Part shown: in pieces, positions 1 to 64,000 of the stretch
How the letters are laid out: each line of letters opens with the position of its first letter
Position numbering within the stretch: the first letter of the stretch is position 1
DNA from: a virus
Virus record (IMG/VR): IMGVR_UViG_3300048516_000001
Coordinates: 1-64,000 of that record
Direction: 5' to 3' (one strand)
DNA length: 64,000 nt
Program-made: the position numbers and the translations under genes
Notes under the pieces: generated by a model
Seen by the model: the letters and a program-made list of their open reading frames with translations, nothing else
Told to the model about the DNA's origin: nothing
Database searches by the model: none

Positions 1-136
1 GTTTACGAACTGCTTTAACATCGCCACGCTCACTCGCTTGAAATATCCGCTTTTGCAACTTGAAAGTTACCCGTTCTAGCTTGCGCCAATTTAGGTCTTT
101 CCATTCCACCGTCTGATTGTTCAGCGTTTTAGACAT
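1..136 (-). CDS. Group II intron reverse transcriptase/maturase, N-terminal 45 aa (partial)
   Basis: My translation of the minus strand from ATG at 136: MSKTLNNQTVEWKDLNWRKLERVTFKLQKRIFQASERGDVKAVRK. This matches the conserved W..I.W.K.E..V..LQ.RI..A...GD.K.VR motif of intron-encoded proteins. Too short to appear in the ORF track. Confidence 0.75.
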   Translation of the reverse strand, partial: MSKTLNNQTVEWKDLNWRKLERVTFKLQKRIFQASERGDVKAVRK

Positions 137-738
137 TTTCATTGCTACTTGTTGTATTCCTTTGGAATTACCGTGCATCTGTCGGCATATCCTCACCATT
201 ACAGCGAGGCATTCGCTTTTGATACAATCCCGTCCCTTTAAATCTTTCGTTAGCTACTTACTGGATTTCGACCTCTCCAGAGATTTAAAAGGGTTACTTC
301 GTTCCGATTACACACCTTTGAGTCTTTAGCGCGATGCTATCCACCGGGTTTATAGGTAATGCTTATAGGTCAAACTGTAAATTGCCTATACCTTATCCTT
401 GCCTTTTGGCTTGGTGTTAATCAGTCTTTACCGCGTTTTTCAGAGGTTTTATTCTGATTTTAGCCATTACACCATACATTATTACGATGGTTCAGACACA
501 TCTTTGATTTCTCTACGCATGGACTCCTGCTCGACAGTTACCGGGTTCGGCTCCTAGTAGTCTGCCTTTTAACCCCGCTTTAGCTTGATGGTTGCTACCC
601 ATCGAACTAGGGGCTATGCTTTCACCGCTGCATCTGCGGGGTAGGTTTTGCACCTACTTGTATAATCAGTTGTCTGGCTAATGGAACCAGCTAACCGTCC
701 CTGAGTATTTCTACTCATTTGGGTCAAACGAATCGCAC
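1..738 (-). mobile_element. Group II intron, 5' part (ribozyme domains upstream of the intron ORF plus ORF start); continues past the left edge
   Basis: Minus strand reads GTGCG at 738-734 (canonical intron 5' end). About 600 nt without an ORF follow, then an ORF starts at 136 with a typical intron-encoded RT N-terminus. Domains V/VI lie outside the window. Confidence 0.65.
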
Positions 739-753
739 TACAATAATAATGTA

Positions 754-1056
754 TCACCTTTCCCTATTTTCTATTGCATCAACAATAGCTTGGTCGAAGG
801 CTTCATCGGTAGGTTTTGCTAGCTGCCCAGTCGCGCAAAGCCATCTTAATTGGATGTTTCGTCCGCCTCTGCAAATGCGAGTACCGTTGCTACTGTGGCA
901 GATATGTTGCCCCTCTCCCATTAAATTCTGAGTATATTTGGCGTAAGCCCCTGGTGAAAGTTGTAGAGGTTTTTTGCCTTCAAATGGGCAAGTTAGGCAA
1001 GGTTTAGGCTGAACGGGGTAATCTCGCATATCTCCGGTGATGGTGTTGATACTCAA
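754..1056 (-). CDS. Hypothetical Cys-rich small protein
   Basis: 100-aa ORF, last gene of the minus-strand block. Its stop lies 15 nt upstream of the intron 5' end. Confidence 0.4.
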   Translation of the reverse strand: MSINTITGDMRDYPVQPKPCLTCPFEGKKPLQLSPGAYAKYTQNLMGEGQHICHSSNGTRICRGGRNIQLRWLCATGQLAKPTDEAFDQAIVDAIENRER

Positions 1057-1061
1057 TTGTT

Positions 1062-1319
1062 TTATCCTTCTAGGCGATTAATCATCATTATCAGTTCCAA
1101 GGCTTCTCTTCTTGACCTGAACCAAGTTAGCGGCTTAATAGTAATTGCTCCACTCTCGCAAGGTACAGACAAAAAACCTTCATCTTCAAAACAGCCACCC
1201 GTTGATAGAGAGTCTTGCAAGTCTTGCATTAATCCTGACCTGTATTCAGGTGAAAGCCTTTCTAAGTTAATTCCCCACAGCCTGACAGCAACATCAAATA
1301 TGCTTGTATCTCCCGGCAT
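1062..1319 (-). CDS. Hypothetical protein
   Basis: 85-aa ORF in the same orientation and tightly spaced with its neighbours. The opposite-strand ORF 1057-1335 is judged spurious. Confidence 0.4.
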   Translation of the reverse strand: MPGDTSIFDVAVRLWGINLERLSPEYRSGLMQDLQDSLSTGGCFEDEGFLSVPCESGAITIKPLTWFRSRREALELIMMINRLEG

Positions 1320-1394
1320 TGTTCACTCCCCTTGAAGCTATTGTAATAATTGAAATTGACCCACTTTTGACTGAGTATAAAAGGAATTCAGCAA

Positions 1395-2345
1395 CTAACG
1401 CGCTATATTTTTAGCGTGACTCTGCTTGCTCCAATTGGAATAAGCCTGAACTGGGATACCAATCTTCTCCGGCAACTCAGAAGGAAATTCAAAAGGGTCG
1501 GGTGATGGAGATAGCAATTGCTGCCTAATCTGGGCAACTTGTTTTGCTTGGCTGGCTTGCTGTGATTGATTCTGAGAGTTGAAACCCGTTTCGATATGCA
1601 GGTTTCGCCACTCCTGATAGTTAGGTTGGCGCGGAGATTGACCACTGTAACGCTTAATTTTCTCCACTGCGTTTGCGTAGTCAACACTCAACGGCTCCAA
1701 CTCTTTCAAGACCTGTTCGGCTGCTTCCATGCAACGCCTTTCTTGAGTGGCGTACTCTTGTTTTAGAACCATCCATTCTTCAGTTATTTGAGCCTCCCTT
1801 GCTTTGATAAACTCTACAGCTTTTAAAGCAGTTGCCGTTAATAGCTTAGGGTCTTTTCGCGCAATTCCTGCCTGTTTTGACTGAGGGTAGAAATTGACTC
1901 CCAACGTTTCCCCGGTTGGGTCATAGTAGTCGAAACTTCCAAGTATTGTCGGACTTTCAGCTTGGTACACCGCCAGCGGAATCTTAAAGGCATCCGCCCA
2001 ATTTCCTTGAGCTGGAGTGACAAAATCCAGTCTAGGGGCTTTCACTTTGGCTTCTCGTGCTGTTACACAACGGCTACAACATTCATCGAAATACCCCTCT
2101 TCCGGTTCAATTTCGTTGCTAATCCAAAGTGCTTTAACTTTATCCCAGTCAAACGAGTCGGTGTCCAAAATGAGCATACTTCGACAGAACCTGCCACCCG
2201 TATTAGGTTCTTCTGTTACCGTGCCATCTGTTTTGAAAAGTCCCCCTCGTTCTCGGTATACATCACCGGAGTGGACAATTTTTAACATTTTCTCGATTTC
2301 GTCTCTTGAGATTTCCGATTTCTCAAGATTTTTTTTATTGAACAT
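1395..2345 (-). CDS. Hypothetical protein (316 aa)
   Basis: Long ORF, 5 nt downstream of the preceding gene. No motif recognised. Confidence 0.6.
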   Translation of the reverse strand: MFNKKNLEKSEISRDEIEKMLKIVHSGDVYRERGGLFKTDGTVTEEPNTGGRFCRSMLILDTDSFDWDKVKALWISNEIEPEEGYFDECCSRCVTAREAKVKAPRLDFVTPAQGNWADAFKIPLAVYQAESPTILGSFDYYDPTGETLGVNFYPQSKQAGIARKDPKLLTATALKAVEFIKAREAQITEEWMVLKQEYATQERRCMEAAEQVLKELEPLSVDYANAVEKIKRYSGQSPRQPNYQEWRNLHIETGFNSQNQSQQASQAKQVAQIRQQLLSPSPDPFEFPSELPEKIGIPVQAYSNWSKQSHAKNIAR

Positions 2346-2350
2346 TGCTT

Positions 2351-2869
2351 TTACGCTCCAAATATTTGAGTTGCAAAATAATTGATTCTTCCATCATCAC
2401 CCTGGAGTCGTGAGATGGAAATACCAATTCCGGTATGCGTGAAATAAGGTTGAATCATTACTGTGTGATGTCCTGAACTTTTTATCCAGCCAGGGACAAT
2501 CAATGTGTGTTGCTCGGAAAATTGAAAATCGTAACACTCTCCACCCGCCAAGTTTTCTCCGGCTCTCGCAAAAGATTTCATAACTTGCGGGCCCCTTGCC
2601 TCATTCCAGCCATCGTGAGTTAGGCGACTGCTTTTATCCATCCACCTACTGTGGGTGGTAGCAATCTCGCTAAGCCTTGAATCTATTGTCAAAGGATTGA
2701 GGTTTCGACTCTCTCTGTAGTTATTGACCTCAATCAAGATTTGATTTTCAAGGCTCGAACCTGAGTCTATCCTTTGTCTGCTAGCGGTTTCAGTAGGTAC
2801 TGATTCAGTGGTATTACCTTGTTTAACTGGCGGTGTCCAGACATCGACAATCCTTTGAAAGAAATCCAT
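2351..2869 (-). CDS. CAP/SCP/PR1-like (YkwD-type) domain protein
   Basis: C-terminal pattern HSRWM...LTHDGW...GENLAGG...PGWIKSSGHHTVMIQP.FTHTGIGIS...YFATQIFG resembles the CAP-domain signature. Confidence 0.65.
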   Translation of the reverse strand: MDFFQRIVDVWTPPVKQGNTTESVPTETASRQRIDSGSSLENQILIEVNNYRESRNLNPLTIDSRLSEIATTHSRWMDKSSRLTHDGWNEARGPQVMKSFARAGENLAGGECYDFQFSEQHTLIVPGWIKSSGHHTVMIQPYFTHTGIGISISRLQGDDGRINYFATQIFGA

Positions 2870-2880
2870 TTGCTCTCCTG

Positions 2881-3246
2881 CTATTTAGAATTTGGCTTGA
2901 CATCTTGCTTCAAGCACTCTTCTAGGTGCTTTGTTGTTAGCTCTGCGTTTAACCCAGTGAGAACACCTGTCTTTTGCAGGAAGTCGTTGTTTTCCACCTG
3001 CATCATTACGGCTTTTTTCCGTACTAACTTCTGTCTTTTGAGCGCTAACGAGCTTGCCAAAACTCCTATGGCAATAGCAAGCAACAGACTTGCCGTTTTA
3101 AGGTTTGATGGTTTGCCACCAAAGAATAGACTTCCTAACCACGCACCACCAGATATGGATATTGCTACGGTTGTTTTGGTGGTTAGAGCGTTGAAATCTT
3201 TCTCGTTAAAAAGATTTCCAAAGAAATGCTCAGTCGTTTTCGACAT
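2881..3246 (-). CDS. Small membrane protein
   Basis: Start chosen at MSKTTEHF (ATG 3246), which overlaps the upstream stop as TAATG. Hydrophobic segments GAWLGSLFFGG and LLLAIAIGVLASSLAL. Confidence 0.5.
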   Translation of the reverse strand: MSKTTEHFFGNLFNEKDFNALTTKTTVAISISGGAWLGSLFFGGKPSNLKTASLLLAIAIGVLASSLALKRQKLVRKKAVMMQVENNDFLQKTGVLTGLNAELTTKHLEECLKQDVKPNSK

Positions 3247-3500
3247 TAGGTTGCAACCCCTACGATAAGTCCACAAGTGATGCAAAACCAAAACCCGATA
3301 GAGTAGGCGATAACTTTATTGACCGGGAAGCTCCATAGTTCCGAGAACAGCGTAGGCATAAGAGTTGCTAAAAGATTTGAACAGATAACTAACCCTAGAA
3401 TGATAATCCCTATATTGGCGGCTAGTAACTGAGATTTGATTGCGTAAATTAGAAAGTTGGTCGAAACTAAAACAGTTAATCCTAATGCGAGTGGAAACAT
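3246..3500 (-). CDS. Small multi-pass membrane protein (84 aa)
   Basis: Internal ATG at 3500 lies directly after the stop of the upstream gene (3502). The product is almost entirely hydrophobic helices. Confidence 0.5.
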   Translation of the reverse strand: MFPLALGLTVLVSTNFLIYAIKSQLLAANIGIIILGLVICSNLLATLMPTLFSELWSFPVNKVIAYSIGFWFCITCGLIVGVAT

Positions 3501-3501
3501 T

Positions 3502-3936
3502 TTATTTCCTGTAGGGTAGTTGTGGAAAATTGCGAGATTTCTCAATTTGTTCGGGACGGCTAGATGAGCTGTCCCCAGAGAGTAAAGCTGCATAATCAGG
3601 GAGAACTTGTGCTGCAACAGATTTGACTCGCTGCTCGGCTTCGTAGTACCTCTGCGACTCGGTAACGACAACTTCTATGGTGTCTGCCACTGCTACCGCT
3701 ACATCAGTTGTTGCCCTAGCTTTCTCTGACACCCCTTGAAGTTGGGCAATGGTAATGGCTGCTTTAGCTTGAAGCGCCTGACTTTGTAGTCTCAAGTTCT
3801 GCACTGTTGGGTTAACGGCTTCCTGTAGTCTCTTTGTTTCACCCGCGAGTTCGTTTGTCTCTTCTTGGGTGTAGAGACGTATTTCACCTAATCCGCCCAA
3901 GAGTTTATTGATTGCTACTGAGATGATGTTGCTCAT
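3502..3936 (-). CDS. Coiled-coil protein
   Basis: 144-aa ORF, Q/A/E-rich heptad-like sequence. Confidence 0.55.
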   Translation of the reverse strand: MSNIISVAINKLLGGLGEIRLYTQEETNELAGETKRLQEAVNPTVQNLRLQSQALQAKAAITIAQLQGVSEKARATTDVAVAVADTIEVVVTESQRYYEAEQRVKSVAAQVLPDYAALLSGDSSSSRPEQIEKSRNFPQLPYRK

Positions 3937-4082
3937 TGATTTACTCCTGTCGGTTTGGCGTTGAGAGGCTTACTTGGAAGTAACTTGACAAGCTTGTTTA
4001 ACATTTGTTAGTTGTGTTAATTAACTGTTGCCGATATCCGGCAGACCTGCACACTCCGACTCCGAGGTGGTGTGCAAGAAGT

Positions 4083-4514
4083 TTATTTCTTTTTCCTTGC
4101 AATTTTCCATAGCTGTGTGAAAGCGTATTTAATCCAACTGCCAACAAAGTAAAAATAAAACCACAAAGGCTTATTACTTTCACTCCAACAATGAAGTAGA
4201 TATCGAGCTTTCCATTGCTCGAAATAGGGTAGTCGAAAGAATTCTGTACCCCCTGACTTCCGACCCATGTAAACATTAAACCTGCGGAAATGATTGTGCA
4301 TCTTATCTTCTAACGCTCTCATGCTTGAGGTATGTACCAACTCTACCAACTCTAGCTTGCCCCAATCTTCCTCTAATTCGCGTTTTCGTAGGTGAATTTC
4401 GCGACCAGTTAATCCGATTTTGTAGAAGCCTTTTGTGTCTTTAAAGATGTAGACACTGCCTGGCACATAATCATTGCGAACGCCATTGATATAGCGATTG
4501 CTAAGCTTCTTCAT
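4083..4514 (-). CDS. T5orf172 / GIY-YIG-like domain protein
   Basis: GSVYIFKDTKGFYKIGLTGREIHLRKRELE...LELVELVHTSSMRALEDKMHNHFRRF...GGTEFFRLP matches the T5orf172 (MUG113) pattern. 4-nt overlap with the upstream ATPase gene. Confidence 0.7.
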   Translation of the reverse strand: MKKLSNRYINGVRNDYVPGSVYIFKDTKGFYKIGLTGREIHLRKRELEEDWGKLELVELVHTSSMRALEDKMHNHFRRFNVYMGRKSGGTEFFRLPYFEQWKARYLLHCWSESNKPLWFYFYFVGSWIKYAFTQLWKIARKKK

Positions 4515-6319
4515 CCTGTCAACTCCTTGTATTCTGCAAGTGCTGATTCATAAGCTTTCGTCTTACCTGGTCGTGCATTCCATAATATCCAGATAATTTC
4601 GGTTTGGTTGTGTTTCGTTTCATGTTTCAGTTTTTGAATTAGCTCAATTGCTTGATTTCTGCCGAGTTTCAAGGGCGTGAAATAAGCAATACCAGAATCG
4701 GTGAAACTATTGTCAGATGGTTGTTTCACGCCTTGAGCGGTATCTGAAACCATTTCACCTTCGCCCAACTTCGGCTTAAAACCGAAAATCCGTTCCAGCC
4801 TCTCAACCTCACTCTCTTTGTCTGTCTTGATTTCAGTTTGCGACTCAATCGATTCTATTTCTTTAGGTTGTTCTAATTCAATTACAGCAGTATTTTGATG
4901 CTGCTGTTGATAGTACCTGACATCAGCTTGAAGGCAAACACTCGCTGGTTCCAATGTCGAGAAAATAATAGGACGTTCGCTGTGTTGTGAGATTGGTCTA
5001 AGCTTCTCAAACTCGGCAATTAATCTAACTCGAATATCTCTGTCGCTGATGATGTGCTGACTTTGAATCATGTAGGACAAAACACCATAAGAATCATTCA
5101 CTCCTTCATCGGTTGTATAGTAATTTCCCAGCCCAATTAGGTTGAAGTTTTGACGCGAGTTGTTGTCAGCTTTCATGCCAATTGCTTTTAGATTGAAACT
5201 TTGTAAATCTGCCCACAAGCAAACATTGAAGTCACGCCCGTTGAGAACAATATCTACTAATTCAACCAAGTAGTTAGAGTCTTTAACGTCGGGATGAGCG
5301 GTTAACTTCTCTAACGCTAAGCTGATGCTGAACCAGTCAGCCAGTAGTAGACGAACAGGTGATAGATTCTTCCTCTTTTCCTCGTCTAAGTGTCTGCGCT
5401 TGTCATAGATACTCCATACATGGTGAATAGTATCGAGTGTTTTTTTGACTTGGTTGATGTCAAAGATTGTGACTCGTCCCTTCTCTTTCAACCCACAGAA
5501 ACTATCATTTTTCTGACTAACTACCCAGAACTCTGCGGACGACTGTTTCTCTTTGAGTATTGAAATCAAAGCCGCTTGAGTAACGCTTTTACCGCCACCT
5601 GTACCTGCAATCAATAGCAGGGATTTCCTTGATAACGCTAGCTGATTAAGAATAGCTTTCGCTTTAGTTTCGGACGGATGTAACAAACCCGGTTCAAGCA
5701 CTGGTTGGCTAGCAATTTCAGTCACCCCAAACGTGTCAACGATACCGTCAGTCAAGATACTTTTTTTTTCAGCCTCGTTTTCGCTTGCTGACGGCAAGGA
5801 AGCTTGTTGATTGACTGATTGAGTGTTAACGGCGGGTAATTGCTGTTGCTGGCGTGTTTCCGGCTCACTAGCGTACCAATTGCTAGCTTCTGCAAGTTCA
5901 ATAAACGCGCTTTCAAGGTCTTTCTGGTGTGCTGTAACAGTTGTTGTTTTGTTCGCCTCGCACAACTCCCGCTCTGTTTGAAGTTCAATGTCAGTGCGGA
6001 TTTTACGAACCCGTTTTGCTTTCTGGTATTCCTCCCCCTCTAACTCGATTTCCGATAGTCGATTGGAGACTATCAGGAATGCCATCACCGACAGAGGAAC
6101 CGAACCCATTAACAACAGAATGGCTAGAATTGTGTAGTTTGACGCAACTTTGATGGCGGGCTTCTTGAGCACTTTGTATTCGTGCTCTGTGACGATTTGC
6201 TCGGTACTGGTTAATTGATAGCGGGTTTGTTTGGGAACCATTGCACCGAGTATCATCAGCGCGTAAGCAGCCGTCACACAGCCAGAAAACATTGCTACTG
6301 CTTTGAGGTTCTTTTTCAT
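4511..6319 (-). CDS. Membrane-anchored P-loop NTPase (FtsK/TcpA/coupling-protein-like)
   Basis: N-terminal hydrophobic helices, a coiled-coil, Walker A LLLIAGTGGGKSVT, and a hydrophobic strand ending in D (VRLLLADW). Overlaps both neighbours. Confidence 0.55.
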   Translation of the reverse strand: MKKNLKAVAMFSGCVTAAYALMILGAMVPKQTRYQLTSTEQIVTEHEYKVLKKPAIKVASNYTILAILLLMGSVPLSVMAFLIVSNRLSEIELEGEEYQKAKRVRKIRTDIELQTERELCEANKTTTVTAHQKDLESAFIELAEASNWYASEPETRQQQQLPAVNTQSVNQQASLPSASENEAEKKSILTDGIVDTFGVTEIASQPVLEPGLLHPSETKAKAILNQLALSRKSLLLIAGTGGGKSVTQAALISILKEKQSSAEFWVVSQKNDSFCGLKEKGRVTIFDINQVKKTLDTIHHVWSIYDKRRHLDEEKRKNLSPVRLLLADWFSISLALEKLTAHPDVKDSNYLVELVDIVLNGRDFNVCLWADLQSFNLKAIGMKADNNSRQNFNLIGLGNYYTTDEGVNDSYGVLSYMIQSQHIISDRDIRVRLIAEFEKLRPISQHSERPIIFSTLEPASVCLQADVRYYQQQHQNTAVIELEQPKEIESIESQTEIKTDKESEVERLERIFGFKPKLGEGEMVSDTAQGVKQPSDNSFTDSGIAYFTPLKLGRNQAIELIQKLKHETKHNQTEIIWILWNARPGKTKAYESALAEYKELTG

Positions 6320-6840
6320 CAGTAACCCCTCTTTCTTTTGGGTAGGAAGCTACTAGCGAACTTAACGGCTGTAAGTGCCGCCACAACCAGGAATCCGACA
6401 AGCACTGTAACAGCTAACTGCTGATTCTTGGCGAGCCAATCCAACATTAGGTCAGAGTTACTGATAGCAGCAGCGAAACCAGTTCCGATGCCACCAGTAA
6501 ACAATCGAAATTTGTCAAGTGTCTTGAGCTGCCCCCAAGTAAAGGCGAATATCAGCCCGACTCCGACTAACGCTAATCCAAACAACGCCATGACGACAAC
6601 AAACCAGTTGATTGAACGAAAGATTAGGAAAAGTAGTGATGCGCCGCTGATAAAGATGGTCAAACCCGCTAATTCCTGAGCTAGCACCCATTGCTTTGTA
6701 ACCCTTTTATAAAGGTCGTTTTCGATTGGAATAACATCGTTTTCTGCGTAATCTTCAGAGGCTACATCAATCGTCACCTCGGCTGATTTGTAGGGGGTAA
6801 TCGGAGTGTTTTCTTCCTCCCCCATTGGGTACATAAACAT
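6319..6840 (-). CDS. Multi-pass membrane protein
   Basis: 173 aa with about 4 hydrophobic helices. 1-nt overlap with the ATPase gene. Confidence 0.6.
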   Translation of the reverse strand: MFMYPMGEEENTPITPYKSAEVTIDVASEDYAENDVIPIENDLYKRVTKQWVLAQELAGLTIFISGASLLFLIFRSINWFVVVMALFGLALVGVGLIFAFTWGQLKTLDKFRLFTGGIGTGFAAAISNSDLMLDWLAKNQQLAVTVLVGFLVVAALTAVKFASSFLPKRKRGY

Positions 6841-6843
6841 TGA

Positions 6844-7473
6844 CTACCTCTTGCTAAAAAGCTTTTCAAGCTTGGTTCTGGCTGCCGCTATCTTTTGGTC
6901 GTCTTCCGTTTCTTCTTTTACCTTGTCGGAAACTTGACTTTTGGTTTTCTCGACCTGACCATCTGACTTCTCTTTCTTCCTTTTTGTAGCGTCAGCAGCT
7001 ATTAGAAGACGGTTCTTGAAGTCTTGAGTCAGGTAATCCCTTTCTATATCTCCTTTTCTTTGAATTAACCCTTGTTCTTCTGTTAGTTGATGTTGCCAGG
7101 TGCGGTAATGTTCTTCATACTCTGTACCTGCCAATAGGGAAGACATAACAAATCCGTCCTCTCTTGTTTTGGTGGCGTACATAAGCTCAAGAGCCGAGGC
7201 TCTTAAGCTTTCGATTTCTTCGTGTGACTCGCAGATAGTCGTAAGGTACTCAAAGAATTTATTAGCCATTTCAGCTTGCAGGAGCCCTCCTTCTGCCAGG
7301 GCTTTTGCTTGTGCCATATTTTCGAGATTTAAAGCACCAATTAAACCAGGATTGATGCCAAAAAATCGAACCAACGCTGGTGGAATCTTAATACCTGAAA
7401 GCCATTGCGGGACATTAGCTAACGCAAGGTCTACGTCGTGAGCTTTTGCCAACTTCTTTCCAGCCTTAGCCAT
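6844..7473 (-). CDS. Hypothetical protein with charged C-terminal tail
   Basis: 209-aa ORF. Overlaps the upstream gene by 1 nt. Confidence 0.6.
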   Translation of the reverse strand: MAKAGKKLAKAHDVDLALANVPQWLSGIKIPPALVRFFGINPGLIGALNLENMAQAKALAEGGLLQAEMANKFFEYLTTICESHEEIESLRASALELMYATKTREDGFVMSSLLAGTEYEEHYRTWQHQLTEEQGLIQRKGDIERDYLTQDFKNRLLIAADATKRKKEKSDGQVEKTKSQVSDKVKEETEDDQKIAAARTKLEKLFSKR

Positions 7474-7793
7474 TACCTGCCCCCAAATGATGAATTAGTT
7501 TTGCAAAACTCGTCAATCTTGGCTTGATTTTGTCGTAGGTTGAAACTAGCAACTATTGCTTTTGACTCAGCTTCAGAAAGCGCTTTTTGATTAATGGCGT
7601 TAGTAGCTGAGTAGCCAGTAATCGCACCCAGAGCCAGTAGGCTTAACGCACCTCCAAATACCAAGAGTTGTTTACTGTTTGACGGCTCTGAGTGTTGATT
7701 GAAATCCGCTTGAGAACTGCTAACAACTACCGCTCCACCTGCGTTTAGATGTAAATTAGCGAACTGTTGACGTTCTTTCGTAATTGTGTTCAT
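7473..7793 (-). CDS. Single-pass membrane protein
   Basis: 106 aa, with central helix LLVFGGALSLLALGAITGY. Confidence 0.55.
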   Translation of the reverse strand: MNTITKERQQFANLHLNAGGAVVVSSSQADFNQHSEPSNSKQLLVFGGALSLLALGAITGYSATNAINQKALSEAESKAIVASFNLRQNQAKIDEFCKTNSSFGGR

Positions 7794-8009
7794 GAATTAA
7801 CCTCTTTAAGTGTTGGCTCTCGGTCGTTGATTAACAATGTAAAAGTTCAAGAGAAAGAATGCGGTCATTTGCTCGAATACTATTAGAAACAATCCGAGAA
7901 AACAGTCGAATAATCTTGGTAAACATTGGTTGATTTTCCGTGGTTAAACGTCGATTGATTAACGACAGGAGAATCAATTGAAACAGCAATCGATTCTCCC
8001 ACCGATTGA

Positions 8010-8375
8010 CTACGCTACGTCTATGACATCCGCAGACACAAGCATTTTTTTTGGGCCTGTCGAAGACAGTTGGAAACGCGATTCATCTTCCAGTTCTGCA
8101 AAAGAGGCAGAAAATCCTTCAAGATGTCCAAAAATTTCGTCTCCAATGTCGCCAAAATCTCCTCTTGAAATGTCGCCGATAGCGTCAGTAATTCCGCCTA
8201 AAACGTATGCCTTAGTGCTCCGCCGAACGTCGTTTCTAACCTTGTCTAGTTGTGCCTGAATGTTGCCGACTCCGGCATTAGTATCAAGCGGTTTAGCTGC
8301 TTTAGCCTTTCGACCGCCGCCACGATTTGCAGATTTAGCTTGATTGATTGCTTCTTGTTCAGATTGAGTAGTCAT
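8010..8375 (-). CDS. Hypothetical protein
   Basis: 121-aa ORF overlapping the upstream gene. The opposite-strand ORF 7978-8259 is judged spurious. Confidence 0.5.
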   Translation of the reverse strand: MTTQSEQEAINQAKSANRGGGRKAKAAKPLDTNAGVGNIQAQLDKVRNDVRRSTKAYVLGGITDAIGDISRGDFGDIGDEIFGHLEGFSASFAELEDESRFQLSSTGPKKMLVSADVIDVA

Positions 8376-8724
8376 TGAAGTAGTCCTCTATGGTTTGGAT
8401 GATTGACTTGATTGCAGGTATTCGTCCGCGTTGCCTAACAGTTTGTCGGAATAGCCAGATAACCTGCGCTTCTTCCCGTGTAAACCCTTTTCGGCGACAT
8501 CGAAAGGGCTTCTTTCTGTTTGGGAACATTTCAGTAAGTTGAGTTTCCCTTGTTACTTCTTCCAACTGAATCAACTCCAGCTTTCGGAGTGTCACCACAT
8601 CCCGACGCAATTGCCCTAAAGAGATACCCATCGTTGCAGCCATCAGATCAGTATTTAACCAGTCAATCTCGTCTGGAACTATTGCCGATAACGGTTTGAA
8701 CTGGCTATGAACCTGGGCGTACAT
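8359..8724 (-). CDS. Hypothetical protein, possible HTH
   Basis: First gene of the minus block. The segment TDLMAATMGISLGQLRRD looks HTH-like. Confidence 0.5.
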   Translation of the reverse strand: MYAQVHSQFKPLSAIVPDEIDWLNTDLMAATMGISLGQLRRDVVTLRKLELIQLEEVTRETQLTEMFPNRKKPFRCRRKGFTREEAQVIWLFRQTVRQRGRIPAIKSIIQTIEDYFNDYSI

Positions 8725-8788
8725 GATAAATTTCTAAGGTTGCTAAATGTTCATTATGTGCGCGTTATTAGTTCGACAAACTTCTAAT

Positions 8789-8814
8789 GAACTTTTAACG
8801 AACTTTTAACGAAC
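8789..8814. promoter_or_regulatory. Tandem 11-bp repeats GAACTTTTAAC x2 (+GAAC) in a divergent intergenic region
   Basis: Read directly: gaacttttaacgaacttttaacgaac, lying between divergent genes 8359-8724(-) and 8954-9184(+). Confidence 0.3.
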
Positions 8815-8953
8815 ATGAACACACTGTAAAGGATGCTGCGCGAAGTTGTCAAGGGGCAACGCAAACTATTTTTGTACTTTTGCTGAAACCCGCTAGACGA
8901 CTAGGTTTTTCTGTGAGACACTTAAAGAAGTCGCGAAGTAGTAGAGCATTTAC

Positions 8954-9184
8954 ATGGCAAAAAAAGAAGACCCCACTTATTCACCGCTGCGGGGTCACGT
9001 CCCGAAAGACCTGTATAAACGTTTCAAGGCGTATTGTGTTGAAGAAGAGATGGACAACTCCCAAGCACTGGAAAACGTACTCAAGTTTTATTTTGACTAC
9101 CGAGAGAAGGTAGCACCTAAAAGCGAGATAGCGACAGAGTTTGAGAAGATTCAGAAAAAACGAACTAAGGGAAAAAGTGCATGA
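8954..9184 (+). CDS. Ribbon-helix-helix (CopG/ParG-like) protein
   Basis: LRGHVPKDLYKRFKAYCVEEEMDNSQALENVLKFYF fits a beta-strand plus two helices RHH pattern. Confidence 0.55.
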   Translation: MAKKEDPTYSPLRGHVPKDLYKRFKAYCVEEEMDNSQALENVLKFYFDYREKVAPKSEIATEFEKIQKKRTKGKSA

Positions 9185-9531
9185 TTGCCAAAAAATCAAT
9201 TTCTATTAATACAGTTTTATTGACATTGCTGGCTTTATCGCTGGTCGGCTGTGGCGACGAGAAAGGTAAAGCGATTCGGCAGAACGAATATGGAGTAGAT
9301 TGGCCGTTTACAGTGGAGGAAGGGAGGCTGTCTTGTGTCTGGTTTTCCGAACGTCGGCAAGTTGTGACGTTCATCGCACCAAACGGAACTGAATATGCGC
9401 TGAATGGTATTGCCCGTAGCTCAGGCTTTTTCCGACCTGTCGAACCAATCCACAAACCTGATCCAAGTAGCTCGCGATTGTACAAAAACTTAAACCCGGT
9501 GATTGCGAACGGGTTGAAGCTTTGTCCTTAA
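9181..9531 (+). CDS. Lipoprotein
   Basis: Signal peptide with lipobox LSLVGC. 4-nt overlap with the RHH gene. Confidence 0.65.
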   Translation: MIAKKSISINTVLLTLLALSLVGCGDEKGKAIRQNEYGVDWPFTVEEGRLSCVWFSERRQVVTFIAPNGTEYALNGIARSSGFFRPVEPIHKPDPSSSRLYKNLNPVIANGLKLCP

Positions 9532-9541
9532 GGGTGCAAAA

Positions 9542-9793
9542 ATGGAAGAAATAAAGACAGACCTAAAAAAGCTGATTCTATCCCATCAAAGCCTCAGCCA
9601 ACTCCGAAAACCGCGACAACAGTACATTGCCAATCAATTAGTTACCGTATTCTGTAAAGGTAAAAACCTAAAAACTGCACTTAGAGAAATTCATCAAAGT
9701 TGCGGAGAACGAACTAGGATTATTGCAAGTAAGGTGACGGAAGACTTGGCATTGCATCTCGCCAGGGTTGCGGCAATTCCTGACGAACCCTAG
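9542..9793 (+). CDS. Hypothetical protein
   Basis: 83-aa ORF followed by a strong terminator. Confidence 0.5.
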   Translation: MEEIKTDLKKLILSHQSLSQLRKPRQQYIANQLVTVFCKGKNLKTALREIHQSCGERTRIIASKVTEDLALHLARVAAIPDEP

Positions 9794-9820
9794 CTGAACA
9801 AACAGGAAAATCAACAAAAG

Positions 9821-9856
9821 CCACCCACAGTCCGAACCGCTGTGGGTGGTTTTTGT
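9821..9856 (+). terminator. Rho-independent terminator
   Basis: CCACCCACAG (9821-9830), 9-nt loop, CTGTGGGTGG (9840-9849), then TTTTTGTTTTG. Confidence 0.75.
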
Positions 9857-10010
9857 TTTGCCAGCCTTGTTATAACAGAACCGAGCGCACCCGCTCGCGC
9901 GTGTATTAAATGCAGCCTGTGCAAGCGTCAGCTACATTGTTACTACAACAGCCAAAACGCGTATGTCGCATATGCTTGAGTCATACCAAAAAAATACTTT
10001 CCCAAAACAC

Positions 10011-10040
10011 TTGACAAAACCTTTGCGGGTAGCCTATAGT
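10011..10040 (+). promoter_or_regulatory. Family-A promoter, copy 1
   Basis: TTGACA 10011-16, 18 nt, TATAGT 10035-40, preceded by AAAATACTTTCCCAAAACAC. Confidence 0.6.
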
Positions 10041-10078
10041 AGTTTACATACTGTCTGCACATCCCTTACTAGAAAGTT

Positions 10079-10309
10079 ATGCACCACATCAAAAACGTCA
10101 AACCATTTAGCAACGAACAGCACCCAACCGAAGGTGAACACAAGAAGTTGTTGCGAGAACGGCAACGACAAGAGAAACATTCTGGATTTCAACAATTGAC
10201 TGAACTCTGTGGCTGGGAGGAGTTTGACATGGCAAAGCGACTAGCTGAAAAGTATCCCATGTGGGGCTATCAAATTGTTGACGGAACCGTTGCGGATAAA
10301 GTCAACTAG
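10079..10309 (+). CDS. Hypothetical protein
   Basis: First ORF downstream of the family-A promoter. Confidence 0.45.
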   Translation: MHHIKNVKPFSNEQHPTEGEHKKLLRERQRQEKHSGFQQLTELCGWEEFDMAKRLAEKYPMWGYQIVDGTVADKVN

Positions 10310-10377
10310 CACACAACCGGGTCGCGCATGGTACACGCGAAACAGCAAACCACTCATTAAGCCAAAAGGTAAATTCA

Positions 10378-10878
10378 GTGAATCAATTCCAACTTTTACA
10401 ATTCTTTGAAGAAATCGAGCAATATCCCAAGCATCACAATATCTCCGTTATGGAGCGGTGGAAGGATGTGATGGACTTTTTTTACGATTTCTTTGATGGG
10501 TTTTACAAGAGAGATACAGAAGCCTGCACGCGAAGCAGCAACTTAGTCACTCAGTTTAAACCAATGAAAACAATCGAATACATTCAGGTAAATTCAAGAC
10601 CAATGATAGATTTTTACGAAAGAGAACAAAAGCCACAAGAGCGGACTTTAAACACTCAGACAGAGCCATTGGTAAAATGCTGTGACTGTAAATATTGGAG
10701 CGGTCTAATAGGGTCACCCAGTGAATACAAAAGAGAGTACAGACAGCCTATAGAGGCTAAGGTTCTTATCTGTGCAGTCAAAATTTGTCCACAACCTGAC
10801 GGTAGCGAACTAGAGCTGGCTGATGGTAGACTGGCTCACGCGAGTCATGATTGCAACGATTTCGAGCAAATTCAATAG
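10378..10878 (+). CDS. Hypothetical Cys-containing protein
   Basis: 166-aa ORF with a GTG start in the track. Confidence 0.5.
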   Translation: MNQFQLLQFFEEIEQYPKHHNISVMERWKDVMDFFYDFFDGFYKRDTEACTRSSNLVTQFKPMKTIEYIQVNSRPMIDFYEREQKPQERTLNTQTEPLVKCCDCKYWSGLIGSPSEYKREYRQPIEAKVLICAVKICPQPDGSELELADGRLAHASHDCNDFEQIQ

Positions 10879-10888
10879 TAAAGAAACC

Positions 10889-11083
10889 ATGAAGTCAGTC
10901 GAACAACTCAGACTCGAGTCTGCAAAAGCAGGTATATACGCAATTGAAGAAAGCCAAGGTAAATGGCTCTGCGTCCAAAAGTCTAGCGCTGGATTCTTGG
11001 CAAGAAATGAACGCAGCGAAGCTATGGCACTCAGGGCTGGACTAGACAGAGTGAAGTTAATGCAGCCACAAATCGATATGTAG
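10889..11083 (+). CDS. Hypothetical protein
   Basis: Internal ATG (MKSVEQL) chosen because the longer ORF overlaps the previous gene. Confidence 0.4.
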   Translation: MKSVEQLRLESAKAGIYAIEESQGKWLCVQKSSAGFLARNERSEAMALRAGLDRVKLMQPQIDM

Positions 11084-11187
11084 TAATCAGCGCCAATCTG
11101 CGGTACGGCTGAATAGAACCGCAATAACAATTTAAAACAAGCGTAAATAGTGCGACATCTACGCAATTCACTTTACCAATTAGTAAC

Positions 11188-11475
11188 ATGGCACTTCTCG
11201 ATATTTCTGGAAAGAAAAAAGCTGAAATCTTAGCAGCTCTCTACAACAGTTCAAGACCACTGGGTATGGGCATCCTTCATTATAAATCTGAGACAATGAC
11301 CGTTCAGGAAGCGTCTGCAATACTACAGAAAGATACCTGCTTTGATTATTTAATGGGTCGCGTGATGAAAGTTAATCTGAGTTCCGACACCCTCGACACA
11401 TGGGGGTACGACCGTGACAATGGCGACGGCGCAGCGATGAAAGCTATCGCACACATTAGCGATGAGTCAGTCTAA
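11188..11475 (+). CDS. Hypothetical protein
   Basis: 95-aa ORF flanked by the repeated hairpin element CGCCAATCTGCGGTACGG..GAATAGAACCGC (11091-11122 and 11503-11534). Confidence 0.5.
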   Translation: MALLDISGKKKAEILAALYNSSRPLGMGILHYKSETMTVQEASAILQKDTCFDYLMGRVMKVNLSSDTLDTWGYDRDNGDGAAMKAIAHISDESV

Positions 11476-11645
11476 CTCAAATAGGCAATAGCTGATGTTT
11501 TTCGCCAATCTGCGGTACGGTCGAATAGAACCGCGCGAGAACCATGACAATAAAACCTATGAACAAACCAGTTGTAGTTTATCACCAAGTCAAGCCTGGT
11601 ACTGACTGTCCTGACGGCATCTGTGCTGAGTAAGTGGATACAAGA

Positions 11646-12011
11646 TTAATTGTACTTCAAAAACTCGCCAGATACAGGCAGTAATTCATCAGTCAAAGCA
11701 AAACAACTCAACATCTTTACGTTTGAAATACCCTTTTTATCGGTTCTAACGTCGTAAATAAACCCATTCACTGCTTCAGTAAATGCGCTTCTAATGTCAA
11801 TCGTTCCCTTTTTCAGCCACTTCAATTTGGTCGGTGAAATAGCTGTGTAAAGCCACCTGTTGCCATCGTCTATTTCATCTACCCAAAGTCCAAGATAGTT
11901 TTGTTCGTCCTGATTTCGACAGGAGAAGAAGACGGGCTGATTATCGTATTGATTGAAAATATCTACATACTCAAGTTTGCCAAGTCGAGTATTTTCGGGA
12001 AGGCAACTCAT
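11646..12011 (-). CDS. Hypothetical protein
   Basis: 121-aa ORF ending in LKYN, like the gene upstream of it. Confidence 0.5.
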   Translation of the reverse strand: MSCLPENTRLGKLEYVDIFNQYDNQPVFFSCRNQDEQNYLGLWVDEIDDGNRWLYTAISPTKLKWLKKGTIDIRSAFTEAVNGFIYDVRTDKKGISNVKMLSCFALTDELLPVSGEFLKYN

Positions 12012-12013
12012 AA

Positions 12014-12277
12014 TTAATTGTATTTCAAAATCTCGTCAATAGCCTCTTGTGCCTTAATCACCGCCTCGGATTCAGTAGGATAATCTACAATGGGCAAGTC
12101 TAGCATTCGGCAAAACCCCTGAAAACCCTGTTCAGGATTACAACGACGCCAAACATAGAAATAATGCCCAGTAACTACTGGCTCAGTTAAACCCCTAGCA
12201 ATTCTGTCTCGCGCCTCTTCGTAGGTCTTATTTGTTGTTATCTTGAAGCTTCTGTAATCGCGCCAAGTGTTAGTCAT
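12014..12277 (-). CDS. Hypothetical small protein (paralogue of 12270-12503)
   Basis: 87 aa. Shares the layout basic N-terminus ... ESEA..A.. I.. IL with its neighbour. Confidence 0.5.
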   Translation of the reverse strand: MTNTWRDYRSFKITTNKTYEEARDRIARGLTEPVVTGHYFYVWRRCNPEQGFQGFCRMLDLPIVDYPTESEAVIKAQEAIDEILKYN

Positions 12278-12503
12278 GTCTGTTTATAAATGTAAGGATT
12301 GTATCAATTATCTGCTGAGCTGCTGCTAGAGCTTCGTTCTCCGTCGCCAAGGATTCGGACTTCCTGCTGATGTACTGGTGTCCCTCTGGCATCCAAATGT
12401 GGAAGCGGTAGGCGAGTGTTCGCAATCTTTGTGCCTTGTGTCGTTTCATTGTCTGAATGACAGCAATCCGACAGTTTCCGTAGTCATGGAAGTTTCCGGT
12501 CAT
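12270..12503 (-). CDS. Hypothetical small protein (paralogue of 12014-12277)
   Basis: 77 aa. Overlaps the downstream gene by 8 nt. Confidence 0.5.
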   Translation of the reverse strand: MTGNFHDYGNCRIAVIQTMKRHKAQRLRTLAYRFHIWMPEGHQYISRKSESLATENEALAAAQQIIDTILTFINRHD

Positions 12504-12537
12504 TACACTTTAGCTTTGAGTTGACCATAAATATCGA

Positions 12538-13104
12538 CTACCAAGAAATCACATCGCATTGAGCGGCTTCCGTCAACTCACGCACGATGTCAATAGCGCG
12601 CCTGTAGCCGACACCTTTTTTGATTTTCACTGGCACTTGAACGCCCATCATTTCTGCCTTTTCCCATGCTCTTGACCGCATATAAGCCAATTCCTGCTCT
12701 GTGGGCATGATGACGGGAAGTTCGGCTGAAGTTGAAACGGATTGCGGAACTACTGGATTCTGAGCGGTCGTCATCCACTGCTCAACCCAACTTTCAACTT
12801 GAAACCCAAAATCGTCACTAAGCCACATGGCAAACCTGACCGAAAGTTTTGGATGTAGCCAAGTGCCTCCCCCTAATTCAGGAGAACCTTCAAACACTTG
12901 GTGCAACTCAAATACGGGAATTCCTGTATTTGAGTTGAGATGTTTTAATGTTTCTTGAGTTCGTTTGTTTCGCAGCCAGTCAGCCACATCTTTTCGCTGT
13001 CCGGTAGCCTTTCGATAGGCTGTTGTCATAGCAGTAGCGTTAATGTAGCCATCTACAACTCGCTGAGATACAGGAACGCCAGACACATCACGTGTTATAT
13101 TCAT
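12538..13104 (-). CDS. KilA-N domain protein
   Basis: VVDGYINATAMTTAYRKATGQRKDVADWLRNKRTQETLKHL...GGGTWLHPKLSVRFAMWLSDDFGFQVESWV matches the KilA-N signature. Confidence 0.8.
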   Translation of the reverse strand: MNITRDVSGVPVSQRVVDGYINATAMTTAYRKATGQRKDVADWLRNKRTQETLKHLNSNTGIPVFELHQVFEGSPELGGGTWLHPKLSVRFAMWLSDDFGFQVESWVEQWMTTAQNPVVPQSVSTSAELPVIMPTEQELAYMRSRAWEKAEMMGVQVPVKIKKGVGYRRAIDIVRELTEAAQCDVISW

Positions 13105-13201
13105 TTAGTTGACCTTTACTAGAGGTTAAAGTCTCTGGAGTTTCGGTGCTTTCAACACCAACTCGCGAGAGGCATTTTAATTATACCACGGTAGTCAGCA
13201 C

Positions 13202-16200
13202 TCAAACTTCAAGGGGCACCTCCCATCGAATCTTGTCGGGCCAGGCCAGAACCTCGCCTACTTGCTCTATCAGCATCCGGTACTGCGCGTCGTCCGTGGC
13301 TGCCACAAAGCCTGCTCTCACCCATTTCCCCCATCGACTCACCCAGCCCATCCTGCCGATAGATTCGGAGGATTTGGGGTTTTGGGGGTTAGTCGATGGC
13401 TCTGTTTGGGTAGCTGATGCTGTCCTAGATACTCCTATTTGATTATTAATAAAAATAGGAGTATCTAGGCCAGCCCCAACACTAGACGGACTAGCGGTTT
13501 CAGCCGATTTTACAGATGCTCTTTTTGCTTCAGTTTTTTGACTCATCCTGGCTGCTGTCAAGTCAAAAAGTTCGTGCCAATTTTCAGCCAAGGAGCATAT
13601 ACGGGTCAGACCGGTTTTGCTTTCCTTCCACGTTACCTCCGGCTGGTAGAAATACTCATATCCCCGTTTCCCGTCTCCTCCCCGCGTCCGTCTGGACATC
13701 AACTTTATTCCTATCAGCCCCAACAATTTATTAAGGTACTTGATGCCGTCCTTGCCCGGCTCCCCCAGTATTTTCCGAATGCCTTTGCGCTCTCCACCTT
13801 TCAAGAGCTTTTTAATTTCTATTGATTCATTAGTCCAAGAAGCGTCAGCAGGATTTAGGAATTGTATTATGTTGAGTTCGCGAAGTGCTTGGAGTTTCAG
13901 CCAGCGGGTGCTGTGGTCAGGTAGGAAGGATTCAAGCCCGCCCGATTCCCATTTAGATTTCTGCAAGTATTCAGCATCCTCTGGATTGTGGAATAGCCAA
14001 GAATTCTCTAAATGAGATAATAGGGAACTATCCTTACCTCGAATTCTGTGTACAAATTCCCATTTCCACAGTTCTGTATTTTCAATTGCTGGCAATCTTG
14101 CTTTGAGAAACGCTTTTTCAGCTTGGCATCTTTCGGGCCACCTTGCTTTGTTTCTGCGAGATATTTCTTGAGCTTCCTCTAGTGCGATATCAGGAGAGTC
14201 GAATATTTCCTGTGATTCTTGCTCCTTGCAGGCAGTTTTTTTGTTAGCATGGTCGCCTGATTCATCTTCATTCAATATCGGCTCATTAACCTCGTATCCG
14301 CCGTCTATCAAGGCTTCTATCAAGAATTCTCTTAGATTGGATTTCTCTAAATTCTCCTGAGCTTTGTAGTGACAATAGGCGTAAAATAGCGGGTCGTCCA
14401 ATTGCCGGAGAATGTCAGCCCTGACAGCTTCTTCATACTCTGATGGGCATAGCAACGTGCTTTCAATAGAAATAGTAGCTTCTATTTGATGCCTGATTTG
14501 ATTATCGTAATACGACTTTTTATCGTCACTGCTGCTAAGCCCAATTTGAGGGCAAAGAACCGAGATTTGATTGATAGGATGCCTTACACGCCGTAACATC
14601 TGGATTAGTGAATTAATCCCCAGATTCCCGCAGAACAATCCGAATACATCCGAAAACTTTCCAGACGTGCTAATATCAAGCCCGTTCTCAAGTGTAGGCG
14701 TGTAAGCAAACCAGTTCAGGATTTCTTTTTCAAGATGGGCGTCGGGGTTGGTTTGTAAGGCAGTTTCTTCAGGGTCATTTGAGTTTTTTGAGCATACTAA
14801 AAGGCCTTTACCTTTTACCTCGGTTAGGCTCAAGGCAATGGCTTCTGATTCGGCTACAGAGCAATCTGTGGCAATTACTGGGCAATCCGAGGCTAGGATT
14901 CTATTAATAAAGTCCTGTTTTTCGGCTGCTGTCGCAGTTGCCTTTTCAGTTTGGTAAACGCTAACTTTCGGGCAATTGCCTTTATATTCGTTCAGGTATT
15001 TTGTGATTGGCTTGTTGCCCGCGAGCTTTGCAATCACACCAACTGTGTAATCTGTTAGATGCCCATCCAGCAAAATTATTCGGCTAGCATCTTGACAAGC
15101 TTGAGCGAATAGTTGTTTAATCGCTTCCCTATTATGCTTCAGAGTCGGGGACATTAGTAAGTGCCTGATAACGCTTTCGGTTTCATCCAGAATGATTGTC
15201 GCGCCTTCAAAAATATCAGGAGGAAGTTTGAGCAGCGAATCAAAGCACAGGCATAGGCGGGCGTTAGGGTCACGAAACATCAAATACCCATTGTGAGCAT
15301 CAAGGTGGTAAAACTCGCATTTTTCGGCTGTCTGGAGCAACAGCCCATTCCGACTCCCCAAAACAATGATTCTGCCTTCTGGATTGCTGGCAATGATATC
15401 TTTGAGCCATTGAGTCTTCCCCGTTGCTAGACCGCTTTTAATGGCTGTAATTGTGCCGGAGGCTGGTGCGGGTGCATGAAAGAATCGGGAGTTGATTATG
15501 TAATCGGGAATGTAATTCCTGTAACGCCGCCACTGTGCTTTTATTTCCAGTTTTCGGCAATCTTGAGCATCAGTAATTACCTTGGCAAGATTACCGCCCC
15601 CAACTACAAAATCATCAGCACCTTTGTCCGGGCCTGGCAAAAGTGCAACTTTAACAATTGCACTTTTGAATAATTTGCTTAAAGTGCTGGTCGCTTTGAA
15701 TTCTGAACTTTGTGAATAATCCCCAGTTCGGTAGTCGAAGAGAATTGTTATTGCACGACCTTCTGTGTCAAACGGTTTGAGTGATTCGTGGAGTTCTCGT
15801 GCAGTTGCTCTTTGATATTGTGTTCCATCAGCTTTTGTGACGCTCTCGCCGCGTTCGGTAACTTTGTACCCGGTGTTTATTCCTGGTAATCCGATTGCTG
15901 CATACCCGCGACTGATTACCGCTGCTGCTTTCTTTTCACCTTCAGTAATTACAATTGGGCAATGATTATTAAGTATCAAATCCCAAAAATCAATCCATTC
16001 TCCCCGTAACCCAATTACAGGAAATTCTGGTACAGGCAAATTAGCCTTGGCTAGTATCAGTTTCCCAATACTTTCATTTACTAAAGGAAAGAAGATTTCT
16101 AATGGCTCCCCTTTAGGCTGGAAGTATGTTCGGGGCTCCAAGCCAAATCCTTTGCGTTCTTTTTTTTGCTTGTAGCCAAGCGGTATCCCATCAAGTTGTT

Positions 16201-16564
16201 TAAATCGGCCATTGCAAGTCCATCCCCTCGCAGGTTGACCCGCAGACCAGTAAATACCTTTTTCTTTGATAATCCCAAATCTGGCCGCTTTGGTATCTCC
16301 GGCTAAATCTGCGGGTAGATAAAATTTGTTGCCTAGCGTATACCCAGCACTCCCAGTACAACGAGCAAGATTGCGGGCCGCCTCTACACTGCTGCCACCG
16401 CTGCTATCGCTATTAGTCGTTTTATCTGTTTCGCCGTAGAGGAGTCCGTAGGTCGCAAGGCCTTGTGAGGCAAGGAAATTCAAACGGGCAATATCCTCAT
16501 CAATGCCTGATTTCACTATCAGGTCATTATACAAAAGATAATCGAGTGATACTTTGTTACTCAC
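13202..16564 (-). CDS. Replication protein: TOPRIM/DUF3854-like primase domain plus P-loop helicase (CyRepA-like)
   Basis: TOPRIM-like VITEGEKKAAAVISRGYAAIGLPGINTG ... ILFDYRTGD. Walker A KSGLATGKTQ and Walker B IILDETES. 1120 aa. Confidence 0.75.
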   Translation of the reverse strand: MSNKVSLDYLLYNDLIVKSGIDEDIARLNFLASQGLATYGLLYGETDKTTNSDSSGGSSVEAARNLARCTGSAGYTLGNKFYLPADLAGDTKAARFGIIKEKGIYWSAGQPARGWTCNGRFKQLDGIPLGYKQKKERKGFGLEPRTYFQPKGEPLEIFFPLVNESIGKLILAKANLPVPEFPVIGLRGEWIDFWDLILNNHCPIVITEGEKKAAAVISRGYAAIGLPGINTGYKVTERGESVTKADGTQYQRATARELHESLKPFDTEGRAITILFDYRTGDYSQSSEFKATSTLSKLFKSAIVKVALLPGPDKGADDFVVGGGNLAKVITDAQDCRKLEIKAQWRRYRNYIPDYIINSRFFHAPAPASGTITAIKSGLATGKTQWLKDIIASNPEGRIIVLGSRNGLLLQTAEKCEFYHLDAHNGYLMFRDPNARLCLCFDSLLKLPPDIFEGATIILDETESVIRHLLMSPTLKHNREAIKQLFAQACQDASRIILLDGHLTDYTVGVIAKLAGNKPITKYLNEYKGNCPKVSVYQTEKATATAAEKQDFINRILASDCPVIATDCSVAESEAIALSLTEVKGKGLLVCSKNSNDPEETALQTNPDAHLEKEILNWFAYTPTLENGLDISTSGKFSDVFGLFCGNLGINSLIQMLRRVRHPINQISVLCPQIGLSSSDDKKSYYDNQIRHQIEATISIESTLLCPSEYEEAVRADILRQLDDPLFYAYCHYKAQENLEKSNLREFLIEALIDGGYEVNEPILNEDESGDHANKKTACKEQESQEIFDSPDIALEEAQEISRRNKARWPERCQAEKAFLKARLPAIENTELWKWEFVHRIRGKDSSLLSHLENSWLFHNPEDAEYLQKSKWESGGLESFLPDHSTRWLKLQALRELNIIQFLNPADASWTNESIEIKKLLKGGERKGIRKILGEPGKDGIKYLNKLLGLIGIKLMSRRTRGGDGKRGYEYFYQPEVTWKESKTGLTRICSLAENWHELFDLTAARMSQKTEAKRASVKSAETASPSSVGAGLDTPIFINNQIGVSRTASATQTEPSTNPQNPKSSESIGRMGWVSRWGKWVRAGFVAATDDAQYRMLIEQVGEVLAWPDKIRWEVPLEV

Positions 16565-17058
16565 AATATACCCCCAATTACTTGATTACCTTGAGTATAT
16601 TGTGCTAAGCTAGAGCTACAGAAAAAAGTTTCAAGGTTTTCGAGAAAGATGTTGCCAAGAGGCAAAGTATAAGCTATCATATAAGTTACAGATGCCGATT
16701 TACGGCTAGCCCTAATTTTGTTTGTTTCGCTAAAACTTCAACAAAGTTAGGATGTACGGGAAAAATAAACTCAAAAAGCAATTCGTTTGTCGGCGGGTTG
16801 CTTTTTGATGTGAGAGCAGTCTCAAAGCGCTTGGTTGCGGGCAAAGACACAGTGCAACCGCTCAACACAAGTTAATTTTATCACAGTTAAGTTAGTTTGG
16901 AAATAGTTTACACAAGACTCTTGACTTAGGTTAATCGTATTGCTAACATAATTCAATACCGCCGATGCCCAACAATGTGCCAGTAGCGTTAGATTACTGG
17001 ATAGCACAAAACCGCAGATTCAAAGACATTAACCCCTAGTGAAGGTCAATTTAAATCT

Positions 17059-17403
17059 ATGTTATCTGAAATGTTTCGGTCATTACCAACAGTTATACTT
17101 GCGGCTGTGAATAACGCTGCAATTGAAAACCTCAAGAGAAGAGGTCGCCTGTCTCTTTGTAACGCAACAAACGAAGTTTCTGTGTCTCAATACAAACTGT
17201 GTACTATTAAGGTTAATGCAATGAGAAACGAATACTACACGTGTAGTTACTCAATATATTTCGGTGACATCTTGTTATCTGAGGGTGATTACTGTTTTAA
17301 TACGGAAGAGTCAAGAATCGAGGCGCGGGGATGGATTGACAACCAAGAAGCTTTGGTTGACGGTAAATTGGCGAGGATGAAAAACAAGTTAAATTTAGAG
17401 TAA
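17059..17403 (+). CDS. Hypothetical protein
   Basis: 114-aa ORF, first plus-strand gene after the replicase divergent region. Confidence 0.45.
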   Translation: MLSEMFRSLPTVILAAVNNAAIENLKRRGRLSLCNATNEVSVSQYKLCTIKVNAMRNEYYTCSYSIYFGDILLSEGDYCFNTEESRIEARGWIDNQEALVDGKLARMKNKLNLE

Positions 17404-17449
17404 ATTGTAGAACTCTATTTTTACTTTTAATAAAAGAAGTACAACATCT

Positions 17450-17788
17450 ATGACTAATCTAACAGAGTTTGACTTTAATACTCAACAAGTTCGAGTAGTT
17501 ACTATTGAAGGACTGCCTTGGTTTGTGGCTAATGACGTTTGTGTCATTTTAGGTCTTGAAAATGTTAGTCAAGCATTGAGCCTTTTAGGTGAAGGCAAGA
17601 AAAGTATTGCTTCTGTGGACACCCTTGAAGGCAATCAAGATATGTCGGTAATTTCAGAGTCTGGAATGCTTGTCTTAGTTTCCTCAAATGAAAAACCAGA
17701 GGCTAAAGAGTTCCGCAAGTGGGCGATACTTGTGGTCTTTCCGGTTGTATTCAGAACTAACAGTTATTCCCTTGAGTGGCTTGATTAA
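17450..17788 (+). CDS. Bro-N domain protein (short, antirepressor-like)
   Basis: FDFNTQQVRVVTIEGLPWFVANDVCVILGLENVSQAL...SVISESGMLVLVSSNEKPEAKEFRKW is the Bro-N signature. The usual C-terminal domain is absent. Confidence 0.8.
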   Translation: MTNLTEFDFNTQQVRVVTIEGLPWFVANDVCVILGLENVSQALSLLGEGKKSIASVDTLEGNQDMSVISESGMLVLVSSNEKPEAKEFRKWAILVVFPVVFRTNSYSLEWLD

Positions 17789-17820
17789 ATGCAATTAATA
17801 CGCTCAAATCTTACCCACCA

Positions 17821-17847
17821 ACCCGGCAGTCACACCGGGTTTTTTTA
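17821..17847 (+). terminator. Rho-independent terminator
   Basis: ACCCGG, 8-nt loop, CCGGGT, then T7. Confidence 0.7.
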
Positions 17848-17851
17848 ATAC

Positions 17852-17978
17852 TTGACGTATTCTAATCAACCTGCTATTATTAAATCAATCGATACGTTTA
17901 CGGCAATTGCGTGCAGTGAGTAGCGGTTTTAGTGTGTTTTCATTTGAAGTGGTTTTCATCCCAAGCCTGCGAAAGCGG
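17852..17978 (+). ncRNA. Candidate small RNA unit (promoter plus about 90 nt plus terminator), function unknown
   Basis: TTGACG 17852-57, 17 nt, TATTAT 17875-80. Hairpin CCTGC-GAAA-GCGGG (17956-17969) followed by T7. No ORF lies in between. Confidence 0.3.
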
Positions 17979-18000
17979 GTTTTTTTATTAGAAAATTGAG

Positions 18001-18029
18001 TTGACAGGATTCGCATCTTCGATTACAAT
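18001..18029 (+). promoter_or_regulatory. CRISPR leader promoter
   Basis: TTGACA 18001-06, 17 nt, TACAAT 18024-29. Lies about 130 nt upstream of repeat 1. Confidence 0.6.
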
Positions 18030-18156
18030 AGACTTAACCGAACCACGAAAACTAAATAATATTCAATCTTTCCATAACACTTTTGCAATTGCGGGAGTCG
18101 GCTTGACGCAACTCAATCTTGACAACTAGATACACCAACGATTTCACACGTCTGCG

Positions 18157-18552
18157 GTCGCAATCAACCTAAACCCCTATCAGGGATTGAAACCAGTACA
18201 GTGCCGCTTTATCCTTGCCTTGTGTGAGTCGCAATCAACCTAAACCCCTATCAGGGATTGAAACGTGGCTTCTTCGCAGACGACGCTAATAGCTTGCCGT
18301 CGCAATCAACCTAAACCCCTATCAGGGATTGAAACTGGAGCAAATTAAATAATGCTAATTAACAAAACTCGTCGCAATCAACCTAAACCCCTATCAGGGA
18401 TTGAAACGTGTCTAGTGGATCCGGTTGTAGGTGAATGAGTTTGGGTCGCAATCAACCTAAACCCCTATCAGGGATTGAAACTCAGACTAGCAATCATGTG
18501 CTGCACAAACATCAACGTCGCAATCAACCTAAACCCTACTAGGGATTGAAAC
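18157..18552 (+). CRISPR. CRISPR array, 6 repeats and 5 spacers, no adjacent cas genes
   Basis: 37-nt repeat GTCGCAATCAACCTAAACCCCTATCAGGGATTGAAAC starts at 18157, 18228, 18299, 18371, 18445 and 18517. The last copy is degenerate (36 nt). Spacers are 34, 34, 35, 37 and 35 nt, all different. Confidence 0.95.
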
Positions 18553-19059
18553 GTCCCCTTTGATGACTTGACCTAACCCGCCCGCCTGTTGCAAACCAGG
18601 CTTAGAAATCAACGTTTCAGTGAAGTCAACCGACAAAGGGCAACTGTAACCAGTAACCGACCCATGTTCTGAGTTCTGCCAGCCCCAAGATTCTTTCTTC
18701 TCTGCTGGCTGCGGAACCTTTACCCGCTTCAACTCTCGGATATACCAATGAGACTTATCATCGTAAATAACACTGTAGGGCGCTTGGATTGTTGACTTAC
18801 TTTTGTCTTTTGACACGATTGCACCTTCCTCATCCACAAGGTGACTCCAATACTTCCAAGGTAATCGACAGCATGGAGCGTACCCGCCACTCTCTTTACC
18901 ATCTAAACCGTTTGTAGCTTTGTAGTAGTAATAATTTGTTTCAAAATCTTCTAAGGCTGATAATCCACAATTCCACACAGACTTAGAAATTTGTAACCAC
19001 TTTTCTATTTTTTCTTTCTGTTCGAGAGACGGAAAACATTTAAATTCTAGTGTGAGCAT
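18529..19059 (-). pseudogene. Truncated tnpB-like (IS891/IS1341 OrfB-type) N-terminal fragment
   Basis: Starts MLTLEFKCFPSLEQKEKIEKWLQISKSVWNCGL, the TnpB/Cas12 N-terminal pattern. It has only 176 aa and no RuvC motifs. Its 3' end runs into the last CRISPR repeat. Confidence 0.5.
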
Positions 19060-19326
19060 AATTGAAAATCTTTTGCGAAGGGCTTTGCAAACTCAGTATA
19101 TCATGTTATCTTAGTAATATAAAGGTAGGGAGCTTTCACCCCATTACCTGTGAGCTTTGACTCATAAAAGCGAGTGTAGCGAAAGCAGCTTGAAGCTAGT
19201 CGTAAGACAGCAATCCTGAAAAATCGAAAGATGCGGGGAAACCCAAACAGGATAATTATCTGGTAGGGCAAAAGAGTGGGAACAATCTCGCTCTTTTGTT
19301 TTGGATTGAAATTGAAATTGAATATC

Positions 19327-19355
19327 TTGACAAGATTAATAGCGTTAGCTATAAT
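19327..19355 (+). promoter_or_regulatory. Consensus sigma70-type promoter
   Basis: TTGACA 19327-32, 17 nt, TATAAT 19350-55. Lies 27 nt before ATG 19382. Confidence 0.65.
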
Positions 19356-19381
19356 AGTAATATTTACCACTTCTCAATGTC

Positions 19382-19963
19382 ATGCAATTACTCCCTAATA
19401 GCGACTCACCGCAATCCGAAAGCATTGAGATTAACCAGCAGTTGCAACTATCTAGTAGCGACTCACCGCAACCTGAAGATATCGAAGAAATTAACTGGCA
19501 GTTGCAGTTAGCCAGCAAGGTACAAATTAAGCGGTGTAGCAAATGTGGAGTTTTCTCCAATCCGTATCAAAGTATCCCGCCAAAACAACTTGACGCTTGG
19601 TGCGATGACTGCTTTGTCAATACTCCAGCAATAGAACGCACTCGCAAAACCTCAGTCGGTGAACATTGGAAGTTGATACAGAAACAAGAAAGGGAAGCTC
19701 AAAAAAGAGCGGAATTGGTAGCACAGTTACAGGCACAAAAGAAATTGCTAGCCGAAAAACGTGCTAAGGATAAGAATGCACCTAAAAAGTCAAAAAAGAA
19801 GACTGTAGAAGACGCTTATTCGTTAGCCCTAGACTTTGGGGAGTTGAGCGTTGATGTAGAGGAGGACAAAGCACGGGACGCGATACTGGCACACGATGCA
19901 CGACGGGCGTACATTGCACGAGTGCAAGATAGGACAATTTTTGATGAAGACTATTGTCAGTAA
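19382..19963 (+). CDS. Hypothetical protein with tandem N-terminal repeat, Cys4 motif and basic coiled-coil
   Basis: 193-aa ORF with CSKC...CDDC. A 57/60-nt tandem duplication spans 19399-19510. The last codons and the stop lie inside the IscB element end. Confidence 0.6.
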   Translation: MQLLPNSDSPQSESIEINQQLQLSSSDSPQPEDIEEINWQLQLASKVQIKRCSKCGVFSNPYQSIPPKQLDAWCDDCFVNTPAIERTRKTSVGEHWKLIQKQEREAQKRAELVAQLQAQKKLLAEKRAKDKNAPKKSKKKTVEDAYSLALDFGELSVDVEEDKARDAILAHDARRAYIARVQDRTIFDEDYCQ

Positions 19964-20195
19964 CTCAGGTCTAAAGACACTGAGCTTGTAAGACGAAAGT
20001 TGAAGCAAGCTATCCTGACCAGCCTAAGTCTTAACTGACTACGTTTTTTGAGTCACGACACCCCGGAATGCGAAGCTAGTTCCTTGCCCTGTCGTCTGCA
20101 ATTAAACAGTTTTAAAGTCACTGAAACAGTGTTGCAGGTCTAAAAAGCTCTTAAAACATTGGCGAAGCTAACATAACCTAAGCAATTAGAGAAGG
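19954..20195 (+). ncRNA. Predicted IscB omega-RNA scaffold (guide expected just upstream, about 19935-19953)
   Basis: About 245 nt of non-coding sequence directly 5' of iscB, beginning with the hairpin CTCAGGTCTAAAGACACTGAG. IscB omega-RNAs are known to sit in this position. The fold was not verified. Confidence 0.5.
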
Positions 20196-20200
20196 CAGAA

Positions 20201-21472
20201 ATGTCAAATTACACATTAGTCATTGATTCAAATAAGCAGCCGTTAAGTCCATGTCATCCCTCGGTAGCAAGGAAATTACTAACGTCGGGTCAAGCTGCGG
20301 TATTCCGTATGTATCCATTCACCATCATTCTCAAAAAAGAGGTAATCGCCACGCCAGAACCCATTGAACTCAAAATAGACCCCGGTTCTAAAACAACTGG
20401 GATAGCCTTAGTTCAAGGGAACAAAGTTATCTTTGGTGCTGAACTAACTCATCGTGGTCAAGCTATTAAAGCAAGCCTTGAGTCTCGCAGGATTTTACGC
20501 CGGAATAGAAGAAATCGCCATACTCGCTACCGTCCCGCTAGATTCTTAAACCGGACTAAATCAAAGGGTTGGTTGGCTCCATCACTAACACATCGGGTAT
20601 TAACTACACTGACTTGGGTAAACAAGTTTATTCGGTTAGCTCCAATCAGTTCGATTTCTCAGGAGCTTGTGAGATTTGACTTACAGCAAATGGAGAATCC
20701 TGAAATATCAGGCATTGAGTACCAGCAAGGCACTCTTTCTGGCTACGAAGTACGTGAGTATCTACTTGAGAAATGGGATAGGAAATGTGCTTACTGTGAG
20801 ACAGAAAATATTTCCTTGCAGATAGAACATATTCATCCTAAATCAAAAGGTGGCTCGAATCGTATCTCCAATCTATGCCTAGCCTGTGAACATTGCAACA
20901 TCAAGAAAGGTACTCAAGATATCAAGGTTTTCTTAGCTAAGAAACCTGATGTTTTGAAAAAGGTACTTGCCCAAGCAAAGCGTCCACTAAAAGATGCAGC
21001 AGCGGTTAACTCTACTCGTTGGGCATTGTTCAACGCTCTTAAAACTACTGGATTAACTGTTACCACTGGTTCAGGAGGTAGAACCAAATTCAATCGAGCG
21101 AGCCTCAATCTTCCTAAGACTCATTGGCTAGACGCGGCTTGTGTCGGCGAAGTAGAAACATTAAAAGTCCTAACCAAAAAACCTTTGCTCATCAAGGCAA
21201 CTGGTCATGGTTCTAGGCAGATGTGTAGAACTGACAAGTTTGGATTCCCATCGCGCTATGTCCCTCGGTTCAAGTTTGTCCAAGGTTTCCAGACTGGCGA
21301 CATCGTGAAAGCGATTGTAACCAGTGGGAAGAAAATCGGAACCTATGTCGGGCGAGTTGCTGTTCGTTCTACTGGCAGTTTCAATATTTCTGCGTCAACA
21401 TTAGTTCAAGGTATTAGCCACAAGTATTGTTCAGCAATTCATAAAAAGGATGGTTATGCTTACTCAAATTAA
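20201..21472 (+). CDS. iscB: IscB RNA-guided nuclease (RuvC+HNH)
   Basis: PLMP-like N-terminus (KQPLSPCHPSVARKLL...YPFTIIL). RuvC-I IDPGSKTTGIA. Arg-rich bridge RRILRRNRRNRHTRYRPARFLNR. HNH CAYC..LQIEHIHPKSKGGSNRISNLCLACEHCNIKKG. RuvC-III KTHWLDAACVG. Confidence 0.9.
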   Translation: MSNYTLVIDSNKQPLSPCHPSVARKLLTSGQAAVFRMYPFTIILKKEVIATPEPIELKIDPGSKTTGIALVQGNKVIFGAELTHRGQAIKASLESRRILRRNRRNRHTRYRPARFLNRTKSKGWLAPSLTHRVLTTLTWVNKFIRLAPISSISQELVRFDLQQMENPEISGIEYQQGTLSGYEVREYLLEKWDRKCAYCETENISLQIEHIHPKSKGGSNRISNLCLACEHCNIKKGTQDIKVFLAKKPDVLKKVLAQAKRPLKDAAAVNSTRWALFNALKTTGLTVTTGSGGRTKFNRASLNLPKTHWLDAACVGEVETLKVLTKKPLLIKATGHGSRQMCRTDKFGFPSRYVPRFKFVQGFQTGDIVKAIVTSGKKIGTYVGRVAVRSTGSFNISASTLVQGISHKYCSAIHKKDGYAYSN

Positions 21473-21475
21473 GTC

Positions 21476-21558
21476 AGATTCAAGGCGATTGAAACCGCCG
21501 GGTCGTTTCCCTCTCAGCACTAAAGTGACTGAGTTTCCCACTTACCGAGTTGTTTATA
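21476..21558. repeat. 83-bp perfect inverted repeat, left copy (inverted LE)
   Basis: Exact reverse complement of 42106-42188, checked base by base. Confidence 0.95.
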
Positions 21559-21647
21559 TGAGGCAAAGACTTGAATAATTGTAATTTTAGCCGTCTTGAA
21601 AGACGGGGCTTTTACCCAGTTTTCTGGTAAATAGCTCTAAACGTACT

Positions 21648-22019
21648 TTGTCCATAAGTATTATGTCAGAAAACAAATTAATTCTACCTTCCGAAGTTGG
21701 TGAAGTGTCAGACGGGTTTCACACTTTTAATGAATTGTACGACCATCGCTGCACCTTGTTTCTCGCATTGTTAACGTTGGTTAATAATGCTTGGTATTCT
21801 AAAAAGCATAGTGACGGGTCTGAGTGGAGCGGCTGGTTTATTGCTGGCGTTGAGATAGAAGAAGGTAAGCAAATTACATATCATCTGCCTAATAAGTACC
21901 TGAGAATTGCTGAAGACAGGTTGGACTATAAGGAGTGTGCGCCGGAATGGGATGGACATACCTCAGCCGATGTTCTGATACGCTTGACAGAAGTGCGAGA
22001 CGCAAGCCCCTGGCTTTAG
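21648..22019 (+). CDS. Conserved phage-type hypothetical protein (EWDGH motif)
   Basis: 123-aa ORF with DGFHTFNELYDHR...WYSKKHSDGSEW...ITYHLP...EWDGHTS. Its last codons lie in the LE of the downstream IS. Confidence 0.55.
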   Translation: MSISIMSENKLILPSEVGEVSDGFHTFNELYDHRCTLFLALLTLVNNAWYSKKHSDGSEWSGWFIAGVEIEEGKQITYHLPNKYLRIAEDRLDYKECAPEWDGHTSADVLIRLTEVRDASPWL

Positions 22020-22113
22020 ACACGGGGAAAAGTCGGCAGCGGTTTCAACCGCATTGAATATTTCTTTACATTTCAATACGCAATATACAGATTCGTTCGT
22101 GTATACTGCGGGT

Positions 22114-22512
22114 ATGAAAGTAAAACTCAAATCCAATGCCAATGTAATATACTCTTGTAACTACCATATTGTTTGGTGTCCTAAGTATCGTAGGTCTGTG
22201 TTGATTAACGGTGTAGATATTCGCCTGAAATCGATTCTACAAGAAGTCTGTGCTGAATTCAATGCTGAGTTACTAGAAATGGAAGTCATGTCAGATCACG
22301 TCCACATTCTGGTAGGAGTAGACCCACAATTCGGAATTGCAAAATTAATTAGATACCTGAAAGGGCGTTCATCTCGACTGTTGAGGCAAGAATTTCCTTG
22401 GTTGAAAAGCCGACTACCAACTCTTTGGACAAATAGTTATTTCGTTGCAACGGTTGGTGGTGCACCGTTATCCGTCGTTAAGCAGTATATCGAGAATCAA
22501 AAAAATGTCTAA
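22114..22512 (+). CDS. tnpA: IS200/IS605 Y1 (HUH) transposase TnpA
   Basis: YHIVWCPKYRR, HUH motif SDHVHILV, and catalytic Tyr region SYFVATVGGAP. Start taken at MKVKLKS. Confidence 0.9.
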   Translation: MKVKLKSNANVIYSCNYHIVWCPKYRRSVLINGVDIRLKSILQEVCAEFNAELLEMEVMSDHVHILVGVDPQFGIAKLIRYLKGRSSRLLRQEFPWLKSRLPTLWTNSYFVATVGGAPLSVVKQYIENQKNV

Positions 22513-23772
22513 TTACGGATGCCAGCAAAACTTAATTAGTCCCGATTCTAGTCTGAAGGCGATTTTAGAGTTTGTATGTGGTGAATCAAATAAGTTGGCG
22601 AATTGTGCGCTGTACTATGGTCGTCAGTTGTATTTCAAGACTGGTAAGATTCCTGGAAAATACGATTTCCATAAAATGTTCAAATCAAATTTGCATTTTA
22701 AAGCTCTGTATTCTCATGTCGCGCAGCAAACTTTAACCAGCGTCGCCGAATCTTTTAGTTCGTACATTGGGCTACTAAAAGGAATTAAATCTGGGACTGT
22801 CACACAGCATCCAAGATTGCCGGGATACAGAAAAGATTCTCTGAAATTAGTAACATTCCCCAAAGCTGATGTCAAATTCAAAAACGGACTACTACGCTTT
22901 CCGTTGGGTAGCAAGGTCAAGCTTTGGTTTGGAGTTGGGGAATTCTTTTTGCCGATGCCATCAAATTTGGATTACAAGAAATTGATTGAAATTCGGATTC
23001 TCCCCAAAAATCGCTGTTTTTATGCCGAATTTGTGTATCGAACAGAGGAATTGGCTGTAGATGTTAGTCCAGGTCGTGTACTGGGATTAGACCACGGAAT
23101 TAATAACTGGTTGACAGGAGTATCCAATGTGGGAACTTCTTTCATTATTGATGGGCTACACCTAAAGTCCTTGAATCAATGGTACAACAAGCGAATCTCT
23201 GTCTTGAAAAAGAATCAACCCCAAGGTTTCTGGTCAAATCAATTAGCCAGGATTACCGAGAAAAGGAATAGACAAATTAGAGATGCAGTAAACAAAGCAG
23301 CGAGAATTGTAATTAACCACTGCCTTAAAAATCAAATAGAGACCGTAGTTTTCGGGTGGAATAAAGATCAGAAACAACGTGCAAATATGGGTAAAAAGAC
23401 TAATCAAAAATTCGTACAAATTCCCACGGGTAGACTGAAAGACAGGATATCTCAGTTATGCCAACAGCATGGAATTAAGTTTGTAGAAACCGAAGAAGCA
23501 TATACCTCAAAAGCCAGTTTTCTCGATAATGATTCACTACCTAAGTTCGGTGAAAAACCTGAAGGGTGGAAAGAATCAGGAAAAGAGTAACTCGCGGACT
23601 GTATCGTTCAGCAGATGGTACAAAAATCAATGCCGATTGCAACGGCGCAGCCAATATTATCAAAAAAGTAGCGGTAAAACTGGGATTGAATCTTAGTGGA
23701 ATCAGTAGCGGCGACTTGATAGCGCCTTTGAAAATCCGACTCTGGACTCTTCAAGAATCCCCTCGCCTTTAG
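22505..23772 (+). pseudogene. tnpB: tnpB (IS1341-type, no zinc finger) with a 1-nt frame disruption near 23582-23585
   Basis: Two overlapping ORFs (to 23590 and from 23566) together align with the intact TnpB at 42371-43693. The break falls at GGAAAAGAG, versus GGAAAACGAG in the intact copy. The RuvC-III motif NADCNGAANI lies after the break. Confidence 0.8.
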
Positions 23773-23830
23773 GCATGGGGAGTATCAAAGACTGGATTGA
23801 CAACGGTTCTTATATTTTGCCAAAGTATTG

Positions 23831-23968
23831 ATGACAGCAACATCTCAGTCCTACGAACTCCGCCCGTATCAAGATAATCTAATCGCTGAGGTTAGATTAT
23901 CTTGGGCTGCTTATCGTCGTCTTCTATTGCAATTGCCTACAGGTGGCGGCAATGCCAGATATTGCTAA
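23831..23968 (+). pseudogene. N-terminal remnant of a DEAD/SF2 helicase gene
   Basis: My translation: MTATSQSYELRPYQDNLIAEVRLSWAAYRRLLLQLPTGGGNARYC*. It has the LRPYQ and LPTGGG(K) helicase motifs I/Ia and stops inside the Walker A motif. Confidence 0.5.
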
Positions 23969-24135
23969 ATCAATTACAGTCAGTGGGCGTTTATTGAAGA
24001 AGCAGGAAACCGCAGAAAATTAGACCCTGAAGAAGATTGGGCTAAAGTACAGTATTTGAAATATCGGAAGAGTTGACACCATTGACCGAAAAGCGATAAA
24101 CAGATAAAGCTCACTCGCTCCCGACAAGCAACCTA

Positions 24136-24313
24136 GAGCATTGTAACCAGTTAAGCCCATCCACTGAAACCGTTGTACCGCATACGTTCTCAGCGTGTCG
24201 GCAAAATACTTTTAGAAAACACTTGACAATCCTAATCGGGTAGCCTATACTGATAACAGTTGGGAAGCAAACCACTGCCCGACACGCCACACTGAACCAC
24301 GAAAACCAAATGA
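24136..24313 (+). repeat. About 180-bp promoter/5'UTR cassette, copy 1
   Basis: Aligns with 25101-25280 along its whole length with scattered mismatches, including the promoter and AACCAAATGA at the start codon. Confidence 0.85.
24223..24251 (+). promoter_or_regulatory. Family-A promoter, copy 2
   Basis: TTGACA 24223-28, 17 nt, TATACT 24246-51, upstream AAAATACTTTTAGAAAACAC. Confidence 0.6.
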
Positions 24314-24990
24314 CGAAAGAATCAGAATCGGTAAAAATGAAATTACACTTAATACTATCAGGTAAGGAATGTAATAAATCAGACTTCAAAGACCTCAAAG
24401 ATTTAGCTCATCGTCGGTTTAGTGACGAGTTCAAAGAAGCTATTTGCGATACGACTCTGTACAATCTTAACCCTCCCTATTGGGCGTACTTAGAGTCTTG
24501 TACTAAAAAACTAGAAAGTAAGAAATTCAACAAAACTGAGAACGGTCAAGTTTTAGAAGTTCTTCGTTCGTGGGCGAAAATTATTCCTTTGCTTGAAGAA
24601 GTCGCCACACACATAGAAAATGTTCGCAAGGTAAGCGTAGTAAAAGCCCCGTCTCGAACGCTAGAGAATACGGGAACTTGCGCGATATGCGCGCAGAACA
24701 CCAAGCTGTTAAACGGGAAAATAGTCAATCACGGGTACGAGGTTAAGTGCCATCAGCACGTAGGAGGAATCTGCTTTGGTGTGAATTATCCACCATTAGA
24801 AGTGTCATCGGAAGCACGTATTAAATATGTAGAGCATCTCAAGAAGCTTAAGATTGACTTGGAACGTCGGAGCAAACCTGTCACGCCATTGTCCGTGGGA
24901 GAAAAATTAGTTGCAGGAAATCTGAGAGGTGTAAATCGAGAGCTAGCGTTTTTTGAAAAACTTATCACTAAGACTGTGCAAGCGACCTAG
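24310..24990 (+). CDS. Hypothetical protein with Cys/His cluster
   Basis: 226-aa ORF with CAICAQ...NHGYEVKCHQHVGGIC. Confidence 0.6.
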   Translation: MTKESESVKMKLHLILSGKECNKSDFKDLKDLAHRRFSDEFKEAICDTTLYNLNPPYWAYLESCTKKLESKKFNKTENGQVLEVLRSWAKIIPLLEEVATHIENVRKVSVVKAPSRTLENTGTCAICAQNTKLLNGKIVNHGYEVKCHQHVGGICFGVNYPPLEVSSEARIKYVEHLKKLKIDLERRSKPVTPLSVGEKLVAGNLRGVNRELAFFEKLITKTVQAT

Positions 24991-25100
24991 AGCGCGTCAA
25001 CCGATTCAATCCACACAAGCTGGGGGAATTCAGTCCTCCAGCTTGTTAACCATTACTCAACCAAGACGACATCATTAACACCTGAATTCATCCAAGCTAA

Positions 25101-25280
25101 GAGCATTGTAACCAGCTAAGCTTATCCATCGAAACCGTTACCCCGCATACGTTCTCAGCGTGTCGGCAAAATACTTTTACAAAATGCTTGACAATCCTAG
25201 TCGAGTAGCCTATACTGTTATTAGTTGGGAAGTAAACCACTGCCCGACACACACCGAACTGAACCACGAAAACCAAATGA
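25101..25280 (+). repeat. About 180-bp promoter/5'UTR cassette, copy 2
   Basis: See 24136-24313. It is preceded (25062-25107) by a degenerate copy of the start of gene 26796. Confidence 0.85.
25188..25216 (+). promoter_or_regulatory. Family-A promoter, copy 3
   Basis: TTGACA 25188-93, 17 nt, TATACT 25211-16. Confidence 0.6.
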
Positions 25281-25930
25281 ACACTCAAGCTAAATTTGCT
25301 CAAATTGACGCAGAGATTGCCGAGTTGCAATCCAAGCTAGCGGAAGCGCAAGACCGTCGAGAACTGCTAGCGTCAGTTAAGCCTGCCTGCGACGCTGCAT
25401 TGGTAGCGATTGATAAGGTTCTTGACAGGTTGTGCCTAGTCGGGCTGTCTGATGAATTTGGATTAAAGGAAGTCGCTGCATTTAAATCGGCGATTGACGC
25501 TAAATTCAAGTTTATGGAAGACGAGGAAGACGAATGGGCTACACAAACTGAAGTCGAAATTCCGCAAGTTGTAAAGCAGTCCAAGCGTACTCAGTCATGC
25601 GCTAAAGCTGAAACGAAAGACTACCAAAAACTTGTTTTTGGCGATACTTCTTTTCCTGACCGCCCCGTTCAAAGCAGACAGTTCAAAATCATAATTCAAG
25701 AGTTGACGGGAATAGGAATAGAAATTGGCAAAGCTATTGCTAGCCGTTCCGACGTTAAAGGATGGCATCTCCGATGGGGTCAAGACAAAGCTGGACTCTA
25801 CTGGGCAGTTGGAGGCGGTTGGGGTGTTGAAGCTCTAAAATCAGGCGATGAACTAACAGGAAACTGGGAAGGCTTTAACCTTGACCAACAACTTGAATGC
25901 AACGGCATTGCCATTGACGACATTGACTAA
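25277..25930 (+). CDS. Hypothetical protein (N-terminal coiled-coil)
   Basis: Start set at MNTQAKF (ATG 25277), downstream of the promoter. The track ORF start at 25160 would lie upstream of the promoter. Confidence 0.6.
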   Translation: MNTQAKFAQIDAEIAELQSKLAEAQDRRELLASVKPACDAALVAIDKVLDRLCLVGLSDEFGLKEVAAFKSAIDAKFKFMEDEEDEWATQTEVEIPQVVKQSKRTQSCAKAETKDYQKLVFGDTSFPDRPVQSRQFKIIIQELTGIGIEIGKAIASRSDVKGWHLRWGQDKAGLYWAVGGGWGVEALKSGDELTGNWEGFNLDQQLECNGIAIDDID

Positions 25931-25999
25931 CTAATAGCAATCGGGGCTTAATTAGCCCCGCTCAATTCTAACCACTTCAAATTACCACACACTAAAACC

Positions 26000-26749
26000 A
26001 TGCAAGCCACGAAAACCACAACAAAGACCGAGCAATTCACAGGTACGGTTACAGAAGCTAAGTTAGTAGAAGCGACCGTTTACGGTATTGACTACAGCGC
26101 CAATGAAAAATATGCCAAAGCACTCAAAGTTACGTTGCAAGCCAATGACGGTCGGATGGTGCAGTTTTACTCCTCTAGCGTTAAAGTTACGATTAGTTGC
26201 CCGGCTGGTTGCCCAATTGCGGTTGTAACCTGTGAAGAAAATGATTGGATTGAAAAAGTGCAGAGACAGGGTGAACATAAGATTGTCGGCGACACCCTTC
26301 AATCTCGGTTGAAGCTAGGCGACTTAGTGACAGTTACAGGCCGGGTAAAAGCGGCTTATAACAATAGTAAATCAGTCACAATTAACTACATTAAGCTTGT
26401 CGAACTGGTATCGCTTGGTGGGCGACTACCCCAAAAAGAGTATACTTACAGTCCGGGTGACTTCCTTGTAACTTACAACGCAAAAGGTGAGCGCGTCCGA
26501 GATGAGCATAAAACCAACAATGGCGAGATTTGGAGTTACAAGCGCGTAATAAATGAAGTGCTAGAGAACGGCCACTCTTTTTCTGTCCCCTTAGCGACAA
26601 TAGACTCCCTCAAGGGTAACGCCGCCGACCTAGACGGTTATTGGCTCAATCAGTTGTTAGCCAGCCAAGAGACATATTGCCTAGCCTGTTGGCTTGACAG
26701 TCGGAGGGAGAAGCTATTCATCAAGAATCAAGCAACTGACATTTATTAA
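26000..26749 (+). CDS. Hypothetical protein
   Basis: 249-aa ORF. No motif recognised. Confidence 0.6.
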   Translation: MQATKTTTKTEQFTGTVTEAKLVEATVYGIDYSANEKYAKALKVTLQANDGRMVQFYSSSVKVTISCPAGCPIAVVTCEENDWIEKVQRQGEHKIVGDTLQSRLKLGDLVTVTGRVKAAYNNSKSVTINYIKLVELVSLGGRLPQKEYTYSPGDFLVTYNAKGERVRDEHKTNNGEIWSYKRVINEVLENGHSFSVPLATIDSLKGNAADLDGYWLNQLLASQETYCLACWLDSRREKLFIKNQATDIY

Positions 26750-26795
26750 TCCAATGGGGAGTAATCCCCTTTGTTCACCTACTTAACACCGCAAG

Positions 26796-27053
26796 ATGAC
26801 ACCATTAACACCCGAATTCATCCAAGCTAAGAGCATTCTCAAATCTCATCCCGTCCCTGGCGGCGGCGGACAAGCGTCCGGTTATGTGACACTCAGAACA
26901 TGGGGCGAACAGTGGGTAACTCATTTTTACGATATCCAGACTGGTGGCTTCAACTCAGGCCGCTATTGGGATACCCTAAGTGACGCTGAGAATAGCTTCA
27001 GTGTGCGGGTCAAGGGCTTTGAGCAGCATCTACCTACATTTGCTCACTATTAA
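26796..27053 (+). CDS. Hypothetical protein
   Basis: 85-aa ORF followed by a terminator. Confidence 0.5.
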   Translation: MTPLTPEFIQAKSILKSHPVPGGGGQASGYVTLRTWGEQWVTHFYDIQTGGFNSGRYWDTLSDAENSFSVRVKGFEQHLPTFAHY

Positions 27054-27098
27054 CGCCTAGCACCTTGTACTGCTCAACACCTTGAGAAATAAAGAAGC

Positions 27099-27129
27099 CC
27101 CGCAACTAGCTAGTCAGTTGCGGGTTTTT
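27099..27129 (+). terminator. Rho-independent terminator at a convergent junction
   Basis: CCCGCAACT, 8-nt loop, AGTTGCGGG, then TTTTT. Confidence 0.7.
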
Positions 27130-27139
27130 GCGTACAGAT

Positions 27140-27736
27140 TCACAGTCCTGTAGGTTTGCCGTTAACGCGAGTAAACATCCGTCCCCAGCCATCGCTCGGA
27201 TTAGCCCAAAGTTGACGCATCAAGTCAAAGCTGTAGCGGTCATTCTTGCCAGTATAGCCCCCTATTTTCCGATAGAAGTTCTGAGCACCTTCGCGGACAC
27301 CGTATGGGTCATTTACAATGATTTGCTTGGTGTTTCTATCGTATCCAACTATGCAAACAATATGTCCGTCTTTCTTGTAAATAAGTCCCGCTGGCATAGG
27401 CATATCTGCGTCAATGGAGGCGATTACATGGTCAATATTTAGCGACGTGCTGAAGTATGATTCCAGCCCTAGTTCTGCAAGTGCTTTTGTATTCGCTGTA
27501 TGGTCGGTAGTGTCGCCAAAAGTGTTTAAAATCCTCCCATAATAGGACTCTCCCTCGCTGTAGCCTAAACGTTTTGCAGCCTCAGTCAATGACTCTAATC
27601 CGTGACGCTTCAAAATGTAATTTGCAGCCCCCGCATTCGCTGTCATGCAGCACTGTCTCGAACCCGGCCCAAACAAGTTAGAATCGTTATCATTTTGGTC
27701 AAAGTGGTCAACATTTAACAGCTTGTTAGTAGTCAT
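27140..27736 (-). CDS. Papain-like (C39-like) cysteine peptidase, putative endolysin
   Basis: Candidate catalytic Cys in SRQCCMTANAGA and His in DGHIVCIVGYD. Sits next to small membrane-protein genes. Confidence 0.55.
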   Translation of the reverse strand: MTTNKLLNVDHFDQNDNDSNLFGPGSRQCCMTANAGAANYILKRHGLESLTEAAKRLGYSEGESYYGRILNTFGDTTDHTANTKALAELGLESYFSTSLNIDHVIASIDADMPMPAGLIYKKDGHIVCIVGYDRNTKQIIVNDPYGVREGAQNFYRKIGGYTGKNDRYSFDLMRQLWANPSDGWGRMFTRVNGKPTGL

Positions 27737-27966
27737 AAATTCTCACGGTAATTGAACTTTTTAACTTTTTTATGAATTCGTAGTTTAATTATTTTAATGA
27801 TACAGAGAGTTCTTACTAGGTCAGCTTCAGCATTTTCCCTTAATCCATGTGCCGCCATTCCCGATATGTACCCATATTGAATCGACATATCTTCTAAAGC
27901 ATACAGCAATTCTTGTAAGGTGACCTCTGGATTTTCCAATACTTGAGAAACTTGATATTCTGGCAC
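27733..27966 (-). CDS. Hypothetical protein
   Basis: 77-aa ORF. 4-nt overlap with the peptidase gene. Confidence 0.45.
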   Translation of the reverse strand: MPEYQVSQVLENPEVTLQELLYALEDMSIQYGYISGMAAHGLRENAEADLVRTLCIIKIIKLRIHKKVKKFNYRENL

Positions 27967-28002
27967 TGTTCTTCAGAATTAAATCTGTAAAATTTTACGA
28001 TT

Positions 28003-28422
28003 TTAATTATTGTTGTCAATGTCTTCTATTGAGTCATCTTTTACGGTGTTAGAATTTCTGAAAGTTGTTCCAGATACTACTATTGTCACCATAGTATTGA
28101 TTGCAACTATCATCTGAGAGGGGATTTCGCGACCTGTCCATATTAGCAAGTTGTAGTTGATAACCGCAGTTACCATAGCAATGGCTAAGCCTACCAGCGC
28201 ATAATCAACGGTTGATAGTTTTACTTTTGATTCTTGTTTAAGACCTGTCACCTTGAATACACTAGACATAACGCTTCCTCCACCAAAACTACCAAGCAAT
28301 GCGATTAAGTCTGTTGGGATTGTTTTATTTGTCCAGGTCAAAAGCATATAACTAATTATTATCAATATAGCGCTTGTCGCCATAGTGACAATTACATAAT
28401 CCGCTAAAAATAACTGCTTCAT
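28003..28422 (-). CDS. Multi-pass membrane protein (holin-like)
   Basis: 139 aa with about 4 hydrophobic helices, in the lysis-gene neighbourhood. Confidence 0.5.
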   Translation of the reverse strand: MKQLFLADYVIVTMATSAILIIISYMLLTWTNKTIPTDLIALLGSFGGGSVMSSVFKVTGLKQESKVKLSTVDYALVGLAIAMVTAVINYNLLIWTGREIPSQMIVAINTMVTIVVSGTTFRNSNTVKDDSIEDIDNNN

Positions 28423-28427
28423 TTATC

Positions 28428-28877
28428 TCAACCCTCATAAAAATCGGACTCGTTAACTTGATTTAGTCGTCGTCTTTCTCTCTCCCATTTAAGCTTTTCT
28501 CTTAGCCCTTCTACTCGGTCTGCGGGTGAATTATATCCACCCGCGATGAAGTCACTAGCACCCATGACCGTTCCTAATAGTTCATGGACTAAAGCCATTT
28601 GCTGTTGAAGCATTTCAATACTGTTGGCATTTGGTCCGACTTTGCGAAGAAGTTTGTTTACATTGTTCTGGTTTTCTTGAGTCTTCGTTTTCGCCGCATC
28701 AACCAATTTGACAAGTATTGCATAAGCACCTTCAAGTTTTCTAACTTTTTTCAACAGGAAAAGAAAAGCAACAATATTGATTGTACTTAATATGATAGAC
28801 ACATATAGCAATAGCTGTAAACAATTGCTAAATAAATCAAGGTCAACGTTAGTCGCGTTCCAGCCAATGATTTCCAC
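28428..28877 (-). CDS. N-terminally anchored membrane protein with coiled-coil
   Basis: 149 aa, GTG start, helix LLLYVSIILSTINIVAFLFLL. Confidence 0.5.
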   Translation of the reverse strand: MEIIGWNATNVDLDLFSNCLQLLLYVSIILSTINIVAFLFLLKKVRKLEGAYAILVKLVDAAKTKTQENQNNVNKLLRKVGPNANSIEMLQQQMALVHELLGTVMGASDFIAGGYNSPADRVEGLREKLKWERERRRLNQVNESDFYEG

Positions 28878-28939
28878 TGTAGTAATAGAGGTTTCAATGT
28901 AGTGAATCTAGATCAATTGTTTATGTGTTTCGCGAACCT

Positions 28940-29281
28940 TTATGACAACCTCCGTAGGTTTTCTGCAAACTTCCTTTCCCAATCAAACCGTCTCAACGCT
29001 TCCCAAGCCCAAGGTCTGCCCGGTCTACTGCTTCCATTTCGGTAAGTTACTCCTTCGTGGAGGTAGATTGCATAGTTAACACCCCATATATAATCAGCGA
29101 GAAACCTAGTAGGGAAAAGTGTTAGTTGACTAGCTCTGAATGCTCCTGTGTCCACGATATCGCCACTGTAATCTGGAAAAGCGCCAGGTTCAGAAATAAC
29201 TTGCGTCATCTCCGCCCCAAACTGAAAAGAGGTTTGTTTAAAAGCTTGCTCGATTTTGTTTTCCAATTCTTGCAGTGACAT
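28940..29281 (-). CDS. Head-tail connector/completion protein (HK97 gp10-like?)
   Basis: GDIVDTGAFRAS...YAIYLHEGV...GRPW resembles the gp10-family pattern. Lies in the structural block. Confidence 0.45.
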   Translation of the reverse strand: MSLQELENKIEQAFKQTSFQFGAEMTQVISEPGAFPDYSGDIVDTGAFRASQLTLFPTRFLADYIWGVNYAIYLHEGVTYRNGSSRPGRPWAWEALRRFDWERKFAENLRRLS

Positions 29282-29619
29282 TAATCAATCTCCAAATAGT
29301 TGGTTGCCCAGCTTGGGACTTTTCCTTCTTTCGATAACTGAGAGAATGTTTCAGATACATAGCCTGGAATTCCGGCATCCATTTCATCAAAACTTTCAAG
29401 CATTTTAGCGTAAGGGTTAAACCATTCAATCTTTGGGTTTTTAACTCCCTGAGAGGACAAGGTTGCGACTCCTAGACCTGCGATTGGGATAGCACTTTGA
29501 TTGGCATTCTCTAGTAAATGTTTATCAATCGCCCTCAAGGCTTGAAACACGAAAGTCAATGGTTGATATGCAAAATTATCAGCATTAAATCGAGCATCAT
29601 TGGGGAAATAGAATTGCAA
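29281..29619 (-). CDS. Structural-module hypothetical protein
   Basis: 112-aa ORF. 1-nt overlap with the downstream gene. Confidence 0.5.
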   Translation of the reverse strand: MQFYFPNDARFNADNFAYQPLTFVFQALRAIDKHLLENANQSAIPIAGLGVATLSSQGVKNPKIEWFNPYAKMLESFDEMDAGIPGYVSETFSQLSKEGKVPSWATNYLEID

Positions 29620-29642
29620 CTTCCACCAATACCCAGCCCAAT

Positions 29643-30101
29643 CTATTTTTTTTCAGGCTTGGCTACAGCATCTATTTCAGCTTGCTGCTCTGGCGATGGA
29701 GGAACTTCTAGCTTGCGTTCTTTCCATCCACTTTTTTCATCAATCGTGAAATATTCATAGATGGCATGAACTAACAACGATGACATCGGACGCTTAGCTT
29801 TACCACTTTTGGATGGCATAACCAAAACTTCTTCTTTCGACAAAAACTCGTTTGGCTTCTTGCCAGCCCGAAACTGCAAAAGTTGAGAAACAATTTCTGA
29901 TTCAGCCGCGCTCATAGGTAGCTTTTGACCGTCCTTATCTTTTTCTGCGTTGAGGATGTACGTGTTAAGTAAGTCTTCCTCAATCCAGGTTAAACTACCG
30001 TATTTTGGTAATATAATTTCATTGCCAATACCATCGGATACCGCGTGAGTGCCGGGGTCTTCTTGATAAGATTTGAACGGGAATAAGTTATCTTCTGGCA
30101 T
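29643..30101 (-). CDS. Structural-module hypothetical protein
   Basis: 152-aa ORF. Confidence 0.5.
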   Translation of the reverse strand: MPEDNLFPFKSYQEDPGTHAVSDGIGNEIILPKYGSLTWIEEDLLNTYILNAEKDKDGQKLPMSAAESEIVSQLLQFRAGKKPNEFLSKEEVLVMPSKSGKAKRPMSSLLVHAIYEYFTIDEKSGWKERKLEVPPSPEQQAEIDAVAKPEKK

Positions 30102-30104
30102 AAT

Positions 30105-30341
30105 TTAGTGATTGATTGGTAGCTCAATATTCAGATTCACAAGATTTAAACTGTCAGGTAATCGAACCGTCATTTGTTTGACAGAATCACCATCTTTTAA
30201 AATGCAAACGGTTCCTTGGATTTTGGTTTTTCTTACTAACAGAATTCCGACCTGTACATTGCCCTCGGTAGCCCAACAATGACAAGCAAATACATCCAAG
30301 GAACGCAAGCACCTAAAAAATTGCCGCATAAGCTTAAACAA
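30105..30341 (-). CDS. Hypothetical small protein
   Basis: 78-aa ORF overlapping the upstream gene by 8 nt. Confidence 0.35.
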   Translation of the reverse strand: MFKLMRQFFRCLRSLDVFACHCWATEGNVQVGILLVRKTKIQGTVCILKDGDSVKQMTVRLPDSLNLVNLNIELPINH

Positions 30342-31032
30342 CTACGGGAACTGGGTCTGTTTCAACTATCTTCCCAAGTAGGGTTATATCCATATCTGCG
30401 TTGACGAACCCATCGTCCGGCGCGCCTTCCTTGATACCAGTACAAACGGCAGGGCCTTCAATACGGTCGCCTGCCGTATAGCCATCAGTAGGCGCGGGCA
30501 TTTCGCGAATCATCCAAAATTCGCGGTCATTCTCAGCACACCATTTGATTGTTTTATAACCTGCGTTCTTAAAATAGTACAGGCCAGGTAACGAGATTTT
30601 TTTCTCAACGCCTGTGATGATACCGTCTTGAGAGCCACCAGTATTAAACGTGGTCACGCCAGAGAAATTGTAACTCCGGTCAAGGTCGGCACTTTTTCTA
30701 TCCCAAATATAGGTAGGGAATTCGGCAATTGCGCCAGTAGGAATTGCTTCAGGTAAAACTACAACAGTTAGGGAGGTTGCATTGGCCTCAGTAGTTGTAT
30801 TAACTTGACAGAGAAATTCTTCGCCATCAGTTCCCACAAACATTAAGTATTGGCCTTTCTGGATAATCCCAATCAATCCGGCGACTGTGATTGAAGTTGC
30901 ACCCTTCGCGGCTGCCGTTGCAGTTAACGTAGACTTTATGGGTTTTGTTCGTTTACCTTTGGGAAGGACGGCAACATATATCTCGGTTGCCTTTCCTTCT
31001 ACCGGAGCGTGAGAAGCCAGTTTTACAGCCAT
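30334..31032 (-). CDS. Virion structural protein (possible tube/major tail-like)
   Basis: 232-aa beta-rich ORF in the structural block. The assignment rests on position only. Confidence 0.4.
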   Translation of the reverse strand: MAVKLASHAPVEGKATEIYVAVLPKGKRTKPIKSTLTATAAAKGATSITVAGLIGIIQKGQYLMFVGTDGEEFLCQVNTTTEANATSLTVVVLPEAIPTGAIAEFPTYIWDRKSADLDRSYNFSGVTTFNTGGSQDGIITGVEKKISLPGLYYFKNAGYKTIKWCAENDREFWMIREMPAPTDGYTAGDRIEGPAVCTGIKEGAPDDGFVNADMDITLLGKIVETDPVPVVV

Positions 31033-31076
31033 TTAATTTAAGAATATCAACCGTACTATTATTAGTATCAACACAA

Positions 31077-31487
31077 TTACCTCTGCCAATTGATGACAGC
31101 AGATTCTTTCAAGTAAAACGATTGGCTCTCAACTGTTTGCATAGACCCGTCAGCCAAGATTCGAGGCCCTATTCTTTGTACTAAGTCCCAAAGATTCGCA
31201 ACTAATAAATCGTGAGCAAAGGTTGTATCTTTTGTCAAATTCCACTGATTCACAACCAACCTACTTTCATGCTCAAGCAATGTTCCGCCCAACAAAAATC
31301 TAATCTTGGTTGAAATGCGAGGGTAAATAACCACTTCCAATCCCGTGATATTTGTTCCGGGCTGTGGATAAGGCCTGTTTGAAGCGATAGCAATCGCGGG
31401 AACAGAGGTATTGTTAGCAAAAGTATAGACCCCTAATTCGCTTGCCAACACTTTGATAATTCGTTCTCGCAATTTGCTATAATCCAT
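31077..31487 (-). CDS. Structural-module hypothetical protein
   Basis: 136-aa ORF. Confidence 0.5.
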   Translation of the reverse strand: MDYSKLRERIIKVLASELGVYTFANNTSVPAIAIASNRPYPQPGTNITGLEVVIYPRISTKIRFLLGGTLLEHESRLVVNQWNLTKDTTFAHDLLVANLWDLVQRIGPRILADGSMQTVESQSFYLKESAVINWQR

Positions 31488-31858
31488 TATTCAATGACCG
31501 AGGCTTCTATTTTAAGTTTACCTTCTTCTACTACAACGTCTTGAGTTCCAATTGAGCGCTGAATTCCGTAAATTAAGCTTAAGCCGCTTTCAAGGCTTTC
31601 GGTATCAGAACCTGCTATAACAAAGGTTGCACTTAAAGAATTTGTTCCGATTGTAGTTGTCATTGCAGCACCCGCAACCGTAAGAACTGCCGCAGAGTCA
31701 GGGTCTGTTATCAATTGTTTGGCCAAGAATTTTAACGTTGCGCCTGTTTGGTTTGCGCCTTGGATGACAATTTGACAAAAATAATCTTTCCCCATTTTTA
31801 GCGATTGACCGTCAGCGTCTTCATCGTCAATTGTGAATCGAGAATAATTTTTAATCAT
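31487..31858 (-). CDS. Structural-module hypothetical protein
   Basis: 123-aa ORF. 1-nt overlap. Confidence 0.5.
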   Translation of the reverse strand: MIKNYSRFTIDDEDADGQSLKMGKDYFCQIVIQGANQTGATLKFLAKQLITDPDSAAVLTVAGAAMTTTIGTNSLSATFVIAGSDTESLESGLSLIYGIQRSIGTQDVVVEEGKLKIEASVIE

Positions 31859-31860
31859 CG

Positions 31861-32550
31861 TTAATCCTTGGCTAAAATAAGGGTTCCACTTGCAACATTG
31901 GCCCTTTGACTGATTGTGCTATTTTCAACTATTACCACAAAATCAAACTCTGACTCTGTACCAGAAAAAATAACTTGATTAGGGCGCAACTGCAAGGCTG
32001 CCAAAAGTAATATTTTCCCATCTCCCAAGTCTTGAACAAAGTCAGTTATTATTCCACCTGGCGCTCCGAACCTGGTTTTGGTTAAAATAACGACATCTGT
32101 TCCAGGTTGGTTGATTTTAAAAATTACTTGCAGTAATTCAACGGCCAAAACGGTTGTTTCTGTAAAGTTAATTGCTAAGCTGATTTGATGGGAATTACCC
32201 TGTCTTAGACTCTGTCGGTGCAAGTTTTTCCCAACACAGGAAATTGCCGCTGTAGGTGCTGGCGATTCAGGCCAAATAGCTAGACTACTGCAAGCGGTTT
32301 CAGTTTCAGTATTAACTAAGCTTGCCGGAAAGTGTTTGATAAGCGCGGTAGCTTTACCATTTGACTCCGTTTCTACCTCTCTCAACCATTGACTTGATAG
32401 AAACCATTTAAGGGCTAGCTCGGTCGCCATAGATTCGGTTTCTGAAACTGTTGCAGCGTCAGGATAAATACGTTTCCTTAGTCCCGATGCTAATATTTCA
32501 ACAGTTTCAGTTTCGGTTAGCGCTGATGCAGCGGGGAAAAACTGGGGCAT
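31861..32550 (-). CDS. Structural-module hypothetical protein
   Basis: 229-aa ORF. Confidence 0.5.
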   Translation of the reverse strand: MPQFFPAASALTETETVEILASGLRKRIYPDAATVSETESMATELALKWFLSSQWLREVETESNGKATALIKHFPASLVNTETETACSSLAIWPESPAPTAAISCVGKNLHRQSLRQGNSHQISLAINFTETTVLAVELLQVIFKINQPGTDVVILTKTRFGAPGGIITDFVQDLGDGKILLLAALQLRPNQVIFSGTESEFDFVVIVENSTISQRANVASGTLILAKD

Positions 32551-32569
32551 GATAATAAACCAAGAATTT

Positions 32570-32596
32570 AAAAGGGCATTTCAACAGTACCCTTTT
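32570..32596 (-). terminator. Hairpin AAAAGGG-N13-CCCTTTT between structural genes
   Basis: Symmetric A/T-flanked hairpin that could act on either strand. Confidence 0.35.
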
Positions 32597-32659
32597 AATT
32601 TTATTAGGAAATCTTTGAAGTAATTCTTAGAAGCTCCGTACCTTCAGGTCAGAGTCATG

Positions 32660-33460
32660 TCACTTAAGTTGGAAAGTGAACGACCCCGCCTGTAGAATCA
32701 TTTGCGCGTTAGTAGCCATGTTTACATCTGGAACAAGAGGTGCGCTAGCAAGATATGGCCCACCATCCTCTGAACCAAATAAAGCGACATGAGAAATATT
32801 GCCTTGAGCGCTTGCACTTATTGGAAATTGTAAGTTTAGAGCGGTTCCCAAACTACCATTTACGGCTGAGGTAAATGAAGTCTTATTATTGTTAAGTGCT
32901 TGCCTAACGTATTCAGCAGCGGCGGGTTCGATTCCGCTGGCGGTCGCCGTTGGCGCTGAACTCGTGTATCCCGCCCACAGAATTGGCTCAAGCGGCAAAG
33001 GTGTACCCAAGTAAAGGCAGTTCATAATCGCAGTTCGCCAGTATTGGCTGTAGTGCGAAGTAGCTTTAAATCTATGGGTGACAACACCAGCAGGGATTAT
33101 TAAACTATTTCGATTCTGAATAGTCAAAGACCCGTTAATTGGGATGAAAAGCAATGGGTTTCCACCCACACTGGAATCGTAAATAGTCAAAGCGACTGGG
33201 GTTCCTTGCGCCCCGGACGCTCTTGGTAATTCCAGGTCTGCAATATTAGTGACCGTGCCATCTACAGCTACGCTCCAAACGGTTGGAATAGCGCTAATTC
33301 GAGCGTAGTTAGCGCCAACAGGTTCGGTTCCAAAACCGTTTAAAGCCGATGCTGTCATCGTGTACCCGATATGCTTGCTCGGTGGTGGGAAATTAATCCC
33401 ACCGAGCAATGCGTCTTGGATTTTGTTGGCAAGCCAGCCTGATATCGTTCCGTTAGCCAT
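32660..33460 (-). CDS. Virion protein with internal two-domain duplication (decoration/fibre-like?)
   Basis: 266 aa. The N- and C-terminal halves share the pattern ...ALLGG.. /..GTEP..A.Y.R... Confidence 0.45.
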   Translation of the reverse strand: MANGTISGWLANKIQDALLGGINFPPPSKHIGYTMTASALNGFGTEPVGANYARISAIPTVWSVAVDGTVTNIADLELPRASGAQGTPVALTIYDSSVGGNPLLFIPINGSLTIQNRNSLIIPAGVVTHRFKATSHYSQYWRTAIMNCLYLGTPLPLEPILWAGYTSSAPTATASGIEPAAAEYVRQALNNNKTSFTSAVNGSLGTALNLQFPISASAQGNISHVALFGSEDGGPYLASAPLVPDVNMATNAQMILQAGSFTFQLK

Positions 33461-33665
33461 TGCCTTCTACCTCTTTCGGCGGCTTGTTCTTTGCCTTGGA
33501 TTCAAACAAAACTTGTTGCTGAGGTTCTGTTGGCAGGTCGGGAGATATCGGGATTGTTGTTTCTTCGATTTTTGTGTGAAATTCTTTATTAAAGTCCGTG
33601 ACTTCAATCAACACAAATTCTAATTCGGGGCGGCGATTATCTTTGACTTTGATTAGTTCAACCAT
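33453..33665 (-). CDS. Hypothetical small protein
   Basis: 70-aa ORF between the capsid gene and the next structural gene. Confidence 0.4.
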   Translation of the reverse strand: MVELIKVKDNRRPELEFVLIEVTDFNKEFHTKIEETTIPISPDLPTEPQQQVLFESKAKNKPPKEVEGNG

Positions 33666-33669
33666 GATT

Positions 33670-34812
33670 TCACCCTAAGATTCTACAGGCACATTCGGGC
33701 CTGATAACAGCGCATCCGTAGAGAACGTCGAAACAGAATTTTGTCTGTTTGTATTCGCGAGAAATCTCCAACCGCATTGTCATTCCCGACAGGTCATCGG
33801 TAAAAGATTCAATTCGATTTCCGATTGGGTCAATGTCTAATAATGGGCGAACAGCAAGCGCAAAGGAGTCTCGGTGGAAAGCCATGTTGACGACGTGACT
33901 AGCTACAACCGTGATAGCTGTACTCGCAGCGGGAGCAGTTTTTAGTGCTGGAGAAATTGGCCAACTTGTTAAGGTGGCGTCCTTTCCTACAACGTAGCCG
34001 TTCGGGTCGCCTGCAATCTTGAACAAATCACCTTCGACAGGTGCGACTGTTGCACCAGAAACAGTTAAAGTTTTCACCCCAATCGTGTTGGCTGCGCCCG
34101 TCGTAACAATCGTACCCGCAGCTTGGGTTGCATGAGTAAGGGAGTTTTGGGTCATGTACCAGTCAAAGCCAAGTTTTCGACCAATCATCCCCTCTTGAAT
34201 TGTTGCAACAGAACCAGAGTCGGATGCAGAAATAAATTGAGGAAGTGAGGTTGCGTTTGCCTCAGCATCAACATCTAAGATAATTCGGCGGTCAGCCATT
34301 GGAGCAAGTTGTCGGTTCAGAACTTTTCTTGCTTCTTGTGCTGCACCCAACCCACGATGTGAGGCATAAGTTCCAGCTACTTCCGGTTGAAAAGGTGTTT
34401 GTCCAGCAGTTCCGGCTATACCTGAAATCTGTTTGTACAATCCCATAATTGACTTGTCAATCGAGTTCGCCAAACTACGAGCGGCTTCGAGAACTTGCAA
34501 ATTTTGAAATCCATCCATTACTTGAAGAAGGTCTTTGTCTGTCATCGCAAATTCGACCTTCTTCCACTGGTCAAGCTTTACTTGCACCATGCTCGGCGAA
34601 ATTGCTGGAGCGGGGTAGGGGATGTGATTGGGAATTACATCTACGGCATCGCCCATGCTGGAAGGAATTGGAACATCGACAGTTGAACCGCGTTGCCTTG
34701 CGTCGGTGTCAAAGTTTCGATTAACGAGCGCACCCATGACTGAGTTTTCGCGCAACGCCACAATACCTTGGGCGAGAATTTTAGGGATTACTGCTTCTAA
34801 ATTATTAGCCAC
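33670..34812 (-). CDS. Major capsid protein (HK97-fold, P22-coat-like family)
   Basis: 380 aa. The N-terminus LEAVIPKILAQGIVALRENSVMGALVNRNFDTDARQRGSTVDVPIP is typical of this coat family. Lies directly downstream of the scaffold gene. Confidence 0.75.
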   Translation of the reverse strand: MANNLEAVIPKILAQGIVALRENSVMGALVNRNFDTDARQRGSTVDVPIPSSMGDAVDVIPNHIPYPAPAISPSMVQVKLDQWKKVEFAMTDKDLLQVMDGFQNLQVLEAARSLANSIDKSIMGLYKQISGIAGTAGQTPFQPEVAGTYASHRGLGAAQEARKVLNRQLAPMADRRIILDVDAEANATSLPQFISASDSGSVATIQEGMIGRKLGFDWYMTQNSLTHATQAAGTIVTTGAANTIGVKTLTVSGATVAPVEGDLFKIAGDPNGYVVGKDATLTSWPISPALKTAPAASTAITVVASHVVNMAFHRDSFALAVRPLLDIDPIGNRIESFTDDLSGMTMRLEISREYKQTKFCFDVLYGCAVIRPECACRILG

Positions 34813-34905
34813 TTTTTTGTAAATGAAGAGGGGAGTATTCAGCCGCGCTCCGAATCACTCGTAGAAGAAAGGCATCACGCCAACCTTGGGCTAACTTTAT
34901 AGTCA

Positions 34906-34931
34906 ACAAAAAAGCCGGAGACCGTCCGGCT
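34906..34931 (-). terminator. GC-rich hairpin plus T-run between the scaffold and capsid genes
   Basis: Minus strand reads AGCCGGA-CGGTC-TCCGGCT followed by TTTTTGTT. Confidence 0.5.
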
Positions 34932-34958
34932 TGTAAGATATTCAGCAAAAAGTTTTGA

Positions 34959-35732
34959 TTATCGGGTAATAATTGCCTTGCCAGAGGCAATATCATCCAT
35001 ACTGGCACGACCATTTCGAGCTTGTTCTACGGAATAGACTTTAACCTGTCTTCCATTTGAGCTAACGGTTGGGGTTGCACCCGTGCCAGAGTTGGTATTT
35101 TCAGGTTCAAACAGCACGCCCGTCGAACCCTTTTTCAGGTCAATCATTTTTTCACCGATTGACTTCGGCCGTCCATCGCTATTCATCTCAACGTTACCAA
35201 TAGCGTTAAGAAAGACGATTTTGCCGTCTTCTTCTAGCTTGATACGTTTTTGAAGTACAGATAAAATCGTTTCAACAGGTGTAATGTCTTCCATGCCTTG
35301 TGCTGTCAAGTCAAAACTTGACTTTCTGCCACCAGCCTCAAAAAAAGCTTTTTCAATTGCTGTCGTTGTACGCAGATTGTTGATTTCATTTTTTAGCTCG
35401 GAAGCTTGTTTCCGAGCCATCTCTGCCTCTGTTAAGTATTGCTTTTTCGCTTTATCGAACTCCTTTCGCATTAGCAAGTCTTGCTCTTCTCTTTCGTCAT
35501 TAGCTAGTTTTAGCTTTTGGTATTTGTCTGGGTCAATAGCTTTGACTTTCTCCAACTGAGTCAAAAGCTCTTGTTCTTTGGCGGATTTTTCATTAAGTAA
35601 CTTTTGTATCGCTGCTTTTTCTTCTCTCTCTTTTCGCAGTGCCGACAGCAGACCGTCATTGTCTGGCGACTCGGCTCGTGTAGTAGCTTGCTCTGTGGCG
35701 GTTGTCGGTTCAGTTTCGATTTCTGGAGGCAT
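34959..35732 (-). CDS. Scaffolding protein
   Basis: 257 aa, highly charged and coiled-coil-like, immediately upstream of the capsid gene. Confidence 0.6.
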   Translation of the reverse strand: MPPEIETEPTTATEQATTRAESPDNDGLLSALRKEREEKAAIQKLLNEKSAKEQELLTQLEKVKAIDPDKYQKLKLANDEREEQDLLMRKEFDKAKKQYLTEAEMARKQASELKNEINNLRTTTAIEKAFFEAGGRKSSFDLTAQGMEDITPVETILSVLQKRIKLEEDGKIVFLNAIGNVEMNSDGRPKSIGEKMIDLKKGSTGVLFEPENTNSGTGATPTVSSNGRQVKVYSVEQARNGRASMDDIASGKAIITR

Positions 35733-35773
35733 AAATGATTATAATAGAGGTTTCAATCTTTATTATAATCACC

Positions 35774-37309
35774 ATGCCGCTTAAATTCAAGCATCAAGCC
35801 ATCGAACAAGACCCAGACTTGCCATCTTATTTGAGTGAAGAATACTTGAATCAGTTGCCGTTCTGGGAATTCGTAGCTGATATGTACGAAGGTAGAACGG
35901 CATGGTATATGGTTGAGCCATTCCGAACTGGGTCAAGTATGGTTCTTGACATCAATATAGGCGCAAGATATTTGCCCAGAGAAGAGGCTGAACCTGAAGA
36001 AGAGTATGCGAAGCGCATGACTCGAAGTTACTTTGACAGAAAGTTTGCAGATGCTATCGACAGTAGTGCCGGATTTTTGTCTCGCTTTTTGTTGAATGAT
36101 GATGTACACGAAAGTATTAAAACCAGTATCGACAACGTTGACCTCTGTGGTAACAGTCTGGAGGTATTCTTGAAGGCAGCAGATATAAAAAGTCTGCGAG
36201 ATGACCACTGCTTTGTCATGGTTGATTTTCCAAAGCGAAACACCGAAATAACTGACGCTTATACTGAATCAAAATACAAAACTCGCCCGTATTTTTTATT
36301 AATTGATGCTAGAGATGTTATTAACTGGAATACTGAAATCAAGAACAATAAAATGATGGTGACTCAAGCCACAGTTCGGGAAACTTTTGTTAGAAAAACT
36401 GGACGATACGGTAGTGAAAAGGCGACTCGTTATCGAGTGTTAACCCCAGGCGCTTATAAGGTATATGAAATAGAAGAAATAGAAGAAACGCCAACGCGGA
36501 CTGATTTAATTTTAGTTGAAGAAGGTACAACCACGCTAGATTTTGTACCGTTGATTCCCTATTGCTTGCTACCGAGAGACTCAGACTTTTTTACTGGCAA
36601 ACCACCGTTGTACGATATTGCCGAATTGAATTTAAAACTATATCAGAAACAGTCTGAAAAAGATGAAGCGATGCACAAAGCGAATATGGCTATTTTGCAA
36701 ATTCAAGAAACAAGTCCTCCTAGAGTGAGGTCTGACAAAGACGAAACTCGTGTTGCAACAATAGGGCCGAACACTTGTCTGTGGAACGTGAACGCTTCAT
36801 TTGTTGAACCATCGGGTTCAGCACTAGGACATACACAAGCTGACATTGAAAAGCTAGAGCTAACTATTGAGAAAAAGACACTCGCTTTTCAAAGCGGATA
36901 CGCTGCACCCCCTACGGCAACAGAGATTGCGCGTGATTCAGCCACGGCACAAGCTAGTTTAGGCTCAATGGCTAGAGCTAAAGAAAGCATTGTGCAACAA
37001 CTGTTTGATACTTGGTGTTTGTACATGAATGCACCGGGCAAAGGTGGAACTATTAAAGTTAATAAAAAGATTGTTGAAGTTGGAATGAGTGAAGCGAAAG
37101 CCGGATTGTTATTACAAATCCGTGCCGCTGGTGAGATTACTCGTCAAACATTCTTAGAAGAGTTACGCAAAGGCGATGTATTGAGTAAAGACTTTGATGT
37201 TAATGCCGAGGTTGAAAAACTAGAGAGTAAAATGAAGCAAGAGATGACAACACAATTAAGTAAGGCGACGGCATTAGCAAATGACAACCCCGCAGCAATT
37301 TATCAGTAG
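35774..37309 (+). CDS. Portal protein
   Basis: About 510 aa. Divergent from the scaffold gene and directly followed by an SPP1-gp7/MuF-like gene. Start set at MPLKFKH. Confidence 0.6.
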   Translation: MPLKFKHQAIEQDPDLPSYLSEEYLNQLPFWEFVADMYEGRTAWYMVEPFRTGSSMVLDINIGARYLPREEAEPEEEYAKRMTRSYFDRKFADAIDSSAGFLSRFLLNDDVHESIKTSIDNVDLCGNSLEVFLKAADIKSLRDDHCFVMVDFPKRNTEITDAYTESKYKTRPYFLLIDARDVINWNTEIKNNKMMVTQATVRETFVRKTGRYGSEKATRYRVLTPGAYKVYEIEEIEETPTRTDLILVEEGTTTLDFVPLIPYCLLPRDSDFFTGKPPLYDIAELNLKLYQKQSEKDEAMHKANMAILQIQETSPPRVRSDKDETRVATIGPNTCLWNVNASFVEPSGSALGHTQADIEKLELTIEKKTLAFQSGYAAPPTATEIARDSATAQASLGSMARAKESIVQQLFDTWCLYMNAPGKGGTIKVNKKIVEVGMSEAKAGLLLQIRAAGEITRQTFLEELRKGDVLSKDFDVNAEVEKLESKMKQEMTTQLSKATALANDNPAAIYQ

Positions 37310-38189
37310 ATTTGAAACGGTCACTAGCCAGTTAGAAAATAGAGCCGCAAATACATTAAACGAAGCGCTTGACTCTGCGTACAAAGAGATAGAAGCAGAA
37401 CTCAGAAAGAAGTATCCATCGTTGGCTAATTCTGGGTCTTTGATGGTTACCAGAGACTCAATACTGCGACTAGAAAAATTGAAAGGTGTTTTGCAACTTT
37501 TGAACCCCCAGTCTTCTCAAGAATTGCAAGCTGAATTCCAAAAAATCTTACAACTGACAAATGAGGCTGGGGACACTTTAGCCACTCAGATGACACGAGC
37601 TAGAGCGGGTGAAGACTGGCAAGTTAAGTCAGGTGAAATCCCTATCGAAGCGGCTGGATTTGCGGCTGCTAATATGGTCGCGCATCTCAATCGCTACTCT
37701 TCTGAGTTTGCCAGTCGGGCAACTGTTTTAGTTACTCAAGGCGTAATCCAAGGCTGGGGAACCGCCAAAGTTGCAAGCTTGCTTAGAAACGAACTTGGCA
37801 TAAAAAAGGGTAGGGCCGAAGTAATCGCTCGGACAGAAGTGCTTAGCAGTTTTAATCAAGCCGTGGTAGCCTCCTACGACAATTCAGGTATTGAGTATGT
37901 CCAAGTGATTGCCACAGGCGACTTGCGAACTTGCGGAACCTGTGTTGCTCGAAATTTAAAGGCATACCGAATTCGAGATGTCTCTGTACCGTTCCATCCG
38001 CGCTGTCGGTGTACCTTGATGCCGTGGAGTCCCGACTGGAGTCAAAACGACTCGTGGCTTAAGCGATTCAATGAAACTGTTCGGAATGAATTTACTGGAA
38101 CGCTAAATAACGGGTTGAGCGCATTTGAGAAGATGAACGGCATTACCAGTCCACCTGTTGCTGCATGGACTCCAGCGGAATTAGACTGA
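37281..38189 (+). CDS. Head morphogenesis protein (SPP1 gp7 / Mu F-like)
   Basis: C-terminal signature GDLRTCGTCVARNLKAYRIRDVSVPFHPRCRCTLMPW. Confidence 0.8.
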   Translation: MTTPQQFISRFETVTSQLENRAANTLNEALDSAYKEIEAELRKKYPSLANSGSLMVTRDSILRLEKLKGVLQLLNPQSSQELQAEFQKILQLTNEAGDTLATQMTRARAGEDWQVKSGEIPIEAAGFAAANMVAHLNRYSSEFASRATVLVTQGVIQGWGTAKVASLLRNELGIKKGRAEVIARTEVLSSFNQAVVASYDNSGIEYVQVIATGDLRTCGTCVARNLKAYRIRDVSVPFHPRCRCTLMPWSPDWSQNDSWLKRFNETVRNEFTGTLNNGLSAFEKMNGITSPPVAAWTPAELD

Positions 38190-38285
38190 TTTTATATTAC
38201 AACCTACTCGCAACCCGATTTGTTTGAAAATTTCTGTTTTAATAAAAGTAAGTGTTTATATCACCTATTTTTTATTTTGTAAATT

Positions 38286-38729
38286 ATGGCTTCGCCGTTT
38301 GAGTCGGTTGCTAACGCAAAATTATCGTTTCGTGTTCCATCTGCCGAGATGGTGCTTGATAGTGCTGGGAATCGAACACCCAAAACAACGTCTGTTGTAG
38401 TGATAGCCGCGCTTAAGATGTCCCAAGACACGCGATTCCAGCGAACCCAAGAAGGAAGTCCGAACGCTATTTCCGGGGCGGCTCAGCTTGTGGAAACGTG
38501 GAAAGGTTATCTTGTTGAGCCGTTGTTAATGCCTTCTGCAATCAAGCCAGGGATGCTAGCGGACGCAGAAATTGCCACAGGATTGCAAAACTCAAGTCTA
38601 GGAATCCCTGAACCATTAATTGAAAAAGGCGAGTTTCAACTGCTTCCAACGCCTCAAAGCCCGTCTCTAATAGCATCAGGTATTCAAGAAGTTACCCCCA
38701 TTTCTGGAACATTTACGAGAATAAACTAA
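38286..38729 (+). CDS. Hypothetical protein
   Basis: 147-aa ORF. Confidence 0.5.
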   Translation: MASPFESVANAKLSFRVPSAEMVLDSAGNRTPKTTSVVVIAALKMSQDTRFQRTQEGSPNAISGAAQLVETWKGYLVEPLLMPSAIKPGMLADAEIATGLQNSSLGIPEPLIEKGEFQLLPTPQSPSLIASGIQEVTPISGTFTRIN

Positions 38730-39133
38730 TGCAAGATTTACGACAAACAACTAATAGAGTGCGAATGGCTCTCTATTTAGGAATTGAAATGTTTGATGAG
38801 GTTGTAATCGCTCTAGAAGTAGCCGAAAGTACAAGCGTATTTTTAATAGAAGAGGTTGAAAAAGATTTAACGCAATTAGAGAAACTTTCGGCACAGCTAA
38901 CTGCTGAATTAAGCAGCCCTAACTCGGCACTTACGCAAGCAGATGTCTTGCGGTTTGCTGAAGGACAAAGAGCAAAAGGGATGATTATTCTGCAATACAA
39001 CCTAATCCAAAAGTTGGCGAACACATTAGGGCTAAGACCAAACCTAGAAATTGTAGAAAATATTGCAGCAGCTATGGGCTTTGCTTTGGGGAATACTAAT
39101 AATCTAATCTTTGGGCAAATTCAAAGAAGCTAA
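38729..39133 (+). CDS. Hypothetical protein
   Basis: 134-aa ORF. 1-nt overlap. Confidence 0.5.
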   Translation: MQDLRQTTNRVRMALYLGIEMFDEVVIALEVAESTSVFLIEEVEKDLTQLEKLSAQLTAELSSPNSALTQADVLRFAEGQRAKGMIILQYNLIQKLANTLGLRPNLEIVENIAAAMGFALGNTNNLIFGQIQRS

Positions 39134-39898
39134 ATGGCGATTACCTTTTACGACTACAAGACAAATCCGACAATTAAAATTCGCAATAAATTAGTAGAAG
39201 AAAATATCAATTTAGCTCGTTTTGTCGCACATAAAATTGCGTCAAGAGTGCCTATTCCTTACGAAGAATTAGAGCAAATTGCATCAATGGGATTGATTTT
39301 AGCAGTTGAGCGGTACGACCCTACAATAGGTGCTAAATTTAGCACCTTTGCAATCCCCTTGATTACGGGACGGCTATTGAACTTCGTTAGAGACAGTTCT
39401 AATGTCATTCAATTGCCTCGAAAGTATCATGAGATACTTCAAAAAGGAAAGAGAATCCTCAGAGAATTAAGCGTATCTTTGGGGCGGACTCCCACTAAAA
39501 ACGAGTTCTTTCAATCACTTTTCAACCTTGGGGTTACTCAATCTGAGTTTTGCAAGGCTAAAAAAGCATATCAAGATTGTAGATACATATCCTGCTATGA
39601 TACCGCAATCAGTAGTGTCTCAGATACGCTTAACTCAGAGGTTGAGCCAACTTATTCTTATAAATCGCGGGAATTGCAAGCTAACGAAACTCACATAGTA
39701 AATAGTTTAGAAAAGAATGAGTTAATAGGTAAAATAAAGAATATATTAGAAGTGGATATTGCCGATTTGAGCTATCAAGAAGCCGTAATCCGCTTGTACT
39801 TCTTTGAATATCTATCCGTCAATAGAATAATTGAATTGTTAGACCTGTCTAAAGTACAAGTATTTGAAGCTATAAAAGAGTGGTGTCGGTCTGTCTAG
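39134..39898 (+). CDS. Sigma-70 family sigma factor (group 3/SigF-like)
   Basis: Region 2: GLILAVERYDPTIGAKFSTFAIPLITGRLLNFVRD. Region 4-like HTH: LSYQEAVIRLYFFEYLSVNRIIELLDLSKVQV. Confidence 0.75.
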   Translation: MAITFYDYKTNPTIKIRNKLVEENINLARFVAHKIASRVPIPYEELEQIASMGLILAVERYDPTIGAKFSTFAIPLITGRLLNFVRDSSNVIQLPRKYHEILQKGKRILRELSVSLGRTPTKNEFFQSLFNLGVTQSEFCKAKKAYQDCRYISCYDTAISSVSDTLNSEVEPTYSYKSRELQANETHIVNSLEKNELIGKIKNILEVDIADLSYQEAVIRLYFFEYLSVNRIIELLDLSKVQVFEAIKEWCRSV

Positions 39899-40256
39899 GC
39901 TTTAGTATCTGCTTGAACGAATTGATATCTTTGGCTTCAAGAATACTTTTTGATTTTTCTTTCTTGTTCTGAATATTCGCCCAAGTTCTATGCTCTAACT
40001 CGCCCAAATCAAAAGAATCATTGCTCAAGGTAGATTCTAATACACGTTTAAACTGTTCAACCTCAGATTCATTAAGCAATATATTAGCCAGTCGCCACGC
40101 CTTGCGAATAGTCTGTGGGTCTTCATTTCCAAAGTCCGCTAAGCTTGTGAAATCATTAGTGAAACTAGCTTTTAAAAATCGAATAGCCAATATTCCTGAT
40201 TCCATTGTTTTAACTCTTGTAATATCCAATGCCTGTTTGATATCGAATAGGTTCAT
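39870..40256 (-). CDS. Hypothetical protein
   Basis: 128-aa ORF downstream of terL, overlapping its end. Confidence 0.45.
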   Translation of the reverse strand: MNLFDIKQALDITRVKTMESGILAIRFLKASFTNDFTSLADFGNEDPQTIRKAWRLANILLNESEVEQFKRVLESTLSNDSFDLGELEHRTWANIQNKKEKSKSILEAKDINSFKQILKPRQTDTTLL

Positions 40257-41619
40257 TTAGACAGAAATGTGCACCAGAAGCAGCATCGGTAATATCTTTG
40301 ACTTTCCCATCAGGAAACTCGTGCATCCAGCTTAAAAATCTGTCATTCCACGAGGCTCGTAGAAGCTTGACTTTCCCCCTAAAAGTGTCAGTAGCCAAAG
40401 GCTTTGCACGTTTCACCTTGTCTCCGAGTGGTCGGACACCTTCTGCATCAATATCTGGGTGTAATCCCATTAGTAATTGCTTGATATGCTCCTCGTCGCG
40501 TTTTCCACTACTTCCCCCTTCCAACTCCCAACGGACTTTGCACCACAATCCGTCCTGTTGCGCGGTTGCTATCATTAATTCGTCGCCGCCAACCGGCCCA
40601 ACTTGTTCAGCGATAACGTCAACCACGTAATAAATTTCATCAACTAATCGCATTTTGACTCCGGCGGTATAGCAGGCGTTAGAACGAACGGCCGCCTCTG
40701 TTGCCGCCAAATCCCAAAACCTAACTTCTTCGCCGTTGTAATCTAAAGGCGGAACATCATCAACAATTTCAAACCAAGCGCGGTTAAATAACTTCCCCGA
40801 CTCTTCCTTAACTTTCCAATTTCCATAAAGTAGTCGAGCTTGGTCTACCGGATGCAAAGCCTGAAGATTTGCCAGATACTCCGGGTTCTGCTGCATCAAA
40901 ATTTGATTGTCTTCGATTTTAGCAGGAATGAAAGTAAAGCTTTTTGCCATTAAGTCAGGATATCTATTCTCAAGTTCATCTCTTGAGCTACCCCAAACAA
41001 TCTCGCCACTCTGCCGAATAAAGTAACGAACAATTCCACTGTGTTCTGGAATCGGGAACCCTTCATCATCTAGCCACCAATCAACAAACCCCGCAATCCA
41101 AGAGTCGGCATCGGGGTTAGTTGTACAACGAACATAGGGGCGAATTCCACAAGTTGAGCGGTTGCGACTAAACAGATAGAAAACAACTGATTCGCTAAAA
41201 TGTGTTAATTCGTCTATCAGTAGAAGGGGAATTTGACTACCTTGATACTTGTACTTAGCTTGCTCGTTTCCCAAGTGTCCAAACCCTATTTTTGCGCCAC
41301 TAGGAAACAGCCAGTCAAGCGTACCTCTTCTAGGGATTGCACCTAATAGCGGATAGATGTCTTCTGAAGTATCCCAAAGTGCGCCTTCTTCGGTTATTTG
41401 AGGAAAACTTTGTCTAAAAAAGACGGCACCAAATTTTGGATTTGTTATATGACGTAAAGCCTCTAGTAGCAGTGCATAAGTTTTTCCTCCACCTGCCCCG
41501 CCGCCGTAAATAGAGAAGTCAGCGGAGGTAGTTAAAAATGCTTCTTGCTGTCCCGATTGTGGCTTAAGTATTAAATCTGATGACTTGACGGGTAATTTCT
41601 TGTATTGTTTTACGGGCAT
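40210..41619 (-). CDS. terL: Terminase large subunit
   Basis: Walker A YGGGAGGGKTY, Walker B LLLIDELTHF, C-terminal nuclease-like half. 469 aa. Confidence 0.9.
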   Translation of the reverse strand: MPVKQYKKLPVKSSDLILKPQSGQQEAFLTTSADFSIYGGGAGGGKTYALLLEALRHITNPKFGAVFFRQSFPQITEEGALWDTSEDIYPLLGAIPRRGTLDWLFPSGAKIGFGHLGNEQAKYKYQGSQIPLLLIDELTHFSESVVFYLFSRNRSTCGIRPYVRCTTNPDADSWIAGFVDWWLDDEGFPIPEHSGIVRYFIRQSGEIVWGSSRDELENRYPDLMAKSFTFIPAKIEDNQILMQQNPEYLANLQALHPVDQARLLYGNWKVKEESGKLFNRAWFEIVDDVPPLDYNGEEVRFWDLAATEAAVRSNACYTAGVKMRLVDEIYYVVDVIAEQVGPVGGDELMIATAQQDGLWCKVRWELEGGSSGKRDEEHIKQLLMGLHPDIDAEGVRPLGDKVKRAKPLATDTFRGKVKLLRASWNDRFLSWMHEFPDGKVKDITDAASGAHFCLNEPIRYQTGIGYYKS

Positions 41620-41627
41620 AGCCAGAC

Positions 41628-42065
41628 TTAATCTCGATTGTTTTCGGGAAGGTAAATAGACACAGTTTGTGGCCTATCTAAATTAATCTGTTGAGGAGCT
41701 TCTTCAGTCTTTTCTTTCATCCCGCAGCGAGTCTTCTCATACCAAATTATTGCCGTCATGTCACGGTCAACGGTTGCTTTTTCAAAAAGCACTTTAGCGA
41801 CAGTTATCCTTGCTCTGGCTAAACCTTTGTCATAAGCTTCTTTAATGGTTGGGTTCCATTTTTTATTGCGATACAAGGTTGATTCGGACACACCCAAAAT
41901 CGCTGCTATATGTCCGACAGGTAATCCGTAACCAGCCATTACGCCAATTGAGCGTAACTCTGCTTCTGTAAAGACTTTCTTGGGGCGGCCGCGAGAAGTT
42001 TCGGTTTGCTGCTCCTCCCCTGATTCTAAAGTTGATTCATCGTCAAAATCTACAGTCTCGGTCAT
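41628..42065 (-). CDS. Terminase small subunit (HTH)
   Basis: 145 aa directly upstream of terL. HTH: VGHIAAILGVSESTLYRN. Confidence 0.6.
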   Translation of the reverse strand: MTETVDFDDESTLESGEEQQTETSRGRPKKVFTEAELRSIGVMAGYGLPVGHIAAILGVSESTLYRNKKWNPTIKEAYDKGLARARITVAKVLFEKATVDRDMTAIIWYEKTRCGMKEKTEEAPQQINLDRPQTVSIYLPENNRD

Positions 42066-42105
42066 GGGGTTGCAATTGTTGATACTAAAATTAATGTCAA
42101 CAATT

Positions 42106-42188
42106 TATAAACAACTCGGTAAGTGGGAAACTCAGTCACTTTAGTGCTGAGAGGGAAACGACCCGGCGGTTTCAATCGCCTTGAATCT
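42106..42188. repeat. 83-bp perfect inverted repeat, right copy (LE of the tnpB element)
   Basis: Exact reverse complement of 21476-21558. Confidence 0.95.
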
Positions 42189-42246
42189 TATCAAAACTTA
42201 ACATGACTACAACGCCAAACTCCAGTAACTATGATACGATAGTTGC

Positions 42247-42384
42247 ATGAGTAAAAAAGCGTTGCAGATACAGATAGACAAAATCGAAAGAGAGAAGTTA
42301 GAAGCCCTTTCTTCTAACTGGGGGCTGAGTTTGGCGGGTGTAATCAGAAGGCTGATTAGGGAGTTTGAATATGGCAAAAACTAG
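42247..42384 (+). CDS. Small RHH/CopG-like protein inside the IS (45 aa)
   Basis: My translation: MSKKALQIQIDKIEREKLEALSSNWGLSLAGVIRRLIREFEYGKN. It has an RHH-like strand plus helices. Below the ORF-track cutoff. Confidence 0.4.
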   Translation: MSKKALQIQIDKIEREKLEALSSNWGLSLAGVIRRLIREFEYGKN

Positions 42385-43693
42385 AAAAAGTATGGGCGTT
42401 CAGCAAGTGCTATTACACCCAGACATAGAGACCAAATCAATACTCAATTACTTGTGTGAACAGTCAGGGAAGCACTATAACAACGGTGTCTACTTTGCGC
42501 GTCAAACGTTTTTTAAGACTGGAAAATTGTTAACCGGAAAGTTTGACTTGGTTTATGAGCCGACTGTTTCTAAGACTATTGTAGCTAAGTCACTACCTTC
42601 TGTGCCTGCCCAGCAAACTCTTTTGTCTGTGACTGAAGCATTCAAATCTTTTAAGGGCTTACGTGAGCTTTATTTCAATGGTCAGTTGCATTTCAAGCCT
42701 AAAGCACCTAATTATCTCAAAGGTACAAAACTGTTCAAGGTTGCTTATCCTAATTCAGGTGGACAAAAACCAATTTTGAATAATGGACAGTTGAGATTCT
42801 CTTTGGGGTTGACAGTTAGACGCTGGTTTGGAGTATCAGAATTGTTTCTGCCGATGTCGTCAAACATTGATATCGGCAATGTGAAAGAGTTTACAATCCT
42901 ACCTAAAAATGGTGCATTCTATCTTGAGTTGTCCTATGAGATTGCAAGTCAAAAGCATGAGTTAGATATTAATCAAGCGCTATCCATTGACTTAGGGACT
43001 GCTGACAACCTAGCTGCTTGTGTCGATACTCTGGGAAATTCTATGCTAATTGATGCCAGAGCAATGAAGGCGATGAATCAGCTTTGGAATAAAAAAGTAT
43101 CGACTCGCAAGGATGGGAAAGAACACGCTTACTGGGATGACTGGCTAGACCGTGTGACCCGTAAGCGCAACCATCAAATGAGAGATGGCACTAACAAAGC
43201 TGCAAAGTTGATTGTTGACCATTGTCTTAAGTTTGGTATTGGGACATTGGTAATCGGTTGGAATGAAGGCTTCAAAACTAATGCTAACATGGGCAAAGTA
43301 AACAATCAAAAGTTTGTACAGATGCCTTTGGGGAAGCTCAAAGAGCGGTTGAAGCAACTCTGCGAATTACATGGCATTAGATTTGAAGAAACCGAAGAAG
43401 CCTATACCTCTAAAGCTAGTTTCTTAGATGGAGATTCCCTACCCAAGTACGGCGAAAAGCCTGAAGGGTGGAAAGCATCAGGAAAACGAGTTAAGAGGGG
43501 CTTGTATCGTTCAGGAAACGGCTCAGTGGTGAATGCAGACTTAAATGGCGCTGCAAACATCCTTAGAAAAGTAGCCAGCAAGTTAGGCATAGACCTAAAC
43601 CAACTGGGAAGGCGGTGTTTGACGACCGTAGCGAGAATAAGACTTTGGGTTTTACCTAGAGTTGTTCTGTCCGCAGAATCTCAGTCTCTTTAG
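42371..43693 (+). CDS. tnpB: TnpB RNA-guided nuclease (intact, zinc-finger-less variant)
   Basis: RuvC-I LSIDLGTADN, RuvC-II VIGWNEGFK, RuvC-III NADLNGAANILRK. Homologous throughout to 22505-23772. The start could also be 42365 or 42392. Confidence 0.9.
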   Translation: MAKTRKSMGVQQVLLHPDIETKSILNYLCEQSGKHYNNGVYFARQTFFKTGKLLTGKFDLVYEPTVSKTIVAKSLPSVPAQQTLLSVTEAFKSFKGLRELYFNGQLHFKPKAPNYLKGTKLFKVAYPNSGGQKPILNNGQLRFSLGLTVRRWFGVSELFLPMSSNIDIGNVKEFTILPKNGAFYLELSYEIASQKHELDINQALSIDLGTADNLAACVDTLGNSMLIDARAMKAMNQLWNKKVSTRKDGKEHAYWDDWLDRVTRKRNHQMRDGTNKAAKLIVDHCLKFGIGTLVIGWNEGFKTNANMGKVNNQKFVQMPLGKLKERLKQLCELHGIRFEETEEAYTSKASFLDGDSLPKYGEKPEGWKASGKRVKRGLYRSGNGSVVNADLNGAANILRKVASKLGIDLNQLGRRCLTTVARIRLWVLPRVVLSAESQSL

Positions 43694-43708
43694 AGCTGAG
43701 AGTGTCAA
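43560..43708 (+). ncRNA. Predicted TnpB omega-RNA (reRNA) scaffold; guide would start at 43709
   Basis: TnpB guide RNAs are known to derive from the 3' end of tnpB plus the RE. The RE hairpin contains the tnpB stop codon in its CTTTAG loop. The 5' limit is a guess. Confidence 0.4.
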
Positions 43709-43779
43709 TGCAGTTGCTACAGCTATAAAAAGTAGAAAAGTAAGCGCAATGGCAGCGTCGCAAGACAGTTGTTTTGAGC

Positions 43780-43865
43780 GTCTAGAGGCACATTGACAAT
43801 GCCTTTGAAGATTGCAGCAGTAATCTATTCAAGAATCTCGGTGTCTTTAGACCTGAGAGTGTCAA
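43780..43865 (+). mobile_element. Solo right-end (3' tnpB/omega-RNA) remnant of a third element
   Basis: TTGACAATGCCTTTGAAGATT...CAAGAATCTCGGTGTCTTTAGACCTGAGAGTGTCAA parallels the last ~85 nt of both tnpB elements. No tnpB ORF precedes it. Confidence 0.6.
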
Positions 43866-44258
43866 AAGTGACAATATTATCAATTGTTTAAAGCTGTGTG
43901 GAATTAAGAGTGAATCAACGAAAGTAGAGCCAGAAAAGGTAACAGAGTTGATTCACAATGCTGACGAGATAGCAACTCAACTAGGTACATATTTATTCGG
44001 ATTTAGCGCTAATTGTGTTGCCGCCAGCTACCACGGATTAAAGCCTTTTCGCAGCAGTGGAAGTATTGATGGCTGTCAGGGTTAAACGCACACTTCCATC
44101 GTTCTTTATTTGTTGACGAGCGCTTTGGATTTAAGAAAGCTCAAACTTACGCGCATATAGAAGGTAAAAAAACTAACGACTCTGAATTGCTCAAACATTA
44201 TTTTGGTAGCGCCGTCACTCAAAAAAAAGATAGGTTAGAGTTTAATTCACAATTTTAA

Positions 44259-44861
44259 TTAAGGCTCCAAATCGGTTAATTCCCTTGCAACCTCTTCCAG
44301 TCTGGTGATTGTTATTACTTCCGGCGTGTTAACTCCAATATACTTCTTTTTAGGGCTTTTCCCACCCATTTTTCGACAGCCGTACCAATACCACAGAGCA
44401 TTCTGTGGCTGTCTTCTGGCAGTGAAAGGTTTATGCCCCAGAGAAGACACGAACCGAAAAGATGGAACCGATTGCAGCCAGTCCCTACCCTGTTCTGAAT
44501 CTAATTGAAAAATTGTTCCGTCTGGTAGCGTGACCGCACCCGCTGAGACTATGGCGATGGTTTGTTGCATAGTCCTTCCCCTTGCGTCGCGAGTAAAGGT
44601 TACGCCTGACTCTTGCGACTGCGAGGATTCTTTTTGCTGAAGTGACATTTTACTGATTTCCGTGTTTTCGTGCTCATCTAGGCTACCATGCTGACCGGAT
44701 TTTGGGAAGCCCCGATTTTGATGGGTCAGCATATTTACTGAATCACACCCACGCCCGCGAATATACGCTACCGTCACGCTATCTGTCAACCCCCTTATGC
44801 CAGTTTCCGTGTAATCGTTACACCGCATACTTTTTAAGCCTTTGTGACAGTTTCTTTGCAA
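44259..44861 (-). CDS. Hypothetical protein (start uncertain, possibly 44648)
   Basis: The C-terminal part FTARRQPQNALWYWYGCRKMGGKSPKKKYIG looks like a conserved small domain. The N-terminal third overlaps a plus-strand promoter region. Confidence 0.4.
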   Translation of the reverse strand: MQRNCHKGLKSMRCNDYTETGIRGLTDSVTVAYIRGRGCDSVNMLTHQNRGFPKSGQHGSLDEHENTEISKMSLQQKESSQSQESGVTFTRDARGRTMQQTIAIVSAGAVTLPDGTIFQLDSEQGRDWLQSVPSFRFVSSLGHKPFTARRQPQNALWYWYGCRKMGGKSPKKKYIGVNTPEVITITRLEEVARELTDLEP

Positions 44862-44867
44862 AAATGC

Positions 44868-44896
44868 TTGACAAATCCCAAAATCTGTGGGATAGT
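44868..44896 (+). promoter_or_regulatory. Family-A promoter, copy 4 (diverged)
   Basis: TTGACA 44868-73, 17 nt, GATAGT 44891-96. Confidence 0.45.
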
Positions 44897-45006
44897 AGTT
44901 TTAGTTGGAAAAACGAACCGCCAACAACGCCTCACTACCGCTACTGTCCACAACTGTTACCCAGTATACGTCTCAAGCCTCCTCAAAAAATACTTTTGAA
45001 AAACGC

Positions 45007-45036
45007 TTGACAAACTATCGGACAGTAGCCTATAGT
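45007..45036 (+). promoter_or_regulatory. Family-A promoter, copy 5
   Basis: AAAAATACTTTTGAAAAACGC, TTGACA 45007-12, 18 nt, TATAGT 45031-36, then GATAACAGATA. Confidence 0.6.
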
Positions 45037-45071
45037 GATAACAGATACAAAACACCACTGAACCTTGACAA

Positions 45072-45425
45072 ATGAATATGCCTAACATAAACGCCTCGCT
45101 TATCCAAACCGCGCTGCTAGCACTACAACAGTCCAATCAATTGGAGTTCACTATGACCGGCGGCGACAGTGAAGACAAATCGGGATTCTGGTGGAAAAAC
45201 TACGTGACAGACGATGATATCCTCCTTCATTCCATCGTTTACTTGACTGAAGCTTCACCCACCGGGTACGCAGTACAGACGTGCTACTCCGTCTGCGACG
45301 AAGACGACGATGAAGTATTAGCCGTGATGCTGGACAAAAATCTTGAAACTTTCAAAGATTTTCAACTCATCTTCGCTCCTGACTACCTCGAAAAAGTTTA
45401 TGTTTCTCATATTTCCGAAAACTAA
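45072..45425 (+). CDS. Hypothetical acidic protein
   Basis: 117-aa ORF after the promoter. Confidence 0.55.
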   Translation: MNMPNINASLIQTALLALQQSNQLEFTMTGGDSEDKSGFWWKNYVTDDDILLHSIVYLTEASPTGYAVQTCYSVCDEDDDEVLAVMLDKNLETFKDFQLIFAPDYLEKVYVSHISEN

Positions 45426-45506
45426 ATAGAACCTCAACCGGGCGGGAAACCGCCCCACGCCCACACCCTACACATTCTTACGCACTCAGACCCACAGGAC
45501 AAAAAC

Positions 45507-46055
45507 ATGGAATTACTAACAGCTCGCTTTGCACAAATCGCCACACAAATCGACGCTACAACTGCTCAAATTACCGCGCTACAAGCTCAACTCAGTGAAC
45601 TGCAAGAGCATCAGCAACAACTGTTATCAGTCGAACAAGCTTGCCAGTCGGCGCTCTCTCAGGTTGATACCGCGTTGATGATGTTGCACCACGTAGACCC
45701 GTCGCAGGTTGCTGTTTTCAAAGAAGCGATGGTCGCAAAATTTAGCACCGAGGTAATTGCTCAACTGCCTGCAAGCCCAGAACCGGAACCCGTGCCAGAG
45801 CCGACACCAGCACCAGCACCAGCGCCAGAACCGGAAGCGCCAGCGGTTGATGTCGAGATTGCTCCAATTATTGATCAACATTTGGAGCCGGAGCCGGAAG
45901 AAACTGCGACAGTCACAGAACTTAATCAGCTTTCCATTCAGATTATTCGCAAGCTTGCCAGTAAGAAGAAAGTCGGAGGAAGCGGGACGCGAGCGGAAAT
46001 TGCCTCGCGCTTAGCGGGACTTGTAACCAAGGATGAGATTTGGAAATCTGCCTAA
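45507..46055 (+). CDS. Hypothetical protein: coiled-coil, PE/PA linker, SAP-like C-terminus
   Basis: 182 aa with PEPEPVPEPTPAPAPAPEPEAP. The C-terminal LNQLSIQIIRKLASKKKV..RAEIASRLAGL is SAP-motif-like. Confidence 0.6.
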   Translation: MELLTARFAQIATQIDATTAQITALQAQLSELQEHQQQLLSVEQACQSALSQVDTALMMLHHVDPSQVAVFKEAMVAKFSTEVIAQLPASPEPEPVPEPTPAPAPAPEPEAPAVDVEIAPIIDQHLEPEPEETATVTELNQLSIQIIRKLASKKKVGGSGTRAEIASRLAGLVTKDEIWKSA

Positions 46056-46113
46056 GTCTTCGGGGGGTGCGTCCCGCCAACGCACAACAGAAATCACTTA
46101 CGAAAACCGTACA

Positions 46114-46674
46114 ATGCAAACACAATCAACACCGCCAACAATCGCCGATTACCGCCTTCAATTAGATACCTTGCGTCAGCAAGAAAACGAGCTATTTCAA
46201 CTAGCTCTAACTAACCCACAAGAAGAGATTCTAGAACAAATTCAAGCAATTTGGACACAACGAAACAAGGTATATCAAACAATGGATAACGCTATTACAC
46301 CAATGCCAGCCGAACTCATTCAATCCGTTTCAGAGCCAGCACCCGTGGTCGAAACACCCTATACCTTAGAAGAATTTCAAGCTATCCCAAGTGTCGGAAG
46401 TTGGCGATATACGGGTGAAGTTTTCAAGCGCTACTGGGTTTGTAAATGCGCGACGGGAAGGTATTCAACACTTCCCCAATCAGTTATCAATTCCTACGGG
46501 CTGACCCCCCGCCAAGTGGCAATCTTGGAAGAAAAAATCCAAATTACTAGACCTAATGTCGTTGAACCAATGCCAGACGGAGGGTATGAGCCTTGTTGGC
46601 ACGATATAGCAGCGATGTCTCGCACGGACAAGGATTACGCCAGTAACAGAGAAATCATAATGGGACGGTACTAA
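46114..46674 (+). CDS. Hypothetical protein
   Basis: Start set at MQTQSTPP. The longer track ORF overlaps the previous gene. Confidence 0.55.
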   Translation: MQTQSTPPTIADYRLQLDTLRQQENELFQLALTNPQEEILEQIQAIWTQRNKVYQTMDNAITPMPAELIQSVSEPAPVVETPYTLEEFQAIPSVGSWRYTGEVFKRYWVCKCATGRYSTLPQSVINSYGLTPRQVAILEEKIQITRPNVVEPMPDGGYEPCWHDIAAMSRTDKDYASNREIIMGRY

Positions 46675-46734
46675 GTTTGCGGGGGTCGCGCATCCGTCAA
46701 ACGCGAAGTAACATCAACCAGGAGAAAACGAACG

Positions 46735-46977
46735 ATGCCAGAAGTAAGACCTTTCGCGACCACAGAAACACTGAACCTAGTCAACGCAGCCGCCATCAAT
46801 CAAAAGCAATTACTCCGGCTACAGCTAGCAGCGCAAATACTGTCGGGAATAATTACAGGCAACGATGCTTTGTGGTGTAGAGACTCAGATGCAAGTTGTA
46901 GCGACAAAGAAATGACTGACAGGGCGCTGAAATTTGCCGACTTACTACTTAAAAAAGTCACAGAGTCAGCCGACTAA
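46735..46977 (+). CDS. Hypothetical protein
   Basis: 80-aa ORF. Confidence 0.45.
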   Translation: MPEVRPFATTETLNLVNAAAINQKQLLRLQLAAQILSGIITGNDALWCRDSDASCSDKEMTDRALKFADLLLKKVTESAD

Positions 46978-47047
46978 ACCAGTCTAACTCAGAGGGGCGT
47001 GACTCACACAACGCGCAAGCAACCACTAATCAACCACCAACACTGAC

Positions 47048-47392
47048 ATGACACACTTAAACGTAACTAGAGACATTGCAATTGATGCCGTTAATTACCG
47101 AATTAGCGTCCAGAGTTACCAGATTTACAATCTAATAGGGTCGGGTGATCTGATAACAAATATAGTAATACTCGAAGGATGGCTTGTACTTGGATGTCTG
47201 CGAGGCTACTCTAGTTTAGGCGATGATATTCCACTGATTTCAAAAAATACTGATAAAAATTACGAATCATCAAGAGGAAACTTTCACGCAGAAGAAGGAC
47301 GAGAATTGGCGGTAGAATACTTACAGCGTTTGACGGATGCTCAATTGATTGAAGCAATCCAACGAACGTTTAACAACACGGCGAATATTTAG
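47048..47392 (+). CDS. Hypothetical protein
   Basis: 114-aa ORF. Confidence 0.5.
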   Translation: MTHLNVTRDIAIDAVNYRISVQSYQIYNLIGSGDLITNIVILEGWLVLGCLRGYSSLGDDIPLISKNTDKNYESSRGNFHAEEGRELAVEYLQRLTDAQLIEAIQRTFNNTANI

Positions 47393-47463
47393 TCTAACAG
47401 CATTTCTAATCTTTAAGCGCATCAGCGGGAGTTGCGCCCCGCACCACTTAAAGGAGTCACACA

Positions 47464-48009
47464 TTGAAAACCCAACTCGAAGAAATCAACCCCGGTGAAG
47501 CCGCTCTAGTCATGTGCGTAGACATGAAAACTTATGATTACGCAAGCAAAAAAGAAAAGTCATTTCAAGGTGTTCCAATCTTGCCTCATGAGTCGCACAC
47601 AGATGTTGGAATTATCAATTTTCCTGATGAGCATTATCATTACGATTTCCGCTTTTTTCCCAAAGAACTCGTGACAAATTTAGTTGGAGAACATGACGAA
47701 TTTATTGCCGAGGATCCTGACGAATGGTTGGCGGTAGTTCAACGGGCTGACGAGGTAATAGGCAAGCCGTATCTAAAAGAATTGATATGCCTCAGAGAGA
47801 TGCCTGTCTTTCCGCTTAATTACAAATTCAGCGCTAAGCTTGAACGAGCCTATGAGCAGCATTCATTGGTCAACAACATATGCCCTCACAAGGGTTACAT
47901 GACGTTTGAATCAAACTGTCATGGCTGTGACCGGATTTGCCCTGGGCACGGACTGGGATTCAAAGATAGTAAAGTTTACAAGCGTAGCAAGTTTCTAAGG
48001 TACAATTAA
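47464..48009 (+). CDS. Rieske-type [2Fe-2S] motif protein
   Basis: CPH-X16-CPGH (ICPHKGYMTFESNCHGCDRICPGHG) fits the Rieske C-x-H-x15-17-C-x-x-H spacing. Confidence 0.5.
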   Translation: MKTQLEEINPGEAALVMCVDMKTYDYASKKEKSFQGVPILPHESHTDVGIINFPDEHYHYDFRFFPKELVTNLVGEHDEFIAEDPDEWLAVVQRADEVIGKPYLKELICLREMPVFPLNYKFSAKLERAYEQHSLVNNICPHKGYMTFESNCHGCDRICPGHGLGFKDSKVYKRSKFLRYN

Positions 48010-48156
48010 AACAATCACGTTCCACCCAAACTCAACCAACAGCAGTTTATCCGTAACGGGAATTGCTGTTGGTTGAGCTTTCATATTAAGGAGTAACACA
48101 ATGGCTAACGTAACGCTTAAAGAAGTTATTCAGAATGCTCCAGCGGAGTTACAAAA

Positions 48157-48624
48157 TCAAAGTCCTAGAAACTCTCTAGGTACGATTAATTTAAGTATGA
48201 ATCCTGCATCTAGCAGGCACTTAATGGGTGACGAAACTAGATAAAACTTATCAGAAATTTCTTCAATTACTGATATTGAGATTCCTTCCATCTGTGCGCT
48301 CGTAGGCATTCTGGTCAGGTAAGATATTTCTGTTATACACATATAACCGCAATTTCTGGCACAGAGTGACTGCTTGTAAATCGGTTTCTCGCCTACAGTC
48401 TCGAAGATATAAGTCTGTTCTTCTTTAAGGACTGTTGCCCGAATCTTGTTGGGATTGTTGTCGCAAAACGCTTTCGAGCGCAAGCATTGCCTTAAGTATT
48501 GCGTCCAACGTTTTATGATTTTGGCAATATCTCTGTCTTCTTCTTCTTCTTCCGATTCTTCCAGAAGATATCTGACTTCTTCAGAGGTTGGTATGCAATC
48601 GACATCGATATTGGACAATGACAT
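48157..48624 (-). CDS. Hypothetical protein
   Basis: 155-aa ORF, an isolated minus-strand gene. Confidence 0.5.
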   Translation of the reverse strand: MSLSNIDVDCIPTSEEVRYLLEESEEEEEDRDIAKIIKRWTQYLRQCLRSKAFCDNNPNKIRATVLKEEQTYIFETVGEKPIYKQSLCARNCGYMCITEISYLTRMPTSAQMEGISISVIEEISDKFYLVSSPIKCLLDAGFILKLIVPREFLGL

Positions 48625-48933
48625 ATACTTTGATATCCTTTGTGATTTGACTGCCTTATTATGGTATCAGTTAAAGACGGTTATTGCAATGAAATCGCGC
48701 AATAAGTAACATCAAATAAAAAAGCTTTTATTGACCGTCTTTTTTCCTTTCTTCAAGTGAGTCGTATTCTTAATATGTCTATTGTATTAATGGTTTTTAC
48801 TGTTAGAATAGTTATATAATACAACGATACAAATATCGCATATATCCAAATTCTCCGCAAGTTCATAGTCTTGCTAAATTGTTTGGATGCTGTCGTGTCG
48901 TAACAACAAGACCCGCCAATAAGAGCGTAACCG

Positions 48934-49155
48934 ATGCCAATTAACAACTACAGGACTCGTGACAATCGTGGAGAGAATCACCCTCGTTCAATTCTAACCG
49001 AGGGTGACGTTTGGGAGATTATCAAGCTCCAATCTGAAGGACTTAGTATTGAATCAATCTCTCAAAAGTTTGGAGTGTCCAAAAGTACGGTTCGCAGTAT
49101 TTTAGCAGGGAAATCTTGGAAGCATTTAAAAAGGGAAAAAGATGCAAATAATTAA
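48934..49155 (+). CDS. Small HTH DNA-binding protein
   Basis: EGLSIESISQKFGVSKSTVRSILAGKSW is a typical HTH. Confidence 0.55.
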   Translation: MPINNYRTRDNRGENHPRSILTEGDVWEIIKLQSEGLSIESISQKFGVSKSTVRSILAGKSWKHLKREKDANN

Positions 49156-49504
49156 ATGGCTTAACGACAACGAAGTATTAATTAGCAGTCAGCTTGCTTC
49201 AGCAATGGCGGCATTTGAGTTCCACAATGGCAAACTTAGTTTGACTGACGAGTCAGTGGGTGGACTTATCAAAGAGTTAGTTAAGTTCACTAAAGAAGCA
49301 TTACAAGATAGAGACAACTTCTATGGCAAAGGCGACAAAGCTAGTACGGTTTACAACTTAATCTCAGAAAATTGTGCATCCCACGGACTACAGCGCGCAA
49401 TTGACGAAATAGAAAACAGGTTGCATGAATGGAAAGTTTGCGATGAAATTGATTGCTTAATAGTTGAAGTTGTAGCCTGTACGGTTCAATGTTGTGACAA
49501 CTGA
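49142..49504 (+). CDS. Hypothetical protein
   Basis: 120-aa ORF overlapping the previous gene. Confidence 0.5.
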   Translation: MQIIKWLNDNEVLISSQLASAMAAFEFHNGKLSLTDESVGGLIKELVKFTKEALQDRDNFYGKGDKASTVYNLISENCASHGLQRAIDEIENRLHEWKVCDEIDCLIVEVVACTVQCCDN

Positions 49505-49520
49505 ACTTTGCTAAGCAGTG

Positions 49521-50615
49521 TCAAAACCATTGCTCTATAACTGCCTCAGCTACTCGTTGCATCATTCTAGGTGGAACGCTCATACCAATCATGTACTTGC
49601 CTATTCTGTCAGTCTTGGCTTGATAGTCATCAGGAAATGAGCCGAGGCGTTTCCATTCCCGGAATGTGAGAGTGCGGCATTCTGACCAATGTGTGAGCTT
49701 TCCAGGATTCCCGGTTAAGGTATTGCTAGGAGTTGCGCTGCTTATCTTGCAATGATTAAAATAAGCTCTTCGACCAAGCTCACGCACTGTTGCAACTTCA
49801 AAACCTTCTCCAGGATTTATTTTGTAATACCAATTTTTCGTTAAATTAGTTGGCGCTGTGTCTCTAATCTCACTATCAGTCAATATTTGCAAATCACTTG
49901 TAGCATCGCCTGCGCTAATCCATCTGTGCGTAGGGTTAAGAATCAATTTAGGCTTGGCAATATCATTTCGTAGCGCTACGAAAAACACACGCTCTCGCTT
50001 TTGTGGAACGCCACAATCGGCGGCGTTAACTAGAAATAGTTGAACGGTATATCCAATTTCCTTAAACCTAGCCATTATTAATTTTACATATCCTTTGGCG
50101 TTGCCTTGAATCAAGCCTTTGACATTTTCGGCAATACAGATTTTAGGCTTAAGTCTTTCAGCTAAATCTAAGTAGTCAAAAAACAAATCATCTAGCACTT
50201 GCTTAGATTGCCCTTCCCTAAAATGTTTTGCTTTCCCCCAGTCTTTCTCTCTGTTACCAGACATTGAGAAGTTAGAACAAGGTGGGCTACCGTCTAAGAT
50301 ATCCAAACTAAACAATTCGTCAGGCAGTTCTTGCTTAACTAAATCCTTAACAGGACACAAGAAATAATATTTTGGATTCAGATTTAATTTATAGTGATAA
50401 GCCATTTCTGGGTCTATATCATTAGCAGCAATCACATCACAACCAGCTAATTTATAACCTAGTGAACTGCCACCACCACAACTAAAAGTTGTCAATACTT
50501 TTAATCCGTTTTTTGGCACAGACTCCAAATCTTTTAAGAACCAAGCATAAGGATTAGTCGTTGAATTCAAATTGACATTTTGGACACTTGTGTTGGAATT
50601 CATAATCATCTGCAT
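49521..50615 (-). CDS. DNA (cytosine-5)-methyltransferase
   Basis: Motif I FSCGGGSSLG, motif IV GSPPCSNFS, motif VI ENVKGL, motif VIII QKRERVFFVA. Confidence 0.9.
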   Translation of the reverse strand: MQMIMNSNTSVQNVNLNSTTNPYAWFLKDLESVPKNGLKVLTTFSCGGGSSLGYKLAGCDVIAANDIDPEMAYHYKLNLNPKYYFLCPVKDLVKQELPDELFSLDILDGSPPCSNFSMSGNREKDWGKAKHFREGQSKQVLDDLFFDYLDLAERLKPKICIAENVKGLIQGNAKGYVKLIMARFKEIGYTVQLFLVNAADCGVPQKRERVFFVALRNDIAKPKLILNPTHRWISAGDATSDLQILTDSEIRDTAPTNLTKNWYYKINPGEGFEVATVRELGRRAYFNHCKISSATPSNTLTGNPGKLTHWSECRTLTFREWKRLGSFPDDYQAKTDRIGKYMIGMSVPPRMMQRVAEAVIEQWF

Positions 50616-51195
50616 CTATTTCTTTAGTTGAAGAAGGTTTAATACTATTATCGTCATCTTCATTTTGCATATTGTCAAGATTTAACAAAAAGTCAATATC
50701 ATCCCCGTCAAATCCAATCATCAACTCCTGAGCGTCTGCTAGTTCTTGAAGTTCAGCAAGCAGACCTTCATCATACATTCTGGAAATATCAAGCGCGGTG
50801 AAGTCGCCGCCAACCATAGTCAGGGCGTTGTCATCTATCGCGTAAGCACGAGCCTTAACTTCCGACTCAGAATCATTCCCGAACAATACCGGGACGCACC
50901 AGTTACTGCTATCATCAATTGCAATCCCTTTCGGTGGCTTCTCTCCGTTGTGTTGCATCCATAATAATGCCTCAACCCGCCCATTTCCGGCAACTACGCC
51001 ACCAGCGCCACCGTTTAGCTTAGACTCCCATTTGATTGCTGATTTAAATCCATACTTTCGTAATGAGTCGGCAATTTTGCCAAGGTCATGTTTTTTGAGA
51101 TTTTTCTCAAATAATGTAGCTTCCGAGATTGAAACGTATTGAAGGGAGAGAAGTGAATCCATAAAGTGCTGATTGATTGTTGTAGATATTATCAC
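50554..51195 (-). CDS. ParB-N/Srx-like domain protein with C-terminal CxxC
   Basis: VVAGNGRVEALLWM resembles the ParB-N GxxR box. An acidic tail ends in KCPKCQ. Overlaps the methyltransferase gene. Confidence 0.5.
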   Translation of the reverse strand: MIISTTINQHFMDSLLSLQYVSISEATLFEKNLKKHDLGKIADSLRKYGFKSAIKWESKLNGGAGGVVAGNGRVEALLWMQHNGEKPPKGIAIDDSSNWCVPVLFGNDSESEVKARAYAIDDNALTMVGGDFTALDISRMYDEGLLAELQELADAQELMIGFDGDDIDFLLNLDNMQNEDDDNSIKPSSTKEIDADDYEFQHKCPKCQFEFND

Positions 51196-51210
51196 CAGTT
51201 TAGCGACGAC

Positions 51211-51239
51211 TTGACAAATGTTGTTTATCTTGCTAAGAT
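51211..51239 (+). promoter_or_regulatory. Family-B promoter, copy 1
   Basis: TTGACA 51211-16, 17 nt, TAAGAT 51234-39. Shares the 18-nt TGTTTATCTTGCTAAGAT with 56105-56122. Confidence 0.55.
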
Positions 51240-51283
51240 ATTAACAGCTAAGTCAAAAGAAGTTTTGAATAAGGAAAGAACCA

Positions 51284-51481
51284 ATGCTAGTCACAGAGCT
51301 AATAGAATACCTCAAGCAATGTAACCCTAACGCCAGGGTCGCGCTTTCAGTAAACGAAGAAGAATGCACATCCGTAGACTTTCTCGATTTCAATACAAGT
51401 CTCAATCGAGTCTGTTTGTACGAGTACAGACCTGAGTCAACCAGTCAATTTGTAATTGTTTCTGAATCAGTTGCAGCGTAA
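51284..51481 (+). CDS. Hypothetical small protein
   Basis: 65-aa ORF. Confidence 0.45.
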   Translation: MLVTELIEYLKQCNPNARVALSVNEEECTSVDFLDFNTSLNRVCLYEYRPESTSQFVIVSESVAA

Positions 51482-51567
51482 TTTCAACTACAGTTAAACG
51501 CATCAATCTATCTTAGGTTGATGCGTTTAGCATTTTAACCACTTCAAAAAGCAAAAGGGGAAAATCA

Positions 51568-52050
51568 ATGGGTGAACAAAAACGTCGGCAGATATTAGAC
51601 ACTGGCTACGGGAAGCCAACACAATTCAGCTATCAGTCTTGTTGTGATGGCAAAGTTGTAGTTAAGCCTCTTAACTGCAAACTATCTGTAACAAGTGGTT
51701 TCCCAATTGAGGTAGAACCGTTCAGGAATATAGAAGAAGTACCAGACCGACTACTAAATCAAGCTAGAAAGGAATGCGTAAAATATGCAGATTTTTGTGC
51801 GCTTGTATTTGTAACAAGTGTCACTTTGGAGGAACGCTTTATTCTCCCTATTGTTGCAACAACATTTCCAACCCTAAACGAAAAAGGAATAATTTCTGTA
51901 GGGGCAATGTACGCTTGTGGCGTTAAAACTAACTCAGACATCGTCAGTATGATGACGCTTGCTCTTGTTATCCCATTAGTCGAAGCAGAAATTAACTACC
52001 TTGTTGCCACAGCGTTTAAAAAGTTTCTTGAGGGGAGACCGCAAACTTGA
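51568..52050 (+). CDS. Hypothetical protein
   Basis: 160-aa ORF. Confidence 0.5.
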   Translation: MGEQKRRQILDTGYGKPTQFSYQSCCDGKVVVKPLNCKLSVTSGFPIEVEPFRNIEEVPDRLLNQARKECVKYADFCALVFVTSVTLEERFILPIVATTFPTLNEKGIISVGAMYACGVKTNSDIVSMMTLALVIPLVEAEINYLVATAFKKFLEGRPQT

Positions 52051-52052
52051 GC

Positions 52053-52135
52053 AAAGTCCAGGCTGTCGTACTTAGGTTGTTCGCGTACCAAAAATCACAA
52101 CAACCTAAGTACGATACTCCAACAAAAACCCTCAA
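52053..52135 (+). repeat. 83-bp direct repeat, copy 1, with 13-bp-stem hairpin
   Basis: CGTACTTAGGTTG, 21 nt, CAACCTAAGTACG (52067-52113). Near-identical copy at 52399-52482. Confidence 0.85.
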
Positions 52136-52398
52136 GTGCTTTCCCGCTAGCAGCCAAAGCTTGTTTGATTTTATATTGGGCAACTTCCCAGCGAACCTGT
52201 TGCCTACCACCTTTGTCCGTTACCTTTTGCTTGACTAATGCCAGTTTGCCCAAAGCACTTTCCAACCCACTACTACATCCGCTCCTATTTGTCAATGATC
52301 AGTAAAAAAGTAAGTTTCTATTGACTATTTTCAATCAATTTAAGACCTGTTAAGACCTGCGAAACTTATAGATATCAAACATATGGAGCCATTCAGGT

Positions 52399-52482
52399 AA
52401 AGTCCAAGTCGTCGTACTTAGGTTGTTCGCGTACCAAAAATCACAATCAACCTAAGTATGATACTCCAGCAAAAACCCTCAA
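52399..52482 (+). repeat. 84-bp direct repeat, copy 2
   Basis: Differs from copy 1 by a few substitutions and a 1-nt insertion. Confidence 0.85.
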
Positions 52483-52829
52483 ACGACTATATATCAACGA
52501 TTCAAGACTAAAACGCATTAAGGTTTATTAACTCTTTATTTTCTTAAAGAAATTTCTATAGAAAAGAGTTAACAAAGAAAAAAGAAATCCTGCACGTCCT
52601 TAAGGCGATTTAGTCTTGAAAACCTTGAAACCCTTACTGTATATAGATTTCTGTGATATCACGGAGGTTGTTGTAAATTCGACACTAATGGGCTACAATT
52701 ATTGCAGGCGAAGGTGCTTTGGGTTATCAACGCTTTTACCAGTTTTTTGATTCCGTCCGGTTCAATGTTCGCAAAAAAACGCCCGCCCCTTGTTCAAGAA
52801 GGACGGGCAATCAACTAGAAAGTATTAAT

Positions 52830-53918
52830 ATGCCTCCAATTGTAACAAGCTTTCCCTCAAAAGTCAAGGCTATTTCCTGGAATTTAGCAAGAAAACTCAA
52901 CGGTTATACCCTCAAGCAAACCTTCACAATGCTAGGGATTTTGAATGAACTTCTTTACTGCGCGGCTGTCAACGCAAAGGTTATCACTCGCGACGCAAAA
53001 GGCAAGATAATCTGGAATCACAAGAATCTGTCAGCGCTCTTAAACGCGCCTACAGTAGAGACTCCAGTGACTTATGTTGCAGAATATTTAAAGCTTTTTT
53101 GGAATGGAGTGGCGTACCATTCCGTTAATGCTGCTATGAGGTTTAGAGAGATTTTGTCTCAGGAGTTCCAACTCTTCACTCTGGAAAAACGAGACTGGTC
53201 TGATCCAAAAAACCGCCACCGCCAACCTAACCCGTGCGGAGGGATTGATGTAGTTCTAGCGCTACTGCTAGCGGAACAATGCGAGATTCGATTGAAGGAA
53301 CACTACAAGCTGGAAGAGACCGGCTTGGATTGGAGTCAAGAAATCGGGAATGGTAACTATCCGATGGTACGGGATGAGTCTAAATCTTTTCCCAAACACA
53401 AAGCGTTTGTTTTGGTTAAGTTGCACCGGATGATATTGGGTTCGGTAGTTGGCTATTGTCGGAATGATGACGACTTTGAGCCTCAAGGTGAACTACTACC
53501 CTTAGCGGCACAAGCCATTGAAAATAAATACCTTGCGCTACAGGCAGCGGGTACGCTAGACCAGGCAGAATCAAAACTGAATGAGTTGATGGGCGACAAT
53601 CCCGACGCGGACGTACAAGAGTTGCTGGCAGAACCGATGGAGATTGTCGAGACTGAGGCGGTTCAGTCTGGCGGCCTTGCAGTTGTTGTCGGTCACGTTG
53701 CTAAGGTAATTCCGTTGGCGGCTGGCTTGATTCGCTGCTGTATGTGGGTACAGCCAGCGCCACGACTGAAGAAAGAGAAAGTATTGGCCGTGCCGTGTTC
53801 GGTGTTAGAGCAATCAGAGGCAGCGCTGGCATGGTGGAAAGAACGGATTGAGAATTCTGGACTTTGGCTGTCTGAGTTGGCCCCGACGTGGGTATGGGAT
53901 GCCGTGCTGCCGTTTTAG
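52830..53918 (+). CDS. Hypothetical protein (362 aa)
   Basis: Start set at MPPIVTSF (ATG 52830). No motif recognised. Confidence 0.55.
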   Translation: MPPIVTSFPSKVKAISWNLARKLNGYTLKQTFTMLGILNELLYCAAVNAKVITRDAKGKIIWNHKNLSALLNAPTVETPVTYVAEYLKLFWNGVAYHSVNAAMRFREILSQEFQLFTLEKRDWSDPKNRHRQPNPCGGIDVVLALLLAEQCEIRLKEHYKLEETGLDWSQEIGNGNYPMVRDESKSFPKHKAFVLVKLHRMILGSVVGYCRNDDDFEPQGELLPLAAQAIENKYLALQAAGTLDQAESKLNELMGDNPDADVQELLAEPMEIVETEAVQSGGLAVVVGHVAKVIPLAAGLIRCCMWVQPAPRLKKEKVLAVPCSVLEQSEAALAWWKERIENSGLWLSELAPTWVWDAVLPF

Positions 53919-54041
53919 ATAGAATCGCGCCCGCGATATATGCAATCTGCGTGAAGCCTAGCCGTTGTCTACCATTAACCGAGTAAAAGCTTTGCTGTGT
54001 ATACGTTTGACCTGTATCCAAAAAATACTTTCCCAAAACAC

Positions 54042-54070
54042 TTGACAGATCTCGGACAGTAGCCTATAGT
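54042..54070 (+). promoter_or_regulatory. Family-A promoter, copy 6
   Basis: AAAAATACTTTCCCAAAACAC, TTGACA 54042-47, 17 nt, TATAGT 54065-70, then GATAACAGATA. Confidence 0.6.
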
Positions 54071-54109
54071 GATAACAGATAGAAAAAACCACTGAACTAC
54101 TTCAAAATT

Positions 54110-54553
54110 ATGAGAACTATCGTTGCCACCGCTACAACCGACCAAGAAGCTACCGACATCTACCTTGCGCTTTACGGTGAACATCCCCATGTTGAGTACG
54201 CCAACATCGACGGATTGCAAGTCACATTCATTTACATCCCTATTGCAGAAAAAGAAGCCCAACAAGAGCAGGCAAACAGAGAGTGGATAGAAAAGCACTC
54301 ACAGCCTAAAACTGAGTCGAAAAAACAACGCAAACAGCCAAGTGTCCGCGAGTTGAACACCAAAGTTGAAAAATTGTACTTGTTCCACCTTGAAGTAGAT
54401 AAAAATGCTGGAGTTTACGACATCAGACAGCTTTGTAGCGGTAAGATTTTGTTCACTTCCAAAAGCGGAATCAGTGTTAGTCGGCAACTGACCAAAATGT
54501 ACTGGGATAAGACGATTAACCATCTGCAAAACAACGGACTAATTGCACGTTAA
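54110..54553 (+). CDS. Hypothetical protein
   Basis: 147-aa ORF after the promoter. Confidence 0.55.
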   Translation: MRTIVATATTDQEATDIYLALYGEHPHVEYANIDGLQVTFIYIPIAEKEAQQEQANREWIEKHSQPKTESKKQRKQPSVRELNTKVEKLYLFHLEVDKNAGVYDIRQLCSGKILFTSKSGISVSRQLTKMYWDKTINHLQNNGLIAR

Positions 54554-54620
54554 CCTGTCGAGGCAGCCTATACGATAGTTTACATAGTCAAGAAATCACA
54601 GGCAGCTTACAGGAGTAATC

Positions 54621-54917
54621 ATGGAATCTCACGAAAGAATCTTTGTAATTGACCAAATTAAAGAAGGACTCGAAAAGTTGCAAACATGGCAATTGTTGCA
54701 ACTACTAACTGAAATCAAAAAAGATTCTGAATCGTCCTTGCATCCAAACAAATGCTCTAGTTGTGGAGCCCCTATTATTTGGAGCAAAACTAAATCAGCT
54801 TTCTTGAATCAAACGACAGGCGCTAAACATAATTGCCCGCAAAATAGACACTCTCCGAGTGCATCAATTATGGGGCTATGCAAATGCCCAAAATGCAATT
54901 CAAAATTCCAGGCTTGA
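54621..54917 (+). CDS. Hypothetical zinc-ribbon protein
   Basis: CSSC...CPQ...CKCPKC. Confidence 0.5.
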   Translation: MESHERIFVIDQIKEGLEKLQTWQLLQLLTEIKKDSESSLHPNKCSSCGAPIIWSKTKSAFLNQTTGAKHNCPQNRHSPSASIMGLCKCPKCNSKFQA

Positions 54918-54997
54918 ATTAACGCCGTAGAAAATCAACCGGGCAGCGTCGCAAAACTGCCTCACCTACTCACAAATTACAATCTAGTAACATAATC

Positions 54998-55399
54998 ATG
55001 AAAACATCAAAATTTCCCAGAACAACTCTTATTTACGACTTGATTCAAAGGTTTGAGGTACGGGACGGCGTACTTCGCCTAATGTCTAGCGACATCACAG
55101 TTCTAGAAGGAGGACATCATCTCTTATCTGTCGCAAAAGACTGGATGAAAGTTAACACTAACTTTTATTTAAATACAACTAAGCATTACCTCGGCTATCG
55201 CAAGGTAGCTTCAGCTAGTTCTAAGTACCAACTGGTTTTAACTCAGAGAGGGGAAAGCTTGCAAGTAAGCTTTCCGCACAGCGAACGTGTGTGCTTAGAA
55301 GTTCACCAAGACACACTTTTTCCGTATGCCTCGCGGACTTCCGTAAGCTCGTCGGAAGAATTAATTGGATTGTTAGAAGTTCTTTTTGCTGGTAAGTAA
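54998..55399 (+). CDS. Hypothetical protein
   Basis: 133-aa ORF. Confidence 0.5.
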   Translation: MKTSKFPRTTLIYDLIQRFEVRDGVLRLMSSDITVLEGGHHLLSVAKDWMKVNTNFYLNTTKHYLGYRKVASASSKYQLVLTQRGESLQVSFPHSERVCLEVHQDTLFPYASRTSVSSSEELIGLLEVLFAGK

Positions 55400-55401
55400 A
55401 C

Positions 55402-55731
55402 ATGGGATTTAATTATCGTGAAGACATAGACTGCTATGTTTACATCCCGCCGCTGACCGGATTAGATTTGAAGCATAATTATTTCAAGGTTCGAGATGAA
55501 TGTGCTGATTCTCTAATCCGGTTGCAAAGTCTAGAAATTCAAAAACACAATCGTTTTGGATGGGCTGAATTAATTACAGTTGCCGATACAATCGGACTGC
55601 CTATAAAGACGACTTGCCAGTTTCTGGAAAAATGGGGAAAAGTCAGAGACGGCACGTGGGAAGTAAAAGAAATACAAGGCTTTACGTCTAAAAGTATCCG
55701 GGAACAAGTTGAAGCAAAAAACAAGATTTAA
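55402..55731 (+). CDS. Hypothetical protein
   Basis: 109-aa ORF, 2 nt after the previous stop. Confidence 0.5.
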   Translation: MGFNYREDIDCYVYIPPLTGLDLKHNYFKVRDECADSLIRLQSLEIQKHNRFGWAELITVADTIGLPIKTTCQFLEKWGKVRDGTWEVKEIQGFTSKSIREQVEAKNKI

Positions 55732-55967
55732 GGATTGATTGACGACAGCAGTTCCCGAATCGTCTCAGCGGTAAGAGCACGTCCTAGTTGCTCAATCAAC
55801 TCCGAAAAACTCAGGTTGTTCTCCACCGCCACCGCCTTAAATTTAGCGTGCGTTGCGGCCGTTAAGCCTACAGATAGGCTTTGCTTTTTCCCGCTGTATA
55901 GGCGTTCTTTCCCTCGCCCTTTACGGGTTCTTGCAGGTACGACGATTACTTTTTTCTCGGATGCCAT
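55728..55967 (-). CDS. RHH-type DNA-binding protein (repressor/ParG-like)
   Basis: Basic N-terminal tail followed by SLSVGLTAATHAKFKAVAVENNLSFSELIEQLGR. Divergent from the family-B promoter. Confidence 0.55.
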   Translation of the reverse strand: MASEKKVIVVPARTRKGRGKERLYSGKKQSLSVGLTAATHAKFKAVAVENNLSFSELIEQLGRALTAETIRELLSSINP

Positions 55968-56093
55968 AGCTTTTAATTTAGAGGAATCTATCCAATTATC
56001 TTAGCAAGATTTAAACCGTAGCACAAGGGTATAGACTCTAACCGTTATAACGCAAGGCTTTCAGTCATCTACAAATTAATTTGGATCTAGACC

Positions 56094-56122
56094 TTGACAA
56101 CCAATGTTTATCTTGCTAAGAT
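56094..56122 (+). promoter_or_regulatory. Family-B promoter, copy 2
   Basis: TTGACA 56094-99, 17 nt, TAAGAT 56117-22. Confidence 0.55.
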
Positions 56123-56179
56123 GAACACATCGAACCAAAAACAAATACTAAAACCAAAAACCACTCAACTGAAGCGAAC

Positions 56180-57319
56180 ATGGAAACTACGAACCAAAAC
56201 GAACTTGTTTACTCGTCGCAGGCACTTACAGAGTCGGGAAGCTTAGCTCTTGGAGCTTTACCCTTGGATTTAGGAATGAGCCAGCTTTCCGCTATAGAGA
56301 AAGACACAATTATCTTAGCTGACGGAAGGCTTGTTAGGCTGACTGGAACAGACGAAGATATACAACTCATTGCCGCCGACCGTGGCATGAGAGTGAAGCA
56401 AACACTCATCCACTTATACTTGTCGGGTTTGAATCTGGCTACAGCCCGCGATTACTTTGTAGAGGCTTACGGTAGCCACAAAGAGTTCTGGGAAAAGATA
56501 ACCGAGAAAACGGGCTTCAGCAAGGCTAAGTTAGAGAACGAAATTAAAATCAGCCAAGGTTTTACGAAACAAGAAATTGAATCTCTTGCCGAAGCCGGAG
56601 CCACACAGTCAATCGCTATTCGGCTGTTGAAAGCTTCACCAGCAGTCAAAGAAGAAGTAATCGTCCAAGCGGAGCAAGGTCGGGTCATCACTAGCGCTGT
56701 TGCTAGTGAGATTATGGAGTGGAATGAAGAAGAAGAAGAAGAAGAAGAAGACGATGAAGACGGTGAAGACAGAGAGCCGATTACACCAACTCAAAACGCA
56801 TCCAATCAAACAGACAATTCAGCAGCTAAAAAACAAGTTGAGAACACTTATGACATTTCGGCTACAGTCGTTAGTTGTGAAGAAGTCATTACCGAGGAAA
56901 ATTACGCTTCAAGTGTCAAGTTATTGGAGAAAAGACTCCAAGGCTTGTTGAATGCTATTGAAGCGGGTCGAAACCGGAGTTTCGCCATTCGGGGACAGTC
57001 AATCAGGGAAGAACAGGCTATCGTTTTGGCTACCTTCTACAACATAAAGCTTCCTAGTTCGAGAGCAGAAAAAGACGAGTCCCACTGGATTGCAGAGGCT
57101 AGAGAACTCTTACCTAAAGGGGTCGCAAAAGAGTTTAGACCTCTGTACATTATGGCGTTAGTAGATGGCTACTTGGGCTACATCCGTAACGAACCAAGCA
57201 AACCTGCTATCTATGAAACTTTTACTAAGTACCTCAAGGAAGACTCAAGAAAAGCTTGCCACAATCTTTTTGACGTGGGATTCACTCAAGCGAAATTAGA
57301 AGCCGAGAGCATTAAGTAG
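56180..57319 (+). CDS. Hypothetical protein with poly-Glu/Asp tract
   Basis: 379-aa ORF with EEEEEEEDDEDGED encoded by the GAA run at about 56735-56775. Confidence 0.6.
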   Translation: METTNQNELVYSSQALTESGSLALGALPLDLGMSQLSAIEKDTIILADGRLVRLTGTDEDIQLIAADRGMRVKQTLIHLYLSGLNLATARDYFVEAYGSHKEFWEKITEKTGFSKAKLENEIKISQGFTKQEIESLAEAGATQSIAIRLLKASPAVKEEVIVQAEQGRVITSAVASEIMEWNEEEEEEEEDDEDGEDREPITPTQNASNQTDNSAAKKQVENTYDISATVVSCEEVITEENYASSVKLLEKRLQGLLNAIEAGRNRSFAIRGQSIREEQAIVLATFYNIKLPSSRAEKDESHWIAEARELLPKGVAKEFRPLYIMALVDGYLGYIRNEPSKPAIYETFTKYLKEDSRKACHNLFDVGFTQAKLEAESIK

Positions 57320-57361
57320 AGTTAACCGGGGCATCTTTGCCCCTTATCGCCACATTAAATA

Positions 57362-57757
57362 ATGACTCCCCCCGAATGGTTTCCTTCAGTCCCGATTTTT
57401 CAACCGATAGACCCTCGATTCTGTCTAGCAACTTATTTTTCTGACGAAATTGAAGAAAATGGCGGATTCACGACAAAAAAGTACGTTGCTGACTTCCTTG
57501 AAAACAATGACTTGGAGTTCCTGCAATGGTACAAAGATTATCAGATTCTGTATGACTGGAGTGAGCAAAGAGTAATGGTTAGCGGTTACGAGCAAGCTTG
57601 GGAGACTGCTGAATCAATCAAGTGTAGGTTAATTGATTCAGGCAGCGCAAGATGGGAAACGGAAGATGTCGTAGTTCCACTAGCTAAGCTGTTTGTTGAC
57701 GCTCTAGAAGCATCTAAACCTAGCAAAGGTCAACTAGAACTACAACTAATTTATTGA
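57362..57757 (+). CDS. Hypothetical protein
   Basis: 131-aa ORF. Confidence 0.5.
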   Translation: MTPPEWFPSVPIFQPIDPRFCLATYFSDEIEENGGFTTKKYVADFLENNDLEFLQWYKDYQILYDWSEQRVMVSGYEQAWETAESIKCRLIDSGSARWETEDVVVPLAKLFVDALEASKPSKGQLELQLIY

Positions 57758-57832
57758 TTTGATTGGCGCTCAGTTCTAGCGGGAGCTAAAAGGGCTAGTA
57801 TTCTACATTTAAACCATATCAAGGTATTAGAA

Positions 57833-58054
57833 ATGCTGCATCCTAAGATTTCAGAAATAGCCAAAAGACTTGAGAGACAATCTGTAATCCGATTTACTAA
57901 AGAATCTGCAATGTTTGAGTTTAGTAGGATTCATGCAAGTCAAGCTAAAGATTATGACGGAACTCCGTGTAACTGGCCACTGACGGATGTTAGAAACCCA
58001 ATTCAACTTAGAATCGTCAGAGACGGCAAAGCAACGTATACGAATTACTGGTAA
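57833..58054 (+). CDS. Hypothetical protein
   Basis: 73-aa ORF. Confidence 0.45.
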   Translation: MLHPKISEIAKRLERQSVIRFTKESAMFEFSRIHASQAKDYDGTPCNWPLTDVRNPIQLRIVRDGKATYTNYW

Positions 58055-58155
58055 GAAATATCAAGCCTTAATTCGATTGGCGACACCTGCCATTAAGTGC
58101 GTGTGATTAACTAGCTATAGTCACAAACGAACCCAAAAACTAAACCTAAAAACAG

Positions 58156-58860
58156 ATGACTGCTCCTAACAACAAATCGAAATTTTCAGACTTTTCGGTA
58201 TTCGGCGCAAAACCTAAAGATGCTGTACTACTGCCTAGTTCGGCAATGAATGTTCGCAACAACTGTCAGTCAGGGCAATGGACAATTGGAGACAGGGACT
58301 ACGGCTCAAAATGTTCGATGACAATTCTCAAGTTCTCTCGCTTCTTTGGTTCGCTTGGTCAAACTAGCAATACATTATGGGGTCAGCTTTGGTTCATAGC
58401 AGAAAGTGGCGAACTCCCTCAAGGTGTGGTAATGGTAACTTACCTCAAGAACCGTAACTTAGACGCTTTCAACAATCTTATCGCAGAGGTTCAGTCAAAA
58501 GGAACCGAACCAGCCTTGGGTGTTTTCACCCCTGAGTTTGTCAAGCAATCTGGGCAAAAACCAGATGACAGTGGAGTAGCCAGACCAGTCAATTACTACA
58601 CCCTAAAATGGACTTGGAGCGAACGTTCCGACACTCAATACGCGATTATTGAGCAAGCGGCGGCGCTTCTATCAGACCCGGTAAACGCTAGTCGATTAGT
58701 CGATTTACAGGGAACGCGAATGATGCAGTGCGTAGACAACCTCAGGGGTGAAGAGTTGGCAGCATTAGTAGGTGGAAACGCGCAAGACAGCTTGCAGTTG
58801 CAGCAACGCTTAACATCCGCAACAGCTAACGCACTTCCTGCAAGTGCGTCTGAGTTCTAG
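58156..58860 (+). CDS. Hypothetical protein
   Basis: 234-aa ORF. No motif recognised. Confidence 0.55.
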   Translation: MTAPNNKSKFSDFSVFGAKPKDAVLLPSSAMNVRNNCQSGQWTIGDRDYGSKCSMTILKFSRFFGSLGQTSNTLWGQLWFIAESGELPQGVVMVTYLKNRNLDAFNNLIAEVQSKGTEPALGVFTPEFVKQSGQKPDDSGVARPVNYYTLKWTWSERSDTQYAIIEQAAALLSDPVNASRLVDLQGTRMMQCVDNLRGEELAALVGGNAQDSLQLQQRLTSATANALPASASEF

Positions 58861-58905
58861 TTCTAATCTTACAACTAGGTAGTTTTTCTACCTAGTTGCT
58901 CACTT

Positions 58906-59115
58906 GTGAAACACATGAAAAACCAACCGCTACCCGCCGCCGTACAAGAGCAAATTGACAGATTCTATCGCGACTATCCACTAAAAAACGCCCAAGATTT
59001 AGCGGAACGGTATCAAAAATTGGTACTCAGTGAAGACTATCGCTCGGCAAGCTTAGGACGGACTGAAAGTCGCATGGTAGAACGCAGCAGACCACGGAGC
59101 AGGGGCAAGCAATGA
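58906..59115 (+). CDS. Hypothetical small protein
   Basis: 69-aa ORF (GTG start, or ATG at 58915). 4-nt overlap with the next gene. Confidence 0.45.
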   Translation: MKHMKNQPLPAAVQEQIDRFYRDYPLKNAQDLAERYQKLVLSEDYRSASLGRTESRMVERSRPRSRGKQ

Positions 59116-59462
59116 AAGCACATAATAAGTCGTTAACAGACTGGCAAAAGTATTCGGTCAATGCTATTGCCAGCGGACTCTTAGAATACGAAGCGCAGCA
59201 GTTGTGCTTAGGTGAATCCGTCAATATTGACACCTGTAAACAATGGATATCCGCCAACAAATATCCGTTTGGAATGCGGGTCAATCATCCTTACAGGGTT
59301 TGGTGTCAAGAAATTCGTTTAGTCTCGGAGTTTTTATCTACTCGTATTGCCGTAAGACACTATCAGATGTGGCGACAGGCGTACAGAAAGCCCCGCAAAG
59401 TAAACGAGTACAACGAAAGAAGAAAAGCCAACTTCAACCCTAACCAGCTTTCCCTGTTCTAG
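59112..59462 (+). CDS. Hypothetical protein
   Basis: 116-aa ORF. Confidence 0.5.
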   Translation: MKAHNKSLTDWQKYSVNAIASGLLEYEAQQLCLGESVNIDTCKQWISANKYPFGMRVNHPYRVWCQEIRLVSEFLSTRIAVRHYQMWRQAYRKPRKVNEYNERRKANFNPNQLSLF

Positions 59463-59494
59463 CTGTGTTAGACTGATTTAAAATCAACAGAGGA

Positions 59495-59713
59495 ATGACA
59501 ATCATGTTTCTATCATGCAACGTCGAACTTCCGGTAGCTTCTACTTTAATTGTACACGAATCAAGCGACACGGAAAAACCTCCGAGTCCCGGTTCTGATA
59601 GAAGAAAATCCAGTGAGAGCGAAGCAATATTAAGACAGCATCGCTTATACCGTCCCGAGCTAGTTGATGTTGTTGTACCAGGCACAACCCGCGTAGGCAA
59701 GCACTGGGTGTAA
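59495..59713 (+). CDS. Hypothetical small protein
   Basis: 72-aa ORF whose stop overlaps the next start (TAATG). The competing minus-strand ORF 59440-59733 is judged spurious. Confidence 0.35.
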   Translation: MTIMFLSCNVELPVASTLIVHESSDTEKPPSPGSDRRKSSESEAILRQHRLYRPELVDVVVPGTTRVGKHWV

Positions 59714-60189
59714 TGTATAATTTTCAACAACAAAAGCAGCTAGGACTAGACGGAGAAGAAAGGTTAGACTTTTTCTTCTCCCGCTGGTACGATATTAAGG
59801 AAGTTCCTTTTGAGCTTCAAAAAGAAGGCATTGATAGGTTTTATATTCCGAAACGTGGCGAAGTAACGTTTCCATGTTTGATAGAATATAAGACCGATTT
59901 TCACGATACAGGAAACGTATTCATTGAGACTCATTCTGTAATTAGACAAGGGCGACCAGATGTCCGAGGTTGGTTGTACACTAGCAAGGCTGACTGGTTG
60001 ATTTATTATTTAGTTTTGCGTGAAACAGCTTTTGTCGTTGATTTTGGCAGGCTTAAGATATTTGCACAAGAATGGAAGAAAACTTGTCAGCGCAGAGATT
60101 GCAAAAATAAAGATTACAAAAGTTCTGGTTTGCTTGTGCCTATTCCAGTGTTCCAGTTAGCCTCTCACGCTATTTTTAACATAAAATGA
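59713..60189 (+). CDS. Possible PD-(D/E)xK-fold nuclease
   Basis: GIDRFY...CLIEYK gives a D...ExK arrangement. Weak call. Confidence 0.35.
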   Translation: MYNFQQQKQLGLDGEERLDFFFSRWYDIKEVPFELQKEGIDRFYIPKRGEVTFPCLIEYKTDFHDTGNVFIETHSVIRQGRPDVRGWLYTSKADWLIYYLVLRETAFVVDFGRLKIFAQEWKKTCQRRDCKNKDYKSSGLLVPIPVFQLASHAIFNIK

Positions 60190-60635
60190 AGCAACTGAGT
60201 CCCCGCATTATTGAAATCGTACTACCTCTTCCGCCAATCTCGTTAAATCCGTTTATGCGGACACACTGGGCGGCGCGAGAAAAACTTTTAAAACCTTACA
60301 GGAAAATTGTCTCTGACAATCTCATTGGGATTGAGCCGTTTTTAAAAGTACATACCGAATGGGAGTGGACGATATTTGGTAGTAGTAAAAAGTTTCTGAA
60401 TAGAGATGCTTCAAATCTTTCGTCTGTAGGTGAAAAAGTTATTTCAGACGTTCTTGTGAAGTCTAAGATTTTTCAAGATGACTCAAATAAATATATCCAA
60501 AATCCTATTCTTCATTGGGCTTTTAATGACAGCACGAAAGACCCTAAAGTTCATGGAACAGGAGAAGTGCTATTACGCTTATCAGACGTTCCGCTTTACG
60601 GCAGCCAATTTATTAGAATAGAGAACGACAAATGA
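60186..60635 (+). CDS. RusA-like Holliday-junction resolvase
   Basis: LPLPPISLNPFMRTHW...RDASNLSSVGEKVISDVLVKSKIFQDDSNKYI resembles the RusA pattern (PPS.N ... D.DN..K...D.L....I..DD). Confidence 0.5.
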   Translation: MKQLSPRIIEIVLPLPPISLNPFMRTHWAAREKLLKPYRKIVSDNLIGIEPFLKVHTEWEWTIFGSSKKFLNRDASNLSSVGEKVISDVLVKSKIFQDDSNKYIQNPILHWAFNDSTKDPKVHGTGEVLLRLSDVPLYGSQFIRIENDK

Positions 60636-60964
60636 TTAACAACGACAATAATGAAATACAATCACTGATAACTTTCGATAGAGTGCTGTTTGGTGGTCGG
60701 CGAAAAATACGTTTATCTCAAAAGGAGTTAGCTGTTGAGCTTTCAGACCGTACACATCAAATAGACCACATCACCTATTCAAAAATAGAAAACGCCCGAA
60801 TAGACATTAGGTCTAGTGAATGGGATTGGCTTATACCAAAACTTAGTTATCAACTTCAAATTGACAAACGTTGGTTGCAAGTTATCCGCGAACAAACCGC
60901 TGTCAAATCTATATTGCCAAATAGCCCAACGTTGATTACTTACGCTCGACAACTTGGAGATTGA
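60632..60964 (+). CDS. XRE-family HTH protein
   Basis: LFGGRRKIRLSQKELAVELS...YSKIENA. Confidence 0.55.
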   Translation: MINNDNNEIQSLITFDRVLFGGRRKIRLSQKELAVELSDRTHQIDHITYSKIENARIDIRSSEWDWLIPKLSYQLQIDKRWLQVIREQTAVKSILPNSPTLITYARQLGD

Positions 60965-60965
60965 A

Positions 60966-61244
60966 ATGCCAAAATTGAAAGTTATTCAAGCTGATGGTTC
61001 GTTCTCGATTGTTGAAGATGAAACCTTCAAGAAAAAGCAAACCCTGTCAGTTGGTAAGCCTCCTATGCCAAGGCAAAAAATGTTAGATACAATTGTAAAC
61101 GCATTGCAGACCCAAAGCGGTCAGACAATAGAGCAATTGGTTGAATCAACCAAGATTTCCGTACACTATACGAGGAAATACTTGCTAGACCTTGAAAAAG
61201 ACAAGAAAATAGTCCGAAGTAATTCAAGGTATTATCTTACTTAA
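60966..61244 (+). CDS. Hypothetical protein (possible winged helix)
   Basis: Start set at MPKLKVIQ. Confidence 0.45.
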   Translation: MPKLKVIQADGSFSIVEDETFKKKQTLSVGKPPMPRQKMLDTIVNALQTQSGQTIEQLVESTKISVHYTRKYLLDLEKDKKIVRSNSRYYLT

Positions 61245-61249
61245 AAGAA

Positions 61250-61804
61250 TCAAGGCTGCACTAATCCTGTTATCAAAATAGGTATGCGATATTTTTCTAT
61301 CAAGTCGTTCATCGCACTCAAATCCTCTTGCTGTAGAACATCGGCTAAAGCAGTCAGTATTTCATCTAGGCAAACTTGCAGCGCTATCAAGTTCACGCTC
61401 CCAGAAACCGCACTAGATAGTGCTAGCGCAAAGTCTGTATACGCCGCGTTAGCCTGCGTATTCTCACCCGCTTGCTGTCGCGCAATGGCGAAGATTTGAG
61501 TTGTGATTAATTCATTGTAAAACCCCCTATAGTCGGGAGGGATAACTATTGTTCCGTCTGCGGGTGTTGATAATTGTGTTGTTCGGGCATTAAACGCTAC
61601 TGTAAAAATAGCATCTAACGCGTCTTGGATTTCCACTAAATCTAAAGTAACAGGATTGCTAATGTCGAATATTGCGGGCATTTCTTCATCTCCTATTTTT
61701 AGGGATTTAGAAAAGTAAACCTTGACAATTCCACCGTCATATTCAAGACGACTTATTCTGTCAATTTGAGTTTTAGTTGGGGTCAATTCGGTTTCTAGTT
61801 GCAT
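61250..61804 (-). CDS. Hypothetical protein downstream of the tail fibre (chaperone/assembly?)
   Basis: 184-aa ORF. The role is inferred from position only. Confidence 0.45.
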   Translation of the reverse strand: MQLETELTPTKTQIDRISRLEYDGGIVKVYFSKSLKIGDEEMPAIFDISNPVTLDLVEIQDALDAIFTVAFNARTTQLSTPADGTIVIPPDYRGFYNELITTQIFAIARQQAGENTQANAAYTDFALALSSAVSGSVNLIALQVCLDEILTALADVLQQEDLSAMNDLIEKYRIPILITGLVQP

Positions 61805-61808
61805 GAGT

Positions 61809-63365
61809 TTATACTATATTTACTACTGTTCCATTTCTCCAAAACGCTCCTGAAGGCAATCCGGCGCTAGATGTTGGGAGTCCAGAGCAAACTATGCTTC
61901 CTGCAATTCCTACCCCCCCAGAGACTGCCAGCGCCCCCGTTGTTGATGATGTTGATGCTGTGGTATTGCTTAGAGTTACAATCCCAGTTAAGGCAGTATT
62001 TCCAGTGATTATGCTCACCTCAAAAAGAGATGCTTCAAAACCCCCAAAAGCAGTAGCTCTTCGCTGAATTTGTAGATTCCCCCCATCTAATACAATATAA
62101 GCACCTTTAGGAGTAGTAGCATCAGTCTCATCTAACCAAACCCCAGGGAAAGTGGATTGAAGGCGTATCCTACTTGCAGTAAAAGTTTTAATTCCGCTAA
62201 TATTCTGATCGCTAGTTAAGTCTACAAAATTCTGAGTAGCGCTATTTGTCCCCCCATTGGAAATGGGTAAAACTCCACTTATATGAGTAGTTAGCCCAAC
62301 TTTCCCATAACTAGGCGCAACTCCAACCCCGCCAGAGATTAAAGTATTTCCAGTGGCTACATTAGCTAATTTGGAAAGAGCGGTAGTCGTACTAGCAAAC
62401 AGTACGTCTCCAACGGTATAAACCGATTGCCCAGTTCCTCCTAAAGTTACAGGTAAAATATTAATAACATCAGTTGTTAGGCTGACTTGAGACAATGTTA
62501 CATTAGTCCCGTCGCTTCTCAGGACTCTATTGCCTACTTGAGTTCCCGATAAAGTGTTTAAGGCTGTCTGCTTATTAGATAAGTTAACTAAATTTCCAGC
62601 ACTATTTAAAAGTATCTGCGTAACGTTTAAACTATCTTTGTACTCTAGATTGTTAACGTTCCTCCAAACAGTACCTACAGAAGTTCCGGCAGCGCTAGGT
62701 ATAACTAAATTCCCAGTAAAAGTAGGACTAGCTAAATTAGCTTTTAAATTAAGTGCGGTTTGAGTAGCGCTCGAAATAGGTTTACCAGCGTCGGAAGTAT
62801 TGTCTACACTGCCAAGCCCTAAATTTGCGGCAGTCAGAGTAATGTTACTTGACCCGTTAAAAAGAACACCGTTGATATTTCTTCCAGGTGTTAGAGTTGC
62901 CGCGCTTGCAACAGACTTGCTTGCATCTGCTGTATTATTTACACTGCCTAATCCGAGCGTAACCCTCCCTGCTGCACTGTCAGCGTCATCAATTAAGGTT
63001 TCTCCAAAGGCACTGAGAGTAGCCGTGCTCGCAATGTTCCCATCTTTTTTAATCAGGCCGTTGGTGCTTAAATTCGCAATAGAACCCAGAATACCTACAA
63101 TCTGAGATACGTCTAATTTAAGGCTTTGAATGCAGCGTCCCGGACTCCCCGGAATTACCGAATCCGGTCGCACGACAGAGATTTCGTCAGGTGCGACTAC
63201 TGACGCTGGTTGCCAGACCCAAACTTCGATATTGTTTGTTGAAACATTTGGAACTACAAACCACACACCTGCGGGGTCAGCGCTACCAAAGTTTATAGCC
63301 TTTAGAGCGGGTAAGCCTGTGAGAAAATTAGCAGTAGTAAAAGCCCTACCTGTGTCAGTGGGCAT
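61809..63365 (-). CDS. Tail fibre protein
   Basis: 518 aa, Gly/Ser/Thr/Asn-rich, with repeated LGLGSV(N/D)NT(A/S)DA(S/G)K..S.A motifs typical of phage fibres. Confidence 0.65.
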   Translation of the reverse strand: MPTDTGRAFTTANFLTGLPALKAINFGSADPAGVWFVVPNVSTNNIEVWVWQPASVVAPDEISVVRPDSVIPGSPGRCIQSLKLDVSQIVGILGSIANLSTNGLIKKDGNIASTATLSAFGETLIDDADSAAGRVTLGLGSVNNTADASKSVASAATLTPGRNINGVLFNGSSNITLTAANLGLGSVDNTSDAGKPISSATQTALNLKANLASPTFTGNLVIPSAAGTSVGTVWRNVNNLEYKDSLNVTQILLNSAGNLVNLSNKQTALNTLSGTQVGNRVLRSDGTNVTLSQVSLTTDVINILPVTLGGTGQSVYTVGDVLFASTTTALSKLANVATGNTLISGGVGVAPSYGKVGLTTHISGVLPISNGGTNSATQNFVDLTSDQNISGIKTFTASRIRLQSTFPGVWLDETDATTPKGAYIVLDGGNLQIQRRATAFGGFEASLFEVSIITGNTALTGIVTLSNTTASTSSTTGALAVSGGVGIAGSIVCSGLPTSSAGLPSGAFWRNGTVVNIV

Positions 63366-63406
63366 GAATATTAATTATGAATAGTTCAAAGTTAATGTCA
63401 CCAAAA

Positions 63407-64000
63407 CTACTCGTAAATTTTGTCAAGGATATATTCAATCTCTTGCTGCTGAAATACTTTCTTGTATTTAGGAATTGCGGGTGCTTCAATATCTCTGTCA
63501 ATACCCTGATGCCACGGCACTCCTCCCCCTAGGTTTAAAGCTTGGAACTTGTAATCAGTGAGCATGACAGGGCTGTAGTCAATGCCGATAAAATTACAGC
63601 ACTCAGTCAATACCTCGACTTTGTGGGAGATTAGTCGTTCGTATTCAACCATCAAATGATTCTTGTTCTCAGCGTACTTTTCGGTGATTTTGATAGAATC
63701 TTTCCATCTCTGTATACAATGATTTAACGTCCACTGTCCGCCCCATAGTTGATTTTCGGTCATATGGGTAGCTTCCCACAAAGATGCAATTGTATCTAAC
63801 CCGTTTCTAGTGATATGAATGAATTTTGCGTTAGGAACGAATGTTTGAATTTCAGGAATAAAAAATATATGTTCGGGTGTCTTTTCTACCCAGATATTTT
63901 TCTCGTTCTCAATTGTCAATCCATCCAAAACGCCGATAAACCATGTTATCTTCTCTTCAGTTGTCTGACATTCTCTAAAAGGTTCTAGCAACTCTGGACG
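63407..64000 (-). CDS. Sulfotransferase-family protein (N-terminus beyond the right edge)
   Basis: EKTPEHIFFIPEIQTFVPNAKFIHITRNGLDTIASL ... VEYERLISHKVEVLTECCNFIG fits the sulfotransferase pattern. The open frame continues to the window end. Confidence 0.55.
   Translation of the reverse strand, partial: RPELLEPFRECQTTEEKITWFIGVLDGLTIENEKNIWVEKTPEHIFFIPEIQTFVPNAKFIHITRNGLDTIASLWEATHMTENQLWGGQWTLNHCIQRWKDSIKITEKYAENKNHLMVEYERLISHKVEVLTECCNFIGIDYSPVMLTDYKFQALNLGGGVPWHQGIDRDIEAPAIPKYKKVFQQQEIEYILDKIYE

Follow-up and report, generated by a model that had tools for sequence, protein, structure and literature searches.

Introduction

The closest described counterpart of the locus reported here is the type V-U2 (C2c8) CRISPR module of Aphanizomenon phage vB_AphaS-CL131 (PMC6293099), and the same paper describes the cas-less array of cyanophage N1 and CRISPR of the ICP1 type in phages. 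No biochemical description of V-U2 was found in the literature searched; nor was a description of a V-U2 tracrRNA, most subscription papers lying outside that literature. Among mobile elements of the IS200/IS605 family, a single TnpA can act for more than one element (Meers et al., bioRxiv 10.1101/2023.03.14.532601).

The window analysed here is a 64,000-nucleotide stretch of a virus genome (positions 1 to 64,000 of IMG/VR record IMGVR_UViG_3300048516_000001). The complete genome is circular, measures 83.8 kb and belongs to a tailed phage, the host of which is probably Microcoleus. The original prediction of a replicon of about 64 kb was thus not borne out, and a further tnpB lies at 70.9 kb. 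That prediction had also proposed a dense hotspot of guide-RNA-related loci.

With good confidence, the region is read instead as a V-U2 CRISPR module, two recent IS200/IS605 insertions and an antisense RNA, unrelated to one another, that have come to share a dispensable stretch of early genes in a Microcoleus-type cyanophage, a case of tolerated accumulation and decay and not a selected guide-RNA hub. The module (array, c2c8 and tracrRNA) would be older than the IS insertions, and these would be of host origin, with guides whose only match, by their very make-up, is the empty allele. The antisense RNA would act independently on one phage gene, as its pairing suggests. The hotspot itself is ordinary; the phage CRISPR is a known small system, type V-U2. 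Features are listed in Table 1.

Table 1. Positions of the features discussed, numbered from the first nucleotide of the window
Feature	Positions	Strand	Remarks
Putative antisense small RNA	17852–17988	+	sigma-70-type promoter 17852–17880; RNA of ~100 nt; terminator 17963–17988
CRISPR promoter and leader	18001–18156	+	promoter 18001–18029, 11/12 consensus; conserved in L001
CRISPR array	18157–18552	+	six 37-nt repeats (last degenerate), five spacers
Spacer 3	18336–18370	+	start of ATPase gene of 16–18-kb Microcoleaceae elements; 4 mismatches in 35; PAM GTT in best match
Spacer 5	18482–18516	+	matches hsdM of a type I restriction-modification locus at 34/34 positions; PAM GTT at 4/5 loci, ATT at 1/5
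c2c8, N-terminal 169 codons (type V-U2 effector)	18553–19059	-	rest deleted; junction exactly at repeat end
Predicted tracrRNA, divergent from c2c8	19124–19302	+	anti-repeat 19252–19268; 3' terminator hairpin
Phage gene	19382–19963	+	last codons come from IscB element end
Non-autonomous IscB element	19956–21557	+	omega-RNA 19956–20177; iscB 20201–21472, RuvC and HNH motifs intact
WDGH-domain accessory gene	21648–22019	+	3' end replaced by IS605 left end
IS605 element	21989–23788	+	inserted after TTGAC; tnpA 22114–22512, tnpB from 22505
5' UTR of ORF 26000, predicted small RNA target	25970–25999	+	ORF 26000 encodes 249 aa, weak OB-fold match
Second tnpB element	42107–43865	+	tnpB 42371–43693; right end 43708, then another element's tail and right end, to 43865

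A truncated type V-U2 module

The CRISPR array was found where it had been predicted. Its repeat is identical at 34–35 of 37 positions to common Microcoleus and Nostoc array repeats, and cas10d occurs on the same contigs as arrays of this repeat family; the exact repeat was not found in the genome collection. The end of the leader resembles Microcoleus and Nostoc leaders by eye only, with no BLAST match. No cas1 or cas2 is annotated within the 7–10 kb flanking the array and c2c8.

Beside the array, ORF 19059–18529 has a TnpB-like N-terminus, as the original prediction of a tnpB-like fragment had it. The position and the likeness stand, but the identity does not: this is a truncated cas gene, c2c8. 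The fragment matches NF038192 only (68.7 bits), and its sole match in the phage collection is ORF061 of CL131. The intact homolog of relatives is 611 aa long with 97% identity, and one such protein, P0001, scores 394.7 bits against NF038192, above the cut-off of 350. As the fragment is c2c8, and the gene is intact in relatives, the claim that the replicon has no cas genes is wrong.

The residues D310, E452 and D554 are invariant in the C2c8 of eight relatives; an AlphaFold model based on eight sequences had low confidence (pLDDT 57) and was used for ranking only. The deletion of about 1.37 kb removed 442 codons, including all RuvC motifs, and left 169 of 611. A full-length effector with the RuvC triad is absent from this genome, and the copy is a remnant. 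With its nuclease deleted, the module is dead here as a Cas12 system.

A predicted tracrRNA, overlooked in the original prediction, lies upstream of the remnant. The anti-repeat shows covariation with four variants of the repeat, and 13 of the 52 predicted tracrRNA pairs have two-sided changes; in all five loci (5/5), no repeat forms a better duplex than the cognate one. The alignment left out P0007 (L149), a distant homolog with no array within 330 nt downstream. In addition, a conserved UUUC at 19134–19137 is a candidate for pairing with the GAAA of the repeat, which would form a pseudoknot.

In relatives with an intact module, the tracrRNA would pair with the repeat, as the covariation indicates. 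New spacers would be added by the Cas4-Cas1-Cas2 proteins of the host type I-D system, given the lack of annotated adaptation genes beside the phage module, the host-like repeat and the GTN PAM. Intact C2c8 would then cut GTN-flanked DNA of rival 16–18-kb elements and of defence islands, as the spacer matches suggest.

Spacer targets and PAM

Across the phage group, 13 of 52 spacers matched Microcoleaceae or plasmid loci, including 16–18-kb satellite-like elements and a type I hsdM gene, with at most 7 mismatches in 32, compared with 0 of 156 controls; this share is a biased estimate, as the target loci were gathered around one gene after the first matches. The PAMs of the best matches were GTT for six of these spacers, GTA for two, GTC for one and another triplet for four (GTN, 9/13). 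Spacer 2 of L010 has a well-matched target with the PAM CCA. Two Microcoleus spacers match this phage, with PAMs GTT and GTA. Spacers 1, 2 and 4 of the window showed no match with up to three mismatches in 144 Microcoleaceae genomes and none in phage or plasmid collections, and spacer 2 showed none in viral contigs either.

The targeted 16–18-kb elements carry an integrase and a primase, and about 20 loci include 2 with a homolog of a head-scaffolding gene; the capsid, portal and terminase of this phage had no match in them. They are satellite-like and, given the scaffolding gene in those two loci, may be true satellites. A phage CRISPR system and a satellite are known as a pair from ICP1 versus PLE. 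Comparison of the spacers of these phages with this genome and the sister loci collected gave no target, so conflict between sister phages is unsupported. The proposed inter-element conflict holds for the CRISPR module, which predates the IS insertions and whose spacers match rival elements, but not for the other loci.

Loss of c2c8

Four module states were observed across the lineage (n = 4): absent, intact, truncated and array only. They bear on the origin of cas-less phage arrays. The gene is intact in L001/L010 and L008/L158, L007 lacks both c2c8 and the tracrRNA, and L009 lacks the entire module. The effector gene was lost twice, by different junctions, and the array was kept both times. 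In the window, the last repeat is joined exactly, with no microhomology, to a c2c8 site. The intact gene has GTT just before this site, a triplet found at 2.5% of its positions (6.5% for GTN).

The truncation could be an assembly artefact at the repeat, since the junction abuts a repeat and a scan of metagenome contigs, which did not include this genome's own record, showed no such pattern. This is very unlikely: the c2c8 side holds no repeat-like sequence or microhomology that could make an assembly collapse, the remainder of the gene is missing from a complete circular contig in which no fourth TnpB-like gene was found, and L007 represents an independent loss.

Tentatively, and as a complement to the main reading, the array may still be active: host Cas6 would process its transcript, and the type I-D Cascade of the host would take up the products. 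As this Cascade recognises the same GTN PAM, the phage nuclease would have become dispensable. The near-identity of the repeat to host array repeats, the intact promoter and leader, the PAM common to host spacers, the retention of the array through both losses of c2c8 and the 18 nearly uniform repeats of the L007 array are consistent with this. Nevertheless, L008 has the same repeat alongside an intact c2c8, the hsdM spacer would still be harmful to a host carrying hsdM, and the data do not tell whether spacers were gained before or after c2c8 was lost.

That spacer is also central to a more doubtful explanation, by which c2c8 was lost because the array had become harmful. With a spacer against a host-resident hsdM island, or against c2c8 itself, the nuclease would have killed the host or a phage stably maintained in it. 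The adaptation machinery would have made the deletion, either through a self-spacer and recombination or through half-site integration. The hsdM spacer is present in both c2c8-null lineages and in neither c2c8-intact array, and the phage carries a DUF3854 replicase of the plasmid type; the exact, GTT-preceded junction at the repeat end also fits. However, the comparison is of two lineages against two and may go back to a single spacer in a common ancestor, there is only one junction, which lies at the trailer end, where spacer addition is not normal, and the hsdM target loci are partly on plasmids and occur in only 3 of 144 genomes.

It is unlikely, in our view, that all of this forms one history, in which a phage Cas12 that borrowed host type I-D adaptation was destroyed by it, a repeat being joined to a GTT-flanked site in the cas gene; its loss would have been favoured because one of the spacers gained by the array targeted a restriction gene of the host, and the array would be read on by host Cascade. 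If true, orphan arrays of phages could arise directly from phage V-U2 systems.

IS200/IS605 insertions

The predicted IscB element with its omega-RNA was confirmed and is intact. It comprises a RuvC/HNH protein (NF040563, 469.8 bits), an upstream omega-RNA (HEARO, 149.5 bits at 19956–20177), IS200/605 ends and a 3' TAM, ATGA at 21558–21561, and its guide is the upstream flank. Related elements were found in 37 of 61 Microcoleaceae genomes.

The predicted tnpA-tnpB element is likewise present, with a Y1 transposase (PF01797), hairpin ends and insertion 3' of a fixed motif with no duplication. Its tnpB is not intact: a frameshift near 23585 leads to a stop at 23588 and leaves the last RuvC motif in another frame. 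L008 and L158 have the corresponding empty site, in which TTGAC runs straight into the right flank. The second tnpB element and the solo right end at 42.1–43.9 kb were also confirmed.

Among the loci compared, the guides matched only sister empty sites, and targeting of host or rival DNA found no support there; for the guide that follows the first right end (43709), no convincing target emerged. Homing or retention, as suggested in the original prediction, stands as a built-in property of any IS200/605 element and not beyond that.

Relatives lacking both IS elements at the locus were found in four lineages (L001/L010, L008/L158, L007 and L009), the comparison that the original prediction had itself named as pointing to ordinary IS accumulation. 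It is most improbable that the phage has been selected to gather RNA-guided systems whose guides are cross-loaded for homing, retention or conflict. The elements are adjacent, the IscB element is intact with a guide that matches exactly the intact allele of sister phages, and the IscB and 42-kb tnpB elements have an 83-nt end in common, all of which would suit such selection. Nevertheless, the empty sites in the four lineages largely refute it: the IS elements occur in this genome alone, only one of the stretch's three nucleases is still intact, the sister alleles have ATGG, not ATGA, beside the IscB target, and the RNA scaffolds are unrelated.

The density of loci is moreover within chance. 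A catalogue of four related genomes lists 14 IS200/605-type events, 3 of them in this 5.9-kb stretch, which gives P = 0.07 for a fixed window and 0.98 for any window; the catalogue is incomplete, as two relatives are 17-kb fragments. The fixed-window value leaves room for mild enrichment. A third IS remnant lies at 19.3 kb in L007, the IS remnants of relatives are scattered from 9.6 to 74 kb, and the cargo of relatives at the same spots is not RNA-guided, for example a QueC/FolE/QueD/radical-SAM cassette at 19311–19320. The notion of a preferred landing zone is thus weakly retained, as a dispensable variable region.

A probably unrelated small RNA

The candidate small RNA of the original prediction is a unit bounded by a promoter and a terminator, but nothing tested links it to guides: it has no anti-repeat, omega scaffold or nuclease linkage. 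No Rfam match and no similarity to the CRISPR repeat or the IS ends were detected. A role as tracrRNA was rejected, since the RNA is kept in L009, where the CRISPR module is missing. Two blocks within bases 17925–17954 are complementary to the 5' UTR of ORF 26000; the duplex has a predicted energy of -37.8 kcal/mol, compared with -25.0 for the next-best UTR and -25.6 ± 1.8 for the best of 60 shuffles. From this pairing, it is a putative antisense RNA to this one phage 5' UTR.

Comparison with known systems

The module shares with that of CL131 a C2c8-family effector beside an array, the lack of adaptation genes and a cyanophage genome. The effector is truncated here, and targets and a GTN PAM are readable; a tracrRNA is predicted, where none was found in the CL131 paper (PMC6293099), and the repeat is of the host type I-D kind, unlike that of CL131. 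The lineage supplies the parts for a direct test, namely an intact effector (in relatives), a predicted tracrRNA whose anti-repeat covaries with the repeat, a GTN PAM, and hsdM and satellite-like elements as natural targets.

Cas12p, the ‘Cas12 hacker’ (bioRxiv 10.1101/2025.01.20.633832; PDB 9jfs, 9jg3), is similarly phage-borne and 500–700 aa in size, and has a tracrRNA, which is predicted for C2c8, and a GTN PAM, which 9 of 13 best matches show here. A pseudoknot of the tracrRNA with the 3' end of the repeat, a trait of Cas12p, would here involve the UUUC and GAAA. Cas12p is the top PDB match of C2c8 in sequence and, with the weak model, in fold. Nevertheless, good alignment is confined to residues 382–538, identity in the fold alignment is 15–16%, and C2c8 lies outside the tight Cas12p sequence family, most members of which share >70% identity.

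The mobile elements resemble IS200/IS605 elements with IscB or TnpB in having a flank-derived guide that targets the donor joint, and in their motifs, of the TCAT type with IscB and either TTTAT or TTGAC with TnpB. They differ in no principle from those described by Meers et al. (bioRxiv 10.1101/2023.03.14.532601), although the IscB and 42-kb elements each replace 0.8–3.8 kb seen in relatives and are not clean insertions.

As in cyanophage N1, the array is without its own effector. As in ICP1 versus PLE, it is aimed at small rival elements; ICP1 carries a complete type I-F system, and the targets here may be true satellites, given a scaffolding gene in two elements only.

CRISPR Module

The fragment beside the CRISPR array, which the original prediction had called tnpB-like, is part of c2c8, the type V-U2 effector gene. 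The NCBIfam type V C2c8 model is the sole one matched by the fragment; its longer homologs are proteins of 611–662 aa, and the top one, 97% identical, scores above the cut-off of that model. In relatives, an intact c2c8 lies at the same position, convergent on the array, with the RuvC residues D310, E452 and D554 invariant. A type V-U2 precedent in cyanophages is CL131 (PMC6293099). In the window, 169 codons are left and ~1.37 kb is missing compared with the relative L008. The deletion junction falls at the exact 3' end of the last repeat with microhomology absent, and GTT precedes the junction site in the intact gene.

The elements originally listed are all there and in the order given; two identities were wrong, and one element was overlooked. 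This is a 180-nt unit divergent from c2c8 and kept upstream of C2c8 homologs of 73–97% identity. Its segment 19252–19268 is predicted to form a 15-bp duplex with the repeat. This anti-repeat covaries with the repeat across its four variants; in 5/5 loci the cognate repeat is best or tied, and the fold has two-sided changes in 13/52 pairs, several within the terminator. Because five related sequences are few, assignment of the unit as a tracrRNA is a strong prediction rather than proof. A distant C2c8-like gene (656 aa, on a 92.7-kb contig, L149) also has a tracrRNA-like unit upstream, with no array within 330 nt downstream; Acb2/Tad1-like and NblA genes occur in the same locus.

Features located in the phage and in other loci (window coordinates unless a locus or the genome is named)
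Feature	Position	Remarks
CRISPR array	18157–18552	
c2c8 remnant	18553–19059	
Predicted tracrRNA	19124–19302	
IscB element	19956–21557	gene and omega-RNA intact; TAM ATGA
Hairpin resembling another IS end	21589–21630	in L008 too
IS605 element	21989–23788	inserted after TTGAC; clean empty site in L008 and L158
Leftover start of helicase-like gene	23829–23960	just past IS605 right end
Leftover start of another tnpB	48734–48900	kin to L008 element inserted at ~26.1 kb
Further tnpB gene	genome 70869–72074	beyond window
Reverse-transcriptase-like ORF	genome 82236–83864	beyond window, running on into window 1–738
Solo omega-RNA element	L166 (related phage G146) 1299–1735	both IS ends, without iscB
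C2c8-like gene	L149 6001–7971	
Heterogeneous array	L010 4678–5820	
Nucleotidyltransferase/Cap15 pair	L187 4414–5960	within restriction locus matched by spacer 5
QueC/FolE/QueD cassette	L008 3728–7787	also in L158

Spacer Targets and Loss of c2c8

In two Microcoleaceae genomes, spacer 5 agrees at 34/34 positions with hsdM, part of a type I restriction-modification locus; a third genome gives 33/34, and hsdM on two cyanobacterial plasmids is matched as well. Four of these loci have the PAM GTT and one has ATT. At one of them a nucleotidyltransferase and Cap15 pair lies between hsdS and hsdR, and another is near an integrase. Spacer 3 matches an ATPase gene carried by a circular element of 16.6 kb. 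Across the phage group 13/52 spacers were matched compared with 0/156 controls (≤7 mismatches in 32), a share that is biased because similar elements were collected around the first matches. PAMs of the best hits were GTT (6), GTA (2), GTC (1) and other (4). GTN is the PAM of cyanobacterial type I-D. GTN is also the PAM reported for Cas12p (bioRxiv 10.1101/2025.01.20.633832). The array repeat is identical to host repeats at 34–35 of 37 positions, and cas10d and arrays of the same repeat family share contigs; host adaptation proteins would thus fill the phage array. The array of the relative L010 has strongly heterogeneous repeats and several repeat–repeat junctions lacking a spacer. Spacer 2 of this array is almost the same as one in the Microcoleus host array L117, and the PAM in its targets is CCA.

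c2c8 was lost twice, in the window phage and in the relative L007, at different junctions; in L007 an IS605 remnant replaces both c2c8 and the tracrRNA. The hsdM spacer is present in both c2c8-less arrays and absent from two with intact c2c8. That this spacer tracks the loss and that the junction is PAM-flanked suggest that harmful spacers may have driven loss of c2c8, but the comparison comprises just two lineages against two, and one junction.

The targeted elements encode an integrase, a primase-helicase and a three-gene ATPase/membrane cluster, and have genes in common with the phage. Two contain a head-scaffolding homolog, and a comparison with the phage capsid gave no match. We infer that they are satellites or small rival elements. 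Three circular Microcoleaceae elements of 16–17 kb (L186, L234 and L236) combine an integrase or phage-like replicase with the ATPase/membrane cluster and, in two of the three, a head-scaffolding homolog; over 1062 aa, the replicase of L236 shares 59% identity with its counterpart in the window phage. They possibly form an undescribed satellite family.

Small RNA, Genome and Host

The small RNA unit has its own promoter and terminator, and persists in the relative L009, where ~30 nt stand in place of the 1.3-kb CRISPR module. Two blocks of the small RNA pair with the 30 nt preceding the start codon of ORF 26000 (−37.8 kcal/mol; the next-ranking UTR reached −25.0 and shuffled sequences −25.6 ± 1.8). 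The pairing blocks are conserved and the linker is variable. From sequence, it reads as a putative antisense translational regulator. Regulation of ORF 26000 as its sole role is weakened, since this ORF is interrupted in L008 and was not found in the L009 fragment.

The whole virus contig comprises 83,911 nt with direct terminal repeats, the window being its first 64 kb, and encodes terminase, major head, scaffolding and head morphogenesis proteins and a DUF3854 replicase. The host is probably Microcoleus-type, because two Microcoleus array spacers match the phage genome (2 and 5 mismatches; PAMs GTT and GTA).

Insertion Elements and the Proposed Hotspot

Elements related to the IscB element occur in 37/61 Microcoleaceae genomes, and the IS605 tnpB is frameshifted ahead of its last RuvC motif. 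For the guides named in the original prediction, the only matches were to the empty alleles that sister phages carry, in line with the donor-joint mechanism (Meers et al., bioRxiv 10.1101/2023.03.14.532601). Whether IscB might cut these alleles is uncertain, because ATGG adjoins the target there.

The IscB element (19955/21558) replaces ~0.9 kb of phage DNA relative to L008, and the 42-kb tnpB element (42108/43866) replaces 0.8 kb relative to G146 and 3.8 kb relative to G145, another related phage. Both replacements have TAM-like motifs at both ends, suggesting transposase-mediated adjacent deletion. The two elements have 83 identical end bases (21476–21558 and 42106–42188) and differ in the preceding motif (TCAT vs TTTAT); native DNA at the 42-kb site has ~9 nt in common with the element end.

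The stretch at 17850–23790 had been proposed as a preferred landing zone or a product of selection for RNA-guided functions. Comparison with relatives did not bear this out: the IscB and IS605 elements are absent from the site in 4/4 lineages, and other cargo occupies the region. In L008 and L158, QueC, FolE, QueD, radical-SAM, ParB-like and 338-aa genes directly follow the tracrRNA terminator as an inserted cassette, which probably serves 7-deazaguanine DNA modification. Of 14 IS200/605-type events catalogued in four related genomes and spread over window coordinates 9.6 to 74 kb, this stretch holds three (clustering P = 0.07 for this fixed interval and 0.98 for an interval placed anywhere). 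The stretch is a dispensable, variable region, and the hotspot is ordinary accumulation beside a degraded representative of an already described subtype. What is new is that a single lineage shows the module in four states, together with the hsdM and satellite-like targets and the deletion junction.

Follow-up and report, generated by a model that had tools for sequence, protein, structure and literature searches.

The locus lies in a 64-kb viral DNA stretch (64,000 nucleotides, hereafter the window) and comprises a CRISPR array with its own promoter and leader, which abuts the 5' part of a gene on the opposite strand. Its features and those of two nearby classes of RNA-guided nucleases are as follows.

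17852–17987, plus strand: small promoter-plus-terminator unit of ∼100 nt, directly upstream of the array promoter.
18001–18029, plus strand: sigma-70-type array promoter (TTGACA-17-TACAAT).
18030–18156, plus strand: leader, the presumed recognition region for the host adaptation machinery.
18157–18552, plus strand: CRISPR array with five identical 37-nt repeats (GTCGCAATCAACCTAAACCCCTATCAGGGATTGAAAC), one degenerate terminal repeat and five spacers.
18482–18516, plus strand: spacer 5, the oldest, shared with relative L002 (its spacer 11) and matching hsdM.
18552–18553: deletion junction, where the terminal repeat is joined, precisely at its 3' end, to c2c8 codon 169.
18553–19059, minus strand: truncated C2c8/Cas12u2 gene, codons 1–169, adjoining the terminal repeat.
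19110–19250, minus strand: candidate conserved non-coding element (possible tracrRNA), upstream of the effector gene.
20201–21472: IscB, with its own complete HEARO omega RNA (149.5 bits).
22445–23590 and 42365–43693: two TnpBs, which match IS200/IS605-type models.

The first five repeats, starting at positions 18157, 18228, 18299, 18371 and 18445, are identical 37-mers (zero matches expected from dinucleotide shuffles, five observed). They are followed by a degenerate terminal repeat of 36 nt carrying the CCCTACTAGGG variant (18517–18552), and the spacers are 34, 34, 35, 37 and 35 nt long, all as described in an initial annotation of this DNA. CRISPR arrays are generically defined by at least three near-identical direct repeats of 23–55 nt that separate unique spacers of similar length; we find six repeats, five of them identical, and five unique spacers of 34–37 nt. 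The array is polarized, with a promoter at one end, the degenerate repeat at the other, and directional spacer turnover. In close relatives the trailer-end spacers are common and the leader-end spacers differ, and comparison of two arrays reveals that L004 corresponds to L003 plus one leader-proximal spacer. The lineage provides direct evidence of leader-end spacer gain at a locus that lacks adaptation genes. With five spacers the window array is the shortest of its lineage (the others have 11–18, with 18 in L002), and four of the five are unique to the window genome.

The array promoter on the plus strand matches the consensus at 11 of 12 positions, as originally noted, and is kept in all aligned sister contigs (TAGAAT in L003 and L004). 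Judged by these consensus signals, the array and its crRNAs are predicted to be transcribed. The last ∼50 nt of the leader contain a motif, CGCAAC..(A)ATCTTGACAAC..ATAC..TTTCA, which is common to arrays beside distant C2c8 genes and to a plasmid array of Nostoc PCC 7524; the alignment shows the motif, and nhmmer matches the leader to L028 (E 8.5e-11). The host plasmid array is found near cas1-cas2 and a type III-B module (cmr genes), and a comparable motif at about −44 has been reported for I-D, V-K and V-U2 leaders (bioRxiv 10.1101/2021.02.06.429022). Two terminators had been proposed upstream of the promoter. Terminator-like hairpins are present at 17820–17841 and 17963–17982, but the second is probably not simply an insulator of the array: an additional promoter-like site (17852–17880, 10 of 12 positions, with extended TG) is located between the two, and the second hairpin thus probably ends a separate transcription unit of ∼100 nt. 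This unit is conserved among close relatives only, with no homolog in the distant C2c8 loci. We considered it as a tracrRNA and rejected it, as its fold is no better than that of shuffled sequences (z = −0.38). Complementarity to the repeat in the upstream flank (17789–18156) is at chance level (z about 0).

The initial annotation recognized no Cas protein in the 64 kb. We find that the open reading frame adjoining the array, which as read extends to a stop codon within the terminal repeat (18529–19059, minus strand), encodes an N-terminal fragment of C2c8 (PADLOC Cas12u2, 3e-19; NCBIfam V_cas_c2c8, 5e-19, profile positions 2–121). Residues 1–169 share 98% sequence identity with the intact 611-aa protein of sister contig L001 in a tblastn alignment that ends exactly at 18553. 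The fragment scores 68.7 bits (positions 2–121 of 457), below the 350-bit cut-off of the curated C2c8 model NCBIfam NF038192. It stops before RuvC-I (D310) and is devoid of the catalytic triad and the zinc finger. A profile search over all open reading frames of the window returned no Cas family other than this fragment, and the replicon, as seen in 64 kb, is without a working cas gene.

Sister contigs with 91–98% identity contain the same array locus in a syntenic arrangement, with an intact 611-aa effector. The L001 protein (encoded at 70–1905) scores 394.8 bits with NF038192, above the cut-off, and 1e-116 with PADLOC Cas12u2. The gene is intact in L001/L032 and in L003/L004/L005. In the family alignment, Asp-310 and Glu-452 of the RuvC D-E-D triad are invariant, Asp-554 is at least 90% conserved, and the zinc-finger cysteines (Cys-525, Cys-528, Cys-545, and Cys-547) are conserved as well. 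The nearest structure is that of Cas12p (Foldseek E 1.5e-17, TM 0.51–0.60; profile E 4.6e-38). The intact genes of L001, L003–L005 and L032 are located beside the array, as is the fragment in the window, an adjacency that characterizes subtype V-U2. Likewise in keeping with V-U2, cas1, cas2, cas4 or other cas genes are absent from the locus (64-kb window), and within ±10 kb in L003/L004 we detect no cas gene other than c2c8. The effector has been lost in two of four haplotypes by different events, once in the window and once in L002/L031, and both nevertheless keep the promoter, the leader, and perfect repeats.

Compared with L001, the window lacks ∼1.37 kb, made up of the trailer repeat plus the final 1.33 kb of c2c8 at its 3' end. 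In the intact L001/L032 genes, the sequence that the window retains is preceded by GGTT, and only 2.5% of all c2c8 gene positions follow GTT. The 3' end of a repeat has thus been joined to a GGTT-flanked site in the gene, which is the geometry of a spacer and its protospacer. This PAM-flanked junction suggests autoimmunity as the driver of the deletion.

Distant C2c8 homologs (33–44% identical; L009–L014) are always found beside arrays of the DR5-type repeat family. In these loci the array is co-directional with the gene and the repeats end in ...ATTGAAAG, which fixes the crRNA sense and ties the repeat family to the effector; in the window lineage, unlike in all distant loci, gene and array are convergent. 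The plus-strand sense originally assigned to the array, and its location on a phage-like replicon, are supported, the former also by the crRNA sense of the distant arrays. In Rfam, repeats 1–5 best match CRISPR-DR5 (RF01318) on the plus strand (34.9 bits, E 0.003, under the family's gathering threshold of 40 bits), and the repeat is identical to that of a Microcystis I-D system at 30 of 37 positions (PMC4428289). The cyanobacterial style noted earlier is that of the DR5 family, which is used by host I-D and III systems. The exact repeat has no match in 185,579 species-representative genomes, and a metagenome search recovered it only on the L002 contigs and on those of a relative resembling L001. 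Its ...ATTGAAAC end had been taken as the mark of Cas6-processed class 1 systems. As V-U2 shares this end, it is not diagnostic, and the repeats of V-K and Cas12p terminate similarly at the 3' side.

The region upstream of the effector gene contains a candidate tracrRNA (19110–19250), in which a stem-loop resembling the repeat is accompanied by a CGCTACAC motif and by a GAAA hairpin with a U tract after it. In hold-out nhmmer searches this element was the only match, in the expected place and on the expected strand, with weak E values (0.08–0.9), and one of the three tests was empty. The sequence alignment is noisy, and duplex energies with the repeats are unremarkable. The element is possibly a tracrRNA.

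Spacer 5 matches hsdM, a type I restriction-modification gene of filamentous cyanobacteria. The closest sites are in Kamptonema sp. UHCC 0994 (34/35 nt, 5' flank GGTT), Microcoleus sp. LAD1_D3 (34/35 nt, GATT), a Dolichospermum plasmid (33/35 nt, GGTT), and three more cyanobacteria (32/35 nt, GGTT). Five of these six sites thus have GGTT as their 5' flank; the sites are homologous and amount to an effective n of 1–2 for deriving a PAM. Based on the conserved residues and on Cas12p (∼16% identical), C2c8 may be a nuclease with a 5' GTN PAM. The hsdM target suggests an anti-defense or anti-plasmid use of the array, a reading that draws on one spacer, since only 1 of 45 spacers in the phage lineage has an identifiable target. 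The 45 spacers have no match in a phage collection and no self-matches, and spacers 1–4 share no exact 24-mer with IMG/VR.

Taken together, we consider it likely that the array belongs to a phage-borne, effector-only V-U2 (C2c8/Cas12u2) locus whose effector has been lost in the window genome, rather than being intrinsically Cas-less and class 1 in style as first proposed. In intact relatives, the array would be transcribed from its own promoter into crRNAs in which the 3' portion of the repeat (...GGGAUUGAAAC) precedes the spacer. Such a crRNA, probably together with a tracrRNA, would guide C2c8 to cut DNA beside a 5' GTN PAM, as in Cas12p. New spacers would be inserted at the leader end by the Cas1-Cas2(-Cas4) proteins of host I-D or III systems, with which the phage arrays have repeat family, leader motif, and PAM in common. 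In the window, a single 1.37-kb deletion would have taken away the trailer spacers together with the 3' two-thirds of c2c8; it may have come about when a self-derived spacer recombined with its protospacer in c2c8, which is flanked by GTT. The remaining array, with promoter, leader, and five perfect repeats intact, could act only with a nuclease supplied in trans, by a C2c8 of the host or of a co-infecting phage or by host I-D/III complexes; otherwise it would be a recent relic. The earlier proposal that host Cas proteins are borrowed is in part retained. Because the leader motif is shared with the host array near cas1-cas2 and III-B, reliance on Cas proteins of the host is plausible, if only for the acquisition of spacers. 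Given the DR5 repeat, the shared leader motif, and the extra leader-proximal spacer, adaptation probably depends on host Cas proteins; crRNA processing perhaps does too.

A phage-borne V-U2 locus and a cas-less phage array have both been published. The cyanophage vB_AphaS-CL131 carries a V-U2 locus (PMC6293099). CL131 and other V-U2 loci resemble ours in being effector-only, with a TnpB-derived RuvC protein of ∼450–650 aa beside the array and without cas1/2/4, and in occurring in cyanobacteria and on a cyanophage. The CL131 protein and the sister-contig effector both pass NF038192. They share 29.5% identity, and only the first 169 codons are kept in the window. The repeats differ (DR5-type in our lineage, GTTAGGATGCCCGCAGGATGTCATATAGTTGGCAAG in CL131), as does the convergent orientation of array and gene in our lineage, and the phages themselves are distinct: CL131 is a 113-kb siphovirus, whereas the window phage has a P22-type coat and podophage-like fiber genes. 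According to a 2024 review, V-U2 is the only original V-U subtype still without a Cas12 letter name or a determined PAM. Our lineage offers hsdM as a natural target flanked by GTT, a crRNA whose orientation is fixed, a conserved leader in common with host class 1 arrays, the leader-end spacer gain, and a candidate tracrRNA region, and these natural observations make the V-U2 PAM, guide design, and cross-class adaptation directly testable.

Cas12p ("Cas12 hacker", V-P) is a phage-encoded miniature Cas12 (bioRxiv 10.1101/2025.01.20.633832; PDB IDs 9jfs/9jg3) of 500–700 aa with an active RuvC domain, a 37-nt repeat whose 3'-terminal AAAC base-pairs with the tracrRNA, and a GTN PAM. It depends on TrxA and on the tracrRNA. 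It is the best structural and profile match to C2c8, and the GTT flank in our data would fit its PAM. However, only ∼16–17% of the structurally aligned residues are identical, and the match lies mainly in the C-terminal part, with a poorly related N-terminal half. In V-K (Cas12k) CAST arrays and cyanobacterial I-D systems, too, the repeats are 37 nt long and similar at both ends, the leader carries a motif at about −44, and the PAM is GTN; type V loci without adaptation genes, including V-U2, have been proposed to use I-D Cas1-Cas2-Cas4 in trans (bioRxiv 10.1101/2021.02.06.429022). Cas12k is catalytically dead and Tn7-linked, whereas C2c8 keeps its RuvC triad and has no associated transposition genes. 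The type I-F system of Vibrio phage ICP1 (Seed et al. 2013, cited in PMC6293099) is also a phage CRISPR aimed at a host anti-phage element, the PLE island. ICP1 encodes a complete class 1 system of demonstrated function; here we have one hsdM match and a missing effector, seen at the level of sequence. Should the hsdM spacer be functional, the lineage would join ICP1 as a second and independent example of phage CRISPR aimed at host defense.

Whether the window array still has a function bears on two further readings. The array may have become functionless upon the deletion, with degradation still to come, for which we see a substantial minority chance. Of the 611 effector residues only 169 are left, the array, which ends in a degenerate repeat, is shorter than any other of its lineage, and the region has recently received IS/IscB insertions that are absent from L002. 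Against decay, the five 37-nt repeats do not differ from one another, and conservation of the promoter and leader is complete; the four spacers unique to the window genome imply turnover until recently, and the lineage that lost its effector independently still has 18 spacers.

Alternatively, and in our view rather doubtfully, the array could be a functional Cas-less array that relies wholly on host class 1 systems, with host Cas6 processing the transcript and host I-D or type III complexes turning the crRNAs on rival phages, on plasmids, or on genes of the host, such that loss of the phage effector would be tolerated or irrelevant. The DR5-family repeat with its identity to the Microcystis I-D repeat, the leader motif common with the host array, and the GTT flank, which is the I-D PAM, are consistent with this, and the crRNA is predicted to run antisense to hsdM transcripts, a type III requirement. 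Two of four haplotypes have lost the effector while keeping promoter, leader, and perfect repeats (18 spacers in L002), and there is a precedent in Nostoc cyanophage N-1, whose cas-less DR5 array is transcribed (PMC4916379). The N-1 array is similarly short (four spacers, five here), with 37-nt repeats of the DR5 family and a ∼120-nt leader, and it lies in the genome, free of functional cas genes, of a cyanophage that infects a filamentous cyanobacterium (PMC4916379). It differs in that two studies report no recognizable cas remnant (PMC4916379; PMC6293099), whereas here the effector fragment and the intact sister loci disclose the array's origin; the N-1 and window genomes have no detectable nucleotide similarity. 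Against this reading, the fragment indicates that array and C2c8 evolved together and that the array has been an orphan for a short time only, and perfect repeats may simply mean that the loss is recent. The window contains no class 1 cas genes, and none of the 185,579 species-representative genomes has the identical repeat. The lineage illustrates one route by which phage arrays that look Cas-less, like the one in N-1, can come about: a locus that used to be complete loses its compact effector.

A more elaborate scheme, which we regard as speculative and improbable, would have host I-D-type adaptation feed a minimal C2c8 system in a lineage of cyanophages or phage-plasmids, which would direct it as counter-defense against host restriction-modification genes (hsdM) or the plasmids bearing them. 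Effector-less variants would be "cheaters" that escaped autoimmunity by deletion, a self-derived spacer having recombined with its protospacer, and whose arrays still work with nucleases in trans. In such a scheme, the terminal pseudo-spacer would guide cleavage of the intact c2c8 of co-infecting relatives (GGTT PAM), and the window's own copy, being without that PAM, would be protected.

It is very improbable that the array is an ordinary host chromosomal one outside a mobile element, although its repeat family is common in cyanobacterial chromosomes and the window includes IS elements and a group II intron fragment, with glycosyl- and sulfotransferase genes at or beyond its right end. The Bro-N, KilA-N, capsid (P22-type coat), and terminase (large subunit) neighbors reported initially are present, alongside portal, Mu-F-like protein, and endolysin genes, and the virion and packaging hallmark genes are those of a tailed phage or phage-plasmid. 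PHROGs matches include the large terminase (1.3e-140), portal (9.5e-81), and major head protein (2.8e-74), a minor head protein, and the endolysin; an anti-repressor and a CyRepA1-family replication protein (3.6e-103) are also encoded. No tRNAs or housekeeping families are detected in the window, and the locus recurs in IMG/VR viral contigs and in 54–90 kb contigs with the same phage gene order. Megablast of 5–25 kb window pieces against a phage collection gave no match, matches to a plasmid collection are limited to IS, intron, and HEARO pieces, and blastn of the array against phages found none, at an E-value cut-off that leaves short repeat similarity undetectable.

The window further encodes the IscB with omega RNA and the two TnpBs listed above, which the initial annotation did not mention. 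That they serve the array is barely credible and we reject it: they lie close to it and are evolutionary relatives of Cas9 and Cas12, but IscB has its own complete omega RNA, the TnpBs fit IS200/IS605-type models and do not match C2c8, neither contains repeat-related sequence, and the IscB/IS605 block is missing in relatives with the same array. The array region is a hotspot of such recent insertions, and the IS elements and the group II intron fragment of the window resemble copies on cyanobacterial plasmids.

From sequence, the array is best read as belonging to a phage-borne V-U2 (C2c8) CRISPR-Cas locus and as having been orphaned recently. Its repeats, repeat starts and spacer lengths (34, 34, 35, 37 and 35 nt) match the initial annotation exactly, and shuffled sequence returned zero repeat matches. 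Consensus scans recovered the promoter and both upstream terminators described there; a promoter-like site lies between the two hairpins, so the second probably ends a separate ~100-nt unit.

18157, 18228, 18299, 18371 and 18445 (starts), + strand: repeats 1-5, identical, 37 nt, GTCGCAATCAACCTAAACCCCTATCAGGGATTGAAAC
18517-18552, + strand: terminal repeat 6, 36 nt, with CCCTACTAGGG
18001-18029, + strand: array promoter, TTGACA-17-TACAAT, consensus scan, 11/12
17820-17841 and 17963-17982: terminator-like hairpins, consensus scan
17852-17880, + strand: extra promoter-like site, TTGACG-17-TATTAT with a preceding TG, consensus scan
18529-19059, - strand: ORF ending inside the terminal repeat, C2c8/Cas12u2 N-terminal fragment (PADLOC Cas12u2 3e-19, NCBIfam V_cas_c2c8 5e-19)

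The array had initially been taken as Cas-less, but it is not so by origin: ORF 18529-19059 matches the N terminus of a V-U2 effector (profile positions 2-121/457) that is intact in sister contigs. The exact repeat is present in two IMG/VR and two metagenome contigs, and an exact-protein look-up added three further contigs; around the array these relatives are 91-98% identical to the window. At the position of the stump, the relatives L001/L032 and L003/L004/L005 encode a 611-aa protein that shows 98% identity to the window ORF over residues 1-169, homology ending at window base 18553, the first base past the terminal repeat. With 394.8 bits the intact protein clears the curated 350-bit cut-off of the NCBIfam C2c8 model, as do homologs only 33-44% identical and the published V-U2 protein of cyanophage CL131 (PMC6293099). 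Across the family the RuvC residues D310 and E452 are invariant, D554 is at least 90% conserved, and a four-cysteine zinc finger is kept. An AlphaFold model (pLDDT 78.5) and the family profile both place Cas12p (the 'Cas12 hacker', encoded by phages) closest among solved structures, followed by TnpB, LaTranC and Cas12f. With the methyltransferase, TnpB, IscB and C2c8 ORFs left out of the queries, the window gave no other Cas family.

The window tracks the L001 trailer repeat to ...GGGATTGAAAC and then continues directly with codon 169 of the gene, ~1.37 kb being missing compared with L001. In intact L001/L032 the retained gene sequence is preceded by GGTT, and only 2.5% of gene positions follow GTT (6.6% follow GTN). 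The other endpoint is the exact 3' end of a repeat; by our own rough estimate, the joint chance of both endpoints is below ~1e-3. We infer from this geometry that a self-spacer, one that the phage had gained from its c2c8, may have recombined with its protospacer; a single event of this kind would take out the trailer spacers together with the nuclease domain and the PAM. The window lacks the seven spacers that come after the homolog of spacer 5 in L002, a relative without the effector gene. An off-pathway integrase event or coincidence could also account for the junction, and a simple recombination model does not sit easily with a putative self-spacer that lies downstream of an old one. Past the terminal repeat, the sequence at 18553-18587 (+ strand) would, once transcribed, be a pseudo-spacer. 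Intact c2c8 of L001/L032 contains the identical sequence with a GGTT flank, a PAM that the window copy is without. L002/L031 lost the gene independently and carry in its place 147 bp that match a piece of the window IS605 tnpB (23002-23148) exactly; their array holds 18 spacers with perfect repeats despite the gene loss.

At all distant C2c8 loci examined (L009/L010, L011, L012, L013 and L014) the array begins 0-145 nt past the stop on the same strand, and its repeats read ...stem-loop...ATTGAAAG (in L009 GTTGCAATGTACAATAATCCCTATCAGGGATTGAAAG, 31 copies). By sequence, the repeat family belongs with the C2c8 effector, and since the distant arrays are co-directional with C2c8 the predicted crRNA sense is the window + strand. 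In the lineage of the window the array is inverted relative to the gene, with its own promoter on the far side, so that array and gene are convergent. Array comparisons independently confirm the predicted polarity: the L004 array equals that of L003 plus one leader-adjacent spacer, and the trailer end is where haplotypes have spacers in common (window spacer 5 is similar to L002 spacer 11, L001 spacer 7 is the same as L002 spacer 17, and L001 spacer 11 is similar to L002 spacer 18). Spacer-less abutting repeat units occur in L003 (11880-12400), in the same stretch of L004 and in the trailers of L001 (1914-1984), L011 (6006-6121) and L012 (6276-6346), and recur at array trailer ends in unrelated C2c8 lineages; L001 and L003/L004, which are of the window's lineage, have a second unit that is without its first 3 nt. 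Within the L003 array the 5' half of the repeat varies and the 3' half (CCCTACTAGGGATTGAAAC) is constant.

The repeat style of the window (...AATCCCTATCAGGGATTGAAAC) is that of the DR5 family, and an Rfam scan at a permissive threshold assigned the repeats to CRISPR-DR5 on the + strand with 34.9 bits, under the gathering score of 40. Many arrays on the chromosomes of filamentous cyanobacteria are built of DR5 repeats, and phage N-1 also carries them (PMC4916379); a Microcystis I-D repeat (PMC4428289) is identical to ours at 30/37 positions. A profile of the window leader and first repeat matches the start of a large array on the Nostoc plasmid pNOS7524.01 (E 8.5e-11, ~50 nt of leader covered), which encodes cas1, cas2, csx18 and a type III-B module, and the leader motif also lies beside the distant C2c8 arrays of L013 and L014. 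The same conclusion was reached in a preprint, in which V-K, I-D, III and V-U2 arrays have in common a leader motif at ~-44, a GTN PAM, spacers, and 37-bp repeats whose ends are conserved (bioRxiv 10.1101/2021.02.06.429022). The V-U2 array would thus have its repeat and leader, and probably its PAM, in common with host I-D/III systems. Taken with the preprint, the common repeat and leader motif make it most likely that the effector-only phage locus relies on host Cas1-Cas2(-Cas4) for spacer acquisition, and to that extent support the earlier proposal that the element borrows host Cas proteins. The present array would either act via nucleases supplied in trans or be a relic. A linear 21.9-kb Nostoc sp. 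N6 plasmid (pNPM10, NZ_CP026683.1) encodes a protelomerase and so is probably a phage-plasmid; its mini-array at 9927-10170 (3-4 repeats ~91% identical to those of the window, no annotated cas gene) may be one more example of a cas-less array carried by a mobile element.

The initial annotation had proposed searching the spacers, which yielded a target for one of them. The 45 distinct spacers of the lineage gave zero matches in the window and relatives outside arrays and zero in the phage collection, and spacers 1-4 had zero exact 24-mers in IMG/VR. Spacer 5 matches hsdM, the M subunit gene of a type I R-M system, on plasmids of Dolichospermum (33/34, E 8e-5) and Synechococcus PCC 7502 (32/34); over its full 35 nt it matches at 34/35 in Kamptonema sp. 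UHCC 0994 and Microcoleus sp. LAD1_D3, and at 32-33/35 in other cyanobacteria. The 5' flank is GGTT at 5/6 close sites and GATT in Microcoleus, which counts as one or two observations because the sites are homologous; it fits the GTN PAM used by Cas12p, Cas12k and I-D. The crRNA of spacer 5 would be antisense to hsdM mRNA, so DNA targeting (C2c8, I-D) and type III RNA-dependent targeting are not told apart. The kind of element is known, since a V-U2 locus on a phage (CL131) and an array without cas genes on a cyanophage (N-1) have both been published; new are the effector loss that yields a 'cas-less' array and links the two situations, a deletion junction flanked by a PAM, spacer gain at the leader end in an effector-only locus, and the spacer against hsdM.

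Cas12p requires a tracrRNA whose GUUU pairs with AAAC at the repeat 3' end (bioRxiv 10.1101/2025.01.20.633832). No convincing tracrRNA was identified for the window C2c8 and array; sequence comparison gave one candidate.

19110-19250, - strand: candidate non-coding element 5' of the effector gene, possibly a tracrRNA or a regulatory RNA

Lying upstream of the gene, this element survives the deletion. It starts, in each lineage, with a degenerate version of the stem-loop from the repeat of the same lineage, followed by a CGCTACAC-type motif and a GAAA-loop hairpin with a U tract, with some compensatory changes (counterparts: L007 3812-3930, L011 3862-3980, L012 3814-3931, L013 3852-3950, L014 3840-3958 and L009 2660-2795). 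Hold-out profiles returned it as the sole match, in the right place and on the right strand, at E 0.08-0.9, one of three tests failing. It is, as a candidate only, a better tracrRNA than the ~100-nt unit at 17852-17987 (+ strand), which has a promoter-like site and an intrinsic terminator of its own and is located between Bro-N and the array promoter. That unit is invariant in close relatives and was rejected: its fold is not significant, its repeat complementarity is not above chance, and it is without conservation beyond those relatives.

A scan of all 106 window ORFs of at least 50 aa bore out the phage setting first noted for the array, with Bro-N/KilA-N anti-repressors and the following genes.

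40210-41619, - strand: large terminase
35735-37309: portal
33670-34812, - strand: P22-type coat
13202-16564, - strand: CyRepA1-family replication protein, 1120 aa (3.6e-103, also matches DUF3854)
19956-20177, + strand: complete HEARO omega RNA (149.5 bits)
within 19956-21472, + strand: IscB, 423 aa, 3' of the omega RNA (RRXRR + HNH; NCBIfam guided_IscB 3.6e-141)
22054-22512, + strand: IS200/IS605 tnpA
22445-23590 and 23566-23772, + strand: IS200/IS605 tnpB, apparently frameshift-split
42365-43693, + strand: second tnpB, beside the terminase gene

The scan also gave a Mu-F-like minor head protein, an endolysin, a SigF-like sigma factor and a C5 methyltransferase; no tRNAs were found in the window and no close DNA match among published phages. 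By gene content the region is phage-like, and its IS, intron and HEARO pieces are similar to copies on plasmids of Planktothrix, Oscillatoria and Trichormus, which points to a cyanobacterial background. The CyRepA1-type protein together with the virion genes suggests possible phage-plasmid replication, and the region is possibly a phage-plasmid. A group II intron reverse transcriptase/maturase fragment occupies 1-645 (~80% identical to ltrA on Oscillatoria and Planktothrix plasmids). About 1.4 kb from the array lies the block 19956-23828 (IscB, a WDGH-domain ORF, IS200/IS605 tnpA and tnpB), which is missing in L002/L031 and thus represents recent insertions. Residual PADLOC matches, once known nuclease and methylase ORFs were removed, were to MzaA (4e-9), PD-T4-10_B (7e-9), PDC-S22 and PsyrT, and these ORFs may be phage-carried defence or counter-defence genes. 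Divergent from c2c8, the conserved 193-aa ORF at 19382-19963 (+ strand) has a perfect consensus promoter (TTGACA-17-TATAAT, 19327-19355) and a 57-nt tandem repeat (19395-19506) encoding a repeated N-terminal peptide.

Follow-up and report, generated by a model that had tools for sequence, protein, structure and literature searches.

The window analysed here, a stretch of 64 000 nucleotides of viral DNA, carries an element of about 1.6 kb that consists only of an iscB gene and its omega-RNA. We regard it, with a probability of roughly 85%, as a non-autonomous IS200/IS605-family ('ISC') element which is derived from a host and which homes by the steps outlined below. Cas9 descends from IscB–omega-RNA elements, which are also a source of compact genome editors. 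The element and its immediate surroundings comprise the following features.

19327–19355, + strand: sigma-70-type promoter-like site TTGACA-17-TATAAT, agreeing with 12/12 consensus positions (a consensus match only)
19382–19963, + strand: phage gene with its 3′ end rewritten by the insertion, now ending ...DEDYCQ*
19940–19955, + strand: predicted 16-nt guide TTTGATGAAGACTATT, derived from the flank and outside the transposon
19956–20190, + strand: omega-RNA (HEARO) scaffold, made up of the Rfam match 19956–20177 and a terminal GNRA hairpin at 20178–20189
19964–19984: bulged hairpin CTCAG-GTC-TAAA-GAC-A-CTGAG, 8 bp with a one-base bulge
20201–21472, + strand: iscB, 423 residues, a full-length open reading frame without an internal stop
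21513–21533: bulged hairpin CTCAG-CAC-TAAA-GTG-A-CTGAG of the same design, which on the − strand is the transposon's left-end subterminal hairpin
21558–21561, + strand: ATGA, read as TCAT on the top strand of the transposon, next to its left end

The reading frame at 20201–21472 had been called IscB by eye in an earlier note on this DNA, and the Pfam and PDB matches bear this out. Pfam RRXRR (PF14239) matches residues 6–177 over model positions 2–174 of 174 (E = 8e-74, 247.7 bits), and HNH matches residues 196–238 (E = 8e-10), with HNH_5 on the same residues. A phmmer search of the PDB returned IscB, IsrB and Cas9 chains only, the best being TbaIscB (1.9e-35), with OgeuIscB (PDB entry 7XHT) at 6.5e-28 over residues 6–342. 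The domains follow in the order PLMP-type N-terminus (PLSP, residues 14–17), RuvC-I (IDPGS, 59–63), arginine-rich bridge helix (96–118), RuvC-II (SQELVRFD, 153–160), HNH (CAYC, 196–199; IEHIHP, 208–213; CEHCN, 229–233), RuvC-III (THWLDAA, 307–313) and C-terminal region; every motif that the note had listed is present at these residues, the N-terminal one reading PLSP. The HNH domain is placed between RuvC-II and RuvC-III, and it is this insertion which separates IscB from IsrB and TnpB.

The claim that the catalytic residues are intact also holds. The RuvC residues D60, E155, H308 and D311 align with D61, E193, H340 and D343 of OgeuIscB, and the HNH residue H210 aligns with H247, the pair E209–H210 lying opposite H246–H247 (identities of the OgeuIscB catalytic residues from PMC9640706). 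All five are invariant among 18 homologues, and the two CxxC pairs (196–199 and 229–232) are likewise intact and invariant in homologues. The alignment to solved IscBs reaches only about residue 343, and the C-terminal region beyond it, where WED and TAM-interacting domains would be expected, is highly conserved within the clade. An AlphaFold model (18 close homologues), with a mean pLDDT of 40 and a pTM of 0.23, is too poor for use. A database protein of 387 residues (P0012) is 100% identical to this IscB. The gene is under purifying selection, with a dN/dS of 0.126 against the Lyngbya copy L001, which is the only valid comparison; four more distant loci were dropped as their sequences were out of register. 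A protein-only HNH homing endonuclease was rejected as an identification, as the RRXRR/RuvC domains and the HEARO RNA speak against it.

The noncoding stretch ahead of iscB occupies 19956–20200 (245 nt). The earlier note had placed an omega-RNA in this gap and had called for a covariance-model scan, which when run was strongly positive: Rfam RF02033 (HEARO; gathering score 83) matches 19956–20177 on the + strand over its full length (model positions 1–211 of 211) with 149.5 bits and E = 2e-31. HEARO RNA was first described as a structured RNA beside HNH-endonuclease reading frames and was later shown to be the omega-RNA of IscB. The match begins at the first base of the element and ends 24 nt short of the iscB start codon, is the only one in the whole window, which holds no second copy, and has a bit score as high as in chromosomal copies. 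Compensatory changes are found at 33 of the 56 predicted HEARO pairs in an alignment of 28 copies, and this covariation supports the secondary structure, with the same helices as in the family model. One extra hairpin, capped by a GNRA loop (20178–20189), lies 3′ of the model and directly 5′ of the ribosome-binding site; as read from the alignment, its stem differs among copies around the loop (CUAA/UUAG, CAC/GUG, CCC/GGG, CGA/UCG and CUGA/UCAG). The Rfam HEARO model misses such downstream elements (Meers et al., bioRxiv 10.1101/2023.03.14.532601).

The flank directly 5′ of the scaffold is unrelated among 35 independent copies. The predicted guide at 19940–19955, whose length is borrowed from published IscB systems, is the 3′ end of gene 19382–19963, in agreement with the earlier proposal that the guide would derive from there, and its sequence is unique in the window. 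Transcription that reads through into the omega-RNA and iscB might start at the promoter-like site 19327–19355, which precedes gene 19382–19963. The count of sigma-70-like sites in the region is not above shuffle expectation.

The bounds of the element, 19956–21557, come from the comparison of independent cyanobacterial copies (35 left ends and 32 right ends), which in different genomes have a common interior, unrelated flanks and sharp boundaries (GTCAG... and ...ATGA). The ends given previously, 19954 and 21558, were close, but are 2–3 nt off the comparison-defined 19956 and 21557 or 21561. Similarly, the hairpin at 19964–19984 described in the note is real, but its stem contains a bulged base and is not perfect. 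That one end of the element runs over the final codons and the stop of gene 19382–19963 was correctly seen, but this is not the left end: the omega-RNA end is the transposon's right end, iscB being antisense to the transposon top strand in the IS200/IS605 convention (Meers et al., bioRxiv 10.1101/2023.03.14.532601).

The hairpin at 19964–19984 forms the first omega-RNA stem-loop on the + strand and, on the − strand, the transposon's right-end subterminal hairpin. The minus strand folds as DNA into this hairpin, the stem of which covaries across copies (alignment columns 11–29). Its counterpart at 21513–21533 is also seen in the minus-strand DNA fold, and the block ...CTGAGTTTCC... is conserved in the 32 right ends. 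There are no terminal inverted repeats, and the flanks (TATT/... and .../ATGAGG) show no target-site duplication. The ATGA at 21558–21561 is invariant in 32/32 independent copies, while the bases beyond it are unrelated between copies. It probably serves as transposon-adjacent motif and as target site, in which case the transposon proper would be 19956–21557. Neither the list of reading frames nor Pfam gave a Y1 (HUH) transposase reading frame within 19956–21561, and the element is therefore a non-autonomous member of the IS200/IS605 family.

Three sibling phages (contigs L081, L082/L120 and L083) are without the element. Their flanks are 92–98% identical to those of the window, the protein of gene 19382–19963 is 91–98% identical in L081, L082 and L083, and similarity to the window breaks off at 19953–19955. 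Because the element is missing from relatives this close, the insertion is recent. Since sibling similarity ends at 19955, the insertion replaced the last seven codons of the gene; the siblings' version ends ...DEDYYGERKDD*, and in the window the element supplies part of the codon TGT, then CAG and the stop TAA. At the other end, L082 reads CAATGA/GGCAAAG at the matching place and similarity to the window resumes at 21558. The guide matches L081 and L083 at 16/16 positions and L082 at 15/16, and in all three ATGG stands after the match in place of ATGA. The window lacks about 920 bp, with three small reading frames, that L082 has. Taken together, the ATGG in the siblings and the loss of the 920 bp point to an insertion history that involved either a variant ancestor or an adjacent deletion.

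The alleles expected are ...GACTATTATGAGGCAAAG... for a one-step empty site and ...GGATTCA-GTCAGTAAC... for an insertion that preceded the 920-bp loss. The simple empty site ...GACTATT-ATGA-GGCAAAG... was found in none of the collections searched, and the one-step pattern GAAGACTAYTATGAGGCAAAGA had zero matches in viral contigs. A search of metagenome and viral contigs with a 20-mer from the right flank gave only the L082-type arrangement and three chance matches, and searches with 17–19 nt, aimed at a cleavable target and at the identical junction, gave only unrelated chance matches (L125–L165).

The carrier is a tailed cyanophage genome, and the genes that support the earlier description of it as phage-like are listed below with the neighbours of the element.

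18157–18552: CRISPR-like array, about 1.4 kb upstream of the IscB element with two other reading frames between
21648–22019: WDGH-domain phage gene, between the IscB element and the downstream TnpA
~21989–23788: separate IS605-type element with its own TnpA, TnpB and hairpins; flank motif TTGAC
22054–22512: Y1 transposase TnpA, on the same strand as iscB and 582 bp downstream
33670–34812: P22-type coat protein
35735–37309: portal
40210–41619: large terminase
61809–63365: tail fibre

Megablast of the region and of 20 kb of the window against deposited phages gave no match, and no deposited phage has a large terminase more than 46% identical to the one here. The sequence at 21558–21991 is phage sequence common to the window and L082. 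The IS605-type element at ~21989–23788 is, like the IscB element, absent from L082/L120, and its TnpB is frameshifted. A terminator-like hairpin at ~21591–21606 folds no better than shuffled sequence. The CRISPR-like array is also present in the siblings that have no IscB, and we rejected a CRISPR-associated IscB on this ground.

The best relatives of the protein are encoded by chromosomal copies in Lyngbya, Microcoleus, Anabaena and Planktothrix (79–94% amino-acid identity), the closest being on a Lyngbya chromosome (94%); at the DNA level the element and Lyngbya CCAP 1446/10 have 91.7% identity across 1613 bp. The clade is extremely abundant in filamentous cyanobacteria. Phage-borne IscB also has precedent, with 15 full-length homologues found by tblastn in deposited phage genomes and eight IMG/VR contigs that carry IscB together with HEARO, and the view that IscB on a virus beside a CRISPR array and TnpB elements is an unusual combination was accordingly overstated. 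Apart from its rarer setting, the element is ordinary for its family, which is very abundant. Full-length IscBs occur in Microcoleus phage My-WqHQDG (OR578707; 66% identity, with a HEARO RNA at 129 bits), in Nodularia phage vB_NspS-kac68v162 (MK605246; 65% identity, beside an IS607 tnpA/tnpB pair) and, as homologues of 55% identity, in Ralstonia phages Heva, Claudette and others. These phages are tailed, as is the present one, but have no DNA similarity to the window, and their IscB copies are annotated merely as 'HNH endonuclease' or 'hypothetical protein'.

Comparison with characterized systems indicates a close correspondence in architecture. As in ISGst5 (GstIscB) from Geobacillus stearothermophilus, iscB is preceded by a HEARO-type omega-RNA that abuts the transposon right end, and as in GstIscB/ISC elements generally there is a guide (here predicted) taken from the flank and a subterminal hairpin at both ends, while terminal inverted repeats and a target-site duplication are absent. 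The GstIscB TAM, which experiments determined as TTCAT on the top strand (Meers et al., bioRxiv 10.1101/2023.03.14.532601), differs little from the TCAT that adjoins the present element. Like about 98% of iscB loci, the element is non-autonomous (tnpA is close by for only about 1.5% of iscB genes), and it has the orientation of the upstream gene, as IscB elements tend to (both Meers et al., bioRxiv 10.1101/2023.03.14.532601). It differs from GstIscB in that its carrier is a phage genome and not a chromosome, and its protein is only distantly related to the tested enzymes.

OgeuIscB (PDB entries 7XHT, 7UTN and 8CSZ) has the same domain order, aligned catalytic residues and a PLMP-type motif at the same residues, 14–17, reading PLMP where the present protein reads PLSP. 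At 496 residues it is longer than the 423 found here, where the linker after the bridge helix and the C-terminal region are shorter by about 38 and 40 residues, respectively; its TAM is NWRRNA, compared with the predicted ATGA. Cas9 of type II CRISPR–Cas is likewise RNA-guided, and its RuvC domain, too, is interrupted by a bridge helix and an HNH insertion. In contrast, this IscB of 423 residues has no REC lobe, one long omega-RNA replaces crRNA and tracrRNA, and there is no linkage to an array. Free-standing HNH homing endonucleases of phages (T4 Seg/Mob type) are similarly selfish nuclease genes between phage genes, and the cutting of an element-free allele followed by recombinational repair would spread both; here, however, the target would be set by an RNA guide and a short motif, and there are transposon ends and many chromosomal copies.

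In the interpretation that we favour, the element most likely moved from the chromosome of a filamentous cyanobacterial host into a tailed cyanophage, inserting at a phage gene's 3′ end, beside a TCAT/ATGA site and in that gene's own orientation. Read-through from the upstream gene would then produce an omega-RNA with 16 nt from the phage flank (TTTGATGAAGACTATT) at its 5′ end, followed by about 235 nt of HEARO scaffold. IscB would bind this RNA, and its RuvC and HNH sites would cut DNA in which a sequence matching the guide is followed by ATGA, either the 'empty' site left by excision or, in a genome sharing the cell, an allele that lacks the element. With a copy that has the element as template, repair of the break would restore or spread it. 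Transcription, guide length, cleavage and homing are all proposed here by analogy with published IscB work. Mobilization would need a Y1 transposase in trans, and it is possible that TnpA 22054–22512 is so supplied.

Free-standing homing endonucleases are known from T-even phages and offer a parallel for a different reading, in our view an unlikely one, in which the element serves the phage either as a homing drive guided by RNA or as a weapon against its relatives. In a co-infected cell, competitors would have their element-free allele of gene 19382–19963 cut by IscB, and either repair from the carrier genome would transfer the element with adjoining markers to them or the break would destroy them. 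The guide is indeed phage sequence with the sibling matches given above (16/16 or 15/16), these phages vary greatly in the region where the element lies, and such a role fits the 'non-restorative homing' into co-infecting phages or plasmids that has been proposed for OMEGA systems (PMC13565253). However, all three siblings have ATGG after the guide match where 32/32 insertions have ATGA, and GstIscB no longer cleaved when single bases of its TAM were changed (Meers et al., bioRxiv 10.1101/2023.03.14.532601). The searches turned up no phage allele with a cleavable site. Furthermore, a flank-derived guide is automatic for any IscB insertion and is thus no evidence of adaptation. We also think it improbable that the element acts between phages by cutting element-free relatives in mixed infections, whether to drive itself and linked markers into them or to exclude them; were this so, the ~920 bp of sibling sequence replaced at this very site would be a trace of such events.

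The copy could instead be a dead passenger, intact in appearance, that has lost its expression or activity and is simply tolerated where it lies, behind a gene the phage can do without. In favour of this, no transposase is encoded in the element, the window has one HEARO match and no second copy, and the frameshift in the neighbouring IS605 TnpB indicates that transposable elements do decay in this genome. We nevertheless consider this quite improbable, as the iscB frame is full length with no stop, its catalytic residues and the two CxxC pairs are all preserved and do not vary among homologues, dN/dS against the nearest copy is low (0.126), the omega-RNA scores level with chromosomal copies and the insertion is recent. 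There is very little chance that IscB and the Y1 transposase gene 22054–22512 form one autonomous transposon, even though they are on the same strand and the separation of less than 1 kb is the distance at which Meers et al. (bioRxiv 10.1101/2023.03.14.532601) class an iscB as 'autonomous'. The IscB element stops at 21557/21561 in 32 independent copies, the WDGH-domain gene and the phage sequence shared with L082 intervene, the TnpA belongs to the separate IS605-type element, and a Y1 transposase is found in the flanks of only two of about 88 related loci. A composite transposon with the downstream TnpA was rejected in view of the separate ends and the phage DNA between them.

The clade has thousands of near-identical cyanobacterial relatives, and this copy therefore adds little to the picture of IscB as Cas9 ancestor and editor. 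Its value, which is modest, comes from its setting: an intact phage-borne copy together with element-free siblings fixes the insertion point to the base. The copy and the siblings show a guide captured from a phage gene, and at the level of sequence they support ATGA as the adjacent motif of this cyanobacterial clade. The case shows that phages can ferry IscB elements between hosts. If IscB does act between phages, it would constitute a natural RNA-guided gene drive among cyanophages, and with the guide, the motif and the sibling alleles in hand this is a concrete system for the question of OMEGA homing between co-infecting phages.

The IscB element is absent from all three sibling phage genomes found in IMG/VR and JGI metagenome data (L081, L082 and L083, with the L082 arrangement also seen in L120 and L121), whose flanking DNA is 86-98% identical to the window and whose similarity to it ends at 19953-19955. 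The carrier encodes a portal, a large terminase, a P22-type coat protein, a Mu-F-like protein and a tail fibre, together with a primase/helicase-type replication protein and a C5 methyltransferase; it has no close relative among deposited phages. We also note a sigma-factor-like protein beside the packaging genes (39134-39898; Sigma-70 region 2, E = 2e-11).

The ends of the element were defined from its relatives. A scan limited to one genome per species gave 220 protein relatives, and 80 loci were retained, nearly all from filamentous cyanobacteria; the protein database holds at least 8000 matches below 1e-20, the top ones being 79-94% identical and many titled 'RNA-guided endonuclease IscB'. 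In a BLAST comparison of 19000-22500 with the 80 loci, similarity begins at 19953-19956 and in most loci stops at about 21561. Junction alignment shows 35 left ends that open with GTCAG or GTAAG at the position of 19956, preceded by wholly unrelated flanks, and 32 right ends that close in ATGA, aligned with 21558-21561, with unrelated sequence beyond. The features of this region are as follows.

Features of the IscB element and its right-hand neighbour
19964-19984: bulged hairpin, CTCAG-NNN-TAAA-NNN-A-CTGAG, folding on the minus strand as DNA
20201-21472, + strand: iscB, 423 aa
21513-21533: bulged hairpin of the same design, also folding on the minus strand as DNA
~21989-23788: separate IS605-type element with Y1 transposase and TnpB
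22054-22512: Y1 transposase (Pfam, 2e-45)
22445-23590 and 23566-23772: TnpB, in two frames

Terminal inverted repeats, a target duplication and an internal transposase ORF are all absent from the IscB element, and its anatomy is that of a non-autonomous member of the IS200/IS605 family. Meers et al. equate the HEARO end with the transposon right end; a motif read by both transposase and nuclease (TTCAT for GstIscB) adjoins the left end. Since the invariant ATGA found here is TCAT on the transposon top strand, we read 21558-21561 as the adjacent motif, with 19956-21557 as the probable transposon proper.

The siblings allow the insertion to be followed base by base. Their version of the upstream gene (19382-19963, + strand) ends in GAC TAT TAT GGT GAA CGG AAG GAT GAT TAG, and that of the window in GAC TAT T/GT CAG TAA (slash, junction), the final bases being element-derived. 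This bears out the earlier note both in the overlap of the element with the end of this gene and in the derivation of the guide from its 3' end; taking a length of 16 nt from published IscB systems, we place the predicted guide at 19940-19955. At the other end, similarity to L082 restarts at 21558 with CAATGA/GGCAAAG. The natural ATGA at this position in a genome without the element supports a target-derived origin for the motif. Because the guide is phage sequence common to the siblings (16 of 16 positions in L081 and L083), it is conceivable in principle that it lets the element home between co-infecting phages. However, the siblings carry ATGG where 32 of 32 insertions carry ATGA, and cleavage by GstIscB is abolished by single-base changes in the TAM (transposon-adjacent motif; Meers et al.). 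In our view such homing is improbable.

Between the two junctions L082 has approximately 920 bp that are missing from the window. The element may have entered a variant already without this segment, the two junction sites having ATT..ATG microhomology in common, or the segment may have been lost beside the element after insertion. Intermediate alleles were sought in viral and metagenome contigs and none was found. The segment holds three small ORFs of unknown function, exactly at the site taken up in the window by the IscB element (L082 6573-7493; also L081 6572-7340); both these ORFs and the WDGH-domain gene are missing from L083. These differences fall in a hotspot of variable gene content that separates the replication genes from the downstream genes. 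A segment of about 50 bp from the WDGH gene (21825-21877) is found again where the siblings' first small ORF ends (its 3' end; L081 6967-7018, L082 6957-7006; 90-98% identity) and could be a recombination substrate within this variable region. Separately, gene 19382-19963 contains a 57-bp tandem duplication (19395-19506; 1.9 copies, 78% match), giving a repeated peptide near the N-terminus of its product.

Between the element boundary and the iscB start codon lie 245 nt with a full-length match to the HEARO RNA (Rfam RF02033; 19956-20177; 149.5 bits, gathering score 83), the sole Rfam match across the 64-kb window. HEARO has been identified as the IscB omega-RNA (Meers et al.; PMC13565253). 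RNAalifold predicts 56 pairs from 28 aligned independent copies, with compensatory double changes in 33 of them. A further small hairpin with a GNRA loop lies 3' of the model end (20178-20189); in the alignment its stem varies in sequence among copies with pairing kept. This is in line with Meers et al., who remark that downstream elements are missing from the Rfam model.

Pfam places RRXRR (PF14239) on IscB residues 6-177 (E = 8e-74) and an HNH domain on residues 196-238. In IscB proteins, RRXRR represents the module made up of the N-terminal, RuvC-I and bridge-helix parts. A search of all PDB chains matched solely IscB, IsrB and Cas9 entries, the top ones being TbaIscB (9K30, 1.9e-35) and OgeuIscB (7XHT, 6.5e-28). 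Asp60, Glu155, His308 and Asp311 align with OgeuIscB Asp61, Glu193, His340 and Asp343, and His210 with His247, all catalytic in OgeuIscB (PMC9640706). The PLMP position (residues 14-17) reads PLSP, and the HNH zinc site has both of its CxxC pairs. As these residues are all present and unchanged across 18 of 18 homologues, the IscB motifs listed from sequence alone in the earlier note are all real.

The element's closest relative lies on the chromosome of Lyngbya sp. CCAP 1446/10, with 94% protein identity and 91.7% DNA identity over 1613 bp, the whole element. The dN/dS of 0.126 between the two iscB genes shows that the gene has been under purifying selection, and the window copy shows no visible decay. 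A site matching the sigma-70 consensus at 12 of 12 positions (19327-19355) precedes gene 19382-19963, and from this site to iscB nothing terminator-like was found. The element shares the orientation of that gene, the bias reported for IscB elements by Meers et al., and read-through expression is plausible. From published IscB work (Meers et al.; PMC13565253; PMC9640706), the omega-RNA would begin at its 5' end with a guide taken from the flanking DNA, IscB would cut guide-matching DNA next to the motif, that is, an excision joint or element-free allele, and recombinational repair would restore or spread the element, with a Y1 transposase supplied from elsewhere.

The Y1 transposase at 22054-22512 belongs to the separate IS605-type element, which has its own hairpins, a left flank TTGAC unlike the IscB motif and a right end TATCAA, is absent from L082 and L120, and interrupts the WDGH-domain gene (21648-22019) at its 3' end. 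The split in its TnpB reflects either a frameshift or an error in sequencing. We note a solo TnpB (42365-43693; OrfB_IS605 and Cas12f1-like TNB domains) adjoining the large terminase gene, the third IS200/IS605-family nuclease gene in this genome. A CRISPR-like array at 18157-18552 has six 36-37-nt repeats (GTCGCAATCAACCTAAACCCCTATCAGGGATTGAAAC) and five spacers of 34-37 nt, none matching the loci retrieved for comparison; no cas gene was found among the scanned window ORFs. At the corresponding place L081 has an array of at least 16 repeats, which has no spacer in common with that of the window. The last repeat is overlapped by the 3' end of a 176-aa ORF (18529-19059, - strand) with a TnpB-like N-terminus (weak HTH_OrfB_IS605, E = 0.005); its region is conserved in L082 and L083, and the ORF may represent a truncated TnpB or be related to the array.

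Among 50,697 deposited phage records, tblastn found 15 full-length IscB homologues.

IscB homologues in deposited phages
Microcoleus phage My-WqHQDG: 66% identity, HEARO RNA 129 bits
Nodularia phage vB_NspS-kac68v162: 65% identity, beside IS607 tnpA/tnpB
Ralstonia phages, 12 records: 55% identity
Uncultured-phage record LR756508.1: 45% identity

IscB with HEARO also occurs on eight IMG/VR contigs, and cyanophage Ma-LMM01 has been reported to have an IsrB-like protein. A 101-kb IMG/VR contig (UViG_3300036939_000049) has two HEARO RNAs separated by about 3 kb (6119-6341 and 9320-9542), which suggests two tandem IscB-type elements on a putative viral contig. Phage-borne IscB is thus rare, yet has precedent, and so does its combination with TnpB elements, as in the Nodularia phage. 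The original observation is confirmed and its interpretation supported. The element belongs to a well-known kind; its value, which is modest, lies mainly in a base-precise natural before/after comparison of an insertion, together with an inferred ATGA motif for an untested and very abundant cyanobacterial IscB clade.
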